Virus record (IMG/VR): IMGVR_UViG_3300035182_002389
Location: 96,001 to 160,000 of that record
DNA length: 64,000 bases
From: a virus
Lineage: Duplodnaviria > Caudoviricetes
Reading direction: 5' to 3' (one strand)
Numbering within the stretch: position 1 is the first letter of the stretch; the number at the start of each line of letters is the position of its first letter. Both the position numbers and the translations under genes were made by a program. The notes below the pieces were generated by a model. The model made no database searches and had not been told where the DNA came from. It worked only from the letters and a program-made list of their open reading frames with translations. Below, one piece after another: positions 1 through 64,000 of this stretch.

Positions 1-33
1 GTTGATCGCGACGTCGATGGTCTGCATGGCGGC

Positions 34-363
34 CTACTTCGAGCGGCGAAGGCTGCTCTTGTGCGACATCGGAATCGAGAGCGACAGCGGAGCGTCGCCT
101 GCGCGAACATCGTACACGACAGTTCCCGGCGCGCCGACCTCGTCGTTCTTTCGCGACCAGCGAGCGAGCAACTGTCTCACCTTGCCGCGGACCTCTACGA
201 CGTCGATGCGCGTTGTGTCGTCGCCGATGTTCGACGGCTCTTGGACGTGCACGTCGAACTCTCGGTAGAGACGGGCGAGATCCGAATAGCCCGTAGCGCC
301 GGCGCCCAGATGACCGCGCGGAAAGTAGTAGAGCAGACCGTAGTTCGGAGCTTTGGGCGCCAT
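34..363 (-). CDS. hypothetical protein
   Basis: 109-aa ORF with plausible composition; no motif recognised. Confidence 0.55.
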   Translation of the reverse strand: MAPKAPNYGLLYYFPRGHLGAGATGYSDLARLYREFDVHVQEPSNIGDDTTRIDVVEVRGKVRQLLARWSRKNDEVGAPGTVVYDVRAGDAPLSLSIPMSHKSSLRRSK

Positions 364-432
364 GGGCGTCCGTCGTACGCGCTCAAGCGAGAAGCCTCAA
401 CGCCGTCCACCAACCCCCACGGTTCTCTTCCA

Positions 433-981
433 TCACGTCGCTGGAAGCGGCCGAAACCCGTACTTTCCGAGCGCGTAGAACATGAGCAACGCGCGGGCTG
501 AGAGGAACGGAATCGCTGTCCCTTCGGTGCGCAAGTACGCCTGCGCCACCGTGATCGCGGGCAGCGCAAAGACCGTCTTCGTGCGCAGCGCAAAGGCGCC
601 CGTGAGCGTCAGGTCGATCGCCCAATCAAGGTTTCCGCCCAGCTCCGAGGTCTGCCCCGTCGCCCGCGCGACTCGGCCGTCCGCTTCGTCCGCGGCGATG
701 GAAGCCAATGCCCACCACGGCGAGCCGCCCGTGAGATAGGCGAGCCCGGCCACGTAGCCCGCGACGCTGATCGCGTTCGGCAGATTGAAGGGGCTCGGGG
801 CAGGCTCGGCCGAGGATGCCGGCGGGCGCGCGGGACCGCCCACGCTCGATGTCACATCAGCGGTGGACGCGATGCCAGCGGTGGATGCGATGCCAACGCT
901 CGACGTGGGGCCTCGCGGACGCAGCCAGTCGAATCCATAGCACGCAGAAAGGTCGGGTCTCACCGGCGCCATGGCATCCAT
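433..981 (-). CDS. CDP-alcohol phosphatidyltransferase family protein
   Basis: DEADGRVARATGQTSELGGNLDWAID matches the D-x2-D-G-x2-A-R-x8-G-x3-D-x3-D signature; hydrophobic helices; start re-assigned to Met at 981 (or 972). Confidence 0.85.
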   Translation of the reverse strand: MDAMAPVRPDLSACYGFDWLRPRGPTSSVGIASTAGIASTADVTSSVGGPARPPASSAEPAPSPFNLPNAISVAGYVAGLAYLTGGSPWWALASIAADEADGRVARATGQTSELGGNLDWAIDLTLTGAFALRTKTVFALPAITVAQAYLRTEGTAIPFLSARALLMFYALGKYGFRPLPAT

Positions 982-998
982 TCTACCTGTGAAGATCC

Positions 999-1544
999 TC
1001 AGCGACCACGTCGGACTGACACGCTCTGCCACGAGCCCGCCATCGCGCGGCTCAACGGCATGCCGTGCAAGGATCCGCTCCACAAGCGCAACGGAGAGCG
1101 CTCGACGGACTCGATCGCCGAGAGGCGAAAGAGCGCGACGCTCCAGTGTCGATACCCCTCCGCACTGTCGTCGCAGATGACTGCGTCGACGCGGCGAGCG
1201 CGAAAGAACGGAGCGCCCTCGTACAAGTCGAGGTTCTCGTAGGTCGCGTGCTTCTCCCACTCCCACAGGGCCGCGCGCTCGCGCGTCGCGATGTGCTTCT
1301 GGAAGGCTCGAACCGAGGAGCGTTCGAGGTCGAGGATGTCGACGACGTTGCTGCTCGGTCGCAGCATGATCTTCCAGATCGTGCACGAGGGCTTCTGACC
1401 GTGGAACCTTGCGTACGCGTACGCGGCGATGGGGTTCGCCGTGAGCCAGAGGATGCCGTTGCCGTTGAGCGCGAGGCGGTCGTAGTCCTCGCACGTGCCG
1501 TGGTAGAGCGGTTGTCGCCAAACGCGGGAACGTGCGGAGGACAT
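999..1544 (-). CDS. ADP-ribosyltransferase-fold protein (ART-PolyVal-like)
   Basis: LYHGT ... GILWLTANPIAAYAYA pattern. Confidence 0.6.
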   Translation of the reverse strand: MSSARSRVWRQPLYHGTCEDYDRLALNGNGILWLTANPIAAYAYARFHGQKPSCTIWKIMLRPSSNVVDILDLERSSVRAFQKHIATRERAALWEWEKHATYENLDLYEGAPFFRARRVDAVICDDSAEGYRHWSVALFRLSAIESVERSPLRLWSGSLHGMPLSRAMAGSWQSVSVRRGR

Positions 1545-1575
1545 GGTCGTTCAATCTGCGTTCGAGGCCGATGAG

Positions 1576-1708
1576 CAAGACAGGAAGAGAGCGAGAACGC
1601 TCGGGGGCTGCGCGCCCCCGAACCCCGCGCCACCTGCGGTGGGGCTCCTGTTGGGGCTCTGCCCCAAACCCCGCTGAGGGGCGCTCACAGCGCGCCCCTC
1701 AGACTCCC
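1576..1708 (-). repeat. family-1 four-hairpin element, copy 1
   Basis: TCGGGGGCTGCGCGCCCCCGAACCCCGCGCCACCTGCGGTGGGGC...TTGGGGCTCTGCCCCAAACCCCGCTGAGGGGCGC...CCCCTCAGACTCC; abuts the TAG of the upstream minus-strand gene. Confidence 0.95.
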
Positions 1709-2718
1709 TACTGCTGAAGCTCTTGCAGGCGCTGGTCGGCCATCTGCGCCAGCTCGCTGCACCCATTCGCGGCAGCCGCGTCGCGCGTCTGCTGGATGGC
1801 GCCCTGATTCTGAGAGTTCATCACTTGGTCGAGGACGTTGCGGTACGCGTCCGCGACGTAACCGTTCGTGCAGCCGACCTGGCCGAACGGCGTGTTGATG
1901 AGCGAGGCCTGCATGCGCTGCTTCGCGTACGTGGCCAGCTCGCTGCAACCGTTTGCTTGGGCGACGTTGAGCGTGTCCTGGAGCTGCGTCTGGTCGGTTG
2001 CCCGACTGACCTGATCGAGCACGCCGCGATACGCGGACGCCACGAGTCCGGCCGAACAGACGACCGGGCCGAAGGGCGTGTTGAACGCGAGCGACTGAAG
2101 CCGCTGCGTCGCTGCATCCGTGAGCGCGGGGCAGTTGTGCGACTGCGCGATGTCGATGATCTGCTGGAGCGCGTCCGCGTCCTGCGAATCGTGAATCCGG
2201 TCGAGGACGTGATCCTGGTCGTCGTACGTCTCGTTGTTCGAGCAGACGATTCGGCCCATCGGCGTCTCGATGGTGAACGCGAGCATTCGGTTGTCGATGG
2301 CCTGCGTCAGATCATCGCAGCCGAGCGATTGGGAGACGTTGCGCGCGTAGTTGAGGTCTTGCATGTTCGACGACGATCGCGCCCCGTCAAGCACGCTGCG
2401 GTAGGCGTTGAGCACGCTCCCGCTCTCACACGCGACCGGCCCAAAGGGCGTGTCGGTCGTCGCCACCGGCGTGGCCGGCGTCGGTTCGGCCGGCTTGGGC
2501 GTGTTGTGGATGACGTCGGGCTGCACGACGGGCGGGACATACGCGGGCGGCGCGGGCGGCGCAGGGAGGACGGGCGTGCCCGGGAGCTTCTGCGAGGGCA
2601 CGATGGGCGGAGCGGCTGCGGGCGCCGCCGCCTTCGACGATTTCGCGATGAGGACGACCGCTGCGATGGCCGCGATGCCGCCGCCGACGAACAGAATCTT
2701 CTTGGTGTTCGGGTCCAT
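1708..2718 (-). CDS. signal-anchored protein with four ~61-aa two-Cys helical repeats
   Basis: N-terminal ILFVGGGIAAIAAVVLIAK anchor, Pro-rich linker, four TP(F/M)GxxxC...(G/N)CxxL repeats. Confidence 0.8.
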   Translation of the reverse strand: MDPNTKKILFVGGGIAAIAAVVLIAKSSKAAAPAAAPPIVPSQKLPGTPVLPAPPAPPAYVPPVVQPDVIHNTPKPAEPTPATPVATTDTPFGPVACESGSVLNAYRSVLDGARSSSNMQDLNYARNVSQSLGCDDLTQAIDNRMLAFTIETPMGRIVCSNNETYDDQDHVLDRIHDSQDADALQQIIDIAQSHNCPALTDAATQRLQSLAFNTPFGPVVCSAGLVASAYRGVLDQVSRATDQTQLQDTLNVAQANGCSELATYAKQRMQASLINTPFGQVGCTNGYVADAYRNVLDQVMNSQNQGAIQQTRDAAAANGCSELAQMADQRLQELQQ

Positions 2719-2750
2719 GTTCTTCCTCACCGCTCTCTGATGTGCGGACA

Positions 2751-2764
2751 GCTTATCACAAGCC
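2751..2764. promoter_or_regulatory. palindromic operator-like site
   Basis: GCTTATCACAAGCC, member of the G(G/A)CTT-N5-AAGYY family. Confidence 0.6.
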
Positions 2765-2766
2765 GG

Positions 2767-3390
2767 CTACCGACCAATGGACGCGTCGTAGTCCTTCTCT
2801 TCGCGCATCGGCGGCCTGTAGTGCACGTCGACCTTGATGCCGAACTTCGCGACCAGTGCTTCGACGGCCAACTGGTCGATGGACCGCGTGCGCCGATCGA
2901 TCTTCCCCCTGAGCTGACCGCCTTGCCCGAACCGGCCGAACATGAAATGCGGGTGATGTCTCGGCAGAAAATCCGGCACGATGTAACCGCGACAGAGAGA
3001 GCCGTCCTTCTCCCAGACGTACATGTGAATGTGGTCGGGATGGCTCATCGCCGTCGATGAGGAGTTCTTCGGGTACGGCCCGTGTGCGCGTCCTTGCGGC
3101 GGTCGAGGCGTCAACAAAGGCTTGCCGCCCACCTTCAACGCGCCGGCGCCGACGATGTACTGCCCGTCCTTGCGGCTCTCGACCATCATCTGATCGGTCG
3201 GTTTCGAGGATCGCATCTCCGCCGACGCGTACGGCTCGAACATGTTGATCTCGCCGAGCACCTTCACGCGCTCTTTGCCGCGGTAGGCGATGAAGGGGAA
3301 GCGTGCGCGCACGAGCGCCGCAAGCTCAGCGTCCCGCAGCTCCTTGAACCGAAGCTGCTCGGCCGCCGAGAGGTCGTCCCAATACTTCAT
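2767..3390 (-). CDS. hypothetical protein
   Basis: 207-aa ORF; TAATCT hexamer 6 nt before the ATG. Confidence 0.7.
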   Translation of the reverse strand: MKYWDDLSAAEQLRFKELRDAELAALVRARFPFIAYRGKERVKVLGEINMFEPYASAEMRSSKPTDQMMVESRKDGQYIVGAGALKVGGKPLLTPRPPQGRAHGPYPKNSSSTAMSHPDHIHMYVWEKDGSLCRGYIVPDFLPRHHPHFMFGRFGQGGQLRGKIDRRTRSIDQLAVEALVAKFGIKVDVHYRPPMREEKDYDASIGR

Positions 3391-3436
3391 GGCGCAAGAT
3401 TACTCACAAAGCCGCGTCGCGTATACGTGCCGGCGG

Positions 3437-3451
3437 GGCTTGTGACAAGCC
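3437..3451. promoter_or_regulatory. palindromic operator-like site
   Basis: GGCTTGTGACAAGCC between divergent genes. Confidence 0.65.
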
Positions 3452-3491
3452 AGCCTTGGCATGCGTCAGGGCGCGTGCGAAGCTCTCCGCC

Positions 3492-3854
3492 ATGGCCAAG
3501 ACCTCGCTGCAACCGTGGGAGCGCAAGCTGAGCCCCGAAATCCGATCCCGCATCGAGGCGGGTCGCACCCGCGACCTGAAGGACAGGCTTCGTGCGACGT
3601 CGAACGTCATGGCCTCCACCGCCTACGCGTTCTTGGAGACCGCGAAGGAAGACCGAAAGCTCTTCGAGCTTCTCGCGAACCATTTCCACGGCGACCCCTA
3701 CTACATGAGCAAAGAGCGCGCGTGGCACGCGGCCAGCCACGTGATGCAGGCGCTGCGCGCCGAAGCCAAGAAGCTCATGAAACACGCCACGTACGCCAGC
3801 TCGATGGCGCGAGGGGCCGAGCGCAAGCTCTCGAAGCTCGGCGCGCGCCAGTAG
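3492..3854 (+). CDS. hypothetical protein
   Basis: ORF starting MAKTSLQPWERK; helical, basic. Confidence 0.65.
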   Translation: MAKTSLQPWERKLSPEIRSRIEAGRTRDLKDRLRATSNVMASTAYAFLETAKEDRKLFELLANHFHGDPYYMSKERAWHAASHVMQALRAEAKKLMKHATYASSMARGAERKLSKLGARQ

Positions 3855-3916
3855 ACGTCGACGATCGCTCCCCCATTTCGCGCCCGACTTCCGACAAGCC
3901 GTGATAGAATCAGCGG

Positions 3917-4246
3917 ATGTCGAGCCTGTCGCCGCACACCTTCACCGATTCCGATCACCACGTCCTCGACCGCGCCTCGCGCGAGTGGTGGAAGCTCGGA
4001 TGGGACTGCCTCGATTTCACGCTCTCCCACATGCGATGGGTGCGCGGTCGAGAGGGCATCGAAGTGTGGTCGACCGCGCGCGGCATCGACGTCTTCCACG
4101 TGATCGACGGTTCGCGCACCACACTTCGACCTGGAGGGTTTCGCGCGGGCAAGGCCCACGAGATCCTCAAGGTGCTCGCGCCCGTCCTCCATGCGCCGAC
4201 CTCTTCCATCGCGCCGACTTCTTCGCGCCGCGGCTCGCTGCGCTGA
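3917..4246 (+). CDS. hypothetical protein
   Basis: 109-aa ORF; TAGAAT shortly upstream. Confidence 0.6.
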   Translation: MSSLSPHTFTDSDHHVLDRASREWWKLGWDCLDFTLSHMRWVRGREGIEVWSTARGIDVFHVIDGSRTTLRPGGFRAGKAHEILKVLAPVLHAPTSSIAPTSSRRGSLR

Positions 4247-4256
4247 CGCGGGCCTC

Positions 4257-4976
4257 TCACCCCTCGACGTTGCGGAGCACGGTGTTGACGACTCGCTTGC
4301 GGTCGCGCGGCGACCAGTAGGGCGAGTAGAGACGCCATGTCTCACTCTGCTTCAGCATCACGCTCAAGCCTTCGCTCTTGCCGAACAGCTTCACGAACCG
4401 CTCGTACGCGGGGAGGATGTTCGACAGCTCGTCGAGGATGTTGATCAGGTACGCGGACACCTCTTTGCGCTGCGCGTAGTGCGTGCGCGGATCGTGCTCG
4501 ACTCTCCCTCGGGCCGCAGCGAACGCAGCGTCCGCTCCAGGGCCTGCCGTGTACGTCGGTCGAATCCCAGGGTCCGAGGCGTGACCAAGCTCGTGGATGA
4601 GCGTCTTGTAGAACTGCGAGGCGATGAGATCGCTGCCCGCAGCGGAGCGGTGAAGCTCGCTTGCGGGCACGCTGCCGTTGAACAGCAGCACGACGACGGG
4701 TTTGCCGTCGGGGGCGTGGCCGTAGCCGCCCTCGTGGACGTAGGCGCGCTCGTTCATGCGCCTCGCCAAGAGGACGATGTAGACCGTCTTCGACCATCCT
4801 CGGGCGTCGAGGATCTCGTACGGCTTGCCGGCCAAGAGCGTCTGGTCGCCGAGCGCGCCCGAATGCCCCTTCGTCTTCTCTGCGACGACGTCCTGAAGCT
4901 CTTTCGCGAGCCGCCTCGCCGAAGGCTTGTGGACCGGCAGCGTGCGGGCAAACCGATCGGCGGAAGAGTTCATCAT
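4257..4976 (-). CDS. zincin-like metallopeptidase-domain protein
   Basis: LIHELGHASD HExxH motif and downstream E (KEVSAY). Confidence 0.6.
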   Translation of the reverse strand: MMNSSADRFARTLPVHKPSARRLAKELQDVVAEKTKGHSGALGDQTLLAGKPYEILDARGWSKTVYIVLLARRMNERAYVHEGGYGHAPDGKPVVVLLFNGSVPASELHRSAAGSDLIASQFYKTLIHELGHASDPGIRPTYTAGPGADAAFAAARGRVEHDPRTHYAQRKEVSAYLINILDELSNILPAYERFVKLFGKSEGLSVMLKQSETWRLYSPYWSPRDRKRVVNTVLRNVEG

Positions 4977-5000
4977 CTCGGACTCAAGCCTATCAGAGCC

Positions 5001-5137
5001 AAATCGAATCGAGAGCGAGACGCTCGGGGGCTGCGCGCCCCCGAACCCTGCGCCACCTGCGGTGGGGCTACTGTTGGGGGCTCTGCCCCCAAACCCCCGC
5101 TGAGGGCGCTTTCAGCGCGCCCTCAGACTCCCCGCCG
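5001..5137 (-). repeat. family-1 four-hairpin element, copy 2
   Basis: Near-identical to copy 1; AAATCGAATCGAGAGCGAGACG tail; overlaps the 3' end of CDS 5068-5709. Confidence 0.95.
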
Positions 5138-5709
5138 ACATACCCCCATTCGAGGATCGAGTCGCCGTTCGTGTAGAGCGTGCGCGCGGGGACGACCTTG
5201 CTCACGATGGCGTAGTGGCCGCGCATCGGGCCTTCGCCGTGTGAGGCGGCATACGCGCGGTCGAGCGCCACCCAATCGCCCGGGTTGATGGTCGCGCGCC
5301 GAACCTTCTCGGGCGGCGGCATGGCGCGCAGTTGCGCGAGCGAGGCCACGATCGAGTCGTAGAGAGCAGATTTGGAGTGCGCGCCGTAGACAGCCCTGCG
5401 CGACGGCGGGAGCTGTCCGCGACGAAGCAGAGACGCGCGGTCGGCCTCCATCTGACGGATCTGCGCATCGCGGTTCGCGGGCAGCTTGATCGTCGCGCGG
5501 TAGATGCGCACCGGGCGGTTCGGATGGCCCCGCATGCGGCGGACAATCCCCCACGTGACGAGGTCCGTGCCGTCGCCGACGCCGTAGTACCGAGGGCCAA
5601 GCGACGAGTAGACGTCCTCAGGGTAGACGCTGCCCGCCGTGAGGTCGTGCAGCGGTGCCGCCTCGCGGCCGGGCGCTCTGTGGTCGATCCGGTAGTCGTC
5701 GTTGCTCAT
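5068..5709 (-). CDS. phage protein with YRA...INPGDWV...YA..HG...EWGY motifs (ART-like fold suspected); last ~22 aa encoded by the repeat element
   Basis: Starts MSNDDYRIDH, overlapping the stop of the RHH gene; after EWGYV the frame reads through element copy 2. Confidence 0.65.
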   Translation of the reverse strand: MSNDDYRIDHRAPGREAAPLHDLTAGSVYPEDVYSSLGPRYYGVGDGTDLVTWGIVRRMRGHPNRPVRIYRATIKLPANRDAQIRQMEADRASLLRRGQLPPSRRAVYGAHSKSALYDSIVASLAQLRAMPPPEKVRRATINPGDWVALDRAYAASHGEGPMRGHYAIVSKVVPARTLYTNGDSILEWGYVGGESEGALKAPSAGVWGQSPQQ

Positions 5710-5960
5710 GACGTCTTTCGACGAAGGATCGCGAGAAAGTAGCGCACGACATAGAGCCGCGCGCTCTCGGAGAACGTTGCGACCGAGCGGCCTTGCGGAC
5801 TTTTCGGTCGGAGCATGTCGATCTCGTTCAGGACGACGTCGATGGAGACGAGCTTGTGGCGCGCGATGGTCTCGATCGCCTCCCAGAACTCGGGCTCCAG
5901 CGACACGCTGGTGCGCTTGCCGCGAAGACTCACGTTGCGGACGTTGGCAGAGCGAGGCAT
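5706..5960 (-). CDS. ribbon-helix-helix DNA-binding protein (RHH_4-like)
   Basis: RNVSLRGKRTSVSLEPEFWEAIETIA; ATGA coupling to the upstream gene. Confidence 0.8.
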   Translation of the reverse strand: MPRSANVRNVSLRGKRTSVSLEPEFWEAIETIARHKLVSIDVVLNEIDMLRPKSPQGRSVATFSESARLYVVRYFLAILRRKTS

Positions 5961-6274
5961 CAGCGACCGATCGATCTGGCCCAGAGGTAGGTGCCCTTGG
6001 AGATGGTGTAGAAGGTGTCCCCCTTCCACGCTCGGTACTCGGACTTTTCGGCCTTCTTCTTGAGGTTGGCCTCGTAGATGCGCTGCTCGTCGCCATCCAT
6101 CCGATTGAACTTCACGCGGTCGAAGAAGTCGCGCCAGTTCGGCTTGACCTCCTCCACACGATCCGCGTACTGGCCGACCCACTCCAGCTCCGTCATCACG
6201 CCTTCGGGGAAGCGAAGCAGGCGCGCCGACGTGCCGATCGAAGAGAGTGAGGAGGAGGTCTTTCTCGAAGCCAT
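5960..6274 (-). CDS. hypothetical protein
   Basis: Starts MASRKTSS after a GAGG SD-like sequence; TGA overlaps the RHH start. Confidence 0.65.
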   Translation of the reverse strand: MASRKTSSSLSSIGTSARLLRFPEGVMTELEWVGQYADRVEEVKPNWRDFFDRVKFNRMDGDEQRIYEANLKKKAEKSEYRAWKGDTFYTISKGTYLWARSIGR

Positions 6275-6286
6275 GGAAACCTCTTG

Positions 6287-6451
6287 CGAGCGAAACGAGA
6301 GCGAGACGAGACGAGAGCGAGACGAGAGCGAGACGAGAGTGGGGGCTGCGCACCCCCACACCCCGCGCCACCTGCGGTGGGGCTACTGTTGGGGGCTCTG
6401 CCCCCAAACCCCCGCTGAGGGCGCTTTCAGCGCGCCCTCAGACTCCCGCCG
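6287..6451 (-). repeat. family-1 four-hairpin element, copy 3
   Basis: Core plus a long (GAGAC/GAGAGC)n tail; supplies the stop codon of CDS 6427-6975. Confidence 0.95.
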
Positions 6452-6975
6452 TTGCGGGCCTTGAGCGTCGCGATCTTCGACACGAGCGTGTCGTAGCCGC
6501 GCGGCGTCGGGACGGCCTTCGGAGCGGTCGCCATCATCGGACCCGGCACGCTGCTGGAGGGCGCGGCGACGGGCGCGGGGGCCTGCATGAGCACCTTGAA
6601 CTCGTCGACGACGGCCTGGAGGTTCTGCACGGCCGTCATCAGGTCGGCGATGACCTTCGAGAAGTCGGGGTTGCTCTGCTTCAGGTCGGCGGCGGCCTGC
6701 ACGGAGGCCTGCAAGGCGTCGACGGCGCTGTTGACCGCGAGAACGCTCTCGTCGAACTTCGCCTGCGCGACGGCCTGCTTGTCGGCCGGGATGGCGGGCT
6801 TGATGCTGCCGAACACGACCTCGGCGATCGAGAGGATGGTGCTGATCGACTGGATCAGGCTCTCGGTCTGCGCGACCGGGTCCTTCTGGAAGTTCGACCA
6901 CCACGTCGAGCAACTGGTGAGCGAGAGCACGGGGACGATGAGCGCGATGGCGGTGAACTTGTAGAGCTTTCGCAT
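6427..6975 (-). CDS. putative lipoprotein
   Basis: MRKLYKFTAIALIVPVLSLTSC lipobox-like signal; amphipathic helices; C-terminal GGSLRAR-stop comes from element copy 3. Confidence 0.7.
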   Translation of the reverse strand: MRKLYKFTAIALIVPVLSLTSCSTWWSNFQKDPVAQTESLIQSISTILSIAEVVFGSIKPAIPADKQAVAQAKFDESVLAVNSAVDALQASVQAAADLKQSNPDFSKVIADLMTAVQNLQAVVDEFKVLMQAPAPVAAPSSSVPGPMMATAPKAVPTPRGYDTLVSKIATLKARNGGSLRAR

Positions 6976-7029
6976 GGTAGGGCAAGCCTATCCGCAAAGG
7001 CGGTGCGCATCTACGATCGCGCCGAAAAT

Positions 7030-7665
7030 CTACCTCGGCACGATCCAGAGCACGTCCGTGTACTTGACTCCGAGATCGGAGAGGACCGCAAGCCGGTGGA
7101 ACCCATCGAGGATAGCGCCCTGAACGTCCACCAGAACGGGCCAAGGCTTGCCGCCGCGCTTCAACTTGTCGGCGATGGCGTCGTATCGTTCGAGGTGGCT
7201 CATCTCGTCGGAGTCGCCGGAGTCATCAGCGCCTTCGCCGAACGCGTAGACGTTTCGAGAAGCTGGCGCAAAGAGCGCGATGGGCACGCCGCGCACGAGG
7301 TACACGCGACGCTTTGCGATCTCCTGGACGGCGCGCCATTGCACTGAACGTGCAAGTATCGCAGCGACCGATCTTGTCGCAGATGAGACCTCTCGCTTGG
7401 GCGAGTTTTGGATCCAACACAAACGAGGCCACTCCGAAGAAGCGGCGTACGCGGTCGCGCATTTGTTCGCGAGAGCGTGCGTTTTGCCCTCCCCCCGCAT
7501 GAAGGCGTACACGCCCGCATAGGCTCTCGACGGGCTCTGTGACATGCCTTCCACGCGCAGCCGACGGTACTCGGCCGAGAAATGTTCCAGCGTCACGTTC
7601 GACGCCCGGAAGAGCCCCGTCGACTTGACGAAGGCTCGGTACTCTTTGCGGATCTCGCTGAGCAT
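7030..7665 (-). CDS. ParB/Sulfiredoxin-like domain protein
   Basis: WPVLVDVQGAILDGFHRLAVL. Confidence 0.65.
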   Translation of the reverse strand: MLSEIRKEYRAFVKSTGLFRASNVTLEHFSAEYRRLRVEGMSQSPSRAYAGVYAFMRGEGKTHALANKCATAYAASSEWPRLCWIQNSPKREVSSATRSVAAILARSVQWRAVQEIAKRRVYLVRGVPIALFAPASRNVYAFGEGADDSGDSDEMSHLERYDAIADKLKRGGKPWPVLVDVQGAILDGFHRLAVLSDLGVKYTDVLWIVPR

Positions 7666-7733
7666 GAGGTCAGATTATCCGCGAAGGCGGCGCACATCCA
7701 TGGCGCGACGAGCTTGTGGTAAGTTCGAGCCCC

Positions 7734-8222
7734 ATGAACTCTGTGGTCCTCAGTTCAGGCAACAGCTTCATCGTTCACGGGCGCGGGGCGTTCCGTGAAA
7801 GGCGCTTCCACTCGGGGAGCGAAGCGGCCCTCTACGCGGCCAAGAAATCCATGGCGGGCCATGGCCTCGTCCTGATCGACGTTGTCGAGGCGCCGCGCGG
7901 CGCCGTTCAAGGATCGCTCTGGAAGACCTTCGGGCGAGGCGCGCATCGCGCCTTGCAGACCCTCAAAATCTTCGTCGAGCACCGCCCGAACGAACACCTG
8001 TCGAGCTTCCAAGGCTCCGTCGATCCTGCGGTCACGGGCTATCGCATCTCCTCGCGCAAGCTCGGATCGGGCCACCGGACCATGGTCAAGGACCTCGGCC
8101 GGGCGTTCAAGGAGGCCATCTGGGGCAGCTTGCGGACCGGCGAGGCCGCCGTCATCTGGGAGGTCAGTCGCGACGGCAACAACCGCTCCCCGTACACCGT
8201 CTCGGCCGAGCAGGTCCAATAG
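7734..8222 (+). CDS. hypothetical protein
   Basis: ORF starting MNSVVLSS; TAAGTT 8 nt upstream. Confidence 0.6.
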   Translation: MNSVVLSSGNSFIVHGRGAFRERRFHSGSEAALYAAKKSMAGHGLVLIDVVEAPRGAVQGSLWKTFGRGAHRALQTLKIFVEHRPNEHLSSFQGSVDPAVTGYRISSRKLGSGHRTMVKDLGRAFKEAIWGSLRTGEAAVIWEVSRDGNNRSPYTVSAEQVQ

Positions 8223-8231
8223 AGCTTCGCC

Positions 8232-8711
8232 TTACATTCGAGGCTCGCGGATCATGACGCCGGGAAGAAAATCCGGGGCCTTCTCCAGCTTGAAGCCGAA
8301 CCGCTCGTAGTAGGCCACGAGTCGAGCGCGCTGCTTGTGCTCTGGATAGAGCGCGATTCGATACCCTCGCTCGTCGGCGAAATCCGTGAGCGCCTGGACT
8401 GCGCGCGATCCGAGGCCTTGGCCGCGCATCTTCATCGGCACCTTGAGGTCGATGAGCATGACGATGGGCGGGCCAGCCTTGTACTCCACGAGCGCTGTCG
8501 CGAACTCGCCGCGAACACCGAGCGTTCGACGCACGGTTGCACTGAATCGAGCCAGCTCGTCGGCGCGTGCGCGAGAGGGTGAGCGGTGCACGGGAGTCAG
8601 CCTACCGGCAACGGTGATGCGCATCCACCCCCTCGCTCTCGCCCTCACAATCTGATGCCTCATCCGAGGCCGCTGCCGAGCCTGGGGCGGGCCCAGGCGG
8701 GGACGGGGCAT
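8232..8711 (-). CDS. GNAT-family acetyltransferase
   Basis: VPMKMRGQGLGSRAV acetyl-CoA motif A and LVAYYERFGF motif B; start uncertain. Confidence 0.75.
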   Translation of the reverse strand: MPRPRLGPPQARQRPRMRHQIVRARARGWMRITVAGRLTPVHRSPSRARADELARFSATVRRTLGVRGEFATALVEYKAGPPIVMLIDLKVPMKMRGQGLGSRAVQALTDFADERGYRIALYPEHKQRARLVAYYERFGFKLEKAPDFLPGVMIREPRM

Positions 8712-8733
8712 CAGATTCTACGATGAGCAGGTG
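8704..8733 (-). repeat. 30-bp direct repeat containing TAGAAT (copy 1)
   Basis: CGGGGCATCAGATTCTACGATGAGCAGGTG, identical at 9062-9091. Confidence 0.85.
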
Positions 8734-8754
8734 GTTGCGGCGGCGCGCCTCAGC

Positions 8755-9015
8755 TCACGTGAAGGTCTTGAGGTACTTCAAACCGGCGATCTCATCGGGC
8801 TCGTACTTCTCAGCTCCGAAGAGATCGAGCGTCGCATCGCGATAGTCGTGGATAGCGCCAGATGCGATTTGCTTCGCGTCGGACGCTGTTGCTACGAGAC
8901 CGTCTCGCGAGGGGGCCACCTTCGCCACCATGTCGAGGCGCTGAGCCCGCGAAAGAACGCTGCCCCACAGGATGCCGCAGAGCTTTTTCTCAATGGTCAC
9001 AGCGCGTCGGGCCAT
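8755..9015 (-). CDS. hypothetical protein
   Basis: 86-aa ORF between the two 30-bp repeats. Confidence 0.55.
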   Translation of the reverse strand: MARRAVTIEKKLCGILWGSVLSRAQRLDMVAKVAPSRDGLVATASDAKQIASGAIHDYRDATLDLFGAEKYEPDEIAGLKYLKTFT

Positions 9016-9061
9016 ACGAGCGAGGGTAGATCGTCAAAGCGGAAAGTTCAACGAAGCGGGC

Positions 9062-9091
9062 CGGGGCATCAGATTCTACGATGAGCAGGTG
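9062..9091 (-). repeat. 30-bp direct repeat containing TAGAAT (copy 2)
   Basis: Identical to 8704-8733. Confidence 0.85.
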
Positions 9092-9126
9092 AGTGCGGTG
9101 GCGCAGCTCATGGCAGATTTCTCGCC

Positions 9127-9390
9127 ATGTCCAAAGACAAGGCCAAGGCGCAGCTCGTTGACGAACTGATGCACCGTTACAAGCACATGACCGACCTCGA
9201 AGCCTACGATCTCGTCGAGCGCTTCGAGCGCGTCATCAAGCCGAACCTGCCCGCCGCCGCGAACTTCATCCGGCTCGAAGACGCGGCCCTCGCGGCGAGC
9301 TTGGATCTGGGGCTCGGCACTTCCTACGGAACGAGCTACCGACACCGCGGAACGCCGACGAGTCTCAGCGTCCCTCACCGGCGCCGCTGA
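9127..9390 (+). CDS. hypothetical protein
   Basis: 87-aa helical ORF. Confidence 0.55.
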   Translation: MSKDKAKAQLVDELMHRYKHMTDLEAYDLVERFERVIKPNLPAAANFIRLEDAALAASLDLGLGTSYGTSYRHRGTPTSLSVPHRRR

Positions 9391-9502
9391 CGTTCGACTT
9401 GCGGCAAGCCGCATGCGACGATGCGGGCCATGGCTGCCAAACGCCGCACGAAGGAGTGCGGCGGCGCAGTTCCGCCTCACGCCTCGTGATACGATCGCGA
9501 AC

Positions 9503-9865
9503 ATGGTCACGATCCGCGCCGTGCGCGCCCCTACGGACTACATCTTCTTCCATGCGACTCGGCACAAGTCGCCCAGGAAAAGCGGCCCTGTCTACCTGAC
9601 GCCAGATCGCGCGAGAGCCTCAACGTACGGCCCGAACATGTTCGTTGGCGCGCTCACGAAAAGCGTCAACCTGCTTTTCGCAACCTCCGGCGACGAGATC
9701 GTAGACGCGGTCGGCGGCGATTCCTCCGAACAGGTCGTCGGCGAGGTTGTCGACCTACTGCGCGATCGTGGGGACGTCGACGGCTTCTGGATCAAGCGCC
9801 CGAACGATCTCGAAGAGATCCTTCTGCTCGACGCGAGTCTCCTGAAGTGGAGGGCCGCCCGTTGA
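9503..9865 (+). CDS. ADP-ribosyltransferase-fold-like protein
   Basis: FFHAT...VYLTPDRARASTYG; GTGATACGAT extended -10 box 7 nt before the ATG. Confidence 0.5.
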   Translation: MVTIRAVRAPTDYIFFHATRHKSPRKSGPVYLTPDRARASTYGPNMFVGALTKSVNLLFATSGDEIVDAVGGDSSEQVVGEVVDLLRDRGDVDGFWIKRPNDLEEILLLDASLLKWRAAR

Positions 9866-10052
9866 GCGCGCAAACTCCCGACGCCCCCTTCGATTGGGAC
9901 TGCGCTGCCCGCGGACACGACATGTCCGGCGGCTGCGCGGCGTGCGGCGAAGACGCCTACGTGATTGTCGATGCCTTGCTCGCCGAAAACGCAGAGCTGC
10001 GCGCCAAGTTTGCCCGATACGAAACGCCCGAAGCATCGTAAGATTCGACATC

Positions 10053-10523
10053 ATGGCTGCCAAGCGCCGCGCGAAGTTCGGCAAAGAGGACATCGGAGCC
10101 ATCACCTACGTCAGCGCAGGGTCGCCCGCGGCGATGGAGTTCGGCCTGGTCGGCAACGTGCGGTGCACGGCGTGCGGCACGCGCATCTCACACGTCTACA
10201 TGACGGACGTCGGACCGCTCGGCGGCGATTGTCTCGCGACCATCACAGGGGACGAGACCACGCGCGCTGCCGTTCGCGGGCTCGTCACCAAACTGCGCAG
10301 TCTTCCTTGGATCGAGCTGTACAAGTTCGAGGTCGAGCAGACGGGGCCGCGCACCACATGCGTCCGCGCGTACTGGCAAGAGTCGGGACGCCTCTACGTC
10401 ATCTGGTGCGGGGCTCTTGTGCCCGACATCGCGGCGTCCATCATGCGCGACCGGATCGCCGCATGGGCCGAGGAGCGCGGCTTGATGGGACGCCCCGTCA
10501 GCATCGTCTCCGCGAAGCGGTGA
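10053..10523 (+). CDS. Zn-finger-containing hypothetical protein
   Basis: CTACGTRISHVY...LGGDCLATI; similar to 11778-12101. Confidence 0.65.
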   Translation: MAAKRRAKFGKEDIGAITYVSAGSPAAMEFGLVGNVRCTACGTRISHVYMTDVGPLGGDCLATITGDETTRAAVRGLVTKLRSLPWIELYKFEVEQTGPRTTCVRAYWQESGRLYVIWCGALVPDIAASIMRDRIAAWAEERGLMGRPVSIVSAKR

Positions 10524-10527
10524 GCCG

Positions 10528-10809
10528 TCAGCGGAACACGCGGTTTCGGCAACTGCGGATGGTCTCCTCGTAGGACGTCGCCTTCGCGGGCATGTACGCG
10601 CCGATGGACCCGTCCCAGGTCTTGCCGACGAACACGGCGTGCCACGGTTTCGCGATGCCTGCGCGGTTGTAGAGGATGACGAACGTCCCCTTCGGGCCCT
10701 TCCAGGCCTCGTAGACCGCCCACTGTTTGTCGTCGTACGCGATGCCGTGCCGACGCATGTCGGCGAGCGTGACGGTCGCGGGCTCTGCGAAGTCGGCGAT
10801 GACGGACAT
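10528..10809 (-). CDS. hypothetical protein
   Basis: 93-aa ORF; TAGGAT 6 nt before the ATG. Confidence 0.65.
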   Translation of the reverse strand: MSVIADFAEPATVTLADMRRHGIAYDDKQWAVYEAWKGPKGTFVILYNRAGIAKPWHAVFVGKTWDGSIGAYMPAKATSYEETIRSCRNRVFR

Positions 10810-10818
10810 GGGCCAATC

Positions 10819-11196
10819 CTATCGCCGAACAGAAGCGCGCGCGAGAAGCGCTTGCGCTTCGCGGATCTCGCTCGCCTTGTAGGCGTACAGCGGCTTGCTT
10901 GCGCCCATGTACTTGCGTCGCAACTTCGCCTCCGAATCGAAGTGCTCGATCGTGGGCTTCACGAGATCGAACCATCGGTCCTTGAGACTCGCGATCGTCT
11001 TGCGCCCTTCGACGTCGATGGCCTCGTTTGTCGCCGGGTCGAGGACGAACACGTGCGCGACGCTCGGCAACGAACGACTCCATCGCGAGCCTTCATCGAC
11101 CAGCGCGGCCAGCGGAAATCCTGTCCGACGATGAAGGGCAATCGCGAAGTACGCGCAGCCTTCGAGCATGTAGTAGTCAAGAACCGCGTTGCTCAT
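10819..11196 (-). CDS. papain/transglutaminase-like fold protein (Cys-His-Asp)
   Basis: GCAYFAIALH ... AHVFV ... IDVEG. Confidence 0.5.
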   Translation of the reverse strand: MSNAVLDYYMLEGCAYFAIALHRRTGFPLAALVDEGSRWSRSLPSVAHVFVLDPATNEAIDVEGRKTIASLKDRWFDLVKPTIEHFDSEAKLRRKYMGASKPLYAYKASEIREAQALLARASVRR

Positions 11197-11556
11197 TCAC
11201 CCCTCGCCGCGGCGACGCATGGACGCGTACCAGCGTGAGCCGTGCGCCGACCAATCACCACGCAGCTTGATCGAAGGGTCAATGCGCCGGGCCTCTCGAA
11301 AGAGGGCGGTCGCGACGCCGCGGCCCCGATAGGCGGGGTCGGCCTCGATGTGGGCGATGCCTCCTCCCGAGTACCACTGCAAGAGGCCGACGACCTTGCT
11401 CCCGCGCGTGATGCGTCCGAAGCCTTCGACGCCTTCGAGCGGCGTCTTCTCGGTGCCGGCCGAGCGATGCCCGGATACCGTCGCCGCGACGTGCGAATCG
11501 CTGCTCTCGTCGTACTCGTGCGAAAAGGCGACCTTCTTGCGAGCTTCCTTGGCCAT
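11197..11556 (-). CDS. GNAT-family acetyltransferase
   Basis: HIEADPAYRGRGVATALF motif A. Confidence 0.75.
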   Translation of the reverse strand: MAKEARKKVAFSHEYDESSDSHVAATVSGHRSAGTEKTPLEGVEGFGRITRGSKVVGLLQWYSGGGIAHIEADPAYRGRGVATALFREARRIDPSIKLRGDWSAHGSRWYASMRRRGEG

Positions 11557-11777
11557 GATTCGAGGTTATCTCACCCGAGCGACGAACCGTAGATGGACGT
11601 GACGAGGCGATCCGGGCTCTCGACGTCCTCTTTACGGGCGCCTCGAACGCGAGCTTCGAGCGCGCTGGCCTGCGCGGCGGCCATCGGCAAGCCCGCAGCG
11701 ACGCGCCCCGCATCCGTCAGGCGAATCCCTCGATCGATGGTCAAGAGACCTTTCTTTTCGAGCGCTTTGGCCGCTGT

Positions 11778-12101
11778 TCAGCCCGCGCCGGCGGGGTTCT
11801 GCATGCTGAAGATCAGGTCGCGACGCTCGACGAGCGCAAGATCCTCGATGACCTTCTTCTGCGCGGGCGGCAGACAGCCCTCCTTTTCGCGAAGGGCACG
11901 GCGCGCGGCGGCAAGCTCGGCGCGGAACGCTGCGAGCCCCTCGCCGCCTTCGAGCGTCGCTGCGCAGTCCATACCGACGATCATCTTGCGACCGTCCGAG
12001 TGCTCGACGTAGACGGGGACGTCGATGCGCTGGCCGCACCGCTCGCAGAACGTGCGGAACTTCTTTGCGCCGAGCGCGTGCCAGCGGCCCTTGGAGGACA
12101 T
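11778..12101 (-). CDS. Zn-finger-containing hypothetical protein
   Basis: CERCGQRI...IVGMDCAATL; TAGGAT 7 nt before the ATG. Confidence 0.65.
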   Translation of the reverse strand: MSSKGRWHALGAKKFRTFCERCGQRIDVPVYVEHSDGRKMIVGMDCAATLEGGEGLAAFRAELAAARRALREKEGCLPPAQKKVIEDLALVERRDLIFSMQNPAGAG

Positions 12102-12176
12102 GGGCGCAATCCTAGCGGCTTGTCAGAAGTCGGCGCGCTCTTTTTCGATCCAGGAGCGCGTGGCACGTTTGGCGTC

Positions 12177-12331
12177 ATGAATCGCTACAGCCGCCGAGGT
12201 GAGACGGACAAGGACGACATCATCGCGACCTCTCCTACGACGCTGCTCTTCGTCTCGCCGCCTACGAGGCGCTCTACGACCACCTCAAGCGCGATCCGGC
12301 CATGCTCGCGAAGGTGCCGAAGCGTCAGTAG
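12177..12331 (+). pseudogene. possible frameshifted small gene
   Basis: The frame with G/C-ending codons switches near 12222 (MNRYSRRGETDKDDII / RDLSYDAALRLAAYEALYDHLKRDPAMLAKVPKRQ*). Confidence 0.3.
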
Positions 12332-12514
12332 GGCGTCCCCTGGGAGCCCGAGGACGGGCCGATGGAGCCCGGCGATCGGCTCATCTACGAGCTGAAGGTC
12401 GACCCGGCGTGGCTGCATCGGGCCGCATCGAAGATCGCGAAGGGTCTCGGCGGCGTTCTCTGAGCGCAGGCAGCGCGTGGACTTGTGCCAAGTCCTCGTG
12501 ATAATCTGCTCTCC

Positions 12515-12910
12515 ATGGCCTCCAAGCATTCGATGCGCGGTTCGCTGACCTCCCTCGATCCCGTCGAACCGGCGCCGGAGGTCACGATCGAGCTGCTGCC
12601 GCAGTACAGCCGCGCGTCGAACGGCAAGAAGACGCTCTCGCGCGTCGTCTCGTCCGTTCGGGTGCACTGGCTCGGCACCGGGCAGTGGCCGTCCAAGCCG
12701 CGCGTCCAGGTACTTCGCGAGCGAAGCGTCGCCGAGCTGACGAACGTCGGTGGGACCTTCGTCGGAGACGCAACCAAGACGGAGATCAAGGCGGAGATCC
12801 TCCTGCGCGTCGAGCGCGAGCTTCGCCGCCTCCACATCGTGCCGTCTCGCGTGCGCGTGAGCTGGGTGAAGGCCATCTCCTCCATGCCGTCGAGCCTCTC
12901 GATCGGGTGA
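12515..12910 (+). CDS. hypothetical protein
   Basis: ORF starting MASKHSMRG; GTGATAATCT upstream. Confidence 0.65.
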   Translation: MASKHSMRGSLTSLDPVEPAPEVTIELLPQYSRASNGKKTLSRVVSSVRVHWLGTGQWPSKPRVQVLRERSVAELTNVGGTFVGDATKTEIKAEILLRVERELRRLHIVPSRVRVSWVKAISSMPSSLSIG

Positions 12911-13422
12911 TGGTCCACGCGCCGCGCTTCTCGTTCCGCGTCGACCCGAAGACGGGCGCTGTCCGCGGCCATCTTTCGAGCGTGCCGTCGATCAGCTCCA
13001 TCGGCTTCTACCCGGCGTCGTTCGGGCGAGACAGCTACGTGCGCGGCAAGGAGGCGCCCGAGTTCCTCCGCGTCGAGCTGGTGAAAGAAGGCGAGAAGGC
13101 GCCCGGGTTCGTCCTCGCACGCAAGCTCGACGCAAAGGACGTCAACAAGCACTGCCGGCAAGGGCTCGAAGAGCTGAGCCGCTCGCCGATCGTGTACCTC
13201 GTCTACGCTTCGGCCGTGCACCACCCGCATCGCGGCCAGGGGCTCGGCGCGCTACTCTACGCAACGGCGCTGGTCCTCGCGAGCGTGGAGGGCGCGCCCA
13301 TCGTTGCCGACGACTGCTTCGGTGGCATCACGAGCGAGCTTGCTTCACAGGTCTGGCGAAGCCGCGCGCTCGCCGAGGTCGCGCACGTGCGAGGCAACGT
13401 TGCCGTCTTGAAGCGTCAGTAG
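12910..13422 (+). CDS. GNAT-like protein, paralog family A
   Basis: SAVHHPHRGQGLGALLYATAL...ADDC...TSELASQVW; similar to 21382 and 24092. Confidence 0.7.
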   Translation: MVHAPRFSFRVDPKTGAVRGHLSSVPSISSIGFYPASFGRDSYVRGKEAPEFLRVELVKEGEKAPGFVLARKLDAKDVNKHCRQGLEELSRSPIVYLVYASAVHHPHRGQGLGALLYATALVLASVEGAPIVADDCFGGITSELASQVWRSRALAEVAHVRGNVAVLKRQ

Positions 13423-13907
13423 GTGACGCCCGCGACCTCGGCCGCGTCGACGTGCGAGCCCACGCTGTCGTGCCAGGCGATCGTGACCGTCACGGGCTTT
13501 GCGTCCATCACCGTGAAATCGGGCGCGTCGATCGGGGAGCGGTAGGCCAGCACGCCCGAGGGGCTCACGTCGATCTTGTCGACGACGGCGCCAGAGGCTG
13601 CCGGGATGAACTTCACCCCTGCGCCGATGGGCAACTGGTTCGGCGTCGCGATGCCGCCACTGAGGACCACGGGCAGGGTCGTCTCGGCATACGGGCCCGA
13701 GCCCGGCGAGGTCCCCTTGAGCGGAGGGAAGGTCGGGGGCGCGTTCTTCACCGCGCTCACGTTCGAGCCGCCGGCGGGCGCCGTGTTCGCGGTCCCGCGG
13801 TTCTTCAGGAGCAGATAGCCGACCGCGACGACGCCAGCGGCTCCGAGCAGGAGCAGCGTCGTGTTCGATCCGGGCGAGGTCTTCGGGCTGAGCGAGTCGC
13901 CGGACAT
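13416..13907 (-). CDS. signal-anchored membrane protein
   Basis: LLLLGAAGVVAVGYLLLKNR anchor; beta-rich C-terminal domain. Confidence 0.75.
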   Translation of the reverse strand: MSGDSLSPKTSPGSNTTLLLLGAAGVVAVGYLLLKNRGTANTAPAGGSNVSAVKNAPPTFPPLKGTSPGSGPYAETTLPVVLSGGIATPNQLPIGAGVKFIPAASGAVVDKIDVSPSGVLAYRSPIDAPDFTVMDAKPVTVTIAWHDSVGSHVDAAEVAGVTY

Positions 13908-13932
13908 CAGTTTGTCTTCCTTGCGACCCGCT

Positions 13933-14340
13933 TCAGGACGGCGTGTAGCCGAGCGCTGCCGCCAGATCGGCGATCTGCTTTGCGGCGGCCGTAAAACCGT
14001 TCGCGACGAGCTTGTTGTAGTACGACTCGTAGAGGAACTTGCCCGTCGATGCCGTCGCGGTCCCCGCCTTCTGCATGAGGACGGCCTTGTCGTAGTTGCC
14101 CTTCACCATGTCCCAATCGCTCGACAGATCGGCGATCGTCGTCGTCGATGGAGACGCTACGGGCGCGGCCGGCGTGGAAGGCGCGGCCGGCGTGGAAGGC
14201 GCGGCGGGCGCAGCAGGCGCAGCCGGTGTGGAAGGAGCAGCGGGCGCGATCAACGACTGCGCCGCGGTGCTCTTGCGAGTGAAGAGGTAGATCGCGGCGC
14301 CGGCAACGCCGACCCCCAACAGAAGGTGAATGGTCTTCAT
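13933..14340 (-). CDS. signal-anchored protein with APSTPAAP repeats
   Basis: N-terminal TM, tandem Pro/Ala repeats, C-terminal LVANGFTAAAKQI motif. Confidence 0.75.
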   Translation of the reverse strand: MKTIHLLLGVGVAGAAIYLFTRKSTAAQSLIAPAAPSTPAAPAAPAAPSTPAAPSTPAAPVASPSTTTIADLSSDWDMVKGNYDKAVLMQKAGTATASTGKFLYESYYNKLVANGFTAAAKQIADLAAALGYTPS

Positions 14341-14359
14341 TGGTCTGCGTTCGCCTTTC

Positions 14360-14617
14360 CTACAACCCGAGGGAGGTCTTCACGTGCTTCATTGCGGCGA
14401 GCGCGTCGTCGCGCTCTTCGCGCGGGCTCTCTTCGTCTTTCGCCGCTTCCTTGAGCCACCACCAGAAGGTCTGGAGCTGCTTTGCGTTCTTGAACGTCAC
14501 GTACGATCCGTTGCGATCGTACTCGTACTTCGCGTCCGACATGTCCACCGCGAGGGTGATGAAGTGCTTGATCGCCATCGGCGCAAAGCGGACCGTCGCC
14601 GGGAAGGTGAGGCTCAT
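14360..14617 (-). CDS. hypothetical protein
   Basis: 85-aa ORF. Confidence 0.6.
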   Translation of the reverse strand: MSLTFPATVRFAPMAIKHFITLAVDMSDAKYEYDRNGSYVTFKNAKQLQTFWWWLKEAAKDEESPREERDDALAAMKHVKTSLGL

Positions 14618-14663
14618 GGTTCGCCCAACGTATCACAGCTTGTCGCGAGCCACTCTCAAACGC

Positions 14664-15236
14664 TCAGCCCTGTGCGGTGTTGGAGGCCCAGAGGACTTCC
14701 TGCGACGGACCGTAGACGACGAGGTTGCCGTCGTCCTGCATCGCGAGGAGCGCGCCGGGATGGCCGTCTGTCCCGGTTGCCCAAAGGGCGGCTCCCGCGT
14801 CGTTGTAGACGACCGCATTGCCGTCCTCTTGCATGATGAGGAACGACTTTCCGTCGCTCCGCGTGTCCGAACTCCACAGCGCCGCGCTGCCTGCGTAGAG
14901 CACGAGGTTGCCGTCCGACTGCATCGTCAGGTGGTAGGCCCCGTTGCAGGAGGCCATGGTGCTGCCGTTGTTCACCCTTTGCATCGCCGAGATGTGCGCG
15001 CCGCCGCCCGTGCAGTACGGGTTCGTCGGCACGCCCGGCACGGGACCGGCCGGCGCAGGGGCCGGCGCAGGGGCCGGCGCAGGGGCCGGCGCGGGAGCCG
15101 GCGCAGGGGCGCTGAGCACAATCCTCTTCGTGATCGAGGGCATGGCCACGAGCGCGGGCTTCTTGTTCTTCGAGTGCAGGTAGTACCCGACGACCGCGAG
15201 CGCCACGCCACCGCCGACGAGGTAGGAGGTCTTCAT
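14664..15236 (-). CDS. membrane-anchored bulb-type (B/GNA) lectin
   Basis: Three QxDxNxVxY motifs (QSDGNLVLY, QEDGNAVVY, QDDGNLVVY), (AP)n stalk, N-terminal TM; alternative start 15245. Confidence 0.9.
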   Translation of the reverse strand: MKTSYLVGGGVALAVVGYYLHSKNKKPALVAMPSITKRIVLSAPAPAPAPAPAPAPAPAPAPAGPVPGVPTNPYCTGGGAHISAMQRVNNGSTMASCNGAYHLTMQSDGNLVLYAGSAALWSSDTRSDGKSFLIMQEDGNAVVYNDAGAALWATGTDGHPGALLAMQDDGNLVVYGPSQEVLWASNTAQG

Positions 15237-15268
15237 GGTCGCCATCGTACCACGGCGATCGCCCGCAT

Positions 15269-15283
15269 GACTTGTCGCAAGCC
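15269..15283. promoter_or_regulatory. palindromic operator-like site
   Basis: GACTTGTCGCAAGCC. Confidence 0.65.
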
Positions 15284-15311
15284 TGAGCGCGATTGAGCGT
15301 TTGACGTCATC

Positions 15312-15464
15312 CAAATCCGAATCCGAACCGCTGAACGAGACGAGCGAGAGAGCGGGGGCTGCGCACCCCCACACCCCGCGCCACCTGCGGTGGGGCCACT
15401 GTTGGGGGCTCTGCCCCCAAACCCCCGCTGAGGGCGCTCTCGGCGCGCCCTCAGACTCCTGCCG
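15312..15464 (-). repeat. family-1 four-hairpin element, copy 4
   Basis: Core plus CAAATCCGAATCCGAACC...GAGACGAGCGAGAG tail, between divergent genes. Confidence 0.95.
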
Positions 15465-15481
15465 TGATACCCTACCCTTCA

Positions 15482-16060
15482 ATGGCCAAGCGGGCGATCC
15501 TCCCCTACGTGCTCGGCGGAGCGGCGCTCCTCGGCGTCATCGTTCTTGCACGCCGAAGCAGCGCCCAGGCGCTCGCCCCAAGTCCGAGCGTGCGCACGTG
15601 GCCCGTGGTCCCCAACCGGGGCACCATCAGCGGGTTTGGGGCTCCGCGCCCTGCGGGAAAGTACCCCGCGCGCTACCACGCCGCCGTGGACGTCGGCGCG
15701 CAGGACGGGGACAAGGTCGTCGCGATCGACGACGGCGAAGTGCTCAAGCTCGTCACGGGCTACCAGATTGGCGCAGGCCTTCAAGCGGTCGCCATCCGTC
15801 ACCCCGACGCCGACTACATCTACGCCGAGATCCAGGTGACGGCGGTGCCCGGCCAGCGTGTCAAGGCGGGCGACGTCATCGGCGTCGTGCGCCAGAACGA
15901 CTCTGGTCCGGGGCACCAGATGCTTCACCTCGAAGCGTGGCAGACCGGGATGGTGCCGGACGCTTTCAAACCGTGGTACGTGGGCCAGGCCGCGCCGCCG
16001 GGCCTGCTCGACGTAGGCAAGATTCTCGCGCCCCTCGCGAACACGGGAGTGAAGCCGTGA
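15482..16060 (+). CDS. membrane-anchored M23 peptidase-like protein
   Basis: HAAVD (HxxxD), VxxGQRVKAGDVIG, MLHLE in place of HLHFE; N-terminal TM. Confidence 0.8.
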   Translation: MAKRAILPYVLGGAALLGVIVLARRSSAQALAPSPSVRTWPVVPNRGTISGFGAPRPAGKYPARYHAAVDVGAQDGDKVVAIDDGEVLKLVTGYQIGAGLQAVAIRHPDADYIYAEIQVTAVPGQRVKAGDVIGVVRQNDSGPGHQMLHLEAWQTGMVPDAFKPWYVGQAAPPGLLDVGKILAPLANTGVKP

Positions 16061-16221
16061 CCTTCATCCGAGCTGTTGAGAAGATCGCTCGGGGGGTTGC
16101 GCACCCCCCGAACCCCCGCGCCACCTGCGGTGGGACTTTTGTTGGGGCTCTGCCCCAAACCCTGCTGAGGGGCGCTTCCAGCGCGCCCCTCAGACTCCCT
16201 GCCGCGGGAGTGAAGCCGTGA
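16044..16221 (-). mobile_element. family-1 element, copy 5 (16061-16204), flanked by a 17-bp direct repeat
   Basis: CGGGAGTGAAGCCGTGA at 16044-16060 and 16205-16221. Confidence 0.85.
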
Positions 16222-16997
16222 GCCGCTCTCTTTCCGTCAAGGCCTCGCGCTGGTCAACCACGGAGATCGCCATGGCGGTCGGCGGAGGACTCCTTGCTGT
16301 CGCGGCTTTTGCGATCGCGAAGAAGACCTTCGAGCAACGCCCCCTCGCGGTCGGCAACTACTTCTTCCCGTTCCACGACGCCGAATACCTCAGCCCCGGG
16401 CAGAGTCTGGGTGGACAGGCCTTCGTCCCTCCCGGCGCGCGAGACAACGCCCGCCTCCTCGTCTACCTGCACGGCAACAACGACGGCGGCATGATGCACG
16501 GCGGGATGGGCGCGACCGACACGGCCTACGACCTTCGCAAGATCGTGCCTTCGGACACCATCGTCGCGGCGCCCAGCCAGACGCGAAACGCCTCGGGCGC
16601 GGGGCTCTGGGCGGGCTTCAACCTCGACGAGTTCGTTGCCGCGGTCGAGCGCGCGACAGGGGCCACGATCGACAAATCGCGCGTGATTCTCATGGGCCAC
16701 AGCGGCGCCGGATGCAGCTCGGTCGGCGGCCTCTTCGGCAAGCTCGGGGTCATCAAACCGCAGCTCGTCGCCGTCGTCGACGTCTGCGCGGGGCCCATGT
16801 ACGGAGAGGCATACGGCAGGCTCGCCGAACAAGTTCCCGTGCGCGTGTTCTACCAAACGCGCACGTGGTCGCGAGACTTCGCGGGCTTCCAAGCGGGCTT
16901 GAGGGGCCGCGCGACCTTCGAGGAGGTTCAGACCCCAGCCGGGCAGAGTCCCCACAGCGCCATCGTCCCCATCGTCGCGAAGATGGTGCTCACGTGA
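16218..16997 (+). CDS. membrane-anchored alpha/beta hydrolase
   Basis: YLHGN and GHSGAG nucleophile elbow; GTG start within the duplicated 17-mer. Confidence 0.7.
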   Translation: MSRSLSVKASRWSTTEIAMAVGGGLLAVAAFAIAKKTFEQRPLAVGNYFFPFHDAEYLSPGQSLGGQAFVPPGARDNARLLVYLHGNNDGGMMHGGMGATDTAYDLRKIVPSDTIVAAPSQTRNASGAGLWAGFNLDEFVAAVERATGATIDKSRVILMGHSGAGCSSVGGLFGKLGVIKPQLVAVVDVCAGPMYGEAYGRLAEQVPVRVFYQTRTWSRDFAGFQAGLRGRATFEEVQTPAGQSPHSAIVPIVAKMVLT

Positions 16998-17160
16998 GTC
17001 TCCCCCTTCCCGTTCCCGTTCCCGTTCCCAGCGTGCCGAAGGCGCGCGTTCCCCCTTCCCGAATCCCGCGCCGAAGGCGCGTCTCGGTCCTGCGAGCCCC
17101 CACAAGACGAGATCGGGAACGCTCGCTGCGCGAGCTGGCAACGGGAACGGGGACGGAAGC
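16998..17160. repeat. inverted pair of family-2 hairpin-(GGGAAC)n elements
   Basis: Minus-strand copy (TTCCCG)n...GCGTGCCGAAGGCGCGC and plus-strand copy CAAGACGAGATCGGGAAC-GCTCGCTGCGCGAGC-TGGCAACGGGAAC. Confidence 0.85.
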
Positions 17161-17511
17161 ATGAGAAAGCTCACCTTCTCGCACGACGACCCGTGGCCGG
17201 ACGGGCTCGTCGTGAAGTTCTACCTCGTGCCCTTTCCTTACCGCCGCAAGCCCGTCATCACCGTGCGCGAGGAGGCGGCAAGGCCGCAGCGCATCGCAGA
17301 CGTCCCCATGACTCTGCTCAACGCGTCACAGCGCGGCGTGACGGACACGGGGCTCGCCAAAGCCCACAAGGTGACCGCCCTTCCTCGCGCGTACGAGGAA
17401 GAGGACGGCCGCTACACCATTGCCGACGGCCACCACCGCGTCGTTGCCGCGTGGCTGCGCGGCGAAGATCAGGTCCGCATTCGCATCATCGGACTGCCTC
17501 GCAAGAAGTGA
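17161..17511 (+). CDS. ParB/Sulfiredoxin-like domain protein
   Basis: GRYTIADGHHRVVAAWLRG. Confidence 0.7.
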   Translation: MRKLTFSHDDPWPDGLVVKFYLVPFPYRRKPVITVREEAARPQRIADVPMTLLNASQRGVTDTGLAKAHKVTALPRAYEEEDGRYTIADGHHRVVAAWLRGEDQVRIRIIGLPRKK

Positions 17512-17657
17512 GACGAGATCGGGAACAGGAACGCGCCTTCGGCGCTGGGAACGGGAACGGGAACGGGCGAGACAAGACGAAAAGGACGGCCTGCGGCCGA
17601 GCACGGGCTTCGCCCGAGGACGCGCCTTCAGCGCGAGGACGGGCTTCGCCCGAGGGT
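17511..17657 (+). repeat. family-2 element followed by a family-3 tandem mini-hairpin array (4 units)
   Basis: GAGACGAGATCGGGAACAGGAAC-GCGCCTTCGGCGC-T(GGGAAC)3GGG, then AG(G/C)AC-hairpin-G units; between convergent genes. Confidence 0.9.
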
Positions 17658-18230
17658 TCAATGATAGTCGTACTCGATGCCCTGTGCGCGCATCGCGCGA
17701 CGCAGGTCTTCGATGCCCATGCGACCGGCCGCGGCGAGATTCTTCTGGAGCCACGCGTAAAAGCGCTCGGCGTCCTTCTTCTTGACGGCGTAGTAGAGGG
17801 TGTCCTGGTAGAGACTCGTGCCGCCTTGCAGAAGCGAGCTTCGATCGAGCGGCCAGCTTGACCGGATCGAGAAGCGGTGCGGGGTCGCGTCGATCGAGAT
17901 GCGGTCGCCGTTGTCGAGCTTGTGGCTCAGGTGAATCGCGGTCGACATCGGCTCGACGTCGATCGCACGAAGCTCGCGCTCCTCGACGTGGAACCCGTAG
18001 CGGTGCGCGAGAGCTTGGGCGTACGAGCGAGCGTGCGCGTACGTCGGCGCTTGCAGCAGGATGTCGCCGAGACGGTCGAGCGCCGACCCCTTCTCCGACG
18101 ACGCGGTGAGCTGCAAGATCCGCTTGCCGCGCTTGCCTGCGAGGGCCGTGTCGGTGACGACCAGCGAGTTCGCATAGCGATGGACACGCAGCGTGCCCAC
18201 GTGTGCGGTACGACCGATTTCGATGGGCAT
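17658..18230 (-). CDS. hypothetical protein
   Basis: 190-aa ORF; stop abuts the family-3 array. Confidence 0.7.
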   Translation of the reverse strand: MPIEIGRTAHVGTLRVHRYANSLVVTDTALAGKRGKRILQLTASSEKGSALDRLGDILLQAPTYAHARSYAQALAHRYGFHVEERELRAIDVEPMSTAIHLSHKLDNGDRISIDATPHRFSIRSSWPLDRSSLLQGGTSLYQDTLYYAVKKKDAERFYAWLQKNLAAAGRMGIEDLRRAMRAQGIEYDYH

Positions 18231-18239
18231 GGGGTCCTG

Positions 18240-19535
18240 TTAGATCCTGACCGGCACGAGAGCCTTGTCGGAGGGAAGCAGTGCGAGGCGCATGCCGGGC
18301 ATCTTCCCGGTCGCGACCACGTCACCATTCACGAACGTGAGGGTCTGCCCGACAACGGGAACGGGCTGCCCTGCTGCCACGGCCGCACGAAGGTCCTGGA
18401 GCAGCGCGTCCGAGATGGCCAGCGATCGGCCGCCGTCGAGCGCCGAGGCGATCTTCCCCGCGTTGAGCTGCGGGGTCTGCTGGATCAGAGGCGCGCTGCC
18501 CGTGAAGGCCCGTCCGCGCACACCGGCCGTCGCCGCGACCGGCAGGACGTTCACGCCGATGTCATAGGGAGCGCTCGGATCGACGCCCTGCACGTCGTGG
18601 AGATCGAGGAGCACGTTCAGGCTCACCAGCGCGTCGATGAGCGCCTTCTTCTCGGCGTCGGACAGCTCCGAAGCAAGAACGGTCATCGACACGGGGGGAG
18701 GCGTGTCGAGAGGAATGGGCGTCATGCCGCCGCCCGGCCCGACTCCACCCGGCCCGACAGGCGGCCTCCCAAGCCCCGGCGGCGCGGACGGCACCGGAGG
18801 CGGCGGGGGAGGCGTCGGGTTGAACGCGGGGCCCGCGCCCTTGAGCACGCTTGCGGCCTCGTTCGGGCGCAGAAAGAGCAGATCGGTCGGATCCGTCGAC
18901 GTCGGCGTCGAGGAGGTCCTGATCGTTTTCCCGTCCGCGCTCACGAACACGTACAGGCCGGGGAACGCGGGAACACTCGGCGAAGGCTTCGGGCACTGGT
19001 CAGGAGGCGTGCCCATCAGGCAGGGCGACGACGTGCTCGTCGGAATCTCTGCGCGCGGCGTGTTCGCGCTCTGGATCCAGACGAGAATCGAGTCGCTCGC
19101 ATCGGGCGCCTGCATCGCGTACGTCCGCGCCAGCGGCTGATAGCCGGGAGGAGGGGCCATCCCCATTCCCGGGGAGTAGACGGCCTTGGAAATCTGCACG
19201 GGAAGCAGCGCAAGCGGGACGCTGTTCGGCGTCTCGATGGCCCCTCTCCGGTTCGTCGCGAACGCGTTGTAGTCGCTGCCGACACCGGGAGGAGGCGGCA
19301 GGACGGGCGCGATCGAGGTCGCCTTCGAGAGCGCCTTCCACATGCCGACCTTCTCGTCGGCCGTCAGCTCGCCCGTCGCGGTCGAGGGACCGAGATTCGC
19401 GCCGCCCGGAGCCAGCACGTTGCGCATGCCTTGGGCGCCCGCTCCGCCCGACGAGGGCTGGCCCGCGTACCACTTGTAGAGCAGCACGCCGCCGACGGCA
19501 GCACCACCGAGCATCAGGAGCGAGCTTGCCTTCAT
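18240..19535 (-). CDS. signal-anchored Pro-rich protein with two LxxxEK-x-ALxxAL domains
   Basis: MKASSLLMLGGAAVGGVLLYKW anchor; ELTADEKVGMWKALS and ELSDAEKKALIDALV; related to 63285. Confidence 0.8.
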   Translation of the reverse strand: MKASSLLMLGGAAVGGVLLYKWYAGQPSSGGAGAQGMRNVLAPGGANLGPSTATGELTADEKVGMWKALSKATSIAPVLPPPPGVGSDYNAFATNRRGAIETPNSVPLALLPVQISKAVYSPGMGMAPPPGYQPLARTYAMQAPDASDSILVWIQSANTPRAEIPTSTSSPCLMGTPPDQCPKPSPSVPAFPGLYVFVSADGKTIRTSSTPTSTDPTDLLFLRPNEAASVLKGAGPAFNPTPPPPPPVPSAPPGLGRPPVGPGGVGPGGGMTPIPLDTPPPVSMTVLASELSDAEKKALIDALVSLNVLLDLHDVQGVDPSAPYDIGVNVLPVAATAGVRGRAFTGSAPLIQQTPQLNAGKIASALDGGRSLAISDALLQDLRAAVAAGQPVPVVGQTLTFVNGDVVATGKMPGMRLALLPSDKALVPVRI

Positions 19536-19559
19536 GGCGTCGAGCGTATTCTTCCGTTC

Positions 19560-19574
19560 GGCTTGCGACAAGTC
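19560..19574. promoter_or_regulatory. palindromic operator-like site
   Basis: GGCTTGCGACAAGTC between divergent genes. Confidence 0.65.
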
Positions 19575-19600
19575 GATAAGGCTCGTGATACGATCCCGGG

Positions 19601-20125
19601 ATGGCGAACACCGGGCTCATCGTCGGCGGCGTCGGCATCGCAGCGCTCGCTGCCTACGCGGCATTCGGCAAAGAGAAGCCGCGATTTGCCGACGAGCCGA
19701 TGCCGCGGCCGGGACCGCGATCTACGGGGCCGACCTCCATGCGCTTGGGCCCGTCCTCGATGCGCTCCAGCGTCGTCCAAGGCGCGCCGCGGCCTCAGCC
19801 GGCCCCCTCCGTCGAGACGCGCGAGCCGGCGTCGGGGAGGCCTACGACCCACAAGCGAGCGTTCCAGATCGGACCCTATCAGGTGTCGATTCAGGACGGC
19901 CCCTACCACTACGCTTCTCCGGGCGAAACCGTCGAGATCGGCATCTTCCTGCGAGGGTCGCTCATCAACCCGAAGCGCATCGGCCTGCACAAGTACGCGA
20001 AGTTCTGGGAGAAGGGCAACAACCCCGTGGGCGTCCACGTGCCCATCGCCGCCGCCAACCAGCTCCTTCGCGACATCGAGCGGCATGCCGGTTACAAGGC
20101 TCAGCCCCTGAAGAGGAAATCGTGA
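19601..20125 (+). CDS. signal-anchored membrane protein
   Basis: LIVGGVGIAALAAYAAFGKEK; GTGATACGAT 6 nt before the ATG. Confidence 0.75.
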   Translation: MANTGLIVGGVGIAALAAYAAFGKEKPRFADEPMPRPGPRSTGPTSMRLGPSSMRSSVVQGAPRPQPAPSVETREPASGRPTTHKRAFQIGPYQVSIQDGPYHYASPGETVEIGIFLRGSLINPKRIGLHKYAKFWEKGNNPVGVHVPIAAANQLLRDIERHAGYKAQPLKRKS

Positions 20126-20754
20126 CGCCTTCCGCGCTCTCGCTGTGGCCGTGGAAGGGGCAAGAGCGATACTGGCCCTCCGTCGCGGGGTTTCATCTCG
20201 AAGCGCGCGGGTACGGCAAGTACGGCGACGCGAGCGCCGTCGAGTACCGCTACGAGGGGCGCGGCAAGCAGTTCGCGAACCTCGTCGTCACGTTCAGCGC
20301 GCACCGCCACGAAGCGACGGACGGCAAGGCGCCGATCGCGTGGAAGGCAGAATCCTACGGGCCGAAGATCGACGGCACCGTCGCGACGCTCGAAGAGATC
20401 CCGAGGAAGCTCGCCGCGCTCGCGCGATGGGCGCTTCAACGCAAGCACGCCGCGAACGCGTACTTCGCCAAAGCTCTGCCGAGCAGCACGCACTGGAACG
20501 TGAACCACGACGTCGAGTTCTTCGGCGCGACGTACAAGAACCCGCACAGCGACGCGTACATGTCCGTCACCTTCGACGATCCCGCGAGCTTGCTCCTCGG
20601 GCAAAGGGACACGGCCCACATCCGATTCGCGCGCGGCAGCGACTATCAGGGGGCGTACGGGACGAGCCAACACATCGTCACCTACGGCACCCTCGACGAG
20701 ATGCGTGGCGTGCTGAAGATCGCCGAGACGCACTGGAAGGCGTGGAACCGATGA
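20122..20754 (+). CDS. hypothetical protein
   Basis: GTGA-coupled ORF, 210 aa. Confidence 0.7.
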   Translation: MTPSALSLWPWKGQERYWPSVAGFHLEARGYGKYGDASAVEYRYEGRGKQFANLVVTFSAHRHEATDGKAPIAWKAESYGPKIDGTVATLEEIPRKLAALARWALQRKHAANAYFAKALPSSTHWNVNHDVEFFGATYKNPHSDAYMSVTFDDPASLLLGQRDTAHIRFARGSDYQGAYGTSQHIVTYGTLDEMRGVLKIAETHWKAWNR

Positions 20755-21377
20755 CCAACCACAAAGAAGCGCTCGCCAACCTCGAATCTCGCGAGGCGAA
20801 GGTCGCGTACGCGATCAAACACAAGCTGCGCGTGTCGGTCCGTCCCACCCGAGATCGGCACAGGTTCGTCTTTCGCATCGTCACGCCCGATCGCCAGGTG
20901 CTCGACACGTTCGACTGCTCTCGGGCGAACTACGCGCGCATCTCCCGAGCCGGCGCGGACATGGACAAAATCAGCAACGAGCCCGTTCGTCGGTGGCGGC
21001 TCTACGAGACCGCCTCGGGCAACTCTCCCGTGCGCGACTACCTCCTCACGCTCACCGAAGACGAGCAGAGCCGCGTCCGCGCGAAGATGCACATCATCAA
21101 GACCCAGGGCCTCTCGAAAGCCATTCGCATGGCCGCAGAAAAGAGCGACCTCTACGAGATCCATGCCGACGCGAGCAATCGAGCCCTGCGGCTCATCTTC
21201 GCTCCCGAAGGCAAGCGGGGCCACGTTCTGCTCGGCCTCAACGCTTTTGAGAAGCGGTCGCAGAAGACGCCGCGCAGTGCCATCGACACCGCTCTCGCCC
21301 GCCTCGCCGACTGGCGCGAACGACACGAGAAGAGGCGCAGGACAAGCTCGCTCGGGCGCGTCTCTGCCCGGCGGTAG
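20751..21377 (+). CDS. RelE/ParE-superfamily (Gp49/DUF891-like) toxin with N-terminal extension
   Basis: WRLYETASGNSPVRDYL...LYEIHA...LRLIFA...LLGLNAFEKRSQKTPRSAIDTALARL. Confidence 0.8.
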   Translation: MTNHKEALANLESREAKVAYAIKHKLRVSVRPTRDRHRFVFRIVTPDRQVLDTFDCSRANYARISRAGADMDKISNEPVRRWRLYETASGNSPVRDYLLTLTEDEQSRVRAKMHIIKTQGLSKAIRMAAEKSDLYEIHADASNRALRLIFAPEGKRGHVLLGLNAFEKRSQKTPRSAIDTALARLADWRERHEKRRRTSSLGRVSARR

Positions 21378-21381
21378 GTCC

Positions 21382-21906
21382 ATGACCATTCGCTTCACCG
21401 TCGACAAGAAGAGGAAGATCGTCCGCGCTGTCTTCGCCAAAGAGAGCGAGCCGCCGACGTATGCACTCGCCTTCTTCTACAAGATCCGCCGCGCCGATCC
21501 CTACCTCGGCATGGGCGTGCGACTGCTCGTGAAGGGAGAGAGGGGTCGCATGGGGGCTATGATCCTTTCTCTCACCACGCCTGCGCCCGGGGAAATGTCC
21601 ACCGCGTGTGAGAAGGACTACCGCGCGCTGAGGCCCGCGCTCTTTCAGGCGCGCACTCCCCTCTACCGCGTTCGGTCCTCGGACGTGCGCTCGCCCTACC
21701 AAGGCTCCGGTTTTGGCGTCCTCATGTACGCCGCGGCCATCGTTCTCGCCGACCTCCAGGGCACCGGCATCGCCGCCGACGAATGCTACATGGAAAAGGG
21801 CTACGAGGGCATCACGAGCGAAGCCGCACGCCGCGTCTGGGACTCGCGACGGCTCGCGAAGATCGCCAACGTGCGCGGCAGCGTCGCGTTCCTTCGACGC
21901 TCCTAG
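21382..21906 (+). CDS. GNAT-like protein, paralog family A
   Basis: VRSSDVRSPYQGSGFGVLMYAAAI...ADEC. Confidence 0.7.
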   Translation: MTIRFTVDKKRKIVRAVFAKESEPPTYALAFFYKIRRADPYLGMGVRLLVKGERGRMGAMILSLTTPAPGEMSTACEKDYRALRPALFQARTPLYRVRSSDVRSPYQGSGFGVLMYAAAIVLADLQGTGIAADECYMEKGYEGITSEAARRVWDSRRLAKIANVRGSVAFLRRS

Positions 21907-22268
21907 CGCCTCGGCCGCTTGAGATCGACGATTTCGAGCACCTTGATGCGATTCGGATCGAACATGATCCAGTTGTCGTCGAGGTGCACGCTGTCGTAGC
22001 CGAGCTGCGTGAGCTGATCGAGCAGGTATCGATCGTACTCTTTCCAGCCCGCGGTCTTCTGCGCCCGGAGCACGACCTTCATCAGATAGTTGAGACTGCC
22101 TGCGCCGCTCTCGCCGCGCAGGATCACGTCCTTGTCCTCGCTGAACCAGAAGATCCCGCCCATCGCGGAGAAGCTCCGCTGAAAGCGTCGAATGGGGTGC
22201 GAGCCGCCATGATAGGCGATAACCGTTCGCTCGGGCGCGAGGCTCGTTCCGAGGGAGGCCTTGCTCAT
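21903..22268 (-). CDS. ADP-ribosyltransferase-fold protein (ART-PolyVal-like)
   Basis: AYHGG...GIFWFSED...LGYDSV...FDPNRIK. Confidence 0.65.
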   Translation of the reverse strand: MSKASLGTSLAPERTVIAYHGGSHPIRRFQRSFSAMGGIFWFSEDKDVILRGESGAGSLNYLMKVVLRAQKTAGWKEYDRYLLDQLTQLGYDSVHLDDNWIMFDPNRIKVLEIVDLKRPRR

Positions 22269-23350
22269 CGACCGGACCCCGGCAGAGGACGGCGCTTCCA
22301 ACCCTTCACGCGGGCGGCGTCTTCGGCGATCTCCTTCTGGATCGTCTCGATGCTGCGGTCGATCTTGCGCATCCGAGAGCCCCACTCGCCGTCGTAGCGC
22401 CGGTCCGAAGGTGTGATGACCTCCTTCTGGCCGCGGTAGTTCTCGATGGTCAGAGAGGGCTTCAGGCGCAGCTCGGCGCGGTTCTCTTGCATCCGCGCCT
22501 CGGTCGGCCGAAGGACCTTCGCGATGTACTCGATCGTGCCTTGCGGGCTCAGCTCAAAAGGCGGGCAGTGAAAACCGAAGCAGGGGCCCGTGTGCCACGA
22601 CATTCCCTGCGCGCCCTTGTAGCGCGTGCCGCTCACGCTCCACCCGTGGCGCATCATCATGCGCTCGTGGAGCTTCACGTTGCTGAAGCACGCGGGGCAA
22701 GTGCCGGTGTCTTCGAGCGAGCGCGCGCTCACGGGACGAAGGGCCGCAGCGACCGACTCTGCCCCAAGCTTCGTGATGGCTTCCGCAGCCTTTGCCTTCA
22801 ACCCGCTCTTGTACGCGAAGGTCCAGAACCTATCGGAGCCCGTTTCGGTGAGCGGCTCGACGCGGCCCGTGTAACTCAGCTTCGGCGTGAAGACGACGTC
22901 TCCCGATTCGGTGCGCACTCGATACCCGGGCATCCCGCGCCACACCTCGCGCAGCTCGACGCCGTGCCTGCCGCCCACGTACGGCCCGATACCTCGCGTC
23001 GCCATCTGCCCCGCGCCGAGCGCGATGGGAGGGCCCTTGCTGCTCCACGAGAGGAGGGTCTGCCGAAGGATCGTGACGAGGGTCGCGGCCTGCTCGCGCG
23101 TGCCGACCAGCGCGATGATCGGGTCCTTGCCGCCGAGGCCGACGAAATCCGCGGCAATGCCCGCGTGCGCGGCGACGGGTTTGAGGAACGCGCCCGCCTT
23201 CTCCCCGTCGAGCGACGCGGGCACGACCTCTTGCCCGATCGCCCAGCCGAGCAAGGGAAGCGCCTCGGCCAAGGCGGCGGGATCGAACCCGCCCTTGATC
23301 CCTTTGGCCGCTTTCGTGAGAAAAGCGAGCGCGTTCTTCGAGAGCGTCAT
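22265..23350 (-). CDS. hypothetical protein with CxxC...H...C zinc site
   Basis: GTCPACF...MRHGW...HTGPCFG. Confidence 0.7.
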   Translation of the reverse strand: MTLSKNALAFLTKAAKGIKGGFDPAALAEALPLLGWAIGQEVVPASLDGEKAGAFLKPVAAHAGIAADFVGLGGKDPIIALVGTREQAATLVTILRQTLLSWSSKGPPIALGAGQMATRGIGPYVGGRHGVELREVWRGMPGYRVRTESGDVVFTPKLSYTGRVEPLTETGSDRFWTFAYKSGLKAKAAEAITKLGAESVAAALRPVSARSLEDTGTCPACFSNVKLHERMMMRHGWSVSGTRYKGAQGMSWHTGPCFGFHCPPFELSPQGTIEYIAKVLRPTEARMQENRAELRLKPSLTIENYRGQKEVITPSDRRYDGEWGSRMRKIDRSIETIQKEIAEDAARVKGWKRRPLPGSGR

Positions 23351-23360
23351 GGCGGGTCTT

Positions 23361-24008
23361 TCAGAGGAAGGCGGCGACGGGGTAGCTGCCGAGATAGTCG
23401 CTCTGCACGGCGTCGTAGTCGATGTTGATCCCCGCCGCGATCGTTCGGTTGCCGGGGTAGAGCTGGAGCATCTGGTAGCCGCGCACGTCGACGTCGGGCG
23501 CGCGGCCGGCCGTCTTCCAGTAGCGCGAGACCGAGAGCGAGTGGTAGAGCTGGCTGCTCGTCAGCGGCACGCCGGGCTCGCAGTAGATGCCGAGGGCCGC
23601 GCCGAACATCCCGCCCGCGACTGCCCCCTTGTACCAGGCGTTCGCGTAGGCGATGCACGCCTCCGCCGTCCCTGCATTGGCCAAATCCAACCAGAGACAA
23701 CCTCCCGCGGGATAGCCCATCGAGATGGCGTACGAAGCTGCGGCTTGGCCGTCCGCGAACCCGATCGACTCGCTCCAGCCGCTCGTGCGCCCGAACTGCA
23801 CGAGCATCACGCCGAGCCCCGCTTGGGTGAGCGCGGCCAGCTCCGTTTTTCCGATCGCGAACGGCGACGACTGCCCCGCGAGCGGGACGTACCGCACGCC
23901 GAACTTCATGCCGGCCTTCACGAGCGTTGCGGCCTGGGCCGCGCTGAGCGCCTCGATCGTGTCGAACCCGAGCATGCCCACGGAGAGAGGCTTCAGGGAA
24001 AGGGTCAT
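23361..24008 (-). CDS. DUF1906-like glycoside hydrolase (GH25-related TIM barrel)
   Basis: GFDT...GMKFGVRYV...GFADGQAA...GYP..LWLDL; GGAGG SD. Confidence 0.75.
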   Translation of the reverse strand: MTLSLKPLSVGMLGFDTIEALSAAQAATLVKAGMKFGVRYVPLAGQSSPFAIGKTELAALTQAGLGVMLVQFGRTSGWSESIGFADGQAAASYAISMGYPAGGCLWLDLANAGTAEACIAYANAWYKGAVAGGMFGAALGIYCEPGVPLTSSQLYHSLSVSRYWKTAGRAPDVDVRGYQMLQLYPGNRTIAAGINIDYDAVQSDYLGSYPVAAFL

Positions 24009-24048
24009 CGTCGTTCCTCCTTCAATCCACCGCGGCCGATCGTACCAC

Positions 24049-24063
24049 GGCTTATCGCAAGCC
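24049..24063. promoter_or_regulatory. palindromic operator-like site
   Basis: GGCTTATCGCAAGCC between divergent genes. Confidence 0.65.
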
Positions 24064-24091
24064 GAGGCGATTCGTGCGACCATTGCGATCG

Positions 24092-24598
24092 ATGAACGCG
24101 TTTCGCTACACCCTCGACAAGACGAGGCGCATCGCGCGCGTACAGCTCTCGGGCGACGACCAGGCCGTCGCCCTCGCGTCGTTCGAGAAGTCGGAGGAGT
24201 TCCCGTTCGGCAAGATGTGCGTTCGGCTTCTTCGGCGCGGCAGCGCGATGTACGTCGGCGAGATGCAGCTCAACCCTCGTAGGCCTCACGTCCGCGACAT
24301 GGACCCTACCTGTCTCAACCACTACGAGCGGCTCCGGCCGGCCCTCTACCGCGCCAACGTCGCCCTCTACCGCGTGAGGTCTTCGGACATCTACCTCACC
24401 CATCTCTGGCGCCACGGCTACGGCGTGCTCATGTACGCGGCGGCGCTTCTGCTCGCCGACATGCAAGGGACCGGCATCGGATCGGATGAGTGCTTCTACG
24501 GCTCGACGAGTCGGCGCGCCGGGCGCGTCTGGGAATCGCGGCGCCTCGCTTCGATCGCCGACGTGATGGGCGACATCGCGTTTCTCAAGCGGCGCTGA
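24092..24598 (+). CDS. GNAT-like protein, paralog family A
   Basis: LRPALY...YRVRSSDI...WRHGYGVLMYAAAL..ADMQGTGIGSDEC; close paralog of 21382. Confidence 0.7.
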   Translation: MNAFRYTLDKTRRIARVQLSGDDQAVALASFEKSEEFPFGKMCVRLLRRGSAMYVGEMQLNPRRPHVRDMDPTCLNHYERLRPALYRANVALYRVRSSDIYLTHLWRHGYGVLMYAAALLLADMQGTGIGSDECFYGSTSRRAGRVWESRRLASIADVMGDIAFLKRR

Positions 24599-24616
24599 GG
24601 TGATACGGTGACCGCC

Positions 24617-24952
24617 ATGGGCAAGAGCCTCCAGAAGTACGCGTCGAGCTTGCGGCGCCCGCGGTTCGTGCACGACTGCAACCGCTGCATCTTCCTCGGA
24701 GGCTCCACGATCGAGGGCGGTCGGCCGGCCGACTTCTACTGGTGCCCCGATCGGCGCAACGAGACCATGAGCAGCATGATCGCGCGCTACGGCGACGACG
24801 GGCCCGAGTATCTCTCGTCCTCGCCGCCCGAGGCCTTCGCCGACCCGCTGTACCTGCTCCAGAAGCGGAAATGGTACAGGACTCTTCTGCGTCGCGCGCA
24901 TCGCGCGGGGCTCTACGCGAACAAGCACAACTACAACCTCTCGGAGCCTTGA
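24617..24952 (+). CDS. hypothetical protein
   Basis: HDCNRCIFLG motif; GTGATACGGT 7 nt before the ATG. Confidence 0.65.
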   Translation: MGKSLQKYASSLRRPRFVHDCNRCIFLGGSTIEGGRPADFYWCPDRRNETMSSMIARYGDDGPEYLSSSPPEAFADPLYLLQKRKWYRTLLRRAHRAGLYANKHNYNLSEP

Positions 24953-25494
24953 TGAGCGACCTCAAGCAAATCCAAGAGGCCATCTGGGGGGATCGCGAGA
25001 CCCTCTCACACCTCGAAGGCGCCTACCGAAACTTCTTTCAGACGCGCGACGTCGGCGTCTTGCGACCGTCCAAGACCCTCGTGTACGCGCTCGCGAAGAA
25101 GTACGGCGCCAGCTTCGACGTCGTCCAGGCCGCCATCGGCAAGCTCGTCGCCAACGTCCAGTACGAGATGATGGTCGACTACGTCGCGCGTCTGCCCCAC
25201 ATCCGAGGCCATCTTCGCGAACTCGCCCTTCTCACCTACTCGCCCGATGGCGCGCTCGGGTCGATGAAGAAGCTCACGCCCGAGGTCGAAGAGAGCCTCC
25301 GCTCTTTCTACGCGCCCCTTCGCTGGAAGAGCCCCATGGGCTTGGAGCTGCTCAGCGGCGCGGTCTCGAAGGAGAAGCGCAAGCTCCAAGGCCTTTCGAG
25401 CATGGGCCGAACCGCTCCTTCACCGTTCTCGGAGCCCGCGTCTCTCGGTCCCGTCACCTACCCCGCGCGCCGCAAACCTTCCAGCTCAAACTGA
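24952..25494 (+). CDS. hypothetical protein
   Basis: TGATG-coupled ORF. Confidence 0.65.
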   Translation: MSDLKQIQEAIWGDRETLSHLEGAYRNFFQTRDVGVLRPSKTLVYALAKKYGASFDVVQAAIGKLVANVQYEMMVDYVARLPHIRGHLRELALLTYSPDGALGSMKKLTPEVEESLRSFYAPLRWKSPMGLELLSGAVSKEKRKLQGLSSMGRTAPSPFSEPASLGPVTYPARRKPSSSN

Positions 25495-25505
25495 ATCGGA
25501 GTCAC

Positions 25506-25727
25506 ATGGACAAGCTCACTCTTCTCGGTCTTGGCCTCATGGGCGCAGGCGTCGCGACCAAGCTCATCGAGCCGCCCAAGATGGGACAGTCCGCAGAAGT
25601 CATGCGCGGATACGGCGCGCTCGAAATCGTTCTCATCGGCGGCGGCGCGTCGCTCGCCTTCTACGGCGCGTTCGTGAAGGGCAAGACGCCCATGCTCACG
25701 AGCGGACCGCCGTCGTCCTACCGCTGA
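25506..25727 (+). CDS. small two-TM membrane protein
   Basis: Two hydrophobic Gly-rich helices. Confidence 0.65.
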   Translation: MDKLTLLGLGLMGAGVATKLIEPPKMGQSAEVMRGYGALEIVLIGGGASLAFYGAFVKGKTPMLTSGPPSSYR

Positions 25728-25731
25728 ACCG

Positions 25732-26076
25732 TCAGTAGTTGTCGATGTAGCGCTTCGCTTCGCGCAACGTCGCCAGGTACTTGCCGCCGCCCGAGTCGGG
25801 GTAGTGAACGCACCAGCCGTGCTTGTCGTGCTCGATCTCCCACCCCTTGTAGATGGTGATCTTCCCACGCTCAGGCACAAACGTGTAGCTCGGGAGCCGT
25901 GCTGTGAGAGACGCCTTTCGGGCGGCCTCCTCACGCTCCGCGGCTTCGCGCGCAGGGCGCTCTGCCTCCCAGCGGAGGTCGGCGAGTCGATCGGCCTCAT
26001 CGGCCGCGGCCAGCTCCGCGGGCGTGTAGCGTGCCGAAGAGACGGAGCGGCTCACAGGACGCTTTCGGATCGTCAT
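25732..26076 (-). CDS. hypothetical protein
   Basis: Charged helix plus a WEIEH...WCVH...EAKRYID C-terminal domain. Confidence 0.6.
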   Translation of the reverse strand: MTIRKRPVSRSVSSARYTPAELAAADEADRLADLRWEAERPAREAAEREEAARKASLTARLPSYTFVPERGKITIYKGWEIEHDKHGWCVHYPDSGGGKYLATLREAKRYIDNY

Positions 26077-26080
26077 CGAG

Positions 26081-26440
26081 TCATCTCCCCGAGGAGTGAA
26101 CATTGAGCGTCACCATCACGACCTTCTCGCCGCCGTAGTCGTACGTGTCGACGCTCGGCGCATACTTCGCGACGGCCCCTCGCGCGTCCGTGTGGACCTT
26201 GCGCACGCCGGCGGCCCTCAGCGTTTTTGCGATCCAGTTGGCCGCGCGCAGCTCCAACTTCGCGTCGCCCGAGTCGACGCGGATGCCGCCCGCGTCGTAC
26301 CCTTCGACGTGCAGGGTCTCGGCCGAGAGTGCGACGAGGCGCACGCGGCTGCGAGGCTTCATGTAGCCGGCCTTCACCATCGCAGCGTCGAGCCTGCGTT
26401 GAAGTTCCATGCGGGCGAGGATGGTTTCGGCGCGACTCAT
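26081..26440 (-). CDS. hypothetical protein
   Basis: 119-aa ORF; TACGCT 6 nt before the ATG. Confidence 0.65.
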   Translation of the reverse strand: MSRAETILARMELQRRLDAAMVKAGYMKPRSRVRLVALSAETLHVEGYDAGGIRVDSGDAKLELRAANWIAKTLRAAGVRKVHTDARGAVAKYAPSVDTYDYGGEKVVMVTLNVHSSGR

Positions 26441-26466
26441 CCTCGAAGCGTAGACGATCCCGATCC

Positions 26467-26480
26467 GCTTGTCGCAAGCC
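26467..26480. promoter_or_regulatory. palindromic operator-like site
   Basis: GCTTGTCGCAAGCC. Confidence 0.65.
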
Positions 26481-26490
26481 GCACAGCACG

Positions 26491-26615
26491 GAGAACGAGA
26501 ATCGCTCGGGGGCTACGCGCCCCCGAACCCCGCGCCACCTGCGGCGGGGCTATTGTCGGGGCTCTGTCCCGAACCCCGCTGAGGACGCTCACGGCGCGCC
26601 CTCAGACTCCCGCCG
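26491..26615 (-). repeat. family-1 four-hairpin element, copy 6
   Basis: Most diverged copy, with compensatory stem changes (TCGGGG..TCCCGA) and a TAC loop. Confidence 0.9.
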
Positions 26616-26627
26616 TCATAACAACTC

Positions 26628-27197
26628 CTACGCGTGCGATGCGACAGCGTAAGCCGCGTCGAAGGTCGGCTGATCCCAGCCCACGTAGATCGCGCCGTTG
26701 AGGTCGATGACCGGGATCGCGGTCGCTCCGCTCGGGGGGTTGCCGAGCTTCTTGAACAGCTCGTACGACGTCGTCGGATCCGCGAGGTCGCCGAATGCGT
26801 ACGGCAGACCGCGGCCCTCGAAGTACGCCCTCGCGCGTTTGGTGCGCGGGCAGCTCGTCGTGCCGTAGATGGTCAGCGGGACGACGACCTGCGGAAGAAC
26901 GGGCGACGGAGGCGGAGGCGGAGCGGGCGCCTGAACGGGCACCGGCACGACCGCAGGGGTCAGAGAGCACGACGGCACCTTGTCGGTCGGGCCTCCCGAA
27001 GACGGCACGCCGTCCAAACCCGTGAAGGTCCAAGACCCGTCCGAGTGCACCTCGATCGAACCTCCGTCCGTGGTTGCGAGGGTCGCGACGACCCAAGGCA
27101 TCGGCGCCGGCTCGGCCCGAGGAACGAACCTTTCGTAGCTGTAGCCATACGCCCCGACGGACGCGTGGGTCTTTCCGCAAGAGGCGCAGGAGGGCAT
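26628..27197 (-). CDS. glutaredoxin/NrdH-like domain protein (monothiol C-P-R-T)
   Basis: LTIYGTTSCPRTKRARAYF...TAIPVIDLNG..YVGWD; alternative start 27209. Confidence 0.8.
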   Translation of the reverse strand: MPSCASCGKTHASVGAYGYSYERFVPRAEPAPMPWVVATLATTDGGSIEVHSDGSWTFTGLDGVPSSGGPTDKVPSCSLTPAVVPVPVQAPAPPPPPSPVLPQVVVPLTIYGTTSCPRTKRARAYFEGRGLPYAFGDLADPTTSYELFKKLGNPPSGATAIPVIDLNGAIYVGWDQPTFDAAYAVASHA

Positions 27198-27223
27198 GCG
27201 CGAGAGCATAGACGATCTTCGCA

Positions 27224-27238
27224 GACTTGTCGCAAGCC
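27224..27238. promoter_or_regulatory. palindromic operator-like site
   Basis: GACTTGTCGCAAGCC between divergent genes. Confidence 0.65.
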
Positions 27239-27293
27239 GTGTAGAAGGCGCCGCGAAGCATTCCTCGCGCCCGCGCCATGATAGGATCCGCCC

Positions 27294-27635
27294 ATGGCCG
27301 ACCCGACTGCCGATCCGACGCCCGCACCTGCCGACCCGACGCCCTCGCCCTCCGACCCTATTCCGGCCCCACTGCCCACGGTCGATCCGGCGAAGATCCT
27401 CCCCTTCGTCAACGCGCTGCGAGCGCTCGCGACGGGGCGCAAGGGCGTTATCGTGCTCGGGGCCATCGCCTTCTGCATCGTCGTCTACTTCAAGGACCCG
27501 ACCAAGCTCACGCAACTCCTCGCGTTCCTCGGCGTGCTGCTCCCTTCGTTCTTCGGCGCGCAGGCGTACGAAGACGGCAAGAAGCAAGAGGCGCTCGCCA
27601 CTGCGAAGCGGTTCGCCACACCGGGCCAAGGGTGA
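27294..27635 (+). CDS. two-TM membrane protein (holin-like)
   Basis: Two TM helices, charged C-terminus; TAGGAT 6 nt before the ATG. Confidence 0.6.
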   Translation: MADPTADPTPAPADPTPSPSDPIPAPLPTVDPAKILPFVNALRALATGRKGVIVLGAIAFCIVVYFKDPTKLTQLLAFLGVLLPSFFGAQAYEDGKKQEALATAKRFATPGQG

Positions 27636-27636
27636 G

Positions 27637-28104
27637 ATGGCTTCGCGCATGTCTGACGCCGACGCGGCTCGCGTCGTCGACGCCATCCGACGAGCCCCCT
27701 ACCGGGCCCGCATGGGAGGGTACTGCTACCCGTGGGCGATCGCGATTCGACGTGCTCTATTGCCCCAGGGCCGTCTTTGCATCGCCGTCAACGACCCCAT
27801 CTTCGTCGCGAGCCGAAACAAACGCCTCGTCGGACATGCCGCGGTTCGATTCAAAGACCGATGGTTCGACGGTGAAGGGGAGACGTCCCTCGGCGCTCTG
27901 AAGGATTGGGCCATGCTCGACGAGCATGACCCGGCCTACGCTCTCGCCGCGGGCGTCGACCTCACACGGTGGGCCTTGCTCGCGGACAAGGTCGGCGTCT
28001 ACGAGGTCACGGAGAAGGAGCTGATCGCGCTCGTTCCCAGCGCCCGAATCGACGCTGCTGACATCGAGAAGGCGATCAAGCGCGTCCGCCCTGAGATGCG
28101 CTGA
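27637..28104 (+). CDS. papain/transglutaminase-like fold protein (Cys-His-Asp)
   Basis: GYCYPWAIAI...GHAAVRF...WFDGEG. Confidence 0.5.
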   Translation: MASRMSDADAARVVDAIRRAPYRARMGGYCYPWAIAIRRALLPQGRLCIAVNDPIFVASRNKRLVGHAAVRFKDRWFDGEGETSLGALKDWAMLDEHDPAYALAAGVDLTRWALLADKVGVYEVTEKELIALVPSARIDAADIEKAIKRVRPEMR

Positions 28105-28155
28105 AGAACGAGCGAAGATGATGTAGAGTCCCACCTCGGGGAAGGCTCGGGAGAC

Positions 28156-29124
28156 ATGGCCGAACATCTCATTTTCGACGGGCACAACCTTGCCGTGCGG
28201 TGCGCGCACGCCATCGAGGCGGCAGGGCTCACGAACGCGGACGGCGTGCCGACCGGCGAAGCGTTCGCCTTCCTCAAGGCCCTCGGCGGCTTCAAGACGC
28301 GCTTCCCACTCGCGAAGGTCACCGTCGTGTGGGACGGGTCGAGCCACAAGCGCAAGGCCGTCTTCGACGGGTACAAGGCCAGCCGCGGGATGCTCCGCAA
28401 GACCTTCCCCGTCGAGTACCTGAAGGGTCTTCTGCCCTTCCTTTCCGTTCGTCAGGCCATGAGCCCGACCGACGAGGCGGACGACGTCATCGGCGTCCTC
28501 GTGCGCGTTCGCTCCAGCGCAGAGCGAGATCGGGAACGCTCGCCTTCGGCGAGCTGGGAACGGGAACGGGAACGGGAAGAAGACCGCTTCACCATCGTCA
28601 CGACCGACTGCGATCTCCTTCAAACCGTCACGCCGAAGGTCCGCGTCCTCATGCCGCCAGCGGGCGCTGCAAAAGATCGCCGCGAGACCTTGTACGGCGA
28701 GATCGAGGTGCTTGCCGAGTACGGCGTGCCTGTCGGCCAGCTCCTCGACCTTCGCGCGCTCGCGGGAGACGTCTCCGACGAGATCCCCGGCGTGCCCGAG
28801 CTGGGGCCCAAGCGCGCCGCAAAACTCCTCACCTTCCACGGATCACTCGACGCCGTCTTCGAGGAGGCGCTGCGTGACAAGGCTCGCAAGCGCAAAGGCA
28901 TCCTCGCCTCGCCGATGACGGACCTTCAGCGCAAGAACCTGCGCGAGCACGAAGGAATCGTTCGACGCAATCTTGCGATCATGCGCCTCTCGGACGTCGA
29001 CGAGATCACGTACACCGAAGGCGCTTTCAAGGCTCTTCAAGCGGCCGTGCTTCTCCAGAAGCTCGACATCAAGGTCGACCCCATCCTCGACTTGTTCTTC
29101 CCGAAGCAGACCGCGTTCGCGTAG
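28156..29124 (+). CDS. 5'-3' exonuclease / flap endonuclease (Pol I N-terminal-like)
   Basis: IFDGHNL, VVWDG...RK...YKASR, EADDVIG, IVTTDCDLLQ, LAGDVSDEIPGVPELGPKRAAKLL (H3TH). Confidence 0.95.
   Translation: MAEHLIFDGHNLAVRCAHAIEAAGLTNADGVPTGEAFAFLKALGGFKTRFPLAKVTVVWDGSSHKRKAVFDGYKASRGMLRKTFPVEYLKGLLPFLSVRQAMSPTDEADDVIGVLVRVRSSAERDRERSPSASWEREREREEDRFTIVTTDCDLLQTVTPKVRVLMPPAGAAKDRRETLYGEIEVLAEYGVPVGQLLDLRALAGDVSDEIPGVPELGPKRAAKLLTFHGSLDAVFEEALRDKARKRKGILASPMTDLQRKNLREHEGIVRRNLAIMRLSDVDEITYTEGAFKALQAAVLLQKLDIKVDPILDLFFPKQTAFA
28522..28578 (+). repeat. family-2 element inserted in frame in the exonuclease
   Basis: GAGCGAGATCGGGAAC-GCTCGCCTTCGGCGAGC-T(GGGAAC)3GGGAA; encodes ERDRERSPSASWERERERE. 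Confidence 0.9.
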
Positions 29125-29351
29125 CGGTGCTTCAGGGCGTACGCTTCCTTTCGAGGTAAGCATGCCCAACAGTCGAACGCGCATTTGCTCACTCACGTGT
29201 CCCGAGCGCGTCGATTGCGAGGTGTGCGGCAAAAAGCTCTGCCACGCGCACGAGCCTCACCACGCAGATGGCTCCGTCGCAAGTTTTTCCGACGGCCACT
29301 ACCTTACGCCGACAGGCGTCGTCTGCGTCGCGCGTCACGCGCGAGGATGAG

Positions 29352-29633
29352 TCAGTCGTCTTCATCGACGGAAATCCACCATCCCTCGGCGTGCTTGAAG
29401 CCCGCAGGGACGTGCCAGACGTAGAGCGGGTCGCCTTTGCGCGATCGCCCCGTCGTCAAAGAGGGGCGAACCGAGACGACGTAGTACGTGCGCGTCGGAT
29501 CTTTGCCGGCGACGCTCTTCGCGAGCGCTGCGAGCAGGCGCTCTTCGTTGCCTGCGCCAACCTCATGCGGACCGTCCACGATGGTCGAGTTCTTTACGCC
29601 GTGGACGACGACCGCGAGGGCTCTTTTCGACAT
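29352..29633 (-). CDS. hypothetical protein
   Basis: 93-aa ORF; TAAAAT 6 nt before the ATG. Confidence 0.7.
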   Translation of the reverse strand: MSKRALAVVVHGVKNSTIVDGPHEVGAGNEERLLAALAKSVAGKDPTRTYYVVSVRPSLTTGRSRKGDPLYVWHVPAGFKHAEGWWISVDEDD

Positions 29634-29650
29634 GGGCGTATTTTACTTTG

Positions 29651-29756
29651 AGACGAGACAAGAGCGAGACTCAGACGAAAAGAACGACCTTCGGTCGAGC
29701 ACGGGCTTCGCCCGAGGACGCGCCTGCGGCACGAGGACGCGCCTTCGGCGCGAGGA
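29651..29756 (+). repeat. family-3 tandem mini-hairpin array (4 units) with purine-rich leader
   Basis: AGAAC-GACCTTCGGTC-G, AGCAC-GGGCTTCGCCC-G, AGGAC-GCGCCTGCGGCAC-G, AGGAC-GCGCCTTCGGCGC-G; abuts the TAA of 29757-30485. Confidence 0.9.
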
Positions 29757-30485
29757 TTAGCTTAGCCAGTTCTGCACGGCCTGAAAGAGCCGAGGGGCCT
29801 TCCTCTGCATCGCGGAAGGGTCGAGCGCCCACCACGCGGCGGCATCCATCGCGCCCTCGAAGTTGCCCGCGAGCGCGTGGTAGGCCGTGATGGGCCGGTT
29901 CATCGACCCAAGGACTGCAATGACCTCTCGACCCGCCTCGGGGTTCAACGAGAAGGCGGCGTGGGCAGCTTCGTGCGCTGCGACCTTGCTGCCGCCGTGC
30001 ATCCGCGAGCCTGCGATCTCCGTCATCACGGGCAGGTGCGCGTTGATGACCGTCGCGCGGCCCGCGTGACACTCGCCAGAAGAGGTCGAAGAGCCCTCGA
30101 TGACGAGGAACTTGATGCGGATGCCGCGAAAGACGCGCCGCGCCACGATCATCGCTTCGCGTAGCAGCTCGCCGCCGCCGTCCATCGGGCGCCAGAGCCT
30201 CGCTTTTCCGAGCACTGGAGCCCACTTCTTCCAGCGCTCGACGTCGAGCGTCCACTTCGCGAGCGCGCGCGGCGGTCCGAGCACGGCGCCCACCGACCCG
30301 TTGCGACCTTGGTAGACGAGGTAGCCGTCCTTCAGGTCGTAGCCTGCGATGGCCGGCGCGAACGTGTCTTCGGTGTCGAAGGACTCCGCGTAGACCTTGC
30401 CGACGCCTTCGACGCGCACCCATCCCGCGGAGCCTTCCAGGCTCTTCTTCGCTCGCTTGCGAAGGGTGTCAGGGGTGAGCGGCAT
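29757..30485 (-). CDS. zincin-like metallopeptidase-domain protein
   Basis: AAHEAAHAAF HExxH and downstream FEG. Confidence 0.6.
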   Translation of the reverse strand: MPLTPDTLRKRAKKSLEGSAGWVRVEGVGKVYAESFDTEDTFAPAIAGYDLKDGYLVYQGRNGSVGAVLGPPRALAKWTLDVERWKKWAPVLGKARLWRPMDGGGELLREAMIVARRVFRGIRIKFLVIEGSSTSSGECHAGRATVINAHLPVMTEIAGSRMHGGSKVAAHEAAHAAFSLNPEAGREVIAVLGSMNRPITAYHALAGNFEGAMDAAAWWALDPSAMQRKAPRLFQAVQNWLS

Positions 30486-30550
30486 CTTCTGCTCATTCTG
30501 CGTACGTCAGGGCTCGCTGTCGATGACTTTCAGTAAGCCAGCCGCCCGAA

Positions 30551-30614
30551 ACAAGATCGGGAAACGCTCGCTGCGCTCGCTGGGAACGGGAACGGGAACG
30601 GGAACGGGAGCGGG
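30551..30614 (+). repeat. family-2 element (hairpin degenerate)
   Basis: ACAAGATCGGGAAAC-GCTCGCTGCGCTCGC-T(GGGAAC)4GGGAGCGGG. Confidence 0.85.
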
Positions 30615-30657
30615 CAAGGCTTTGCCTCGCCCGCGTCGATCGGCGTAGACTCACGCC

Positions 30658-31758
30658 ATGCCGTACATCAAAGGCGCCTCCGAAGAGTCCGTCGCACAAA
30701 ATGTGGATTTTGCCCTTCGCGAAGGAAAAAGCCACGATCAGGCGATGGCCATCGCGCGCTCCTACGCGAACCGCGTGCTCAAGGCACGCCGCCACGTCTG
30801 GACCCAAGAGCGCGAGCGCATCTTCCAGGTCGGCGTTCGGATGGGCGTCGCGAAGTACCACGGCAAACGAGCGCGCCGCGACGCTCCGCCGAAGCATGTC
30901 CGCAAAGCTCGCGTCTTCGTTCGCCTCTCCTACCCCCTCGGCGACGGGACGCAGAAGCAGCAAGAGGCCGTCGCGCGAAAAGCCGACATGCGCATCTACG
31001 AAGCTGCCGGGGGCCGTCTCACGACCAAATCGGGCGGCGCGTATGGCCGCCTCGGGCATCGCTCGCACTCGTTCGAGTACGCGACCCCCGACAGCGCCCA
31101 GCGCGTGCTCCACGCCATCGAGAAGCTCAAGATCAAGGGCCTGAAGATCGGCATCGTCTCGATCGTATGGGACGAATCGGGCCGCGCGCAGTCGACCTCG
31201 CTGACCTCCTTGCCGGCCGCGAAGCCAGCCAAGAAGCCGGCCAAGAAGCCGGCGAAGGCCGCGAAGAAGCCGGCCAAGAAGAAGCCGGCGAAAGCCGCGA
31301 AGAAGAGGCCCGCGAAGGCCGCGAAGAAGCCTGCGAAGGCCGCGAAGAAGAAGCCCGCGAAGGCCGCGAAGAGGCCGGCGAAGGCTGCGAAGAAGCCGGT
31401 CAAGACCTCGACCAAGACCTCGACCAAGAGGACCTCCGCCAAGAAGGTCGTCCCGACCTTCGAGGTGTGGGGCTGGAAGGGCAACAAGGGTCACAAGCTC
31501 TCGACCCACACCCGCGAGACCAACGCCATCGAAGCGGCGAAAAAGATCAAGGGCTACGACAAGGTCCGAGTGCAAGTTCACATGGGGCGCGAAACCAAGA
31601 GCTTCACCGTGCAGGGGCCGCGCGGCGGCGTCGGCCGCGTCGGCGGCACGATGCCGAAGTCGCGCGGACCTGCGAAGAAGACGACCAAGAAGACGGCCAA
31701 GAAAGCGGCAAAGAAGTCTGCCAAGACCACGCGCCGGCAGAGCGTGCCGCCGTTCTGA
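30658..31758 (+). CDS. histone H1-like Lys/Ala/Pro-rich DNA-condensing protein
   Basis: About ten PAKAAKK/PAKK repeats and a basic C-terminal tail; TAGACT 6 nt before the ATG. Confidence 0.8.
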   Translation: MPYIKGASEESVAQNVDFALREGKSHDQAMAIARSYANRVLKARRHVWTQERERIFQVGVRMGVAKYHGKRARRDAPPKHVRKARVFVRLSYPLGDGTQKQQEAVARKADMRIYEAAGGRLTTKSGGAYGRLGHRSHSFEYATPDSAQRVLHAIEKLKIKGLKIGIVSIVWDESGRAQSTSLTSLPAAKPAKKPAKKPAKAAKKPAKKKPAKAAKKRPAKAAKKPAKAAKKKPAKAAKRPAKAAKKPVKTSTKTSTKRTSAKKVVPTFEVWGWKGNKGHKLSTHTRETNAIEAAKKIKGYDKVRVQVHMGRETKSFTVQGPRGGVGRVGGTMPKSRGPAKKTTKKTAKKAAKKSAKTTRRQSVPPF

Positions 31759-31761
31759 GCT

Positions 31762-32016
31762 TCACCCTCCCGCGCCCACGCGAAGCGTGAGGAACAAGTG
31801 AGCGCCTTCGGCAAAACCGTAGGCGCTCACGAGTTTTGTGGTGCACGCAATCGTCACTCCATTTTCGTGGCGCAGCTCCCAATCCTCGCGCGGGCGCGAG
31901 GCATTCTGGCTCATGGAAAGCGCCTCTTCGATGAGGCTGTCGAGCGGCACGGCCTCGTGAAATCCAAGCGCAACTTCCTGCCCGTTCACGACGAAGGTGA
32001 GCCTCATGCGGACCAT
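31762..32016 (-). CDS. ubiquitin-like (beta-grasp) protein, DUF2604-like, ending in di-glycine
   Basis: LTFVVNGQEV...PLDSLIEEALSMSQN..RP.EDWELR.ENG...K....GF..GAHLFLTLRVGAGG*; alternative start 32007. Confidence 0.75.
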   Translation of the reverse strand: MVRMRLTFVVNGQEVALGFHEAVPLDSLIEEALSMSQNASRPREDWELRHENGVTIACTTKLVSAYGFAEGAHLFLTLRVGAGG

Positions 32017-32205
32017 TTCTACCACGAAGGGGCCTCTGACTTCTGGCAAGCCACCGAGGCGGCTTTGCACAAGTACCGGCTTTTTCTCAGCAGAAAAACG
32101 CGATGTCGATTTTGGTTTCGAGCTTGTTGACGAACGAATCGTCGTGCGTCTCAATGGACTCCTGACCGGACACGTTCGTCCGAAACCATCAGGGAGTTCC
32201 TCTTC

Positions 32206-32721
32206 ATGGCCTTCGACCTGAGCTTCGGCTCTCTCGGCTCGGCTCGCGACAAGCTGGCGAGCTGGCACGACGAAAACAAGCTCGCCATCAGCCGCGCGAC
32301 CGCCACCGCCGAGATCGGCGCTTCCGCCTTCGGCTTCGGCTGGCTCCACGGCCGCTACCCGAAGATGGACGTGTTCGGCGTCGACCTCTCGCTGCTCGCC
32401 GGCGTCGGTCTCATCGGGCTCTCCTTCCTCGACAAGAAGGAAGAGGGGGAAGGCGGCGCGTACGGCCACCACCTCGCTTCGCTCGGCCAGGGCGCCCTCG
32501 CGGTGTACCTCGCCAAGCTCGGCGCGGATTGGGGCGACAGCATGAACCCCGACTCGCCGCACTACTGCGGGATGTACACGCCGAGCGCCACGGCGCCCGC
32601 GCAGTTCCAGCCCAAGGTCCCGCCGCCCGCCGCGGTCAAGGGCTACGACTACGCCCACACGGGCTTCAACGTCTCGACGGCCGACATCGGCCAGATGGCC
32701 CAGCGCCGTAACTGGGGCTGA
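32206..32721 (+). CDS. membrane protein (putative virion membrane/assembly protein)
   Basis: GGGAG SD; several Gly/Ala-rich hydrophobic helices; directly precedes the capsid candidate. Confidence 0.7.
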   Translation: MAFDLSFGSLGSARDKLASWHDENKLAISRATATAEIGASAFGFGWLHGRYPKMDVFGVDLSLLAGVGLIGLSFLDKKEEGEGGAYGHHLASLGQGALAVYLAKLGADWGDSMNPDSPHYCGMYTPSATAPAQFQPKVPPPAAVKGYDYAHTGFNVSTADIGQMAQRRNWG

Positions 32722-32821
32722 GACCGCTTCGAGGTCGCTCTCGGGCGACCAGTGATCGATGGGACGTCGGTGGTGGTGGGGAAGCTCGCCTCGTCCAAGG
32801 CAACGTGACAGGAGAATCCAA

Positions 32822-33385
32822 ATGAACGGTCTCATCCAGAAGTTCGGCGCGCAGAAGGCTTCGGCGGCGACGGGCGCGCCCGGCGAAGGCTGCAACGTCC
32901 CCGCGCAGATGCAGCAGGCGAATGCCGCCGCGATGTACCAGCTCCGCGTCAACGGGCTGACCTCGCCGGGCCTCGCCCCCAACACGACGGGCTGCTGCCC
33001 GCCCCCGGTCGTCCTCGACGCTTCGAGCCGCGACAGCAGCGGCGCGCAGCTCACGGTCGGCGCGAACGACGTGTTCAGCGTCACCGTGCAGCTCCAGGAG
33101 CCCTTCAAGGGCAACGACTTCGTCGTGGCTGCGCAGATCGCGCAGTACTTCGAGATCATGTCGATCAAGGTCGGCCGCGACGAGCAGCTCATCTCGGAAG
33201 CCGCGATCCCCGCCGAGGTCTTCTCGTCGGCCTCGCAGCGCCAGGTCGGCCTCGACATGCTCCCCTGCCCGACGTCGAAGCAAATCTTCGTCCAGGTGCG
33301 CAACGTCGACACGCAGGCCCGCTACTTCAAGGCCGCGTTCTTCGGCTCGTGCTTCGACTGCAACACGCCGCAGATCGGCGGCTGA
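32822..33385 (+). CDS. putative single jelly-roll capsid protein
   Basis: AGGAG SD; alternating beta-strand pattern (FSVTVQ, DFVV, YFEIMSIKVG, IPAEVF, QIFVQVRN, YFKAAFFG); strongly C/G-ending codons; fold is inferred. Confidence 0.5.
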   Translation: MNGLIQKFGAQKASAATGAPGEGCNVPAQMQQANAAAMYQLRVNGLTSPGLAPNTTGCCPPPVVLDASSRDSSGAQLTVGANDVFSVTVQLQEPFKGNDFVVAAQIAQYFEIMSIKVGRDEQLISEAAIPAEVFSSASQRQVGLDMLPCPTSKQIFVQVRNVDTQARYFKAAFFGSCFDCNTPQIGG

Positions 33386-33535
33386 GCAACCGCCTCGTGC
33401 GTGAGTGGGTCGCAAGGCCCGCTCCGCTGAGATGATGCGTAGACCCTGGTTGCGCTCGACGCTCGCGAGAGTTCGAGCGTACCCGGGGCCTTCGTGTATT
33501 TGCTGCGCGCATCGACCTTTTCGCAGGAGACTTCC

Positions 33536-34462
33536 ATGACCGAAGGCTACAATCCTTTCCCCGGCTTCTTCGTCGCCGACACGATCTGCTCGCTCCAGAA
33601 CGCCGACACGAGCGGCCTCGAAGACGGCTGCCTCGCGTACGTTCGCGCGAACCAGTCCTACTACGCGTACGGCGCGTCCTTCGCGCACGCGCCCGCACCG
33701 AACGGCACGACCGTGCTCTCGACCTTCAACGGCCCGGCGGCCGTTCAGGCCGATGGCAGCCCGTGCACCGGCGAGCAGTCGCACGCACACACGGCCGGCG
33801 GCCCCGGCCGCTGGATCCTGACGACCCTCGGATACGGCGGGTTCCAGGCGCCCTTCAAGGCACGCGCCGTGCAGTCCCTCGCCGTCGCCCACCTCAACGC
33901 CGCGAGCACGAGCGCCGATGGCGTAACGCTCCTCGAAGGTGACGTCGTCCTGCTCACCGCCCAGACCCCCGGGACCGATAACGGCCCCTACGTGGTCGGT
34001 CCGGTCGTCGGCCCCGCCGCTCCGCTCACCCGCCCGTTCTGGTGGAGCCCCGACACGGTCATCCCGTCCGGGACCGTCATCGAAGTCGGCGGCGAAGGCA
34101 CGCTCTTCAAGAACAGCTCGTGGAAGGTCACGGGCGCCTCGTTCGTCGTCGAGACGGGCGGCCCCGGCCTGTTCCCGCAGAACCAGCGCTACACGGGCGC
34201 TCTCGGAGCCGGCGATCTGTTCCTCGACGGAAGCGGAGCCTCGGGCCACCACGACATCGGCCTCTACATGACCGCGGACGCCTCCGTCCAGGTCACGCGC
34301 AGGGCGTTCTCGGGCGCTCTGCTGACGGTCGAGTACGAGGTCCTCGTTCAGATGCCGGGTCAGCGCGGCGCCGCGGCGCTCCGCATCCAGGCCCAGCAGG
34401 CGGACGGGTCGCTCAGCAACTACGACGTCAGCACCCTCTCCGTCCTCGTCAACAACTGGTGA
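33536..34462 (+). CDS. EGYNPFPG paralog 1 (with long beta-rich C-terminal extension)
   Basis: MTEGYNPFPG...TICSLQNADTSGLEDGCLAYV...GGPGRWI. Confidence 0.85.
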   Translation: MTEGYNPFPGFFVADTICSLQNADTSGLEDGCLAYVRANQSYYAYGASFAHAPAPNGTTVLSTFNGPAAVQADGSPCTGEQSHAHTAGGPGRWILTTLGYGGFQAPFKARAVQSLAVAHLNAASTSADGVTLLEGDVVLLTAQTPGTDNGPYVVGPVVGPAAPLTRPFWWSPDTVIPSGTVIEVGGEGTLFKNSSWKVTGASFVVETGGPGLFPQNQRYTGALGAGDLFLDGSGASGHHDIGLYMTADASVQVTRRAFSGALLTVEYEVLVQMPGQRGAAALRIQAQQADGSLSNYDVSTLSVLVNNW

Positions 34463-34544
34463 TCGACGGAGGCGATTGCCGAAGGTGATCGCCTACGCGG
34501 CGGAGAACAAGGGTTCGTGTTCGGACCCTCGTTTTCCCCGCTGC

Positions 34545-34559
34545 GACTTGTCGCAAGCC
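34545..34559. promoter_or_regulatory. palindromic operator-like site
   Basis: GACTTGTCGCAAGCC with TAGAAT downstream. Confidence 0.65.
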
Positions 34560-34635
34560 GTGCTTCTTCATTTGCCCCAAGCGGAGTAGAATCTGCTCTA
34601 CTGAGGGCGCAACCCTTTCGACGGAGATCAGCACC

Positions 34636-34983
34636 ATGCCCAACGAAGGCTTCAATCCGTTTCCCGGCTTCGTGCACGCAGACAGCACCTGCGCGCTCCA
34701 GAACGTCAACACCGACGGCCTCGACATCGGCTGCCTCGCGAAGACGCCCCAGATCCAGCAGCGCGCTCCCGGCACGCTGGACGGCTGCACCTACTGGCGC
34801 CTCGACGAGACAGACCCGCCGCTCAGCGTCGACGGCAACGACGTGCTCGCGACCTACAACAGCGGCATGCCGCTCGACGGCGCGGCCCACCCGTGCACCG
34901 TCGTCGAGCCGAGCGCGCACAGCCTCCGCGGCACGCAGCGCTGGATTCGCCTCAACATCTACGACGTCGCGTCCGACCTCTAG
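34636..34983 (+). CDS. EGFNPFPG paralog 2
   Basis: MPNEGFNPFPG...TCALQNVNTDGLDIGCLA...TQRWI. Confidence 0.85.
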   Translation: MPNEGFNPFPGFVHADSTCALQNVNTDGLDIGCLAKTPQIQQRAPGTLDGCTYWRLDETDPPLSVDGNDVLATYNSGMPLDGAAHPCTVVEPSAHSLRGTQRWIRLNIYDVASDL

Positions 34984-35075
34984 TCCACATCCGTCAGCGC
35001 CGACGGACCCGTCGCGTCGGCGCTGGCGGACACGCTCTGCAACATCTTCATCCGGTCTTCCTCTCGGAGCGCGCC

Positions 35076-35441
35076 ATGAACGAAGGTTACAATCCGTTTC
35101 CGGGGCTCGTGTACGCGCCGGACGTTTGCACGCTCCAGAACTTCAACACCGACGGGATGATCAGCGGCTGCCTCGCGTCCACCCCCGATCCCCGAAAGAG
35201 GCTCGGGCCTTTCGGGCCGACCCTCCACAGTTGGTTCTACCGCTTCTGGTACCCGACGACCGAAGATGCGTTCATCATGCCCGAGGTAAACGGGTGGAAC
35301 GTTTTTTCGACGTACAACGGACCGGAAGGCCAGAACGACGGCGACCCGTGCCCGGTGCTGCCGAAAGGCATCAACGCGCACACGGCCTCGGGACCTGCGC
35401 GGTTCATCCGACTCAACATCTGGGACGTCTTCGGCTACTGA
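35076..35441 (+). CDS. EGYNPFPG paralog 3
   Basis: MNEGYNPFPG...VCTLQNFNTDGMISGCLA...GPARFI. Confidence 0.85.
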   Translation: MNEGYNPFPGLVYAPDVCTLQNFNTDGMISGCLASTPDPRKRLGPFGPTLHSWFYRFWYPTTEDAFIMPEVNGWNVFSTYNGPEGQNDGDPCPVLPKGINAHTASGPARFIRLNIWDVFGY

Positions 35442-35474
35442 TCGTTCAGAGCCTGCGCAGCCGAAGAAAGCACC

Positions 35475-36254
35475 ATGAGCGAAGGATACAACCCGAATCC
35501 CGGCTTCTTGTCCGTCGACACGACGTGCGAGTTGCAGGCAAAAAGCATCGACGGGCTCGATGAGGGCAGCGTCGCGTTTGTGCGCGAAGACGTCTTCGTC
35601 CCTTGGATCGACGCAAGCCCTGACAGCGGCCCCTACCACTACTACCGCCTCGCGTTCTTCACGTTCCCCGAGTTCCCGTTCTTCAAGGTCGGGCCCATCC
35701 CAAGGTCGTTCAGTCCGAAGGCGGCCGGCGCGAAGACGGCCGGCGCGAAGACCGCTCCTGCGGCTCCTTTCGTTCGGTATTCCGACTACCAGCGAGCCAT
35801 GGAGAAGGCAGCCTTCGACGTCTACAGCGCCGCTGTCGACGCCTTCGAGAAGGTCAACCCGGAAGCCGCAACCAAGATCCGTGCAAAGATGACGGCCAGC
35901 GCTGCTCTCGCTGCGACCAAGCCTTCCGCGAAGACTCCGAAGAACCCGCTGACCGCAAAGCGCGCCGCGGCCCAAGCGCCTGTCACCCCGCCCCTCGGCG
36001 CGACGGGTCCGAAGCAGCTTCTCACCAACCCCAAGCAGAGTCTCATCGATCCGCCTGCGGACCCGAGCCTCTGGACCTATGCGCCGTGGCCGGACGGATC
36101 CAGCATCCTCGCAACCTGTGCGAGCGGGCCCGCGCTTCAGCAAGACGGCGAAACCCTCTGCGGAAACGGCGTCGGCGAAGCTTCGCTGCAACGCTACGCC
36201 GGCACGAGTCGCTGGCTTCTGATCAGCGTCCAAGACGCCATCCTGTTCGACTAG
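35475..36254 (+). CDS. EGYNPNPG paralog 4 (with basic Ala/Lys/Pro insertion)
   Basis: MSEGYNPNPG...TCELQAKSIDGLDEGSVAFV...GTSRWL. Confidence 0.85.
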   Translation: MSEGYNPNPGFLSVDTTCELQAKSIDGLDEGSVAFVREDVFVPWIDASPDSGPYHYYRLAFFTFPEFPFFKVGPIPRSFSPKAAGAKTAGAKTAPAAPFVRYSDYQRAMEKAAFDVYSAAVDAFEKVNPEAATKIRAKMTASAALAATKPSAKTPKNPLTAKRAAAQAPVTPPLGATGPKQLLTNPKQSLIDPPADPSLWTYAPWPDGSSILATCASGPALQQDGETLCGNGVGEASLQRYAGTSRWLLISVQDAILFD

Positions 36255-36309
36255 GACCGCGTCGTTCGACGACGCTCACGATTCACGTTCAACCATCGGA
36301 GAAGAGAAC

Positions 36310-36705
36310 ATGCCGAACGAAGGCTTCAACCCGTTTCCCGGGTTCATCAACGCTGAGACGACCTGCGACCTCCAGGCGGCCAACACCGACGGTCTGCAAG
36401 AGGGCTGCCTCGCCTTCGTGCGCACGCCGATCATCTTCGAGAACGACCCGAACCTCGGACCGTTCCACTACTACCGCTACACCACCATCGACACCGTGCT
36501 GACCCCCGCGCTGCCCGTCGACGGCGTGCTCGTGCTCGCGGCCTACAACAGTCAGCCGGCTCGCCAGCAGCCCTCGCTGAGCCCCTACGTCCCGGGCAGC
36601 GTCGGCGCTCTCTGCGCCCCCATCCCCGATCAGGTCGACGCGCACCAGCCCGGCCCGGCCCGCTGGATCCTGGTCGACATCAGCGACTTCACCGTCGCGC
36701 CCTGA
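36310..36705 (+). CDS. EGFNPFPG paralog 5
   Basis: MPNEGFNPFPG...TCDLQAANTDGLQEGCLAFV...GPARWI. Confidence 0.85.
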   Translation: MPNEGFNPFPGFINAETTCDLQAANTDGLQEGCLAFVRTPIIFENDPNLGPFHYYRYTTIDTVLTPALPVDGVLVLAAYNSQPARQQPSLSPYVPGSVGALCAPIPDQVDAHQPGPARWILVDISDFTVAP

Positions 36706-36758
36706 TCGCCTTCGGCGACCCGCCCCTTCCACGACTCACCCGTCACGGAGAAGAAGAC

Positions 36759-37109
36759 ATGACCGAAGGCTACAATCCGTTTCCCGGCATCATCGTCGTG
36801 GAAACCACCTGCGAGCTTCAGAACACCGACACGAGCGGTCTCGATGACGGCTGCCTCGCGTACGTGAAGACCAAGGGCGCCGGCCTCGCCGTCGACTTCC
36901 ACTACTTCCGCCTCTACGACTACCGCGTCGGCGCACCGCCCCCGAACGGCACGACGATCCTGTCGACCTACAACGGTCCGCCGTCCGTTCAGCAGGGGAT
37001 CAACTGGAACACCGCCGGCGCCGTCTGCGCGCAGCAGGGCGACGCGCACCACGCGGGCGGCACGGTCCGCTGGATCCTGACCGACATCATCGACAACGCC
37101 AACGCCTGA
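36759..37109 (+). CDS. EGYNPFPG paralog 6
   Basis: MTEGYNPFPG...TCELQNTDTSGLDDGCLAYV...GTVRWI. Confidence 0.85.
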   Translation: MTEGYNPFPGIIVVETTCELQNTDTSGLDDGCLAYVKTKGAGLAVDFHYFRLYDYRVGAPPPNGTTILSTYNGPPSVQQGINWNTAGAVCAQQGDAHHAGGTVRWILTDIIDNANA

Positions 37110-37160
37110 CGTTCGGCAACGCGCTGCCTGCTTGATACCGACGCGCCTTCGGAGAAGAAC

Positions 37161-37514
37161 ATGAGCGAAGGGTACAATCCGTTTCCCGGTATCATCCAGG
37201 CAGCGAGCCGTTGCGAGCTTCAGAACACGGTCACCGACGGACTCGACGAAGGATGCCTCGCGCGCATCACGCCTGACGACGACGATCGGAACGGCTGGTT
37301 CTACTACCGCTACTACGCCCTTCGGGACGGAGAGGCTTCTCCGCAAATCGACGGGTATTTCGTGCTGTCGACGTACAACGGGCCCGAAGCCAAGTTCCGA
37401 GAGAACGGCGATTTCGCCTGGCGCACCGTTTCGTGCCCCGACCAAGGCCCCGCACACAGCGACCTCGGGCCGGGCCGCTGGATCCTGACGAACATTCAGG
37501 ATTTGGACTGGTGA
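37161..37514 (+). CDS. EGYNPFPG paralog 7
   Basis: MSEGYNPFPG...RCELQNTVTDGLDEGCLARI...GPGRWI. Confidence 0.85.
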   Translation: MSEGYNPFPGIIQAASRCELQNTVTDGLDEGCLARITPDDDDRNGWFYYRYYALRDGEASPQIDGYFVLSTYNGPEAKFRENGDFAWRTVSCPDQGPAHSDLGPGRWILTNIQDLDW

Positions 37515-37517
37515 ACG

Positions 37518-37538
37518 CGGGCGGTCTCGGGCCGCCCG
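37518..37538 (+). terminator. GC-rich hairpin after the paralog array
   Basis: CGGGCGG-TCTCGGG-CCGCCCG; no U-tract. Confidence 0.35.
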
Positions 37539-37544
37539 TCCACT

Positions 37545-37700
37545 GACGAGGGATTCTTCAAGGGGCGTCCGAGGGGTGTTTCTCCCGTCCACCCCCATCA
37601 CCCGAGACGCTCCGCGTTCGGGCAAATCGGCGGGCCTTCCGGTCCCCCGCTCTCTTGCCCGCGCGCGAAACCTCGGCCGTCCCTTGAAGGACCCCTCGCC
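37545..37700. ncRNA. candidate structured non-coding element
   Basis: 23-bp imperfect outer stem (37545-37567 / 37678-37700), continued by CCGAGG/CCTCGG and TTTC/GAAA, enclosing two hairpins. Confidence 0.45.
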
Positions 37701-37733
37701 GATCTTCCACCGCATCCGCAGGACCCCCACTCG

Positions 37734-38144
37734 ATGTTCTTCCCGCGCGTGATCCTGACGCTCTTCAACGGCGAGTACGATCGGGACCTCGGCGAGCGCG
37801 CCGTCTTGCACCTGCTCGACGCGCTCGTCGCCATCGACGAGGACTACCTCCGTCGCCACCCCGAGATCCCGAAGCTATACGCCTCGGGCGTGCGCTACGA
37901 ACGGCAGAAAGGCGACCAGGAAGACTGGCACGACATCCCGACCACCATCTCCATCGGCAAGAGCGACTGCAAGGTCCTCGCCGCGTGGAGGTGCGCCGAG
38001 CTGCGTCTGCAAGGCATCGCCGCCGTGCCGACGCTCTTGCGTCAGCCGACCAAGACCGGCCTGTACCTCTACCACATCCAGGTCCGCTACCCGAACGGGT
38101 ACATCGAAGACCCGAGCGTCATCCTCGGCATGGCGCCTCCCTGA
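37734..38144 (+). CDS. transglutaminase-like cysteine protein
   Basis: SDCKVLAAWRCAELR...YHIQV...IEDPS: Cys-His-Asp triad order. Confidence 0.7.
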   Translation: MFFPRVILTLFNGEYDRDLGERAVLHLLDALVAIDEDYLRRHPEIPKLYASGVRYERQKGDQEDWHDIPTTISIGKSDCKVLAAWRCAELRLQGIAAVPTLLRQPTKTGLYLYHIQVRYPNGYIEDPSVILGMAPP

Positions 38145-38161
38145 ACTCCCACACCGGCGCC

Positions 38162-38176
38162 GACTTACGGTAAGCT
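38162..38176. promoter_or_regulatory. palindromic operator/-10 site
   Basis: GACTTACGGTAAGCT; near-identical at 41135 and 56230. Confidence 0.6.
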
Positions 38177-38186
38177 GAGGACCGCC

Positions 38187-39848
38187 ATGAATCCCCTCCT
38201 GCTCCTGCTCGTCGCCGGTGGTGCTGCCGCGGTCTACGCCTTCACGAAGAAGAAGGCCACGCCCACGAGTCTGCCCGTCGACACGACGCCCATCGATCTC
38301 ACGTTGGGCAAGCAGGGTACGGCTCTCACGATCGATTCCCACCGGCCACCTCCGCCTCCGCCTCCGCCTCCGCCTCCGCCTCCGCCTCCGCCTCCGCCTC
38401 CGCCTCCGCCTCCGCCTCCGCCGGCCATCCTCGCGCCGCAGGCGCTCGACGACGCGCAGAAGCAGAGCCTCTTCAAGCGTCTGCCGGACATGGTCATGGT
38501 CACCGACCCTGCGAGCGGACCGCTGGCGCACAGGGTCAGCCTGCGCGACAACGCCAACAAGAGCCGAATGGGTGGCGAGCTGTTTCCGGCCGTCTTCAGT
38601 GACACGCTCGCGACCATCGTCACGCGCACGGACGATCCCGGCGGCATGGAGGTCGAGTTCGTCGATATGCCGACCGCGGCCGTGCTTGTCGCGCCCGGCA
38701 GCCGATGGTTCCTCTTCCTCAAGCCGGGCGAGGCCAAGACGCTGACCGCGCTGCCGGGCATGCCTTCGCTCGCGAAGCCTCCGACCCCGGAAGAGATCGC
38801 AGCCGCCAAAGCAGCGGCCGACAAGGAGGCCTCGGACAAGGCCGCGGCCGACAAGATCCTTGCGGACAAGGCTGCCGAGGACGCCGCTCAAGCCGCTCTG
38901 CTCGCTGCCGAGGCCGACAAGATGGCCGCCGAGAAGGCCGCCGCCGACGCCGCTGCTGCCGCCAAGGACGCCGCTGGCAAAGCAGCCGCTGCCGAGGCCG
39001 CCAAGCGCGCGTCCATGAGCTACGCGGACGCGACGCAGGACCTTCACATCAGCTCCTTCATCGTCGATGGGCTGCCCGCCGTGCCGTGGAGCGATTGGAC
39101 GAAACAGATCGCCGATCAGCTCCAGGCCGCCGGCTACACGACGGCCGCCAACGTGCTGTACGCAAAGTCTCCCGAGGCGGCTCAGAAAATCGCAGACGAG
39201 ATTGCCGCGAAAGCTGCCATGGGCGTCGGCGAAGCGGGCGACGCGCTCGGCTACCCCATCACCATCATCTTCGATCTGCTCTCCGGCAAGGACCCGGCGC
39301 AAGCCCTCGAAATCTCCAACAAGATGCGGGATGCAGGCTACACGGCCGCGGCCGACACGCTGTACGCGACGACGCCCGAATACGCCACGGCGCAGCGCGC
39401 CAAGATGTACATCATCGACGTGGGCGCCAACGAATATGCGGTCTTCCGAGGCACGAACATCGGCGCCATGCTCGCTCTCGCCGATCAGCTCGCGACCAAG
39501 GGATACGTCGAAGCTTCGGAGCAGCTTTTCGCACGGGCCGACAGTCTCGGATGGTTCCCGAAGAGCAACGACCATCCCCTGCGCATGACGGTCGACGACA
39601 TGACGGGCCGGAGCGCGCCGGCAGGACTCTTCGACGGGTCCTACGCGAGCAAGCAGCTCTCGATTGCAGGCGTCAACCTGCTCAGCCTCATCGACATCGT
39701 TGGCGCCCTGCGCAACCATCAGGACGCGGCCATCTCTTCCGGGAACAAGTACGCCGGGATGTTCGAGAACGCTGGGTATCACGTCGCGGCAAGGCAGCTT
39801 CTCGACCTGACCGCATCGCTCGTGCATCTGTTCGCTGCCGGCGCGTAG
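38187..39848 (+). CDS. signal-anchored virion membrane protein with poly-Pro stalk and LxxxGYxxAAxxL repeats
   Basis: MNPLLLLLVAGGAAAVYAFTKKK; 26 consecutive Pro; AAAK coiled coil; four GY helical motifs. Confidence 0.85.
   Translation: MNPLLLLLVAGGAAAVYAFTKKKATPTSLPVDTTPIDLTLGKQGTALTIDSHRPPPPPPPPPPPPPPPPPPPPPPPPPPAILAPQALDDAQKQSLFKRLPDMVMVTDPASGPLAHRVSLRDNANKSRMGGELFPAVFSDTLATIVTRTDDPGGMEVEFVDMPTAAVLVAPGSRWFLFLKPGEAKTLTALPGMPSLAKPPTPEEIAAAKAAADKEASDKAAADKILADKAAEDAAQAALLAAEADKMAAEKAAADAAAAAKDAAGKAAAAEAAKRASMSYADATQDLHISSFIVDGLPAVPWSDWTKQIADQLQAAGYTTAANVLYAKSPEAAQKIADEIAAKAAMGVGEAGDALGYPITIIFDLLSGKDPAQALEISNKMRDAGYTAAADTLYATTPEYATAQRAKMYIIDVGANEYAVFRGTNIGAMLALADQLATKGYVEASEQLFARADSLGWFPKSNDHPLRMTVDDMTGRSAPAGLFDGSYASKQLSIAGVNLLSLIDIVGALRNHQDAAISSGNKYAGMFENAGYHVAARQLLDLTASLVHLFAAGA
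38349..38420 (+). repeat. (CCTCCG)12 microsatellite encoding poly-proline
   Basis: Perfect hexamer repeat. Confidence 0.95.
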
Positions 39849-39884
39849 CCATCTGCGCCAGCCTTACGGTACACTGGAGACACC

Positions 39885-41042
39885 ATGAACCCCCTGCTCC
39901 TCGTTCTGATCGCTGGCGGCGCTGCTGCGGCCTACTTCCTCACGAAGAAGTCGACGCCCGTCGCCGACACGACCGGGCAGCCGGCGCAGCCCGATCAGCC
40001 TGTCACGCCCCCGGGGCCTGCTGTCAAGCCGAAGCCGGTCGCCGTGCTTCCGCAGGCGCTCGACGCGGGGCAGCGCAGCGCGCTCTACAAGTCCCTTCCG
40101 ACGATGGATCTCGTGGACGGTCCGACCAAGACGCCGTCGAACGCGTCCGGGACCATCGCCGTCTCGAAGATCAGCCTCAAGAAGAACGCCATCTCCAGCG
40201 AGGTGCGCACCGACGCGTTCCCCATCATCGCTTCGGCGAACCTCGGCGGCCCCGACGGCAAGGCGCACAAGACGACCATCCTCGCGACCATGACCAACGA
40301 ACCTGGCGGGATGGAGATCGCCGCAGTCGACGGCGCCGACCTCGCGCGCTCGATGCTGCTGCCGGGCAGCCGCTGGTTCCTCTTCATGGAACCGGGGCAG
40401 GCCACGACGCTCTCGAAGGAAGCGGGCGCGCCTGCCATCCCCGCGAACCTTCCGCCCATCGTCATGCCCGACACCGGCGCCCCGAAGCAGGCGCTCACAA
40501 ATCCGCTCACGAGCAGCAGTCACATCTCGAAGGACAACATCGTCTTCAAACCGATCTTCCTCATCCACGGACTGATCGGCGACAAGGCCAACACTCCGCT
40601 CGCTGACATCCCGGGCCCCACGGGCATCAACGCGCGCGCTGCCGCGACCCGCTCCGACTCGGCCTCGATGGTCACGTGGGCCGACCAGCTCATCTCCGAG
40701 GGCTACACCAAGGCCGCCCAGGCGCTCTTCGATCAAGCCTACGCGATCGGATGGCGGGCATCGCCGACCGATCACAAGGAGCGAATGATTCTCGGCGACA
40801 TGCTCGACGCGAGTGCGCCGAACTACGACGCGGCCTACATCGCAGACGGCGTCGTCTTCAGCAATGCGGGCGACGGATCGTTCAACCTCGACGATCTTCG
40901 CGCGCTCGTCTACGCGGCGAAGACCGTGCCTCTGCCGACGCAGGTCGGCCCGCTCAACGACGCTGCGGCGAGCTTCCTCGCTGCTGGCTACACGGGCCTC
41001 GCGGGCGAGCTGAGCAACCTCGCCAAGAGCATCGTGGGCTGA
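39885..41042 (+). CDS. signal-anchored membrane protein, paralog of 38187
   Basis: MNPLLLVLIAGGAAAAYFLTKK; PQALD...PGGME...PGSRWFLF shared with 38187. Confidence 0.85.
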   Translation: MNPLLLVLIAGGAAAAYFLTKKSTPVADTTGQPAQPDQPVTPPGPAVKPKPVAVLPQALDAGQRSALYKSLPTMDLVDGPTKTPSNASGTIAVSKISLKKNAISSEVRTDAFPIIASANLGGPDGKAHKTTILATMTNEPGGMEIAAVDGADLARSMLLPGSRWFLFMEPGQATTLSKEAGAPAIPANLPPIVMPDTGAPKQALTNPLTSSSHISKDNIVFKPIFLIHGLIGDKANTPLADIPGPTGINARAAATRSDSASMVTWADQLISEGYTKAAQALFDQAYAIGWRASPTDHKERMILGDMLDASAPNYDAAYIADGVVFSNAGDGSFNLDDLRALVYAAKTVPLPTQVGPLNDAAASFLAAGYTGLAGELSNLAKSIVG

Positions 41043-41244
41043 TTCCAACCTCTTCTGCTTGTTGGCCGCGACCGTGCTTCATAGCGCGCCGCGGCCGACT
41101 TGCATTTCGGACCGCGAGCTGGCGGATCAAGACCGACTTACGCTAAGCTCGAACCCATGGAACCGCTTCTGCTCTCGGCCGCGGACGACTGATCGTTTCG
41201 AGTCCACGATCCAAAACGATCAACCATCGAGGCGCGCCCGCACC

Positions 41245-42168
41245 ATGCCCCCCATCCTCATCGTCCTGATCGCCGGCGGCATCTTCGCCTACCTCATGTC
41301 GCGCGCTCCCAAAGGCGCGACGCCCATGGCGGGATCTACGCAAGGCTCCGCGCTCAGACGGTCCCCCGACACCGTTCGCATCGCTCCGGTGACGTACAGC
41401 GCGGCGTTCCCGCAGACGCTCACGAAGTCCGAGCAGATCCAGTTCCTCAAAGCCCTGCTCACCTACCGCATCATCGATCAGATGGGCGAGGTCACTCCCG
41501 CGCTGCCAATGGGCGTCACGGTCCCGAAGGATGGCGGGTCCGACGCTGCAACACTCTTGCCAGCAGCCTCTTCCGATGGCGTTGCGGCGCTGCCTATCGT
41601 CGCTGCCGCCAACCGCCTCGGTCACATCATCCTCGCGACCACGCCGCTCGACGGCGGCAAACGCGGACTCATCTCGCTCGGGCCGAAGGTCGACTACAAG
41701 CCCTTCGTGGCGCCCGGCTCGAACTGGTTTCTCTTCCTTCTACCAGGCGCCATCGAGCGCCTCGCAGACGAAGCCAAGATCACGCTGCCCGCGCCTTTTG
41801 GCCGCGGCGAAATCCTCGACGCATCCTTCGTTCAAGAGGCTCCGTCCTACGTCGCTCCCACCAGCACGCCCGCGTACGCGATGATGAAGGTCGAGCCTGC
41901 ACCGGCTCCGAAGACCGAAGACGACGTCGCGCAGATCGAGATCAAGGCGACCACGGCCGCCGACGATCTATCCGGGGCCGAGTTCAAGAACGAAGCCCAG
42001 GTTTGGGCTCGCGCGAAGGGGGCCTCCACCGATGAGGAGAAGGCCGCAGTCATCCCCGATCTCGTAGCCGACTCCGCGGTGCTCAAAGCCAAGGGATACG
42101 ATCTCGCGTCGAGCCAGTTCCTCACCCAAGCGACGACCTACGGGTACGTCACAACGCCGAAGGCCTGA
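41245..42168 (+). CDS. signal-anchored membrane protein, same family
   Basis: MPPILIVLIAGGIFAYLM; PGSNWFLF; LKAKGYDLASSQF. Confidence 0.8.
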   Translation: MPPILIVLIAGGIFAYLMSRAPKGATPMAGSTQGSALRRSPDTVRIAPVTYSAAFPQTLTKSEQIQFLKALLTYRIIDQMGEVTPALPMGVTVPKDGGSDAATLLPAASSDGVAALPIVAAANRLGHIILATTPLDGGKRGLISLGPKVDYKPFVAPGSNWFLFLLPGAIERLADEAKITLPAPFGRGEILDASFVQEAPSYVAPTSTPAYAMMKVEPAPAPKTEDDVAQIEIKATTAADDLSGAEFKNEAQVWARAKGASTDEEKAAVIPDLVADSAVLKAKGYDLASSQFLTQATTYGYVTTPKA

Positions 42169-42170
42169 CC

Positions 42171-42674
42171 ATGAAGGCTCTACACCTCGTCGCTGCGGGA
42201 GGCGCTGCTCTCCTTCTTTTCGGCCTCCTGAAGAAAAAGGCTTCTGCCGCTGCCGGCACGACGCTCAACCAGCCCGTCCAGACCTTCGCCACGAAGAACC
42301 AAGTCGGCTGCCTCCAGTACACGCTCAACCAACGCTACGGGCTCAAGCTCCCCGAGACCGGCATCTACGACGAGGCGACCAGGGTCGCCGTCCAGCAAGC
42401 CCAGAGCGAACTTGGCCTGCCCACGACCGGAGAGATCGATCTTCCGTTGCTCACGAAAATCGGCGGATGCGGATCGATGGAGACCTTCTACCGCTGCGTA
42501 CAGAAGGCCTTGAATGCAACCAAGCGCCCCGACGGCACAACCTACGAAAAGGTCGACGAAGACGGCCTGCTCTCTTCGCCCCTCGTGCGCGCTTTGCGTC
42601 AGTTCCAGGCGGATTACAACCTGCCCGTGACCGGCCGACTCGATCTTTTGACGCTCAACGCGGTACAATGCTGA
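42171..42674 (+). CDS. signal-anchored protein with two peptidoglycan-binding (PG_binding_1-like) domains
   Basis: LQ..LN....TGIYD..TR.AV...Q...GLP.TG..D repeated twice. Confidence 0.85.
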   Translation: MKALHLVAAGGAALLLFGLLKKKASAAAGTTLNQPVQTFATKNQVGCLQYTLNQRYGLKLPETGIYDEATRVAVQQAQSELGLPTTGEIDLPLLTKIGGCGSMETFYRCVQKALNATKRPDGTTYEKVDEDGLLSSPLVRALRQFQADYNLPVTGRLDLLTLNAVQC

Positions 42675-42720
42675 GCGCTGCGGCGACGAGCCGAAACGCA
42701 CCCTGATCTGGAGCTACACC

Positions 42721-43710
42721 ATGGGCCCTCTTCCTATCATTCTCGGCGGCGGCGCTGTGCTCCTTGCGCTCGCGTTCGGCAAGAAGTCCTCGGTTGCGTC
42801 GCTGACCAGCAACCCTCAGCCGACCCCCTACACGCCGCCGAACATCCTCCCGCCGGGGCCCACGCCGCCGAAGCCAGTCCCTCCCCAGGATTTGCCCATG
42901 GGCACTTCCGGCGGCGCGAGCAAGGCCGAGATCACCTGCTTGCAGACGCAGCTCAGCATGCTCCGGTCGCCCGACGGCGCCGGATACAACACGGGCGGCA
43001 TCGACGGCGTCTGGACGAGCGGAACGTCCTCCGCGCTCGCGAAGTTCCAGAAAGATGCCGGCCTGCCGGTCACCGGAAGCATCGACGCGGCGACCCGATC
43101 GGCCGAAGCCTTCGCCATGTGCTTCTCGGCCAGCGCGCCGCAGCCTTCGAGCGGCCCCGACATGACCGGCGGCGCCACCGCGTACCAAATCCGCTGCCTC
43201 CAAAGCGCTCTGAACAACCGCTACAACGATCAGAACGTCAAGGAAGACGGTCTCTGGTCAAGCGCGCTCGGCACCGTCGTCTCTCGCGCGCAAACCGACG
43301 CGGGGCAGGCCGTCACCGGCCGCATCACCCCCGAGCTGCTCGCGCAAGCCGGATGCTCTGCTGCCGCGCCGACCGTGTATCCGTCGACCTTCGGCGACAC
43401 CATCGCGTGCGACGTCAACGGCAACATGCCTGACGCGAAGAAGACGGCGGACCTCAAGGCCGCCATCAACGCGTCGACCAGCGAAGCCGACCTCAACGAG
43501 TTCGCGAACTTCTGCCTCTCGCTCGACAAGCCCTGCACGGGTCTGCACGACTACGCGCTCGCCCGCATCGTCGGGATGCGCGAGAACAAGACCACCGAGC
43601 AAGTCCTGCAAGAGCAGCACGACGCCGCCGTCGCTGCCGCGCAACAAGCGGGAGGCGTCGTCAAGGACGCTGCTGGCAACGTCATCGACACCTTCAAGAA
43701 CATGTTCTGA
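42721..43710 (+). CDS. signal-anchored protein with peptidoglycan-binding domains
   Basis: IDGVWTSGTSSALAKFQKDAGLPVTGSID and EDGLW...AQTDAGQAVTGRI. Confidence 0.85.
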   Translation: MGPLPIILGGGAVLLALAFGKKSSVASLTSNPQPTPYTPPNILPPGPTPPKPVPPQDLPMGTSGGASKAEITCLQTQLSMLRSPDGAGYNTGGIDGVWTSGTSSALAKFQKDAGLPVTGSIDAATRSAEAFAMCFSASAPQPSSGPDMTGGATAYQIRCLQSALNNRYNDQNVKEDGLWSSALGTVVSRAQTDAGQAVTGRITPELLAQAGCSAAAPTVYPSTFGDTIACDVNGNMPDAKKTADLKAAINASTSEADLNEFANFCLSLDKPCTGLHDYALARIVGMRENKTTEQVLQEQHDAAVAAAQQAGGVVKDAAGNVIDTFKNMF

Positions 43711-43723
43711 TCGGGAGAGTGAA

Positions 43724-43951
43724 ATGCGAGTCTCGATCGGAAATCGTGTCGCCCTCGACGTGCAGACCGGCAAGGAGGGCGAGACCCTCCTGCTCCTGCT
43801 CACGGTTCAAACCCCGTGGGGCCCCATCTCCAACGCGACGAGCGTGAGCGCGCAGACGCTTCGCGCCATGCTTGTGTGGCTCCGCTCGAACTACGGCACG
43901 CTCGCGTACGATTTCGTTGCCGCGCGCAGCGGCCTGCTCCGTCGCCGCTGA
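43724..43951 (+). CDS. hypothetical protein
   Basis: GGAG SD; 75 aa. Confidence 0.6.
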   Translation: MRVSIGNRVALDVQTGKEGETLLLLLTVQTPWGPISNATSVSAQTLRAMLVWLRSNYGTLAYDFVAARSGLLRRR

Positions 43952-43963
43952 ACCAACATTCCC

Positions 43964-43978
43964 GGCTTACCGCAAGCC
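43964..43978. promoter_or_regulatory. palindromic operator-like site
   Basis: GGCTTACCGCAAGCC. Confidence 0.6.
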
Positions 43979-43999
43979 TTCATCCAAGAAAGCACGATC

Positions 44000-44644
44000 A
44001 TGTCGCACACCCGTGAAGAAGTTCTGACCCGCGCGATGGACGTCAACGCGCAGATGCAGGAAGTCGGCAAACTCGCCTTCTCGCTCTGCTTCGACCTTCA
44101 AGGGGCGGTCGCTACGGGCATGGCAGCCATCGCCAACATGAGCCCGACGCTCACCGAGGTCGCCGCCGTTCAGGCCTCGTTGCTCGGCGACATGATCCCG
44201 CAAATCGCCGTCAGCGTTCGGCGATGCAAGTCGCTGAACACGGTTCAGGCCGGCGGCGACGCCGCTTTCGTCTCGAAGTTCACGTCGCTGCTCGCGCGCT
44301 GGAAGCTCTTCACCCGCCGCATCCAGGTGTTCAACCTCTTCGGCCAAGGTCCCGACAGCGCGTGGGACACCGTCGGCGTCTACGAGAACATCCTCGCGAA
44401 GTATCGCCAGGAAGTGCAGCTCCTCGCGCCGACGACCGTGGCCAACATCGTCGAGCAGGAGGCGACGCCTCCGAACGTCCTGCCCGAGCCCGTCGACGCG
44501 AGCGCGGCTCCTTCGACCCAGATCGTCGCAGGCGCCGCAGGCGCAAGTGTGCCGGTCGCCGGCACGCCGTGGGCTCTCATCGGCGGCGCGGCCATCGGCG
44601 GCGCAGCGCTCACCTATCTGCTGACGAAGCGTTCGTCCCGATAG
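44000..44644 (+). CDS. C-terminally anchored helical protein, trio member 1
   Basis: HTREEV...RWKLFTRRIQ.F.LFG.GPDSAW; C-terminal TM. Confidence 0.8.
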   Translation: MSHTREEVLTRAMDVNAQMQEVGKLAFSLCFDLQGAVATGMAAIANMSPTLTEVAAVQASLLGDMIPQIAVSVRRCKSLNTVQAGGDAAFVSKFTSLLARWKLFTRRIQVFNLFGQGPDSAWDTVGVYENILAKYRQEVQLLAPTTVANIVEQEATPPNVLPEPVDASAAPSTQIVAGAAGASVPVAGTPWALIGGAAIGGAALTYLLTKRSSR

Positions 44645-44684
44645 GCGACCGAAACCTCGACCCTTCACGCGAAAGAACAAGACC

Positions 44685-45401
44685 ATGCCTTTGCTCGACA
44701 CCCACTCGCGTGAAGAGGTCCGCGCCAAAGCGGCGAACGTCGACGCCTCGATGAAGGAGTTCGAGAAGATCGTCCTCTCGCGGATGGCCTTCGACCCGAG
44801 CGCCATCGGTTCGGCGGTCAATGCCGCGCTCGCTCCCGACGCTCCCAACGCCGGCGAGTCCGCCAGCATCCTCGCTGCCAACCTCTCCGATACGGCGCCG
44901 TACATCGGCCCCTCCGTTCAACGCCGCGCCACCATCAGCGCTGCCCAGGCGACCAAGGAGACCGACTTCGCCACGAAGTTCATGGCCTTCTACGCGCGAT
45001 GGAGCCTCTTCTACAAGCGCATCCAAGGGTTCGATCTCTTCGGGCCGTCCCCCGACGCCGCGTGGAAGATCGTGACCGACTACGAGACGAACCTCGGCAC
45101 CTACAAGCAGGAAGCCGCGCAGATCATGGCCGCGTCGGCCGCTACGCCCGGCCCTGTGTTCGGGCCGCCCATCAACCCGACTCCGGTCGTTCCCGGCCAA
45201 CCTGCACTGCCGGGGCAGCCTGCGACGCCCGCGCTCCCCGGGGCAGGGCCCGCCCTGTCCTCGGGCATCCCGTCGTGGCTCCTCATCGGCGGCGTGGCTG
45301 TCGGCGGCGTCCTGCTCGCCCACTACCTGACCAAGTCGAAGGGGCCGACCAGCGGCCAGTCCCTGCCTTCCGCGAGCTTCGCGAGCTACCGAGGCCGGTA
45401 G
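44685..45401 (+). CDS. C-terminally anchored helical protein, trio member 2
   Basis: HSREEV...RWSLFYKRIQGFDLFGPSPDAAW; C-terminal TM. Confidence 0.8.
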   Translation: MPLLDTHSREEVRAKAANVDASMKEFEKIVLSRMAFDPSAIGSAVNAALAPDAPNAGESASILAANLSDTAPYIGPSVQRRATISAAQATKETDFATKFMAFYARWSLFYKRIQGFDLFGPSPDAAWKIVTDYETNLGTYKQEAAQIMAASAATPGPVFGPPINPTPVVPGQPALPGQPATPALPGAGPALSSGIPSWLLIGGVAVGGVLLAHYLTKSKGPTSGQSLPSASFASYRGR

Positions 45402-45445
45402 CCCGAACTTCGCCACCGAACCTTTCGAGCCCTTCGAGGAGACCC

Positions 45446-46180
45446 ATGGCCGACTATCAGAACGCGCTCTTCAACACCCACGAACGCGGAGAGGTGAGGG
45501 CGCGAGCGTCGACCGTCGATGCGGCGATCTCGACCTACAATCGAGACCTGCTCGCGCAGATCGCGTTCGATGCGGCCGACGTCGGAACGAACCTCTCAAA
45601 GTACCTCACGAACGATCTCGGCGCGTCCGACGGCGAAGCTTCGCTCATCGTGGAAGAGAGCGTCGCCGTCGCCGCTCCCTTCCTCGTGCACGCAGGACAG
45701 CGCGTCGCCATCGTCCCGGTCGACACCGCACAGAGCGAGAAGACCTTCTACCAGGGATGGTCGAAGTTCTACGGCAAGTGGAAGCTCTTCTTCACGCGCA
45801 TCCAAAGCTTCAGCCTGCTCGGCCCGTCCCCCGACGACGCCTGGAACATGCTCATGCAGTTCGAGACCGATTTTGCCGCGTGGAAGAAGCAGGGCGAGAC
45901 CCTGCTCCACGTCAAATCGACGGCCCCCGACGTTCCCGCTCTCCCGCAGCCGGATCCGGGCGCCGTCGAGAAGTTCGGCTCCTCCGTCGAGTCGGTCGCG
46001 AAGACGGTCCTGCTCTACGGCGCGCTCGCGGGCGGCGGGTTCCTTCTCTACAAGTACCTCTCCTCGCGTGTCGAGGAGCGCAACATCGGCCTTGGCGAAC
46101 GACGCGCTGGCGGCTCCATGGGCGGCTCGATGATCGGGTCTGCCGAGCCCTACGGCTACCTTCCTTCAGGCCGGCGCTGA
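45446..46180 (+). CDS. C-terminally anchored helical protein, trio member 3
   Basis: HERGEV...KWKLFFTRIQSFSLLGPSPDDAW; TM near the C-terminus. Confidence 0.8.
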   Translation: MADYQNALFNTHERGEVRARASTVDAAISTYNRDLLAQIAFDAADVGTNLSKYLTNDLGASDGEASLIVEESVAVAAPFLVHAGQRVAIVPVDTAQSEKTFYQGWSKFYGKWKLFFTRIQSFSLLGPSPDDAWNMLMQFETDFAAWKKQGETLLHVKSTAPDVPALPQPDPGAVEKFGSSVESVAKTVLLYGALAGGGFLLYKYLSSRVEERNIGLGERRAGGSMGGSMIGSAEPYGYLPSGRR

Positions 46181-46181
46181 G

Positions 46182-46252
46182 GCAAGACGAGATCGGGAAC
46201 GCGCCTTCGGCGCTGGGAACGGGAACGGGAACGGGAACGGGAACGGGAACGG
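46182..46252 (+). repeat. family-2 element with (GGGAAC)6
   Basis: GCAAGACGAGATCGGGAAC-GCGCCTTCGGCGC-T(GGGAAC)6GG; fills almost the whole intergenic gap. Confidence 0.95.
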
Positions 46253-46257
46253 ACAAG

Positions 46258-47079
46258 ATGCTGCCAATCCTTGCCGCTGTTGGAGCTTGGGAAGGGGCCT
46301 GGTGGCTCCGTCGCCGCAACGCGCGCACGTCGATGTACGCGGAGGCCGCTGCCAAAGCGCGCCAGCTCGGCAAACCGTTGCTCGTCATCGGCGCGCCCGA
46401 CGGGGGCGTCACGGCGGGCTACGGATGCGGAGACGTCACCATCGACCTGCAAGAGTCCTCGTGCCCCGTCAGCATCAAGGCCGACATCACGAAGACGCTC
46501 CCGTTCGACGACAACTCCGCGGTCGTGTTCGTGTCCTGCGTCCTCGAATACGTGAACGACGCCGAAGCGGCCATGCGCGAGCTTCGCCGTGTCGCAGGGC
46601 CGAACCTCTACATGGTTCGTGTCGAGCCGTGGACGCTCACGGCCTACCTCTACCCAGGCGCTCAGCGCACCTTCCCACGAAACGTCACCCCCGAGTCTGA
46701 GGCCGCCGTGCTCAAGCTCCGACCTTCCGGCCACGCTCTTCTCCGCCGCCACAACGAAACACTCGCGCCCTCGCGCGAAGGCCCGACTGCCATCGTGCGC
46801 ACGGGCGCCGTCGCCGACCCTTCCGCGCCCGCCCCCGGGTTCAACTGGATGCTCGCGCTCGGCGCCCTCGGAGCCATCGGCGTCGCGCTCTACATCGTGA
46901 AGAAGAGCGGCGAGAAGGTCGAGGTCACGCACCGCCAGGCTTCGTACGAAGACCTTTGGAGCGATGCGACGCGTGCGACGCGCGACCCGCAGCGCGCCAA
47001 GAAACAGAAATCTCGCCTCGAAGCGTGGGAAGCGCGCAAGGCGATGAGCGCCATCGCGCGCCGAGAGAACGAGTGGTGA
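46258..47079 (+). CDS. membrane-associated class I SAM-methyltransferase-like protein
   Basis: LLVIGAPDGG...TIDL...ADITKTLPFDDNS...VLEYVNDAEAAMRELRRV; two hydrophobic segments. Confidence 0.65.
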   Translation: MLPILAAVGAWEGAWWLRRRNARTSMYAEAAAKARQLGKPLLVIGAPDGGVTAGYGCGDVTIDLQESSCPVSIKADITKTLPFDDNSAVVFVSCVLEYVNDAEAAMRELRRVAGPNLYMVRVEPWTLTAYLYPGAQRTFPRNVTPESEAAVLKLRPSGHALLRRHNETLAPSREGPTAIVRTGAVADPSAPAPGFNWMLALGALGAIGVALYIVKKSGEKVEVTHRQASYEDLWSDATRATRDPQRAKKQKSRLEAWEARKAMSAIARRENEW

Positions 47080-47294
47080 TGTACGCTCGGCCCATCCTCG
47101 CGCGACGGAAGACGTCTGCCGCTGTTGGCGCCGCCGCCGACGACGGCGACAAGCTGTCGACGAACACGATCGCGGTTCTCGCCGTCGTATGTCCTCTCGC
47201 GGGCTACCTTGCCTATCGGGCCTTCGGCGAGCCGCCTACAGAATCCGCGCGATCCACATCCACGCCCGCCCACCGATTGAGCTGGAACTCATGA
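47079..47294 (+). CDS. small TM protein with RPxL...VGA N-terminal motif
   Basis: MYARPILARRKTSAAVGA; one TM. Confidence 0.65.
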   Translation: MYARPILARRKTSAAVGAAADDGDKLSTNTIAVLAVVCPLAGYLAYRAFGEPPTESARSTSTPAHRLSWNS

Positions 47295-47533
47295 GCTTTC
47301 TTCGACCCTGCGGACGTTCTCTGTTGAGCGCGCCTACGTGGCCCACCGCACAAGCCCAGGTCGGCGGCACCGCCGAAACCGTCGCCGCCACCGCAACAGG
47401 TCTGCTCGTCGCAGGGTTCACCATCGCCCTTGGCGCCATGGCCGTCTACGATCGGGGTTTCACCAAGGGCTGCAACGACTGCCGAAACCAAGACCGAAAG
47501 TGGGCCCTCGAAGGCAAGTCGAAGTTCATCTGA
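47291..47533 (+). CDS. small TM protein with RP...VGG N-terminal motif
   Basis: MSFLRPCGRSLL...AQVGG; one TM; CxxC near the C-terminus. Confidence 0.65.
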   Translation: MSFLRPCGRSLLSAPTWPTAQAQVGGTAETVAATATGLLVAGFTIALGAMAVYDRGFTKGCNDCRNQDRKWALEGKSKFI

Positions 47534-47565
47534 CAAGACACATAACGAGCTGCTACTATCTTCCC

Positions 47566-47766
47566 ATGCCCCGACCGAACATCGTCCTCGAACCCGGCCA
47601 CGTTTTTCTCTACAAAGCCCTCGGCAAGACGAACGAGACCATCAAGGTCTCCGCCGAAGACGCGAAGAAGGCGAACTTCATCAAGCTCTTCGACGTGCAC
47701 GGGCGAACCTTCGCCGCGTTCTCCATCAAAGGGACGCTCTACGCGCAGCCCTACCGGCACGGATAG
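47566..47766 (+). CDS. hypothetical protein
   Basis: TACTAT 6 nt before the ATG. Confidence 0.6.
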   Translation: MPRPNIVLEPGHVFLYKALGKTNETIKVSAEDAKKANFIKLFDVHGRTFAAFSIKGTLYAQPYRHG

Positions 47767-47774
47767 GAGACGTC

Positions 47775-48617
47775 GTGGCCGAAACCCTCGCCGACACGCT
47801 TCGCCAGCTCGGCGCCCGCATGCTTCGGATTCTCACCGAAGAGAAGCATCGAAACCGATCGCCGCTCGAAGTCATTCGCGAAGAGCTGGCTCGGCAGGGG
47901 ATCGACCCGAGCGGGGAGAAGCAGAACGCGATCACGCTCTTGTTCGCTGCTTTCTGGGCGATGAGCGGGTTCGCCTACGTCGCGGTCGGCCACACGCTCT
48001 CGGCCTCGCTCATGGCCACCGATCCGCCCGAGGACGTCGAAGACCTCGACGTCCCATGGCCCGCGTTCATCGTCGGCGTGCCCAACGGCCTCATCCCGGG
48101 CGATCCTGCCGAGTTCATCGGCATCGCTCGAAGATCCGATTCCAGCGACGCCATGGTTCTGATCGGATGGCGCGCCGGCAACCGCTACTCCGCATGGTTC
48201 GGAAGCATTCGCGAACTCTCAGAGAACGCCAGGCACGCGGGCGCCGACGTCATCCTGCTCTACCGTTTGCTCATCGGCGTCATTCTGGAGCTGGACGCCC
48301 CCAAGGCCTCGGGGACCTTGCAGTCGCCACCGAAGCAGCCGAAGACTCGTCGGCAAGGGGAGCTGCCTCGCGTGTGGGTCTACCGCCTCGTGCGCGACGT
48401 CAAGGTCGACTGCCGCCCGTGGGTGCAGGCGTTCGTGCAGAGCGGAGGCAAGTCGCCGTCCGTGCAGCGCCTCACGCGAGGGCACCAACGACGCGTCGCA
48501 GTCGGACCTGGGCGCGCAGGACGGCGTTGGCAGCGCATCGAGCCCTATTGGAAGGGAAGCGTCGACGCTCCGATTGCGACGAGTCGACACGTCCTTGCGA
48601 CCAAGCGGCGTCCGTGA
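47775..48617 (+). CDS. hypothetical protein
   Basis: AGGAG SD, GTG start; C-terminal RGHQRRV..G.GR..R....I.PYWKG motif. Confidence 0.7.
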   Translation: MAETLADTLRQLGARMLRILTEEKHRNRSPLEVIREELARQGIDPSGEKQNAITLLFAAFWAMSGFAYVAVGHTLSASLMATDPPEDVEDLDVPWPAFIVGVPNGLIPGDPAEFIGIARRSDSSDAMVLIGWRAGNRYSAWFGSIRELSENARHAGADVILLYRLLIGVILELDAPKASGTLQSPPKQPKTRRQGELPRVWVYRLVRDVKVDCRPWVQAFVQSGGKSPSVQRLTRGHQRRVAVGPGRAGRRWQRIEPYWKGSVDAPIATSRHVLATKRRP

Positions 48618-48630
48618 CTTGTCGAAAGTC
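48616..48630. promoter_or_regulatory. palindromic operator-like site
   Basis: GACTTGTCGAAAGTC followed by TAGGAT. Confidence 0.6.
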
Positions 48631-48651
48631 CAAGCGTAGGATGGTGGCACC

Positions 48652-49239
48652 ATGAGTTCCAAGCTCCCGTACATCCTCGGCGGCGCCGCGGTCCTCGGCA
48701 TCGGCTACTTCCTCTACAAGAAGAGCCAGACGCCTACCGCAACCGGAGCAAAGAGCACCGCGGGAACGCCGCAGGGATCTGCTGGCACGCCGCAGGGAGC
48801 CGCCGGAACACCGCAAGGGCCTGCCGCTCCAGAGCCGACAAGACCGATTCTCGTGAGGAGCCCGGGGCCGCTCAACACGAACGCCATTCGTCTTCGCCCG
48901 GAACTCTTCGCGACGCAGCCCGAGCCGGCGCCTCAGCCGGAGCCCCAGCCCAAGCCAGAGCCGGAGCCACAGCCCAAGCCAGAGCCGGAGCCTCAGCCCC
49001 AAGAGCCGGTCGACACCGCCGATCTGGACGCGTGCTCTCAGGCCGTGGAAGACATCTCCAACAGCACCCTGCGGATGGCGGTCAAAGCCGGAATTTCTCA
49101 GGCTGCCAAACTTGGCGGTCCCAAGGGAGCTTCGGAGCTTCAGACGGCGATCTCCGCGCTTCGGATGGCCGCGTTCCTCGACGACTCCATGACCGACATC
49201 GCAGACTGCTTGCAAGCGGCGGCCGACAAGATGAAGTAA
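48652..49239 (+). CDS. signal-anchored protein with AGTPQG and EPQP repeats
   Basis: YILGGAAVLGIGYFLYKK; C-terminal two-Cys helical domain. Confidence 0.8.
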   Translation: MSSKLPYILGGAAVLGIGYFLYKKSQTPTATGAKSTAGTPQGSAGTPQGAAGTPQGPAAPEPTRPILVRSPGPLNTNAIRLRPELFATQPEPAPQPEPQPKPEPEPQPKPEPEPQPQEPVDTADLDACSQAVEDISNSTLRMAVKAGISQAAKLGGPKGASELQTAISALRMAAFLDDSMTDIADCLQAAADKMK

Positions 49240-49311
49240 GACGTCCGAACGAATGTTTCAGGCTCACGTCCACGGACCATTCGGACGCTTTTTCACCCGA
49301 GGCGCAAAAGC

Positions 49312-49833
49312 ATGAGCGCAAAAGTCCAGCTTCTTCAGCTCGGCGTGCCAGAGCGACTCGTCGAGAAGACGGGGGCGCTCATCGGCAAGGGCACCGAAGG
49401 CGTCATCTACGCGCTCTCGGAGCACCGCATCCTCAAGGTCAACCTCACCGCTCCGCGCACGCAATCCATCGCCGCCGTCGCCAAACGTGCGAACAAGAGC
49501 AAGTGGTCCGCGCACATCTACGAGTACGGCCGGTGCGAACCACGAGGGTTCTGGTACACGAGCGAGCGACTCTACAAGGTGCCTGAGAGAGCGCGCGTGC
49601 TGCTCAACGTCATCGGCCTGTCCTACGTCGCGTGGAAGCGCGGGCGGATGACCAAAGCGGAGCACGACGAGCGCGTGAAGGGGGCCATCGAACGGATGCC
49701 TCCGCAGCTTCAGAGCATCGTGAAGAGCGCTCGCAAGGCGGGGTACGTCGACGTGCACGGCGCGAACGTCATGATCACAAAAGACGGCATCTACAAGTTC
49801 ATCGACCCGGAATCGATCTCACGCGTCGTCTGA
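49312..49833 (+). CDS. protein-kinase-like (atypical) protein
   Basis: IGKGTEGVIY, ILKV, DVHGANVM, FIDP. Confidence 0.75.
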   Translation: MSAKVQLLQLGVPERLVEKTGALIGKGTEGVIYALSEHRILKVNLTAPRTQSIAAVAKRANKSKWSAHIYEYGRCEPRGFWYTSERLYKVPERARVLLNVIGLSYVAWKRGRMTKAEHDERVKGAIERMPPQLQSIVKSARKAGYVDVHGANVMITKDGIYKFIDPESISRVV

Positions 49834-49864
49834 CCGACCTTCAAACCGCACAATCGGTTCCTGC

Positions 49865-49936
49865 TGGGACGTAGCCAAGTTGGTAAGGCAGGGGATTTTG
49901 ATTCCCCCACCGCGGGTTCAAGTCCCGCCGTCTCTA
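49865..49936 (+). tRNA. trnQ: tRNA-Gln (anticodon UUG)
   Basis: Cloverleaf: TGGGACG acceptor, AGCCAAGTTGGTAAGGC D-arm, GGGGA-TTTTGAT-TCCCC anticodon arm, GCGGG-TTCAAGT-CCCGC T-arm; no encoded CCA. Confidence 0.9.
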
Positions 49937-49987
49937 CTGCCGCCGAGGCGGCTTTCCACAAGCCAACGAGAAGGGTACTCTTCCACC

Positions 49988-50245
49988 ATGTCGCCCCGCC
50001 CCATCCTTTCTCGCCGCGCCATCACCGGCGCCGTCACCACCGACGTCGCGGCTGCCGCCGCCGCAGCCGCGCCGCCCGTCGCGCCCGCGCCCATCGTCAC
50101 CACCGAGCCGTCCACCGGGCAGAAGATCGTCGGCACCGCAGGCGCGGCCGTCGGCCTCGCGGGCATCGGCGCCATGCTGCTCATCCCCGTCGCCGTGCTC
50201 GCGCTCATCGGCACCGGCGCCTACTACCTCTACAAGAAGGCCTGA
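49988..50245 (+). CDS. small TM protein with RPxL...TGA motif
   Basis: MSPRPILSRRAITGA; C-terminal hydrophobic helices ending YYLYKKA. Confidence 0.7.
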   Translation: MSPRPILSRRAITGAVTTDVAAAAAAAAPPVAPAPIVTTEPSTGQKIVGTAGAAVGLAGIGAMLLIPVAVLALIGTGAYYLYKKA

Positions 50246-50248
50246 ACC

Positions 50249-50449
50249 GTGATCGGGCGAGCGCTGCTTTCAAGGCGCGCTACGGTCGGCGCTGAATCTG
50301 CCACGCCCGCCACGCCGCAGGCTGCGAGCAGCGCGGTCTTGTGGACGTCGGCCATTACGCCCATCGCCGTTCTCGCGATCGCGGGCGGCATCGCCTACTA
50401 CATCGTCAAGAGCGAGCCGGATCGTCGCGCGGGACACACGCTCTTCTAG
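50249..50449 (+). CDS. small TM protein with RALL...VGA motif
   Basis: MIGRALLSRRATVGA; one TM. Confidence 0.7.
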   Translation: MIGRALLSRRATVGAESATPATPQAASSAVLWTSAITPIAVLAIAGGIAYYIVKSEPDRRAGHTLF

Positions 50450-50461
50450 TCGAGGCCCGTC

Positions 50462-51616
50462 ATGAATCTCGACCAAAAGCTTCGCGTCCTCGTTGCTGGG
50501 GATTCCATCGTCGCGGGCTATCCGACGACCTCCGGGTTTCGCAAGAAGCTGCGCGAGTCGCTGCCGGAGAGCGTCGTCGAGTTCGTGGGGCCGAACGTCG
50601 ACGCGGCCGGGCTCAGGCACGGCGGCTATCATGGGCACCCATCAAAGAGCCTCGTCAAAAAGCTCCCAGAGCTGCTCGCTGATCGCCCCGACATCGCCAT
50701 CATCATGGTGGGGGGCAACGGCATCCCCGATACGACCCCCGAGGACGTGGGCCAAGAGGTTTCAGCCCTCGCCAAAGGTCTCGTCGACGGAGGCGTGCGC
50801 GTCGTCTACGTCTCGAAGATTGCCGACGTCTCCCTCTTCAGCGAGCACGTGCGCGCCTACAACGAGCAGATCGCGCTTCAGTGCCTGCTGCCGAACGTGC
50901 ACGTCATCGACATTGGCGGCGCAGTCGGTCCTGCCGATCGTGGATCGCCGTACTACGCTGACGACTGCCATCCGAACGAACTCGGATACGATCGCATGGC
51001 CGACGTTCCGCTCGCTCAGGTTTTCGGGCAAACCCCGCAGCCCATCACACGCGTTGGCGCGAGCGGTGAAAGCCCGACCTCACTCCTTCAGAGAGCCGAC
51101 CAAGAACTGAAGTCTGCGTACCCCGAGATGACCTCGGAGATGCGCGCCGTCTTCATCAAGTCGTGCCACGAAATCACAGGCCTCGGCCAGTCGGGCGATT
51201 GGGCTCCGTTCGGTGTCGCGTCCAACAACGTCGGCGCCATCGTCTATCGCCCAGGCCACGACGCGACCTACTTCATGGGCCGCGACGGCGTGAAGTACGC
51301 GAAATACCCGACGCTCAAGGAAGGCCTTATCGCCGCTGTCGAAGCTTACGAGCACATCATCTCGCCCGACGTGCCCGAGCGACCGTCCTTTCGCCGTCCG
51401 GTGCTCACGCGCCCCTACCCGGAAGCGACGGCGAACTTCAACCTGCACGGCGGCAAGCCCATCCTCCGCATCAGCGTTCGAGGTTCCTCGGACGCAGAGC
51501 CCACCGGCAACCCCTTCTCCTACGCCAACCTCGGCGTTCTCGTCATCGCAGGCGCCCTGTTCGCGGGCACGCTCGCGCTTCGACCCGGGCACAACGCGCC
51601 TCCGAGCCACCGATGA
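50462..51616 (+). CDS. SGNH/GDSL esterase fused to a second domain and C-terminal TM
   Basis: GDSI (block I), HGGYHG (II), GGNG (III), DCHPN (V). Confidence 0.8.
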   Translation: MNLDQKLRVLVAGDSIVAGYPTTSGFRKKLRESLPESVVEFVGPNVDAAGLRHGGYHGHPSKSLVKKLPELLADRPDIAIIMVGGNGIPDTTPEDVGQEVSALAKGLVDGGVRVVYVSKIADVSLFSEHVRAYNEQIALQCLLPNVHVIDIGGAVGPADRGSPYYADDCHPNELGYDRMADVPLAQVFGQTPQPITRVGASGESPTSLLQRADQELKSAYPEMTSEMRAVFIKSCHEITGLGQSGDWAPFGVASNNVGAIVYRPGHDATYFMGRDGVKYAKYPTLKEGLIAAVEAYEHIISPDVPERPSFRRPVLTRPYPEATANFNLHGGKPILRISVRGSSDAEPTGNPFSYANLGVLVIAGALFAGTLALRPGHNAPPSHR

Positions 51617-51933
51617 GCACTGAGAGCTTGCGCGAGGTCTTCGCACGCGTGAAGCGCGAGAAAGCCGAACGCGAAGCGATCGTTCAAGCGTTCATCGCTC
51701 AGATCGGCGAGAGGCCCTTCTCCGTCGTCGTTCCTGCCCACGGCATATTTACGGACGACGTCACCTTCTACGTTCACCGGGACACACACGAGAAGTATCT
51801 CGGGCAGTGGCGCGTCACTCGCTTCATCAACGGCGAGCCTTGGGGCCACTACACCCACGCATCCTACGCCGACGTGCTCCGTCAGGTTGTCGGCGAGTAT
51901 CACGCCGATCTGCACAAAGCCAAACTGCGCTGA
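51613..51933 (+). CDS. hypothetical protein
   Basis: ATGA-coupled ORF. Confidence 0.65.
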   Translation: MSTESLREVFARVKREKAEREAIVQAFIAQIGERPFSVVVPAHGIFTDDVTFYVHRDTHEKYLGQWRVTRFINGEPWGHYTHASYADVLRQVVGEYHADLHKAKLR

Positions 51934-52019
51934 CATCTCCAACGAGCATGGAGATTTGACGGAGGCGTCTCTACGATGACCTCCGCCACGAGATTTCAAC
52001 CAAGAACGAGAGAAACACC

Positions 52020-52799
52020 ATGCACGACCCGAAGTCCCTTCTGCACGACCCGAGCCTCCTCCGACTCGGCAAGAAGGCCGTCCGCCACGACGACCGCACC
52101 CTGCAACTCGTCAAGTATCTCGGCGCGGCCCTTCCGCCGGCTCCCGCGAGCCTCGTCTGGTCGACGAAGACCGACAACAAGTGGCCGATGTTCCTCAACG
52201 ACTCGCTCGGCGACTGCACGTGCGCCGCGGCCGGCCACATGGAGCAGCTCTGGAGCGCCGCCGGGATCAAGAACGAGATCACTGTCGCCGACGCCGACGT
52301 GCTCGCGATGTACGAAGGCGCTGCCGGGTACAACCCGAAGGATCCGTCGACCGATCAGGGAGCCGTCGAGCTGGACGTCCTGAAGTTCTGGCAGAAGACC
52401 GGCCTCGCGGGGCGCAAGATCGGCCCGTACGCCTCGGTTTCGGTGCAGAGCAAGACCATCACGAAGGACGGCATCTACCTCTTCGGCGGCATCTACACCG
52501 GGTTCGCGCTGCCCGTCAGCGCGCAGTCGCAGGCCGTGTGGGACGTTCCCGCCCGCGGCGCCGTCGGACGCGGCGCGCCCGGGAGCTGGGGCGGCCACGC
52601 CGTGCCCGTCATCGACTACGACACGCGCGGCCTCACGTGCGTGACCTGGGGTACGCTGAAGCGCATGACCTGGGCCTTCTACCAGACCTACTGCGACGAG
52701 GCGTACGCCATCCTCAGCCCGGACTTCCTGTCCGCCGGCAAGTCCCCCGCCGGGTTCGACGCGGCGACGCTCGCGGCCGACCTCGCGAAGCTTCACTGA
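52020..52799 (+). CDS. papain-like (clan CA) cysteine peptidase
   Basis: NDSLGDCTCAA (Cys), GGHAVPVIDYD (His), VTWG. Confidence 0.8.
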   Translation: MHDPKSLLHDPSLLRLGKKAVRHDDRTLQLVKYLGAALPPAPASLVWSTKTDNKWPMFLNDSLGDCTCAAAGHMEQLWSAAGIKNEITVADADVLAMYEGAAGYNPKDPSTDQGAVELDVLKFWQKTGLAGRKIGPYASVSVQSKTITKDGIYLFGGIYTGFALPVSAQSQAVWDVPARGAVGRGAPGSWGGHAVPVIDYDTRGLTCVTWGTLKRMTWAFYQTYCDEAYAILSPDFLSAGKSPAGFDAATLAADLAKLH

Positions 52800-52868
52800 T
52801 CTCGCGAAGCTCCAACGATTCCTAGAGCGGAGGGACTCGCTATCCCTCCGTTCGCCTTTTGTGCTCTT

Positions 52869-52883
52869 GGCTTTTCACAAGCC
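52869..52883. promoter_or_regulatory. palindromic operator-like site
   Basis: GGCTTTTCACAAGCC followed by TACGAT and an ATG 6 nt later. Confidence 0.65.
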
Positions 52884-52906
52884 AGTGTCCGGGGTACGAT
52901 CTCTTC

Positions 52907-53419
52907 ATGGCCCGACGCAAGATGACGATCGAAGAGTTCTCCACCGAAGAGCGTCGCCGGCGCGACGCGAAGATCATGAGCCTTCGCGCGCAGCACGAAG
53001 CCCACGAGCGCGCGCACGAGAGCGTCCTCGGATCGCCTCGCTACCAGAAGCTTCGCGCGAAGGGCGGGAGCATCTCTGCCGAAGAGAGCGCGCGCATCTC
53101 CTCGATCGCACCCATGAGCAACGAGCAGCGCGGGGAGCTGGAGCTGGAGGAGATCCTCCGCGATCTGCCGAGCATGTTCGTCGCCTATGCAAAGGTCCAC
53201 GGGCCGTCCAAGCACGAGTCGCGGCCCCAATCGGTCACGCTGACCACCTGGCCGGGTCAGGTCATCGCCGAAGGCGTCGCTGGGAGCATCTACAAGTCGC
53301 CGGGGTTCGGCGGTCCCATCCGCCGACGTCAGGTCGTGGCCAAGATCCGCGGCGTCACCTACGTCGGCATCTGGTCGTTCGACAGCGCCGACGCGGTGCG
53401 GATGCGGCGGAGGGGCTGA
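52907..53419 (+). CDS. hypothetical protein
   Basis: ORF starting MARRKMTIEE. Confidence 0.7.
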   Translation: MARRKMTIEEFSTEERRRRDAKIMSLRAQHEAHERAHESVLGSPRYQKLRAKGGSISAEESARISSIAPMSNEQRGELELEEILRDLPSMFVAYAKVHGPSKHESRPQSVTLTTWPGQVIAEGVAGSIYKSPGFGGPIRRRQVVAKIRGVTYVGIWSFDSADAVRMRRRG

Positions 53420-53742
53420 TGGTCGGCATCCTCGCGCTCTTGCCCGCGAGCAAGCGGTACTACAGGGCTGGCGCGAGCCCCGGGTTCGCGCAGTCTTCTG
53501 CAACCACAGGGTTCTGCGCGCCGTGCATGCTCGCGCTCATTGCGGGCACCGACGCCGCCGTGCCTGCCGCGCCCGCTCCATCTGCGCCCGCGTCAGGGCC
53601 AAGCGCGCTCACCATCGTCGGCATCGCTGGCGCCGTCGGCCTCGTCGGGTTTCTTGCCTACGGCGCGCTCAACCCGCCGAGGAGCAACGAGTTCGATCGG
53701 CCGGGCCACGTTCGCGCCATGCGCAACTCCTTCGATCGCTAA
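53419..53742 (+). CDS. small TM protein
   Basis: TGATG-coupled; CxxC; one TM. Confidence 0.6.
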   Translation: MVGILALLPASKRYYRAGASPGFAQSSATTGFCAPCMLALIAGTDAAVPAAPAPSAPASGPSALTIVGIAGAVGLVGFLAYGALNPPRSNEFDRPGHVRAMRNSFDR

Positions 53743-53753
53743 CACGAGGACCC

Positions 53754-54092
53754 ATGCCCCACGACGACGACTTCATTCCTTCTTGGGCCGGCCGCACGAG
53801 CTACCGAGACATCGGCAACGCGGAACGGCAATCAGCCAGGCTTCACGAGACGACGGACGCTCTCGTGAGACTCGATCCGTCGCTGACGCCGCGCATGGCC
53901 TACGTTCTATGCAGGGCCTACGCGGGCAGCATCAGCGGTGAAGATGCCGCAGACGATGCAAAGAGCGTCCTTGGCGCCGCGCGACGGAACAAGGCTCGCA
54001 CCGAGAAGCTCCTCGACCAAGTCCGGCGCGAACCCATGTCCCTCGGTGGGCGGACGCCGAAGTCCAGCGTCGTTCGCCGCAAGAAGGCCTGA
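53754..54092 (+). CDS. hypothetical protein
   Basis: GAGGA SD. Confidence 0.6.
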   Translation: MPHDDDFIPSWAGRTSYRDIGNAERQSARLHETTDALVRLDPSLTPRMAYVLCRAYAGSISGEDAADDAKSVLGAARRNKARTEKLLDQVRREPMSLGGRTPKSSVVRRKKA

Positions 54093-54094
54093 CC

Positions 54095-54283
54095 ATGCTC
54101 ACCGTGCAGGGGCTCCTCGACGAGACCAAGCGCTATCGTGCAACCACGGCCACGGGCGCGACCATCGAAGAGGAGACCGCCAAGACGGCCATCTCCTCCG
54201 CTCTGCCGCTCATCGCTCTCGGAGGCCTGCTGCTCGTCGGTCTCTACGCGGCCAGCGCGCCGTCTGCGACCCGCCCACGCTGA
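54095..54283 (+). CDS. small TM protein
   Basis: One C-terminal TM. Confidence 0.6.
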   Translation: MLTVQGLLDETKRYRATTATGATIEEETAKTAISSALPLIALGGLLLVGLYAASAPSATRPR

Positions 54284-54286
54284 TCG

Positions 54287-54865
54287 TCAAGGCGCATTGC
54301 GACGCGCCTCGAACGTAATCAGGAGCTTGTCGAGCAGATCCTTCATGCGCTTGCGAAGGGCCCCTTCCTTGACGCCGAAGATGACCGCGATCTCCTTGTA
54401 TTCGAGGCCATCGTCGAGACGTAGGGTCAAGAGGTTGCGAGCGTCGTCGCTCAGCTCGCTCGCGATCTCACGGAGAAGCGCCACGTCGCGATGATGTTGA
54501 AGTCCCGTCCCCGGGCCTGCGAGGCTTCCGATCCAACGCTCGCTCGCGACGCCGGAGGTCGGCAAGGTGCGCCGACGCGCTCTCTTCGCCGACTCCGCCG
54601 AGTCGAGCGCCTTGTGACGAGCGATGCCGCACAGCCACGAGTGCATCGTGCTCTGCCCCGCAAAACCGCCGATCTTTTCGGACGCCGCCGCGAACGTCAC
54701 TTGCGCCACATCTCGGGCGCGCTGGTCGTCGCGCACGTAGCGCATCGCGAAGCGGACGATGCTCTTGTAGTAATGGCGGGCGGCAAGGTTCAACGCGCGA
54801 TGTCGATCGCCCGCCTGAAGCGCCTGCCGAATCTGAGCCTCGACGGCCGCGATGTCTTCCGCCAT
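54287..54865 (-). CDS. ECF-type sigma-70 factor
   Basis: Region 2 (ARDVAQVTF...F.GQST.HSWLCGIARHKALD) and region 4 (LSDDARNLLTLR..DGLEYKEIA..FGV.EGALRKR). Confidence 0.9.
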   Translation of the reverse strand: MAEDIAAVEAQIRQALQAGDRHRALNLAARHYYKSIVRFAMRYVRDDQRARDVAQVTFAAASEKIGGFAGQSTMHSWLCGIARHKALDSAESAKRARRRTLPTSGVASERWIGSLAGPGTGLQHHRDVALLREIASELSDDARNLLTLRLDDGLEYKEIAVIFGVKEGALRKRMKDLLDKLLITFEARRNAP

Positions 54866-54927
54866 GGCGTCAGCCTACTCCATCGACGATTGCGGAAGAA
54901 GAGAGAGGGCGTGCTACGATTGCCGCC

Positions 54928-55179
54928 ATGGCCTACCAGCGCCCCGCGCTCGCCGCTGCGTCTCGACACGTCGCCCCGCGCGCAGCCGTAGGAGGCATCG
55001 CCGATGCGGCGCCGCTCGGCGTTCCCGTTCCCATGTGGCTCATCGTCGCTGGCGGCGCCATCGGCGCCATCGGTGCAATCGAGCCTACCGCTGCGCCCTA
55101 TCGAACGCCCGTTCTTCTCGCCGGTCTGCTCACTGCGTGCGCCGGCGCTGGCCTGACCGTCCTCAAGGGGTTCCAATGA
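54928..55179 (+). CDS. small two-TM protein with YQRPAL...VGG motif
   Basis: MAYQRPALAA...AAVGG; GTGCTACGAT 7 nt before the ATG. Confidence 0.7.
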   Translation: MAYQRPALAAASRHVAPRAAVGGIADAAPLGVPVPMWLIVAGGAIGAIGAIEPTAAPYRTPVLLAGLLTACAGAGLTVLKGFQ

Positions 55180-55403
55180 ACTGCCGGCGTCCCGTGCTTG
55201 CCCGCATTTCTGGCGCTCCCGTCGTTCACACGGGCGGAACCTCGTCCGGCGTTCCTGCTACGGGACTCGCCGTCGCGGCAATGTTCGGAGGCATCAGCGT
55301 CCTCAGCGCTGCCAGCCTTCACGATCGGGCTACCGCCAACAGCCTCCTCTACCCGGTCGGCGGCGTTCTCGCTGTGGTCGGGGCCTTGAACCTGCTCTTC
55401 TGA
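55176..55403 (+). CDS. small two-TM protein with RRPVL...TGG motif
   Basis: MNCRRPVLARISGAPVVHTGG. Confidence 0.7.
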   Translation: MNCRRPVLARISGAPVVHTGGTSSGVPATGLAVAAMFGGISVLSAASLHDRATANSLLYPVGGVLAVVGALNLLF

Positions 55404-55412
55404 GAGGCTTCC

Positions 55413-55652
55413 ATGAGCTACCAGCGACCCTCCCTCTGTTCTTCGCCTTCTCGGCCCGCCCTTGCGAGCGTTGGAGGTTCGGACACCTCTTCCGGCGCAA
55501 GCGAATGGATCCTCCCCGTACTGCTCGTCGGAGGGGGCGCTGCACTCTACATGGAGATGCGTCGAGAACGCGCAAAGGAAGAGGCGTCTGTTGTCCAGGG
55601 CAGGGCCTTCTACGCGAGTCGCCACCCTGAGAGGTCGCGCGCCGCGCGATAG
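55413..55652 (+). CDS. small TM protein with YQRPSL...VGG motif
   Basis: MSYQRPSLC...ASVGG; WILPVLLVGGGAALYMEM. Confidence 0.7.
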   Translation: MSYQRPSLCSSPSRPALASVGGSDTSSGASEWILPVLLVGGGAALYMEMRRERAKEEASVVQGRAFYASRHPERSRAAR

Positions 55653-55655
55653 ATC

Positions 55656-56204
55656 ATGGACTACCGTCGCCCCGCCCTCTGCTCTCGGCCCGATCTCGGG
55701 CCTGCGGCTACGCATGTCGGCGCAGACGTTCCTGCGACCTCAAGCCCGACGGGGTGGATACTGCCGGTCTTGATTCTTGGCGGAGGCGCCGCGCTCTACT
55801 TCGAGATGAAGAAGGAGCGCGCGAAAGAGGATTCGCAGACGGCGCAAGGGCGCGCCTTCTACGAGAAGCGTCGCTCTGAGAAAGAGCGCGAACGCGCCCT
55901 CCGAGAAGAGCGTTTTGGCCCCACCACTCCAAGGACCGGAGCTGCCTTTCACGGACCGAAGGCGCCATCCATCGCCGATCGTCCGATGACAACTGAGGAG
56001 GCCGCCAGGGTTCAGCGCGTGCTCCACCCTGTTCCGCCGCTTCGCCCGGACGCCTTGCCCGAGGTTCAACACGTACCCCGTGAGGCTCGGGAACGGGCCG
56101 GGTTCAAACCCCTGCACATCGAGAAGATGCGCAAAGAGCTGGAGGCCCTCCGGCGCGAGTTCGGCCCTTCCACGGAAGGTCCGAAAACCGAGCGCAGGCC
56201 GTGA
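55656..56204 (+). CDS. TM protein, paralog of 55413
   Basis: MDYRRPALC...THVGA; WILPVLILGGGAALYFEM..ERAKE....QGRAFY shared. Confidence 0.75.
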   Translation: MDYRRPALCSRPDLGPAATHVGADVPATSSPTGWILPVLILGGGAALYFEMKKERAKEDSQTAQGRAFYEKRRSEKERERALREERFGPTTPRTGAAFHGPKAPSIADRPMTTEEAARVQRVLHPVPPLRPDALPEVQHVPREARERAGFKPLHIEKMRKELEALRREFGPSTEGPKTERRP

Positions 56205-56251
56205 TTGTTTGCGCGTAGGAGCAGGGCCCGACTTACGCTAAGCTGACTCGC

Positions 56252-56833
56252 ATGGCGTCTGTCCGCGGCCTGCTCGCACACAAGCCCCAAGCCCACGTTC
56301 CGCCGGCCAACGTCGGCGCACCTCTCCCGGCCGGACCTGCCCCCGCATCGAGCGGACCGAACCTGACGACTCTCCTCGTCATCGGCGTCGTCGGCGCAGG
56401 CGCGTACGTCTACTGGAAGAAAAAGAAGGAAGGCGAGAAGGCGGAAGCTAGCTATCGCAACCGCCAACCCGTCCAATACGACGCCTCCGTCGTTCGGACT
56501 CCGCACAGGCAGATGTCCGCCGTCGCCGGAACGAGCAAGAGCCCGGTTGGGTTCTTGGCACCGCCCTCGTCTGTCTCCGGGTCGACAGAGAGGGCCTCTC
56601 CGCGCCATACGGAGGGAGGCGTCATCTCTCGCGAGGCGTACTCCTACCCCGACGTGCCGCGTTTCCCCGACGCCCAAGCTTCGTCGTTCCGTTGGCGCCC
56701 ACCCGTCGACCAGCCGCCCTCTACGGTTCCGGGAACTGAGCGAGACATGCCGCCCTTCACCGTCGTCTCGGGGGACGCTCCCTTCGCACCCGAGTCCATG
56801 AGCGAGTCTCTCTCCAACCGCCGCAGCTTCTGA
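56252..56833 (+). CDS. TM protein with ...NVGA motif
   Basis: LLVIGVVGAGAYVYWKKKK; TAAGCT 7 nt before the ATG. Confidence 0.75.
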   Translation: MASVRGLLAHKPQAHVPPANVGAPLPAGPAPASSGPNLTTLLVIGVVGAGAYVYWKKKKEGEKAEASYRNRQPVQYDASVVRTPHRQMSAVAGTSKSPVGFLAPPSSVSGSTERASPRHTEGGVISREAYSYPDVPRFPDAQASSFRWRPPVDQPPSTVPGTERDMPPFTVVSGDAPFAPESMSESLSNRRSF

Positions 56834-56850
56834 GAGAACGGGGCTCGACG

Positions 56851-57573
56851 ATGGCGCAGAAGCAGTGGATCAATCTGCCGACCGGGCAGGTGCTCGTCGA
56901 CGGCGTCGCCGTCACGCCCACCGATCCGCTACGCATCAAGCAGATTCAAAACGACGTCATCGAAAAGTGGGGCGTCGTATTCGCAAAGGCGGCAATCAAG
57001 ACTGGCGTGCCGTGGTGCTGGCTCATCGGGTTCTGCGCGTCGGAGAGCTATCCTGTCGGCGATCCGAACAGCCTCTCTGGCATGGGCGCCATCGGGCTCA
57101 TGCAGCTTTTGCCGAGCAACTTTGCAAAATTCATGGGGCGCCCCGTGAGCCGCGCGGAGATGTTCAGCCCCGAGATCAACGCGTTCGTCGGCGCCTCCTT
57201 CATCGCGGACCTTCGCAAGCACAACGGCAACGATCTGGTCGCGACCGCCTCGATGTACAACGCGTGGATCGATCACAGCGACAAGTCGGGCCTCTACTAC
57301 CCGAAGACGTGTGCCAACCATCCGTGTTCAGACACGAGCTGGGGCCCCACGCCGAACGAGGCGATGTACGCGGAAGACAGCTACATCGAGAAGGTCGTGA
57401 CCGCGACCAACTTCGCCTACCCGCAGACGGCGCGGTTCATCGCCCAAGCTCAGACCGAAATCCAAACGTCCTCCACGGGACGCACACTCGCCATCGGCGC
57501 AGGATCGCTCCTGATCTGCGCCGGCGGCTATTTCGCCTACAAGCAATACGCCGCGAGGAAGAAGAACGCATGA
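56851..57573 (+). CDS. lytic transglycosylase (SLT-like) with C-terminal TM
   Basis: ASES catalytic Glu, AIGLMQLLP, ASMYNA. Confidence 0.9.
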   Translation: MAQKQWINLPTGQVLVDGVAVTPTDPLRIKQIQNDVIEKWGVVFAKAAIKTGVPWCWLIGFCASESYPVGDPNSLSGMGAIGLMQLLPSNFAKFMGRPVSRAEMFSPEINAFVGASFIADLRKHNGNDLVATASMYNAWIDHSDKSGLYYPKTCANHPCSDTSWGPTPNEAMYAEDSYIEKVVTATNFAYPQTARFIAQAQTEIQTSSTGRTLAIGAGSLLICAGGYFAYKQYAARKKNA

Positions 57574-57980
57574 ACCTCCTCATCCTCGACGACGAGCCTG
57601 CACGCCACACATTCTACGAGACGCGTTACGGCAGGATGCACCACATCCGCCACGCAACTCGCTACCTCGATTTCGCAAAAGCGCTCGGGGAGCGCCGCTG
57701 GGACTACATCTTCCTCGACCGCGATCTCGACAACCCCGAGTTCGCCCCGCGCCCCGATCGGTATCGCGGGCTTGACGGCGAAGTGCGCACGTACAACGGC
57801 GTCGACGCGGCCGTGCTCGTCGGCAAGCTGCCACGCCGTCTTCGCCCGCGCGGCGTGGTCGTCCAGTCCATCAACGAGGTCGGCTCGCACGACATCGCCG
57901 CCGTGCTCCAATCCTTCGGCGTTCGCTTCATTCGCGAGCCGTTCAACGAACTCGTCGAGCGCGTCGCCAAGACAGGGTGA
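57570..57980 (+). CDS. divergent receiver domain (cyclic-phosphate-processing REC-like)
   Basis: MNLLILDDE...YIFLDRDL...NGVDAA...VVQSINEVGSHDI. Confidence 0.7.
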   Translation: MNLLILDDEPARHTFYETRYGRMHHIRHATRYLDFAKALGERRWDYIFLDRDLDNPEFAPRPDRYRGLDGEVRTYNGVDAAVLVGKLPRRLRPRGVVVQSINEVGSHDIAAVLQSFGVRFIREPFNELVERVAKTG

Positions 57981-57985
57981 AGATC

Positions 57986-58597
57986 ATGAACAAGGAACTC
58001 CTGCTCGGAATCGGCGTCGGGAGCCTCATTGCTCTCTGCATCGTCGCAAAACGAAGCAGCGCAGCATCCTCGCTCACGCCTTTCAGCCCGCTCGCGAAGG
58101 GCTCCAAGATCCTCCTCGTCGGCGACTCGCTCGCTGTCGGTCTTCAGACTCGCCTCGGCGTCAACGCCAAGGACAACGGATACGCATTCGCTGCGGACGC
58201 CGTCGGTGGAACCAAGGCCGACCAATGGGCCCAGCGCATCGGCAGCGTTCTCGCGCGCGAGAGGCCTCAGCTCGTACTCGTCTCGCTCGGAACCAACGAC
58301 GCGCTCAACGCTCCGGTCGAGAAGGAGGCGCCCGACGTCGCAAGCCTCGTCAAGCAGATCCGTGATGCGGGCGCCGTCCCCGTCTGGATCTTCCCCATCA
58401 CGATGCCCTCGAACTTCACGAACGGCCTCACCACGTTCCGGTCTCTCGTACGCTCCCAAGGCGTCGAGGCCCTCGACTCCTCCGTCGTGCTCATTCCGAG
58501 GCCAGCCGCCGATCCCATCCATCCTGGAGGCGGCGGCTACGCCACCTGGGCCGACTGGATTTGGGGTACGCTGCAATCGCGCAACATCGTCTACTAG
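57986..58597 (+). CDS. signal-anchored SGNH/GDSL esterase
   Basis: GDSL, GGT, GTND, DPIHP. Confidence 0.9.
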   Translation: MNKELLLGIGVGSLIALCIVAKRSSAASSLTPFSPLAKGSKILLVGDSLAVGLQTRLGVNAKDNGYAFAADAVGGTKADQWAQRIGSVLARERPQLVLVSLGTNDALNAPVEKEAPDVASLVKQIRDAGAVPVWIFPITMPSNFTNGLTTFRSLVRSQGVEALDSSVVLIPRPAADPIHPGGGGYATWADWIWGTLQSRNIVY

Positions 58598-58615
58598 ACC
58601 CGCGGGAGTTCGCTC

Positions 58616-59224
58616 ATGTCGCACAGCCCCGTCCGCAACCAAATCTCCGCTGCCGATCCTGCTGCCCTCACCGCGTACGTGGGCAAGTTCCAAGCAGGCG
58701 ATACGGCCTATGTCGCGTCTCCGTCCGCCGAGTTCATCTTCAGCGCTACCAACCCATACCCTGCCGGCGCTCTCAACCTCGCCTACGTCCTCGCCAGCGG
58801 CGGCGGCTTCTGGCTCCGAAACATGCCGAACGCTGCCACGTTCCTGTGCGACGCGATCTTGCCAGCGTCTCTCGCCGTGCCGGCATTGACGTACCTGACG
58901 CCCGGATATGGAGCGACCACGGTCGATCCGCTTCCGTCTTCTGTTTCCCTCTTCGGCGTGATGCAGGCAACCAAGAGGACCGTCACGTCTCTCAGGGTTA
59001 GTCACGACTCCACCGCGGCAGAAGTCCCCACTATCCAGTACACCATCACGCTCAATGGCGCTCCCATCGTCACAACGGCGCTGTCTCTCGACGCCGGGAT
59101 GGATGCTGGCGAAATCTACTTCGGACCGCTTCCCGTCGTTCCTGGCGACGTCATCGGCGTTACGGCGCTTCCGACCGGCGTCGTCGTCAACACTCCGAGG
59201 TCCATCGTTGCCACGGTGAACTGA
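58616..59224 (+). CDS. beta-rich structural protein; N-terminus distantly resembles the EGYNPFPG domain
   Basis: AGDTAYV...YVLASGGGFWLR followed by a jelly-roll-like strand pattern. Confidence 0.6.
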   Translation: MSHSPVRNQISAADPAALTAYVGKFQAGDTAYVASPSAEFIFSATNPYPAGALNLAYVLASGGGFWLRNMPNAATFLCDAILPASLAVPALTYLTPGYGATTVDPLPSSVSLFGVMQATKRTVTSLRVSHDSTAAEVPTIQYTITLNGAPIVTTALSLDAGMDAGEIYFGPLPVVPGDVIGVTALPTGVVVNTPRSIVATVN

Positions 59225-59226
59225 AC

Positions 59227-59625
59227 ATGCACTGCAAAACCGCCGACGCTCAGCGCCTGTACATGCAGATCGCCATGACGCAAGCGGACGTGCGCGTGCT
59301 TAGTCGCATCGCGTACGAGACCAACGGCGAAGCGGGCCCCGTCGAGGCCTTCGCGCAGAAGCTCGTCGCCACGCGGTACGCCGGACTCCTTGCCCAGCGT
59401 GGAGAAGACGTCGCGCTCGATTTCTACGTCACGCCTTCGGAGCGCCAGGCGGTCGCGAAAGATGTCCGGGACATGGCCATCCAGAGCTACAAGGACGCCA
59501 CGGGACTCAGTTCCATCGCTCGCGAGAGCGTGCGGAGCGGGCAAGAGCGCCTCGCCCGAGAGAAGCTCCGCCAGAACCCGCCCAAGCTGTCGCTGATCCT
59601 CGGCGGGAAGCCGAAAACGCGATAG
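59227..59625 (+). CDS. hypothetical protein
   Basis: 132-aa helical ORF. Confidence 0.65.
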   Translation: MHCKTADAQRLYMQIAMTQADVRVLSRIAYETNGEAGPVEAFAQKLVATRYAGLLAQRGEDVALDFYVTPSERQAVAKDVRDMAIQSYKDATGLSSIARESVRSGQERLAREKLRQNPPKLSLILGGKPKTR

Positions 59626-59640
59626 GCTTCTGCTTGCACC

Positions 59641-59655
59641 GGCTTGTCGCAAGCC
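59641..59655. promoter_or_regulatory. palindromic operator-like site
   Basis: GGCTTGTCGCAAGCC, perfect consensus. Confidence 0.7.
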
Positions 59656-59677
59656 AACCAGTAAAGGAAACCACACC

Positions 59678-60148
59678 ATGAACAAGGCTCTCCCGCTCCT
59701 CGTTGGCGGCGGCATCATCCTCGCCGCCGTCCTGTTGTCCTCGAAGAAGGCCAGCGCCGCCACGACTGCGGGCGGTGGCGGCGGAGGGGGCGGCGCGCCT
59801 CCGCCCCCGAACAACGGCGGAGGCGGGGCCACGCCCTACAACGTCCCGCCGCAGCCCCAGCCGCAGCCGCAGCCTGCTCCGACGCCCGCCCCGAGGCCTA
59901 CCAACGTGGCCAACACCCCGGGCAGCGCCAGCGGCATGTACTCCGCGACGCAGATCAAGTGCGTTCAGGCCTACCTGCTCGCCAACGGGTTCTACGCCGG
60001 CAAGACCATCGACGACACGAACACCATCGTCGACGCTGCGGTTGGTCCGCAGACGGAAGCTGCCATCAAGGCCTTCCAGCTCGCGAACGGTCTCACGCCG
60101 ACCGGCTTCATCAACGCCGACGTCATGAGCGCCACGGGCTGCCCGTAG
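59678..60148 (+). CDS. signal-anchored peptidoglycan-binding protein
   Basis: LPLLVGGGIILAAVLL; VQAYL..NGFY...VGPQTEAAIKAFQLANGLTPTGFIN. Confidence 0.85.
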   Translation: MNKALPLLVGGGIILAAVLLSSKKASAATTAGGGGGGGGAPPPPNNGGGGATPYNVPPQPQPQPQPAPTPAPRPTNVANTPGSASGMYSATQIKCVQAYLLANGFYAGKTIDDTNTIVDAAVGPQTEAAIKAFQLANGLTPTGFINADVMSATGCP

Positions 60149-60403
60149 TCTCCGATGGGGTCAGGGCCAAAAGACGATCGTGAGGAGGTGCCGGATACTT
60201 TGCCGGCACCGCCGCCCGATCGCGCCCATGGTCCGGCCCCAAAGCCTTCTCGCGGAGCCAATACGAGGCCGTCCAGCCCCCACGCGATTCGCATCTCCGA
60301 CCTCTTGCGCGAAGCTCGCCAAGAGGCCGGCCTTGCGGACCTGCCGCACGAGCCGCCCCGAGCGCCCGGCGGCCCTGAACGCGACATCAGGAGGCGCCTG
60401 CAT

Positions 60404-61153
60404 ATGCCCTACATCCTCCCCACCATCGTGAAGGACAACATTCGAGGCGTCGACGTCTCGAAGTGGAACGGGCGCATCGACTGGAAGCGCCTCTATCAAG
60501 AGGCGGGGCCTTCCACCGAATCGCGCATCTGCATGGTGTCCATCCGGTGCGGAGAAGCGGCGTGGGGCACGCCCGATGACGAATGGGAGAACAACTGGAA
60601 GGGCGCGCATGACGCGGGCTTCCAGTTCATCGACGCCTACCACGCGTTTCATCCGAGCGCGGACCCCATCGTCCAGGCCGATCTCTTCGCAGAGCGCCTC
60701 GATAAAATGGGAGGCGTCACGCAGTTCGACTCCATCTCGAACGACTTCGAGGTCTTCGACATCCCTCGCCAGCAACATGCGCCTGCCGACGTCCACGACC
60801 GCGCGTGCCGATTCGCCGATCGCGTCGAAGCGAACACGAAGCGCGTCTGCAAGACGTACACGGGGACCTACTTCTGGATCGACGTCGGAAATCCCGACGA
60901 TGCCTCCCCGCTCGCTCGACGCCCGCTGTGGCTCGCGGCCTATCCCAACGCTGCAACGCAAGCCGCGGCCGACGCTGTGCAAGCCCCCATCGTGCCTCGC
61001 GCGTGGCTCGCACAAGGATGGATGTTCTGGCAGTGCATCGGCACCGACGCTGGCACACTTCCCGGGATTCCCGGCAAGGACGTCGACCGCGACGTCTTTC
61101 GGTCTTCTTCCATGACCGAGCTGGTCGACTGCTTCGCGTCCGCGAAGCTCTAG
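60404..61153 (+). CDS. GH25 muramidase (endolysin)
   Basis: GVDVSKWNGRIDW, DAYHAF, NDFE (DxE), LWLAAY, MFWQ; AGGAGG SD supports the start at 60404 (the open frame extends up to 60155). Confidence 0.9.
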   Translation: MPYILPTIVKDNIRGVDVSKWNGRIDWKRLYQEAGPSTESRICMVSIRCGEAAWGTPDDEWENNWKGAHDAGFQFIDAYHAFHPSADPIVQADLFAERLDKMGGVTQFDSISNDFEVFDIPRQQHAPADVHDRACRFADRVEANTKRVCKTYTGTYFWIDVGNPDDASPLARRPLWLAAYPNAATQAAADAVQAPIVPRAWLAQGWMFWQCIGTDAGTLPGIPGKDVDRDVFRSSSMTELVDCFASAKL

Positions 61154-61160
61154 GAGCTGC

Positions 61161-61529
61161 ATGCCCTCGTCGAGCCCGTGGATGAAGGTCTTTCTCAGGC
61201 GCCTTGCCGATCGCGACGCAAGAGCCTCGTCCATCCACAGCGTCACCGGCGCGGACATGCACCGATGGTCCTTCGCTTCGTCGACCAAACGAGCCGACTT
61301 GCGGCAAGCCTGGGCCACGTCCGAAGGCCGCGCTTTCATCCGAGAAGTCGAAGGTCCGCTGCGCGAGTACCTTGCGTGGCGCTATGAGAGACGCCGGTTG
61401 CGGCCCACGCAGGGAGACGTCAAGAGGCTCGTTGAAGACGTTCTGCTCGAACAGCTCGACGCGTTCAAGGACCCCACACTCAACTTCCATCGCCTCGCCC
61501 GACTCATCGTCGACATCTACGGAGAATGA
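61161..61529 (+). CDS. hypothetical protein
   Basis: AGGAG SD. Confidence 0.6.
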   Translation: MPSSSPWMKVFLRRLADRDARASSIHSVTGADMHRWSFASSTKRADLRQAWATSEGRAFIREVEGPLREYLAWRYERRRLRPTQGDVKRLVEDVLLEQLDAFKDPTLNFHRLARLIVDIYGE

Positions 61530-61774
61530 TCATGCGCGGCCCGTTCAAGATGTTCATGAAGCCGAAAGAGACCGCCGACGATCTCAAGGTCGGGCAGGTT
61601 CGCATCGTCACCGACGGCGCCCACTACGGCATGCCGTTCGTGATCAAAATGATCCGATCGGGCAGCAACGGAAAAAAGCAAGCGCTCATGAAGTCGTACT
61701 TCGACGGCGGCCCCACGGGATTCGTCGATCTCGAAGAGGTGCTTCGCTCCACGCGTCCGAGACACGATCACTGA
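61526..61774 (+). CDS. hypothetical protein (small SH3-like beta domain possible)
   Basis: ATGA-coupled; LKVGQVRIV. Confidence 0.55.
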   Translation: MIMRGPFKMFMKPKETADDLKVGQVRIVTDGAHYGMPFVIKMIRSGSNGKKQALMKSYFDGGPTGFVDLEEVLRSTRPRHDH

Positions 61775-61860
61775 TTTGGCACAAGAGAGTGAAGACTCTT
61801 TCATTTTCCACGTTCTGACCGCACCATGAAGAAGGGGCAGAAAGGTCTGCGGAATCGCCC

Positions 61861-62349
61861 ATGAACATCCTCGCCTTTGCTGCCGATGGGGCTCCGTCCG
61901 TTGAAGCGGCGGCTGCCGAGCTGATCAAAACAGGCGTGCTTGGAGCCGTCCTCGTTCTCGTCGGCGCGTACGCGTTCTGGGTCACTCGACAGTCGAACCA
62001 AGCGCAGGCCGACCGAGTCGCCGATCAGCAGAAGGTCACCGACACGCTCCTCAAGTTCTCCACGTCCATGGGAGACGTCATGCGCGACCTCAAGGGCGCC
62101 ATCGACAGCCTCAAGAACGCCACAGACGAAGAGCGCAAGGCCATCGGGATCATCGACGCGGGCCTCACCGAGATCGGCCGAAACGTCGACAAGGCCGTCG
62201 ATACTGCGGGCAAGGTCGCCGATCAGGTCAAGAACCTCGTCGACGATACGAAGAGGGCTCACGACGTGCATGCGGATGATAGTCGCCGCGCACACTCACA
62301 AATCCAAACCACCGTCGACGATGTCCTTCGACGGCTGCCAAAAAGCTGA
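61861..62349 (+). CDS. single-TM coiled-coil protein (holin-like)
   Basis: TGVLGAVLVLVGAYAFWV then a long coiled coil. Confidence 0.65.
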   Translation: MNILAFAADGAPSVEAAAAELIKTGVLGAVLVLVGAYAFWVTRQSNQAQADRVADQQKVTDTLLKFSTSMGDVMRDLKGAIDSLKNATDEERKAIGIIDAGLTEIGRNVDKAVDTAGKVADQVKNLVDDTKRAHDVHADDSRRAHSQIQTTVDDVLRRLPKS

Positions 62350-62370
62350 TCTCGCGCGAGGGAGGCCATC

Positions 62371-62721
62371 ATGCGCTGGTTGCGTCTCATCCCTCTGCAT
62401 CGACAGCAGCAGTCTGCTGACGATCTCGACGCTGCTCTCAAGAGCGTCGACTCCACGCAAGAGGTTTTCAACGAGCTGCGAGCCAAGCTCCAAGAAATCC
62501 AGCGAGATGTGCACGACGCTGCGCAGAGGGCGACGCCCACGCCAGAACCCTCCAAGGTTTCTGTTGCTCTCAAGACTCCCGCCCCGACCTACGTGAAGCC
62601 GACGATTCCAGGAGAGAAGACCGATGAGCGTGCCCAACGACCCGATGTCGCTCAAAATCGAGGAGACCCCGGCCGAGGAACGCCCGTCCCAGACCTCCGC
62701 CGAAAGGCAGGAGCGGCATAA
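62371..62721 (+). CDS. hypothetical coiled-coil protein
   Basis: GGAGG SD; 3' part overlaps the next ORF. Confidence 0.55.
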   Translation: MRWLRLIPLHRQQQSADDLDAALKSVDSTQEVFNELRAKLQEIQRDVHDAAQRATPTPEPSKVSVALKTPAPTYVKPTIPGEKTDERAQRPDVAQNRGDPGRGTPVPDLRRKAGAA

Positions 62722-63169
62722 AGACCTCGTCGACAGCTTCGACAGGCTCGTCAAGCCGCTCGATCAGATCCTCGCACTCATGCAGGGGCACGCGACGGCC
62801 CAACGAAGGCTTTTTGCCATCACCGCGAGCATCGCTCTGCTCGTCATCGTTGCGGCCGTCTATCAATTTCGCACCGCCCTGCGCATCAGCGCTCTCGAAC
62901 AGCAGCTCGCCTCGCTCAGCAAAACCGGCGAAGAGACCAAGACTAAGGTCGCCGAAACCGAAAAAAAGCTCGACGAGGACAAACTGCGGGCCTTGCTCGC
63001 TCCCGAAGTCCGCGTTCGCCCGGGGTCCAACGGATCTCCGAACCAAGCCGTTCTCATCGTCAAGTCGGCCCCGAGCGCTCAGGCGTCCGCACAACCATCG
63101 TCTTCCTGGACGCCCGCCTCGCACGTCCCGCACGAATACGCCTTCGAGATCGGACAAGTCGAGCCCTGA
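62624..63169 (+). CDS. TM plus coiled-coil protein (inner-spanin-like topology)
   Basis: LFAITASIALLVIVAAVYQF followed by a coiled coil. Confidence 0.55.
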   Translation: MSVPNDPMSLKIEETPAEERPSQTSAERQERHKDLVDSFDRLVKPLDQILALMQGHATAQRRLFAITASIALLVIVAAVYQFRTALRISALEQQLASLSKTGEETKTKVAETEKKLDEDKLRALLAPEVRVRPGSNGSPNQAVLIVKSAPSAQASAQPSSSWTPASHVPHEYAFEIGQVEP

Positions 63170-63179
63170 CCGTTCGACC

Positions 63180-63194
63180 GGCTTTTCATAAGCC
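63180..63194. promoter_or_regulatory. palindromic operator-like site
   Basis: GGCTTTTCATAAGCC. Confidence 0.6.
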
Positions 63195-63284
63195 GGCGCC
63201 GCTTTGATCGCCTCGAAGGTCGGAAGCGGGTAGGATGGTCGCCATCCCGCTCTTCGCGGACAACCCAAAGCAGGAAACTTCACC

Positions 63285-63854
63285 ATGAAGAACTCGACCC
63301 TCCTTCTGCTCGGCGGTACGGCCGCGATCGGCGGCTACCTCCTCTACACCAAGGTGTACAAGGCGACTCCGCCGGCAGCCGGTGCGCTCCCCGCAGGCGG
63401 CGCTCCCGTTTCCCTGGTCACCACCCCGCCCGCAAAGCCGCTGATGGCAACGGATCAGGCCGCGAAGTCGCGCACGATCTCGGGCGACGAGAAGACCGCG
63501 TGGTACGCCGCGCTCAACAAGTATTATGCGATCTCGGGCGCCGACCTGGAGAAGCAGGCTGGCACCGTGAACGGTCCGATGACGGCCGTCAGCAACGTGG
63601 ACCAGTCGCCCGCCGTCCTCATGACTGCGCCCGACGCGATCCCGGACAACATGACCCAGAACGTCGCCGGCAACGCCCTGAAGGCGCTCGTTCGCCAGGG
63701 CTTCACCGTCATGGTTCCCCTGGAGACGCAGGCCAAGTTCCTCGCCGGCACCTCCCTCAACGGCGCGCCCCTCTGGGTCGGCCGCAACAGCGGCATCTCC
63801 AACGGCATCAACGCCGGCATGGCGATCCTTCTCACGCCGGAGCTGGACGCGTGA
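63285..63854 (+). CDS. signal-anchored membrane protein related to 18240-19535
   Basis: LLLLGGTAAIGGYLLYTK; ISGDEKTAWYAALN. Confidence 0.8.
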   Translation: MKNSTLLLLGGTAAIGGYLLYTKVYKATPPAAGALPAGGAPVSLVTTPPAKPLMATDQAAKSRTISGDEKTAWYAALNKYYAISGADLEKQAGTVNGPMTAVSNVDQSPAVLMTAPDAIPDNMTQNVAGNALKALVRQGFTVMVPLETQAKFLAGTSLNGAPLWVGRNSGISNGINAGMAILLTPELDA

Positions 63855-64000
63855 ACCCCGTCCTCCTGCTCGCCCTCGGGATCGCGACCGCCGCGGCCGT
63901 CGTCGGCCTTGCAGGGGGAAAGAAGGCGAACTCTCAACCCGTCCCCGCGCCGCCGCCTCCCGCGCCCCCGACCGGCCCTCGAACCCTCACGGATTCGACA
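63851..64000 (+). CDS. signal-anchored Pro-rich protein (truncated by the window end)
   Basis: GTGA-coupled; (M)NPVLLLALGIATAAAVVGLAGGKK. Confidence 0.7.
   Translation, partial: MNPVLLLALGIATAAAVVGLAGGKKANSQPVPAPPPPAPPTGPRTLTDST

What the first reader, a model, noticed from the sequence alone, without database searches (positions are those of the whole stretch)
47079..56833. Shared N-terminal RPxL...(V/T)G(A/G) motif in nine small membrane proteins surrounding a papain-like protease
Seen: MYARPILARRKTSAAVG-A (47079), MSFLRP...AQVG-G (47291), MSPRPILSRRAITG-A (49988), MIGRALLSRRATVG-A (50249), MAYQRPAL...AAVG-G (54928), MNCRRPVL...VHTG-G (55176), MSYQRPSL...ASVG-G (55413), MDYRRPAL...THVG-A (55656) and MASVRGLL...ANVG-A (56252). 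In each, a basic 14-26-aa leader ends in small-(V/T)-G followed by A or G, then a spacer and a TM. A clan CA cysteine peptidase (52020-52799) lies in the middle of the cluster. Known: adenovirus, poxvirus and ASFV virion proteases mature core and membrane proteins at xGG/x or AG/A sites. Inferred: a bacterial-virus counterpart of glycine-directed proteolytic maturation, or a sorting signal for virion membrane proteins.
Basis: partly seen in the sequence, partly recalled or inferred. Interest (0 to 1): 0.7.

Follow-up and report, generated by a model that had tools for sequence, protein, structure and literature searches.

The report
Shared glycine-ended leaders on viral proteins
At least 14 small membrane proteins, six soluble proteins and a jelly-roll protein of an uncultured 202-kb bacterial virus begin with short leaders that all end in Val/Thr-Gly-Ala/Gly, which looks like a removable targeting peptide, but nothing ties it to the neighbouring papain-like protease.

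Summary
All nine ORFs share a basic N-terminal leader (M-x-[Y/F/C]-x-R-P-x-L, a variable stretch, then [A/S/H]-x-[V/T]-G-[A/G]), followed by an acidic or neutral spacer and a membrane segment. I count 10 such genes in the window and 14 in the 202-kb genome.

- **Same junction elsewhere.** It also closes a second, unrelated leader (M-P-x-C-P-x-C-G-x-N-H-A-x-[V/T]-G-[A/G]) on six soluble proteins. It closes the N-terminal arm of a jelly-roll protein too.
- **Protein-level selection.** Synonymous codon changes, an ortholog pair (79% relative) and a variant leader (…A-H-V-G) in a 66% relative all point to this.
- **The 52020 gene.** It is a papain-fold Cys/His peptidase. It is also the only gene this virus shares with 162 related loci. 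Its neighbours are not conserved, and two near-complete relatives that carry it show no motif enrichment.
- **A second candidate enzyme.** A transglutaminase-like Cys-His-Asp enzyme (37734-38144) sits beside jelly-roll proteins whose arms are rich in [V/I]-G-A in three other viruses looked up.

Best reading (about 0.5): a removable targeting or pro-peptide like the T4 capsid-targeting sequence; the protease is unassigned and cleavage is unproven. The scan earlier noted an analogous shared glycine-ended leader in other phages, with a different (A24) peptidase.

The parts
47079..47294 (+). Class-1 leader protein, 71 aa: 17-aa leader (M-Y-A-R-P-I-L ... A-V-G | A), acidic spacer, membrane segment
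   Evidence: (22.6-26.1 bits); start overlaps the upstream stop (TGATG)
47291..47533 (+). Class-1 leader protein, 80 aa, divergent block A (M-S-F-L-R-P-C ... Q-V-G | G)
   Evidence: (30.1 bits, training member); ATGA start/stop overlap
49988..50245 (+). Class-1 leader protein, 85 aa, C-terminal membrane anchor; 14-aa leader ending I-T-G | A
   Evidence: the ortholog in L088 has an identical leader and a diverged spacer
50249..50449 (+). Class-1 leader protein, 66 aa, GTG start; leader ends T-V-G | A
   Evidence: the L088 ortholog keeps L, R, A, V-G-A through synonymous changes and changes the other leader residues
54095..54283 (+).
54928..55179 (+). Class-1 leader protein, 83 aa, first of a tandem run (M-A-Y-Q-R-P-A-L ... 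A-V-G | G)
   Evidence: (31.8 bits)
55176..55403 (+). Class-1 leader protein, 75 aa, two membrane segments (leader ends V-H-T-G | G)
   Evidence: 27 bits; ATGA overlap with the preceding stop. Public gene calls keep only the last 40 aa.
55413..55652 (+). Class-1 leader protein, 79 aa; paralogue of 55656
   Evidence: (33 bits)
55656..56204 (+). Class-1 leader protein, 182 aa (leader ends T-H-V-G | A), with a long charged C-terminal tail
   Evidence: 35.3 bits. The public call of 144 aa starts inside the membrane segment, so the upstream ATG is the better start.
56252..56833 (+). Class-1 leader protein, 193 aa, divergent block A (M-A-S-V-R-G-L-L ... N-V-G | A)
   Evidence: (29.4 bits)
52020..52799 (+). 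Papain-fold cysteine peptidase, 259 aa, with a probable N-terminal pro-region; first candidate protease
   Evidence: no Pfam family; link to the leaders not supported
37734..38144 (+). Transglutaminase-like Cys-His-Asp enzyme, 136 aa; second candidate protease
   Evidence: Feature-based Atlas hits to Transglut_core and Peptidase_C93 clusters. Invariant D-C, Y-H and E-D in 4 homologs. Adjacent to the jelly-roll gene in L188, L189 and L190. Pfam and Foldseek matches are weak only.
32822..33385 (+). Jelly-roll protein, 187 aa, whose N-terminal arm carries the same junction at residues 16-19 (A-T-G | A)
   Evidence: in its family the arms are 2.9-fold enriched in [VIT]G[AG]
26628..27209 (-). Class-2 leader protein (M-P-S-C-A-S-C-G-K-T-H-A-S-V-G | A) with a weak glutaredoxin-like C-terminal half
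   Evidence: the public call starts 36 codons downstream (P0128)

Best explanation
The nine ORFs are real genes of one family. There are 10 in the window and at least 14 in the genome. They encode small membrane proteins with four parts: a basic leader of 14-27 residues, a [V/T]-G-[A/G] junction, an acidic or neutral Ala/Pro/Thr-rich spacer, and one to three membrane segments, most often followed by Lys/Arg.

The leader has two blocks set a variable distance apart:
- a recognition block at the extreme N-terminus ([Y/F]-x-R-P-x-L);
- the junction block.

The same junction closes a second, unrelated leader (a C-P-x-C-G-x-x-H half zinc knuckle) on six soluble proteins. It also closes the arm of a jelly-roll protein.

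The most likely mechanism is inferred, not shown. The leaders would be removable targeting or pro-peptides, working like the 10-20-residue capsid-targeting sequences of T4 internal proteins. The N-terminal block would direct the protein to an assembly site or partner. A virus-encoded cysteine peptidase would then cut at the glycine junction, leaving a new Ala or Gly (or Gly-proximal) N-terminus.

Which enzyme cuts is open. Candidates are the papain-fold protein at 52020, the transglutaminase-like Cys-His-Asp protein at 37734, or a host enzyme. The exact scissile bond is also open: after Gly, or after the following Ala/Gly.
For: **Shown here.**
- The motif is far above chance.
- Conservation is at the protein level. 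Arg, Val/Thr, Gly and Ala/Gly of the motif use varied codons across paralogues. The 50249 ortholog in L088 keeps the motif through synonymous changes while other leader residues change and one is deleted.
- A 66%-protease relative carries a variant leader (M-N-H-x-x-L-A-S-L-R ... A-H-V-G) on at least six proteins. One of them was not used in training and scores 13.4-15.6 bits.
- The junction is the only element shared by three unrelated N-terminal modules. Class 2 has M1, C4, C7, H11, A12 and G15 invariant in six proteins that are otherwise 22-42% identical.
- There is a charge switch exactly at the junction: leaders +1 to +4, spacers 0 to -2.
- [VT]G[AG] is enriched 1.6-fold at residues 10-28 of the proteome (p 0.007), and VGA is the third most enriched N-terminal tripeptide in a de novo count.
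- In the jelly-roll family, N-terminal arms are 2.9-fold richer in [VIT]G[AG] than the domain (p 1.8e-7; 43 of 99 proteins). The gene sits beside a Cys-His-Asp enzyme in 3 of 3 contigs examined.
- Two cysteine-peptidase-type genes are present in the genome.

**From established knowledge.**
- T4 capsid-targeting sequences and phiKZ/SPN3US propeptides are conserved N-termini on diverged paralogues, removed by the prohead protease (PMC5694885).
- Papain-family enzymes select mainly on a hydrophobic P2 residue (own knowledge).
- Transglutaminase-like proteases cut at small-residue motifs: LapG at Ala-Ala (PMC10990149), and lasso B2 after Thr/Ile/Val at position -2 (PMC10368454).
Against: - There are no protein-level data of any kind, and the virus is uncultured.
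- The papain-fold gene has no conserved neighbourhood, and it occurs in near-complete relatives without motif enrichment.
- Neither the transglutaminase-like gene nor the jelly-roll gene was found in the 40 kb held from the 66% relative that does carry leaders.
- In that relative the residue after Gly is N, F or K in three cases, so the junction rule is looser there.
- In the jelly-roll arms of other viruses the motif is often repeated in an acidic context. That could equally be a binding repeat.
- The transglutaminase-like protein could cross-link proteins instead of cutting them.
- The proteome-wide enrichment of the bare tripeptide is modest.
Confidence: 0.5

Rival explanations
1. The leader is an uncleaved N-terminal docking or sorting motif. 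The blocks stay on the mature proteins. They bind a common partner (a capsid inner face, scaffold, chaperone or insertase), and the [V/T]-G-[A/G] junction is a flexible hinge.
For: - The position at the extreme N-terminus is conserved, and the junction is shared by unrelated modules.
- In jelly-roll arms of other viruses the motif is repeated up to five times. That is typical of binding repeats.
- No protease could be tied to the motif by co-occurrence.
Against: - A hinge would not need conserved Val/Thr and Ala/Gly flanks across three unrelated modules.
- The sharp charge switch at the junction and the variable distance between the blocks (5-18 residues) fit a recognition-plus-cut-site design better.
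Confidence: 0.28
2. The leader is a topology or insertion control element. The basic leader would hold the otherwise acidic N-tail in the cytoplasm, as the extra positive charge does in lambda antiholin S107, or its rare codons would slow early translation to help membrane targeting. It need not be cut.
For: - Leaders carry +1 to +4, spacers 0 to -2, and the flank after the membrane segment is often Lys/Arg-rich.
- Class-1 leader codons have GC3 0.73 against about 0.82 genome-wide (p 2e-4), and TCT makes up 10 of 28 Ser codons against 6% genome-wide.
- Class-2 leaders, on soluble proteins, have normal GC3 (0.80).
- Lysis-type genes (SLT, GH25, PG-binding) lie nearby.
Against: - It does not explain the sequence-specific blocks.
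- It does not explain why soluble proteins and a jelly-roll protein share the junction.
Confidence: 0.07
3. The leader is a lasso-peptide-type (RiPP) leader, read by a PqqD-like recognition element and cut by a B2-type protease of the virus or its host.
For: - Seven of the 14 class-1 leaders carry Y-x-x-P-x-L (an eighth has F in place of Y), and all have Val or Thr two residues before the putative new N-terminus, which is Gly or Ala.
- Lasso leaders have Y-x-x-P-x-L at -17 to -12 and Thr at -2. Ile/Val at -2 occurs in Acidobacteriaceae and others (PMC10368454).
- Some protease homologs are binned with Acidobacteriota MAGs.
Against: - No PqqD match in the genome.
- The only Transglut_core3 hit is weak and belongs to a YunG-like phage protein.
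- The distance from the Leu of Y-x-x-P-x-L to the Val/Thr two residues before the cut varies from 5 to 18 residues, whereas in lasso leaders it is fixed.
- The 'cores' are membrane proteins of 45-170 residues with no Asp/Glu at positions 7-9.
- The 66% relative lacks Tyr and Pro in the motif.
Confidence: 0.05
4. The motif has no function of its own. It would be either inherited similarity among recent paralogues, or a nucleic-acid signal (a ribosome-binding-site-masking pyrimidine tract) that happens to be translated.
For: - The genes lie in tandem groups.
- Pro of R-P is CCC in 9 of 9 cases and Leu is always CTY.
- At 49988 an upstream GAGAAGGG pairs with CCUUUCUC inside the leader (z -3.25), and this stretch is 100% identical in L088.
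Against: - Outside the leader the paralogues are very diverged (16-38% identity).
- Motif residues vary synonymously.
- Nine of ten start regions fold no better than shuffles.
- The junction recurs on unrelated proteins with different DNA.
Confidence: 0.05

Closest known systems
T4 capsid-targeting sequences (IPI-III, Alt, gp24) and phiKZ/SPN3US head-protein propeptides removed by the prohead protease (PMC5694885)
   Same: Both are short (10-20 residue) N-terminal leaders conserved on proteins that are otherwise diverged or unrelated. Both end in a short consensus. Several proteins per genome carry them, and the proposed role is targeting followed by removal.
   Different: The known enzyme is a serine protease (S77, gp21 family), which is absent here. 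The known site is L/I-x-E or S/A/G-x-E, not V/T-G-A/G. Known substrates are head-internal soluble proteins, not small membrane proteins.
Lasso-peptide leaders with the B1 (PqqD-type) reader and the B2 transglutaminase-like cysteine protease (PMC10368454)
   Same: Both have a Y-x-x-P-x-L block, a beta-branched residue two positions before the cut, and Gly or Ala as the new N-terminus. The known protease has the same broad fold class as the enzyme at 37734.
   Different: Here there is no PqqD match; a cyclase was not searched for. The spacing is variable. The cargo is whole membrane or soluble proteins. The motif is not kept in the 66% relative.
Adenovirus, poxvirus and ASFV maturation at (M/I/L)-x-G-G-x, A-G-x and G-G-x sites
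   Different: Those enzymes are clan CE (adenain / Ulp1-like). No C5 or C48 match exists here. Both candidates here are clan-CA-type folds.
Double-glycine leaders cut by C39 peptidase domains
   Same: A 15-30 residue leader ends in G-G or G-A, and the protease is papain-like.
   Different: There is no C39 match. The hydrophobic residue is at -3, not -4/-7/-12. The leader is basic where double-glycine leaders are acidic. G-N, G-F and G-K occur in the 66% relative. No transporter was identified.
LapG-type bacterial transglutaminase-like cysteine proteases (C93) (PMC10990149)
   Same: A small Cys-His-Asp enzyme removes an N-terminal module at a small-residue (Ala-Ala) motif. LapG is among the top, though weak, structural matches of the 37734 model.
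   Different: LapG is periplasmic, calcium-dependent and acts on one giant adhesin. The structural match here is not significant (E 0.05).
Papain-like proteases of RNA viruses with Gly at P2 and a small P1 residue (alphavirus nsP2, coronavirus PLpro; own knowledge, not tested here)
   Same: The site type (A/V)-G-(A/G), then the cut, would match V-G-A / V-G-G if cleavage follows the Ala/Gly.
   Different: These are unrelated viruses with polyprotein substrates. No homology was tested.

Membership tests
Papain-like cysteine peptidase, clan CA (gene 52020-52799) | Papain fold | tested here: met
   AF2 model pLDDT 88.5; Foldseek to xylellain 3OIS E 1.9e-8 with TM 0.62; many procathepsins
Papain-like cysteine peptidase, clan CA (gene 52020-52799) | Catalytic Cys and His conserved | tested here: met
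   C66 (G-D-C-T-C-A-A-A-G-H) and H193 (S-W-G-G-H) are invariant in 27 homologs
Papain-like cysteine peptidase, clan CA (gene 52020-52799) | Match to a curated C1 or other peptidase profile | tested here: not met
   No Pfam family at E 0.01 or better; it is a distinct family with more than 3,000 members
Papain-like cysteine peptidase, clan CA (gene 52020-52799) | Cuts the leaders after V/T-G | not testable with these tools
   Needs biochemistry. Co-occurrence does not support it.
Lasso-peptide precursor / leader | Y-x-x-P-x-L at fixed positions -17 to -12 | tested here: inconclusive
   Y-x-x-P-x-L is present in 7 of 14 class-1 leaders (an eighth has F for Y), but the distance to the junction varies by 13 residues
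Lasso-peptide precursor / leader | Core starts with Gly/Ala/Ser/Cys and has Asp/Glu at positions 7-9 for ring closure | tested here: not met
   Read directly from the sequences. The acidic residues fall at varied positions, and the 'cores' are 45-170 residue membrane proteins.
Lasso-peptide precursor / leader | PqqD-type recognition element and B2 protease encoded alongside | tested here: not met
   No PF05402 match. The weak PF13471 hit (18.8 bits) lies in a YunG-like protein.
Double-glycine leader / C39 system | C39 peptidase domain present | tested here: not met
   No PF03412 match in the genome
Double-glycine leader / C39 system | G-G, G-A or G-S at -2/-1 in all members | tested here: inconclusive
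   Holds for every G000 member but fails in the 66% relative (G-N, G-F, G-K)
Sec or Tat signal peptide | Hydrophobic core of 7-15 residues between the basic N-region and the cut site; twin arginine for Tat | tested here: not met
   Leaders have no hydrophobic core (sequences; hydropathy). R-R occurs next to the Leu in only 3 members.
Type IV prepilin / class III signal | A24 peptidase present, and Gly followed directly by the hydrophobic segment | tested here: not met
   No PF01478 match. The spacer is up to 32 residues, and class-2 carriers show no obvious membrane segment.
T4-type capsid-targeting sequence | Short conserved N-terminal leader on several otherwise unrelated proteins of one virus | tested here: met
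   Two leader classes on at least 20 proteins
T4-type capsid-targeting sequence | gp21-type (S77) or HK97-type (S78) prohead protease | tested here: not met
   No PF03420, PF04586 or PF00574 match
Adenain / Ulp1-type glycine-directed maturation | Clan CE protease encoded | tested here: not met
   No PF00770 or PF02902 match
Transglutaminase-like cysteine peptidase (gene 37734-38144) | Cys-His-Asp triad conserved | tested here: met
   D78-C79, Y113-H114 and E125-D126 are invariant in four homologs of 39-64% identity
Transglutaminase-like cysteine peptidase (gene 37734-38144) | Profile or fold match to the superfamily | tested here: inconclusive
   Pfam PF01841 E 0.019 in one homolog only. Top Foldseek hits are transglutaminase-like proteases but with E 0.03 or weaker. 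Atlas feature scores 0.92-0.95.

The most novel reading that the evidence does not exclude
This virus and its relatives would run a leader-peptide system for virion assembly. Interchangeable N-terminal address modules (the Y-x-R-P-x-L type and the C-P-x-C-G-x-x-H type) send small membrane proteins and capsid-associated proteins to the assembling particle. All are then trimmed at one [V/I/T]-G-[A/G] site by the small transglutaminase-like Cys-His-Asp enzyme that sits next to the jelly-roll protein gene in the viruses examined. That would be a new class of virion maturation protease. It would be mechanistically akin to lasso-peptide B2 and LapG, not to any known phage prohead protease.
Probability: 0.2. 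Interest if true: 0.8.

Novelty: new variant of a known kind. Interest (0 to 1): 0.58.

Why it matters
If the leaders are removed, this would be the first case of several things in a bacterial virus:
- glycine-directed propeptide processing that covers many small membrane proteins;
- two different address modules sharing one cut site;
- a cysteine, not a serine, maturation enzyme.

It would give a simple sequence rule for predicting the particle proteome of a large group of uncultured soil viruses. It would also offer short portable tags for loading cargo into such particles, as the T4 targeting sequence does.

Practical points hold even if the leaders are not removed:
- Public gene calls cut off or miss several of these leaders.
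- The 52020 protease family (more than 3,000 members) still has no assigned substrate.

Tried and rejected
- **Complex prediction.** Protease residues 56-259 against the first 33 residues of the 55656 protein gave no answer: score 0.03 against a mark of 0.32, controls not run. This is not evidence either way.
- **Close DNA or protein relatives in phage and IMG/VR collections.** None were found with the region, the sigma factor, the SLT protein or the jelly-roll protein.
- **Protein 55656.** It has no homolog other than itself in the large protein collection.
- **Near-identical contigs L085-L087.** They are 99.9-100% identical and so useless for rate analysis.
- **Family profile A2 against four related virus records.** No hits.
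- **Lasso B2 lead.** The weak Transglut_core3 hit at 27580-27876 belongs to a YunG-like phage protein.
- **Other protease families.** C48, C5, S78, S77, ClpP, A24, C39 and PqqD were all absent.
- **Class-2 leader pattern and jelly-roll / transglutaminase-like profiles in the protease loci fetched up to each scan (about 2.2 Mb, including 40 kb of the 66% relative).** None outside G000.
- **Class-2 proteins as jelly-roll paralogues.** Not supported by the profile (E 0.8-9). They share only a 25-34 residue segment of the arm.
- **Type I signal peptidase site.** V at -3 and A/G at -1 would fit. I rejected it because there is no hydrophobic core, and N, F or K occupy -1 in the relative.
- **RNA structure at the starts.** Only 1 of 10 start regions is significant.

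Full report
**Setting.** The window is bases 96001-160000 of a single 202,518-base virus record with 65% G+C. With so much G+C every frame is open, so I called genes with a codon log-odds model trained on the genome's own long ORFs. From about 41 kb onward the window is a run of plus-strand genes. Many encode proteins with one membrane segment. Among them are GDSL lipases, an SLT transglycosylase, a methyltransferase and one minus-strand ECF sigma factor.

**Observation.**
- Three of the starts overlap the preceding stop codon: TGATG at 47077-47081, and ATGA at 47291 and at 55176. This is the usual signature of coupled translation, and it argues that the leader-including starts are the real ones.
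- Public gene calls often disagree. 55656 is called as 144 aa starting inside its membrane segment. 55176 is called as 40 aa. 55413 is called on only one of three near-identical contigs.
- A strict pattern matches 7 genes (10 start sites) of 8181 candidate starts, against 0.56 on average in shuffles. It matches one spurious ORF in 1.35 Mb of related loci.
- I aligned the leaders on two anchors, the Leu of R-P-x-L and the V/T-G. The resulting profile scores members at 14-35 bits. Reversed controls reach at most 11.2 bits and 12.2 bits; the alignment and profile are.
- Further members: window 54095-54283, and genome 38337-38657 (-), 45915-46271 (-), 164276-164479 and probably 191242-191421.
- Every leader has net charge +1 to +4. 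Every spacer between the junction and the first membrane segment has charge 0 to -2. The flank after the membrane segment is often Lys/Arg-rich.

**Is it protein-level?**
- Motif residues use varied codons: Arg CGG/CGA/CGC/CGT; Val GTC/GTT/GTA; Gly GGC/GGA/GGG/GGT; Ala GCC/GCG/GCA/GCT.
- The closest diverged relative (L088, protease 79% identical) carries orthologs of 49988 and 50249.
  - In the first, the leader is identical while the spacer has diverged.
  - In the second, Leu, Ala, Gly and Ala of the motif changed synonymously. Non-motif residues were replaced and one was deleted, and the junction became A-H-V-G-A.
- A 66% relative (L001, with its extensions L169 and L170) has at least six proteins with a variant leader (M-N-H-x-x-L-A-S-L-R ... 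A-H-V-G).
  - One was not used to build the profile and still scores above the controls.
  - A collagen-like protein there also begins with a leader ending A-A-H-V-G.

The leader is therefore a translated, selected module that evolves in its first block and keeps V/T-G.

**The junction is shared by other modules.** I scanned the proteome for the junction block alone near N-termini.
- This revealed six proteins that begin M-P-x-C-P-x-C-G-x-N-H-A-x-[V/T]-G-[A/G]. M1, C4, C7, H11, A12 and G15 are invariant, and the bodies are otherwise 22-42% identical.
- One body has a weak LysM match and one a weak glutaredoxin match.
- The pattern has no match in reversed controls and none in the related loci scanned (about 2.2 Mb). 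Near relatives keep it.
- The 187-residue jelly-roll protein at 32822 has the junction at residues 16-19.
- The bare tripeptide is enriched 1.6-fold at residues 10-28 in this genome (p 0.007). It is not enriched in two near-complete relatives.
- VGA ranks third in an unbiased count of N-terminal tripeptides.

**The protease at 52020.**
- It folds confidently as a papain-type enzyme, and its best matches are pro-enzymes. That suggests its first 55 or so residues are a pro-region. Cys66 and His193 are invariant.
- It belongs to a very large, tightly conserved family: 3,397 hits, most of the listed ones over 50% identical.
- The context argues against the proposed partnership.
  - Of about 350 G000 proteins, it is the only one with homologs across the 162 related loci; the rest match at most 6.
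  - Those loci share almost nothing with each other around the gene; the largest neighbour family is in 15 of 157.
  - The two near-complete relatives that carry it have neither profile hits nor junction enrichment.
- Within the narrow clade G000 / L088 / L001, leader genes do lie 0.2-9 kb from it. That is shared descent, not independent evidence.

**A second candidate enzyme.**
- The jelly-roll protein has 282 relatives. Their N-terminal arms are 2.9-fold richer in [V/I/T]-G-[A/G] than their domains (p 1.8e-7). The arm consensus is (D/E)-(I/L)-(V/I)-G-A, and the last copy is often followed by an Arg-rich stretch.
- In three contigs I looked up, the gene order is the same: membrane protein, then jelly-roll protein, then a 135-147 residue protein. 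That last protein is 41-62% identical to window 37734-38144.
- It has invariant D-C, Y-H and E-D pairs.
- The other support is weak. Feature-based hits go to Transglut_core and Peptidase_C93 clusters. One Pfam match has E 0.019. The top structural matches are transglutaminase-like proteases including LapG, none significant.
- This enzyme and the jelly-roll family do not co-occur with the 52020 family in the loci I hold. In my limited sample, then, the V/I-G-A signature travels with the transglutaminase-like gene and not with the papain-fold gene.
- I did not find either the jelly-roll or the transglutaminase-like gene in the 40 kb available from the leader-bearing 66% relative. Its other 120 kb are unseen.

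**Mechanism.**
- *Shown:* a two-block leader; a junction common to three unrelated modules; a charge switch at the junction; protein-level constraint; two cysteine-peptidase-type genes in the genome.
- *Inferred:* the leaders are address or pro-peptides that are cut at the junction.
- The closest working model is the T4 capsid-targeting sequence. There, 10-20 residue N-termini conserved on diverged proteins direct incorporation and are removed by the prohead protease. Conserved N-termini on diverged paralogues are also seen in SPN3US.
- A Val/Thr-Gly site suits a papain-type S2 pocket (own knowledge). It also resembles the Thr/Ile/Val(-2) rule of lasso B2 proteases and the small-residue sites of LapG.
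- The Y-x-x-P-x-L block matches the lasso leader motif in letters. The membership tests fail, though: no PqqD match, variable spacing, no ring-forming core, and the motif is lost in the 66% relative.
- Sec, Tat, prepilin, double-glycine/C39 and clan CE systems were each tested and not met.

**Rivals.**
- An uncleaved docking motif remains quite possible, since the repeated motifs in jelly-roll arms look like binding repeats.
- A charge-block or translation-pacing role is suggested by the charges and by unusual codons in class-1 leaders: GC3 0.73 against about 0.82, and TCT at 10 of 28 Ser codons against 6%. It cannot explain the junction on soluble proteins.
- A purely nucleic-acid explanation is weak. 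Only the 49988 start has a significant hairpin.

**Verdict.** This is a new variant of a known kind of system, namely propeptide or targeting leaders on virus structural proteins. Cleavage is unproven, and both the enzyme and the exact bond are open.

Noticed in passing
G000 47628-48452 (-), 48649-49131 (-), 49154-50464 (-), 50541-51281 (-), 198588-199142 (+); window 26628-27209 (-): These six proteins form a second leader family. Each starts M-P-x-C-P-x-C-G-x-N-H-A-x-[V/T]-G-[A/G], a half zinc knuckle. Their bodies are diverged; one has a weak LysM match and one a weak glutaredoxin-like match. Four lie in tandem next to the class-1 gene at 45915.
   Followed up: partly
window 52020-52799 and loci L004-L167: The papain-fold protease family has more than 3,000 members at roughly 45-97% identity, yet no conserved neighbourhood. 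A GH25-like lysozyme gene is adjacent in 13 of 157 loci. Some members sit on contigs of 240-505 kb, so it behaves like a mobile or accessory gene with an unknown substrate.
   Followed up: partly
proteins P0133-P0280 (jelly-roll family); L188 8001-8999, L189 8001-8606, L190 8001-8879: The N-terminal arms of this jelly-roll family carry one to five acidic repeats of the form (D/E)-(I/L)-(V/I)-G-A, often ending just before an Arg-rich stretch. The gene is flanked by a membrane protein and a transglutaminase-like Cys-His-Asp protein in all three contigs examined.
   Followed up: partly
window 49865-50047: A tRNA-Gln gene (49865-49937) lies just upstream of the 49988 gene. The stretch 49940-50031 is 100% identical in the 79% relative L088. 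It can form a hairpin that pairs an SD-like GAGAAGGG with CCUUUCUC in leader codons 6-8 (z -3.25).
   Followed up: partly
class-1 leader codons, e.g. window 55413-55478: Codon use in the leaders is unusual. GC3 is 0.73 against about 0.82, TCT makes up 10 of 28 Ser codons against 6% genome-wide, Pro of R-P is always CCC and Leu is always CTC or CTT. Class-2 leaders have normal GC3. The cause is unknown.
   Followed up: partly
window 54287-54865 (-): An ECF-type sigma factor (Sigma70 regions 2 and 4) is the only minus-strand gene here. It is transcribed divergently, 62 bases from the tandem run of class-1 genes at 54928-56833. No anti-sigma domain was seen in those genes.
   Followed up: no
L170 13467-14540: A collagen-like (G-x-y repeat) protein of the 66% relative begins with a basic 20-residue stretch ending A-A-H-V-G, the same ending as that virus's membrane-protein leaders.
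   Followed up: no
window 27649-28104 (+): This 151-residue protein has a C...H pattern and gave a weak Transglut_core3 hit. By feature and structure look-alikes it belongs to the phage YunG-like family.
   Followed up: yes
window 55176-55403, 55413-55652, 55656-56204, 26628-27209: Public gene predictions truncate or omit these genes, using starts downstream of the leader or making no call at all. Database searches that rely on called proteins will therefore miss the leaders.
   Followed up: partly
alignment A1, columns about 46-56 (protease residues about 48-57): At the junction between the pro-region and the mature domain of the protease family, a conserved K-[V/T] precedes W-P-M. In some homologs it reads K-V-G-A or K-V-G-G, which resembles the leader junction. 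It may be an autoprocessing site, but the motif is not present in G000's own copy.
   Followed up: no
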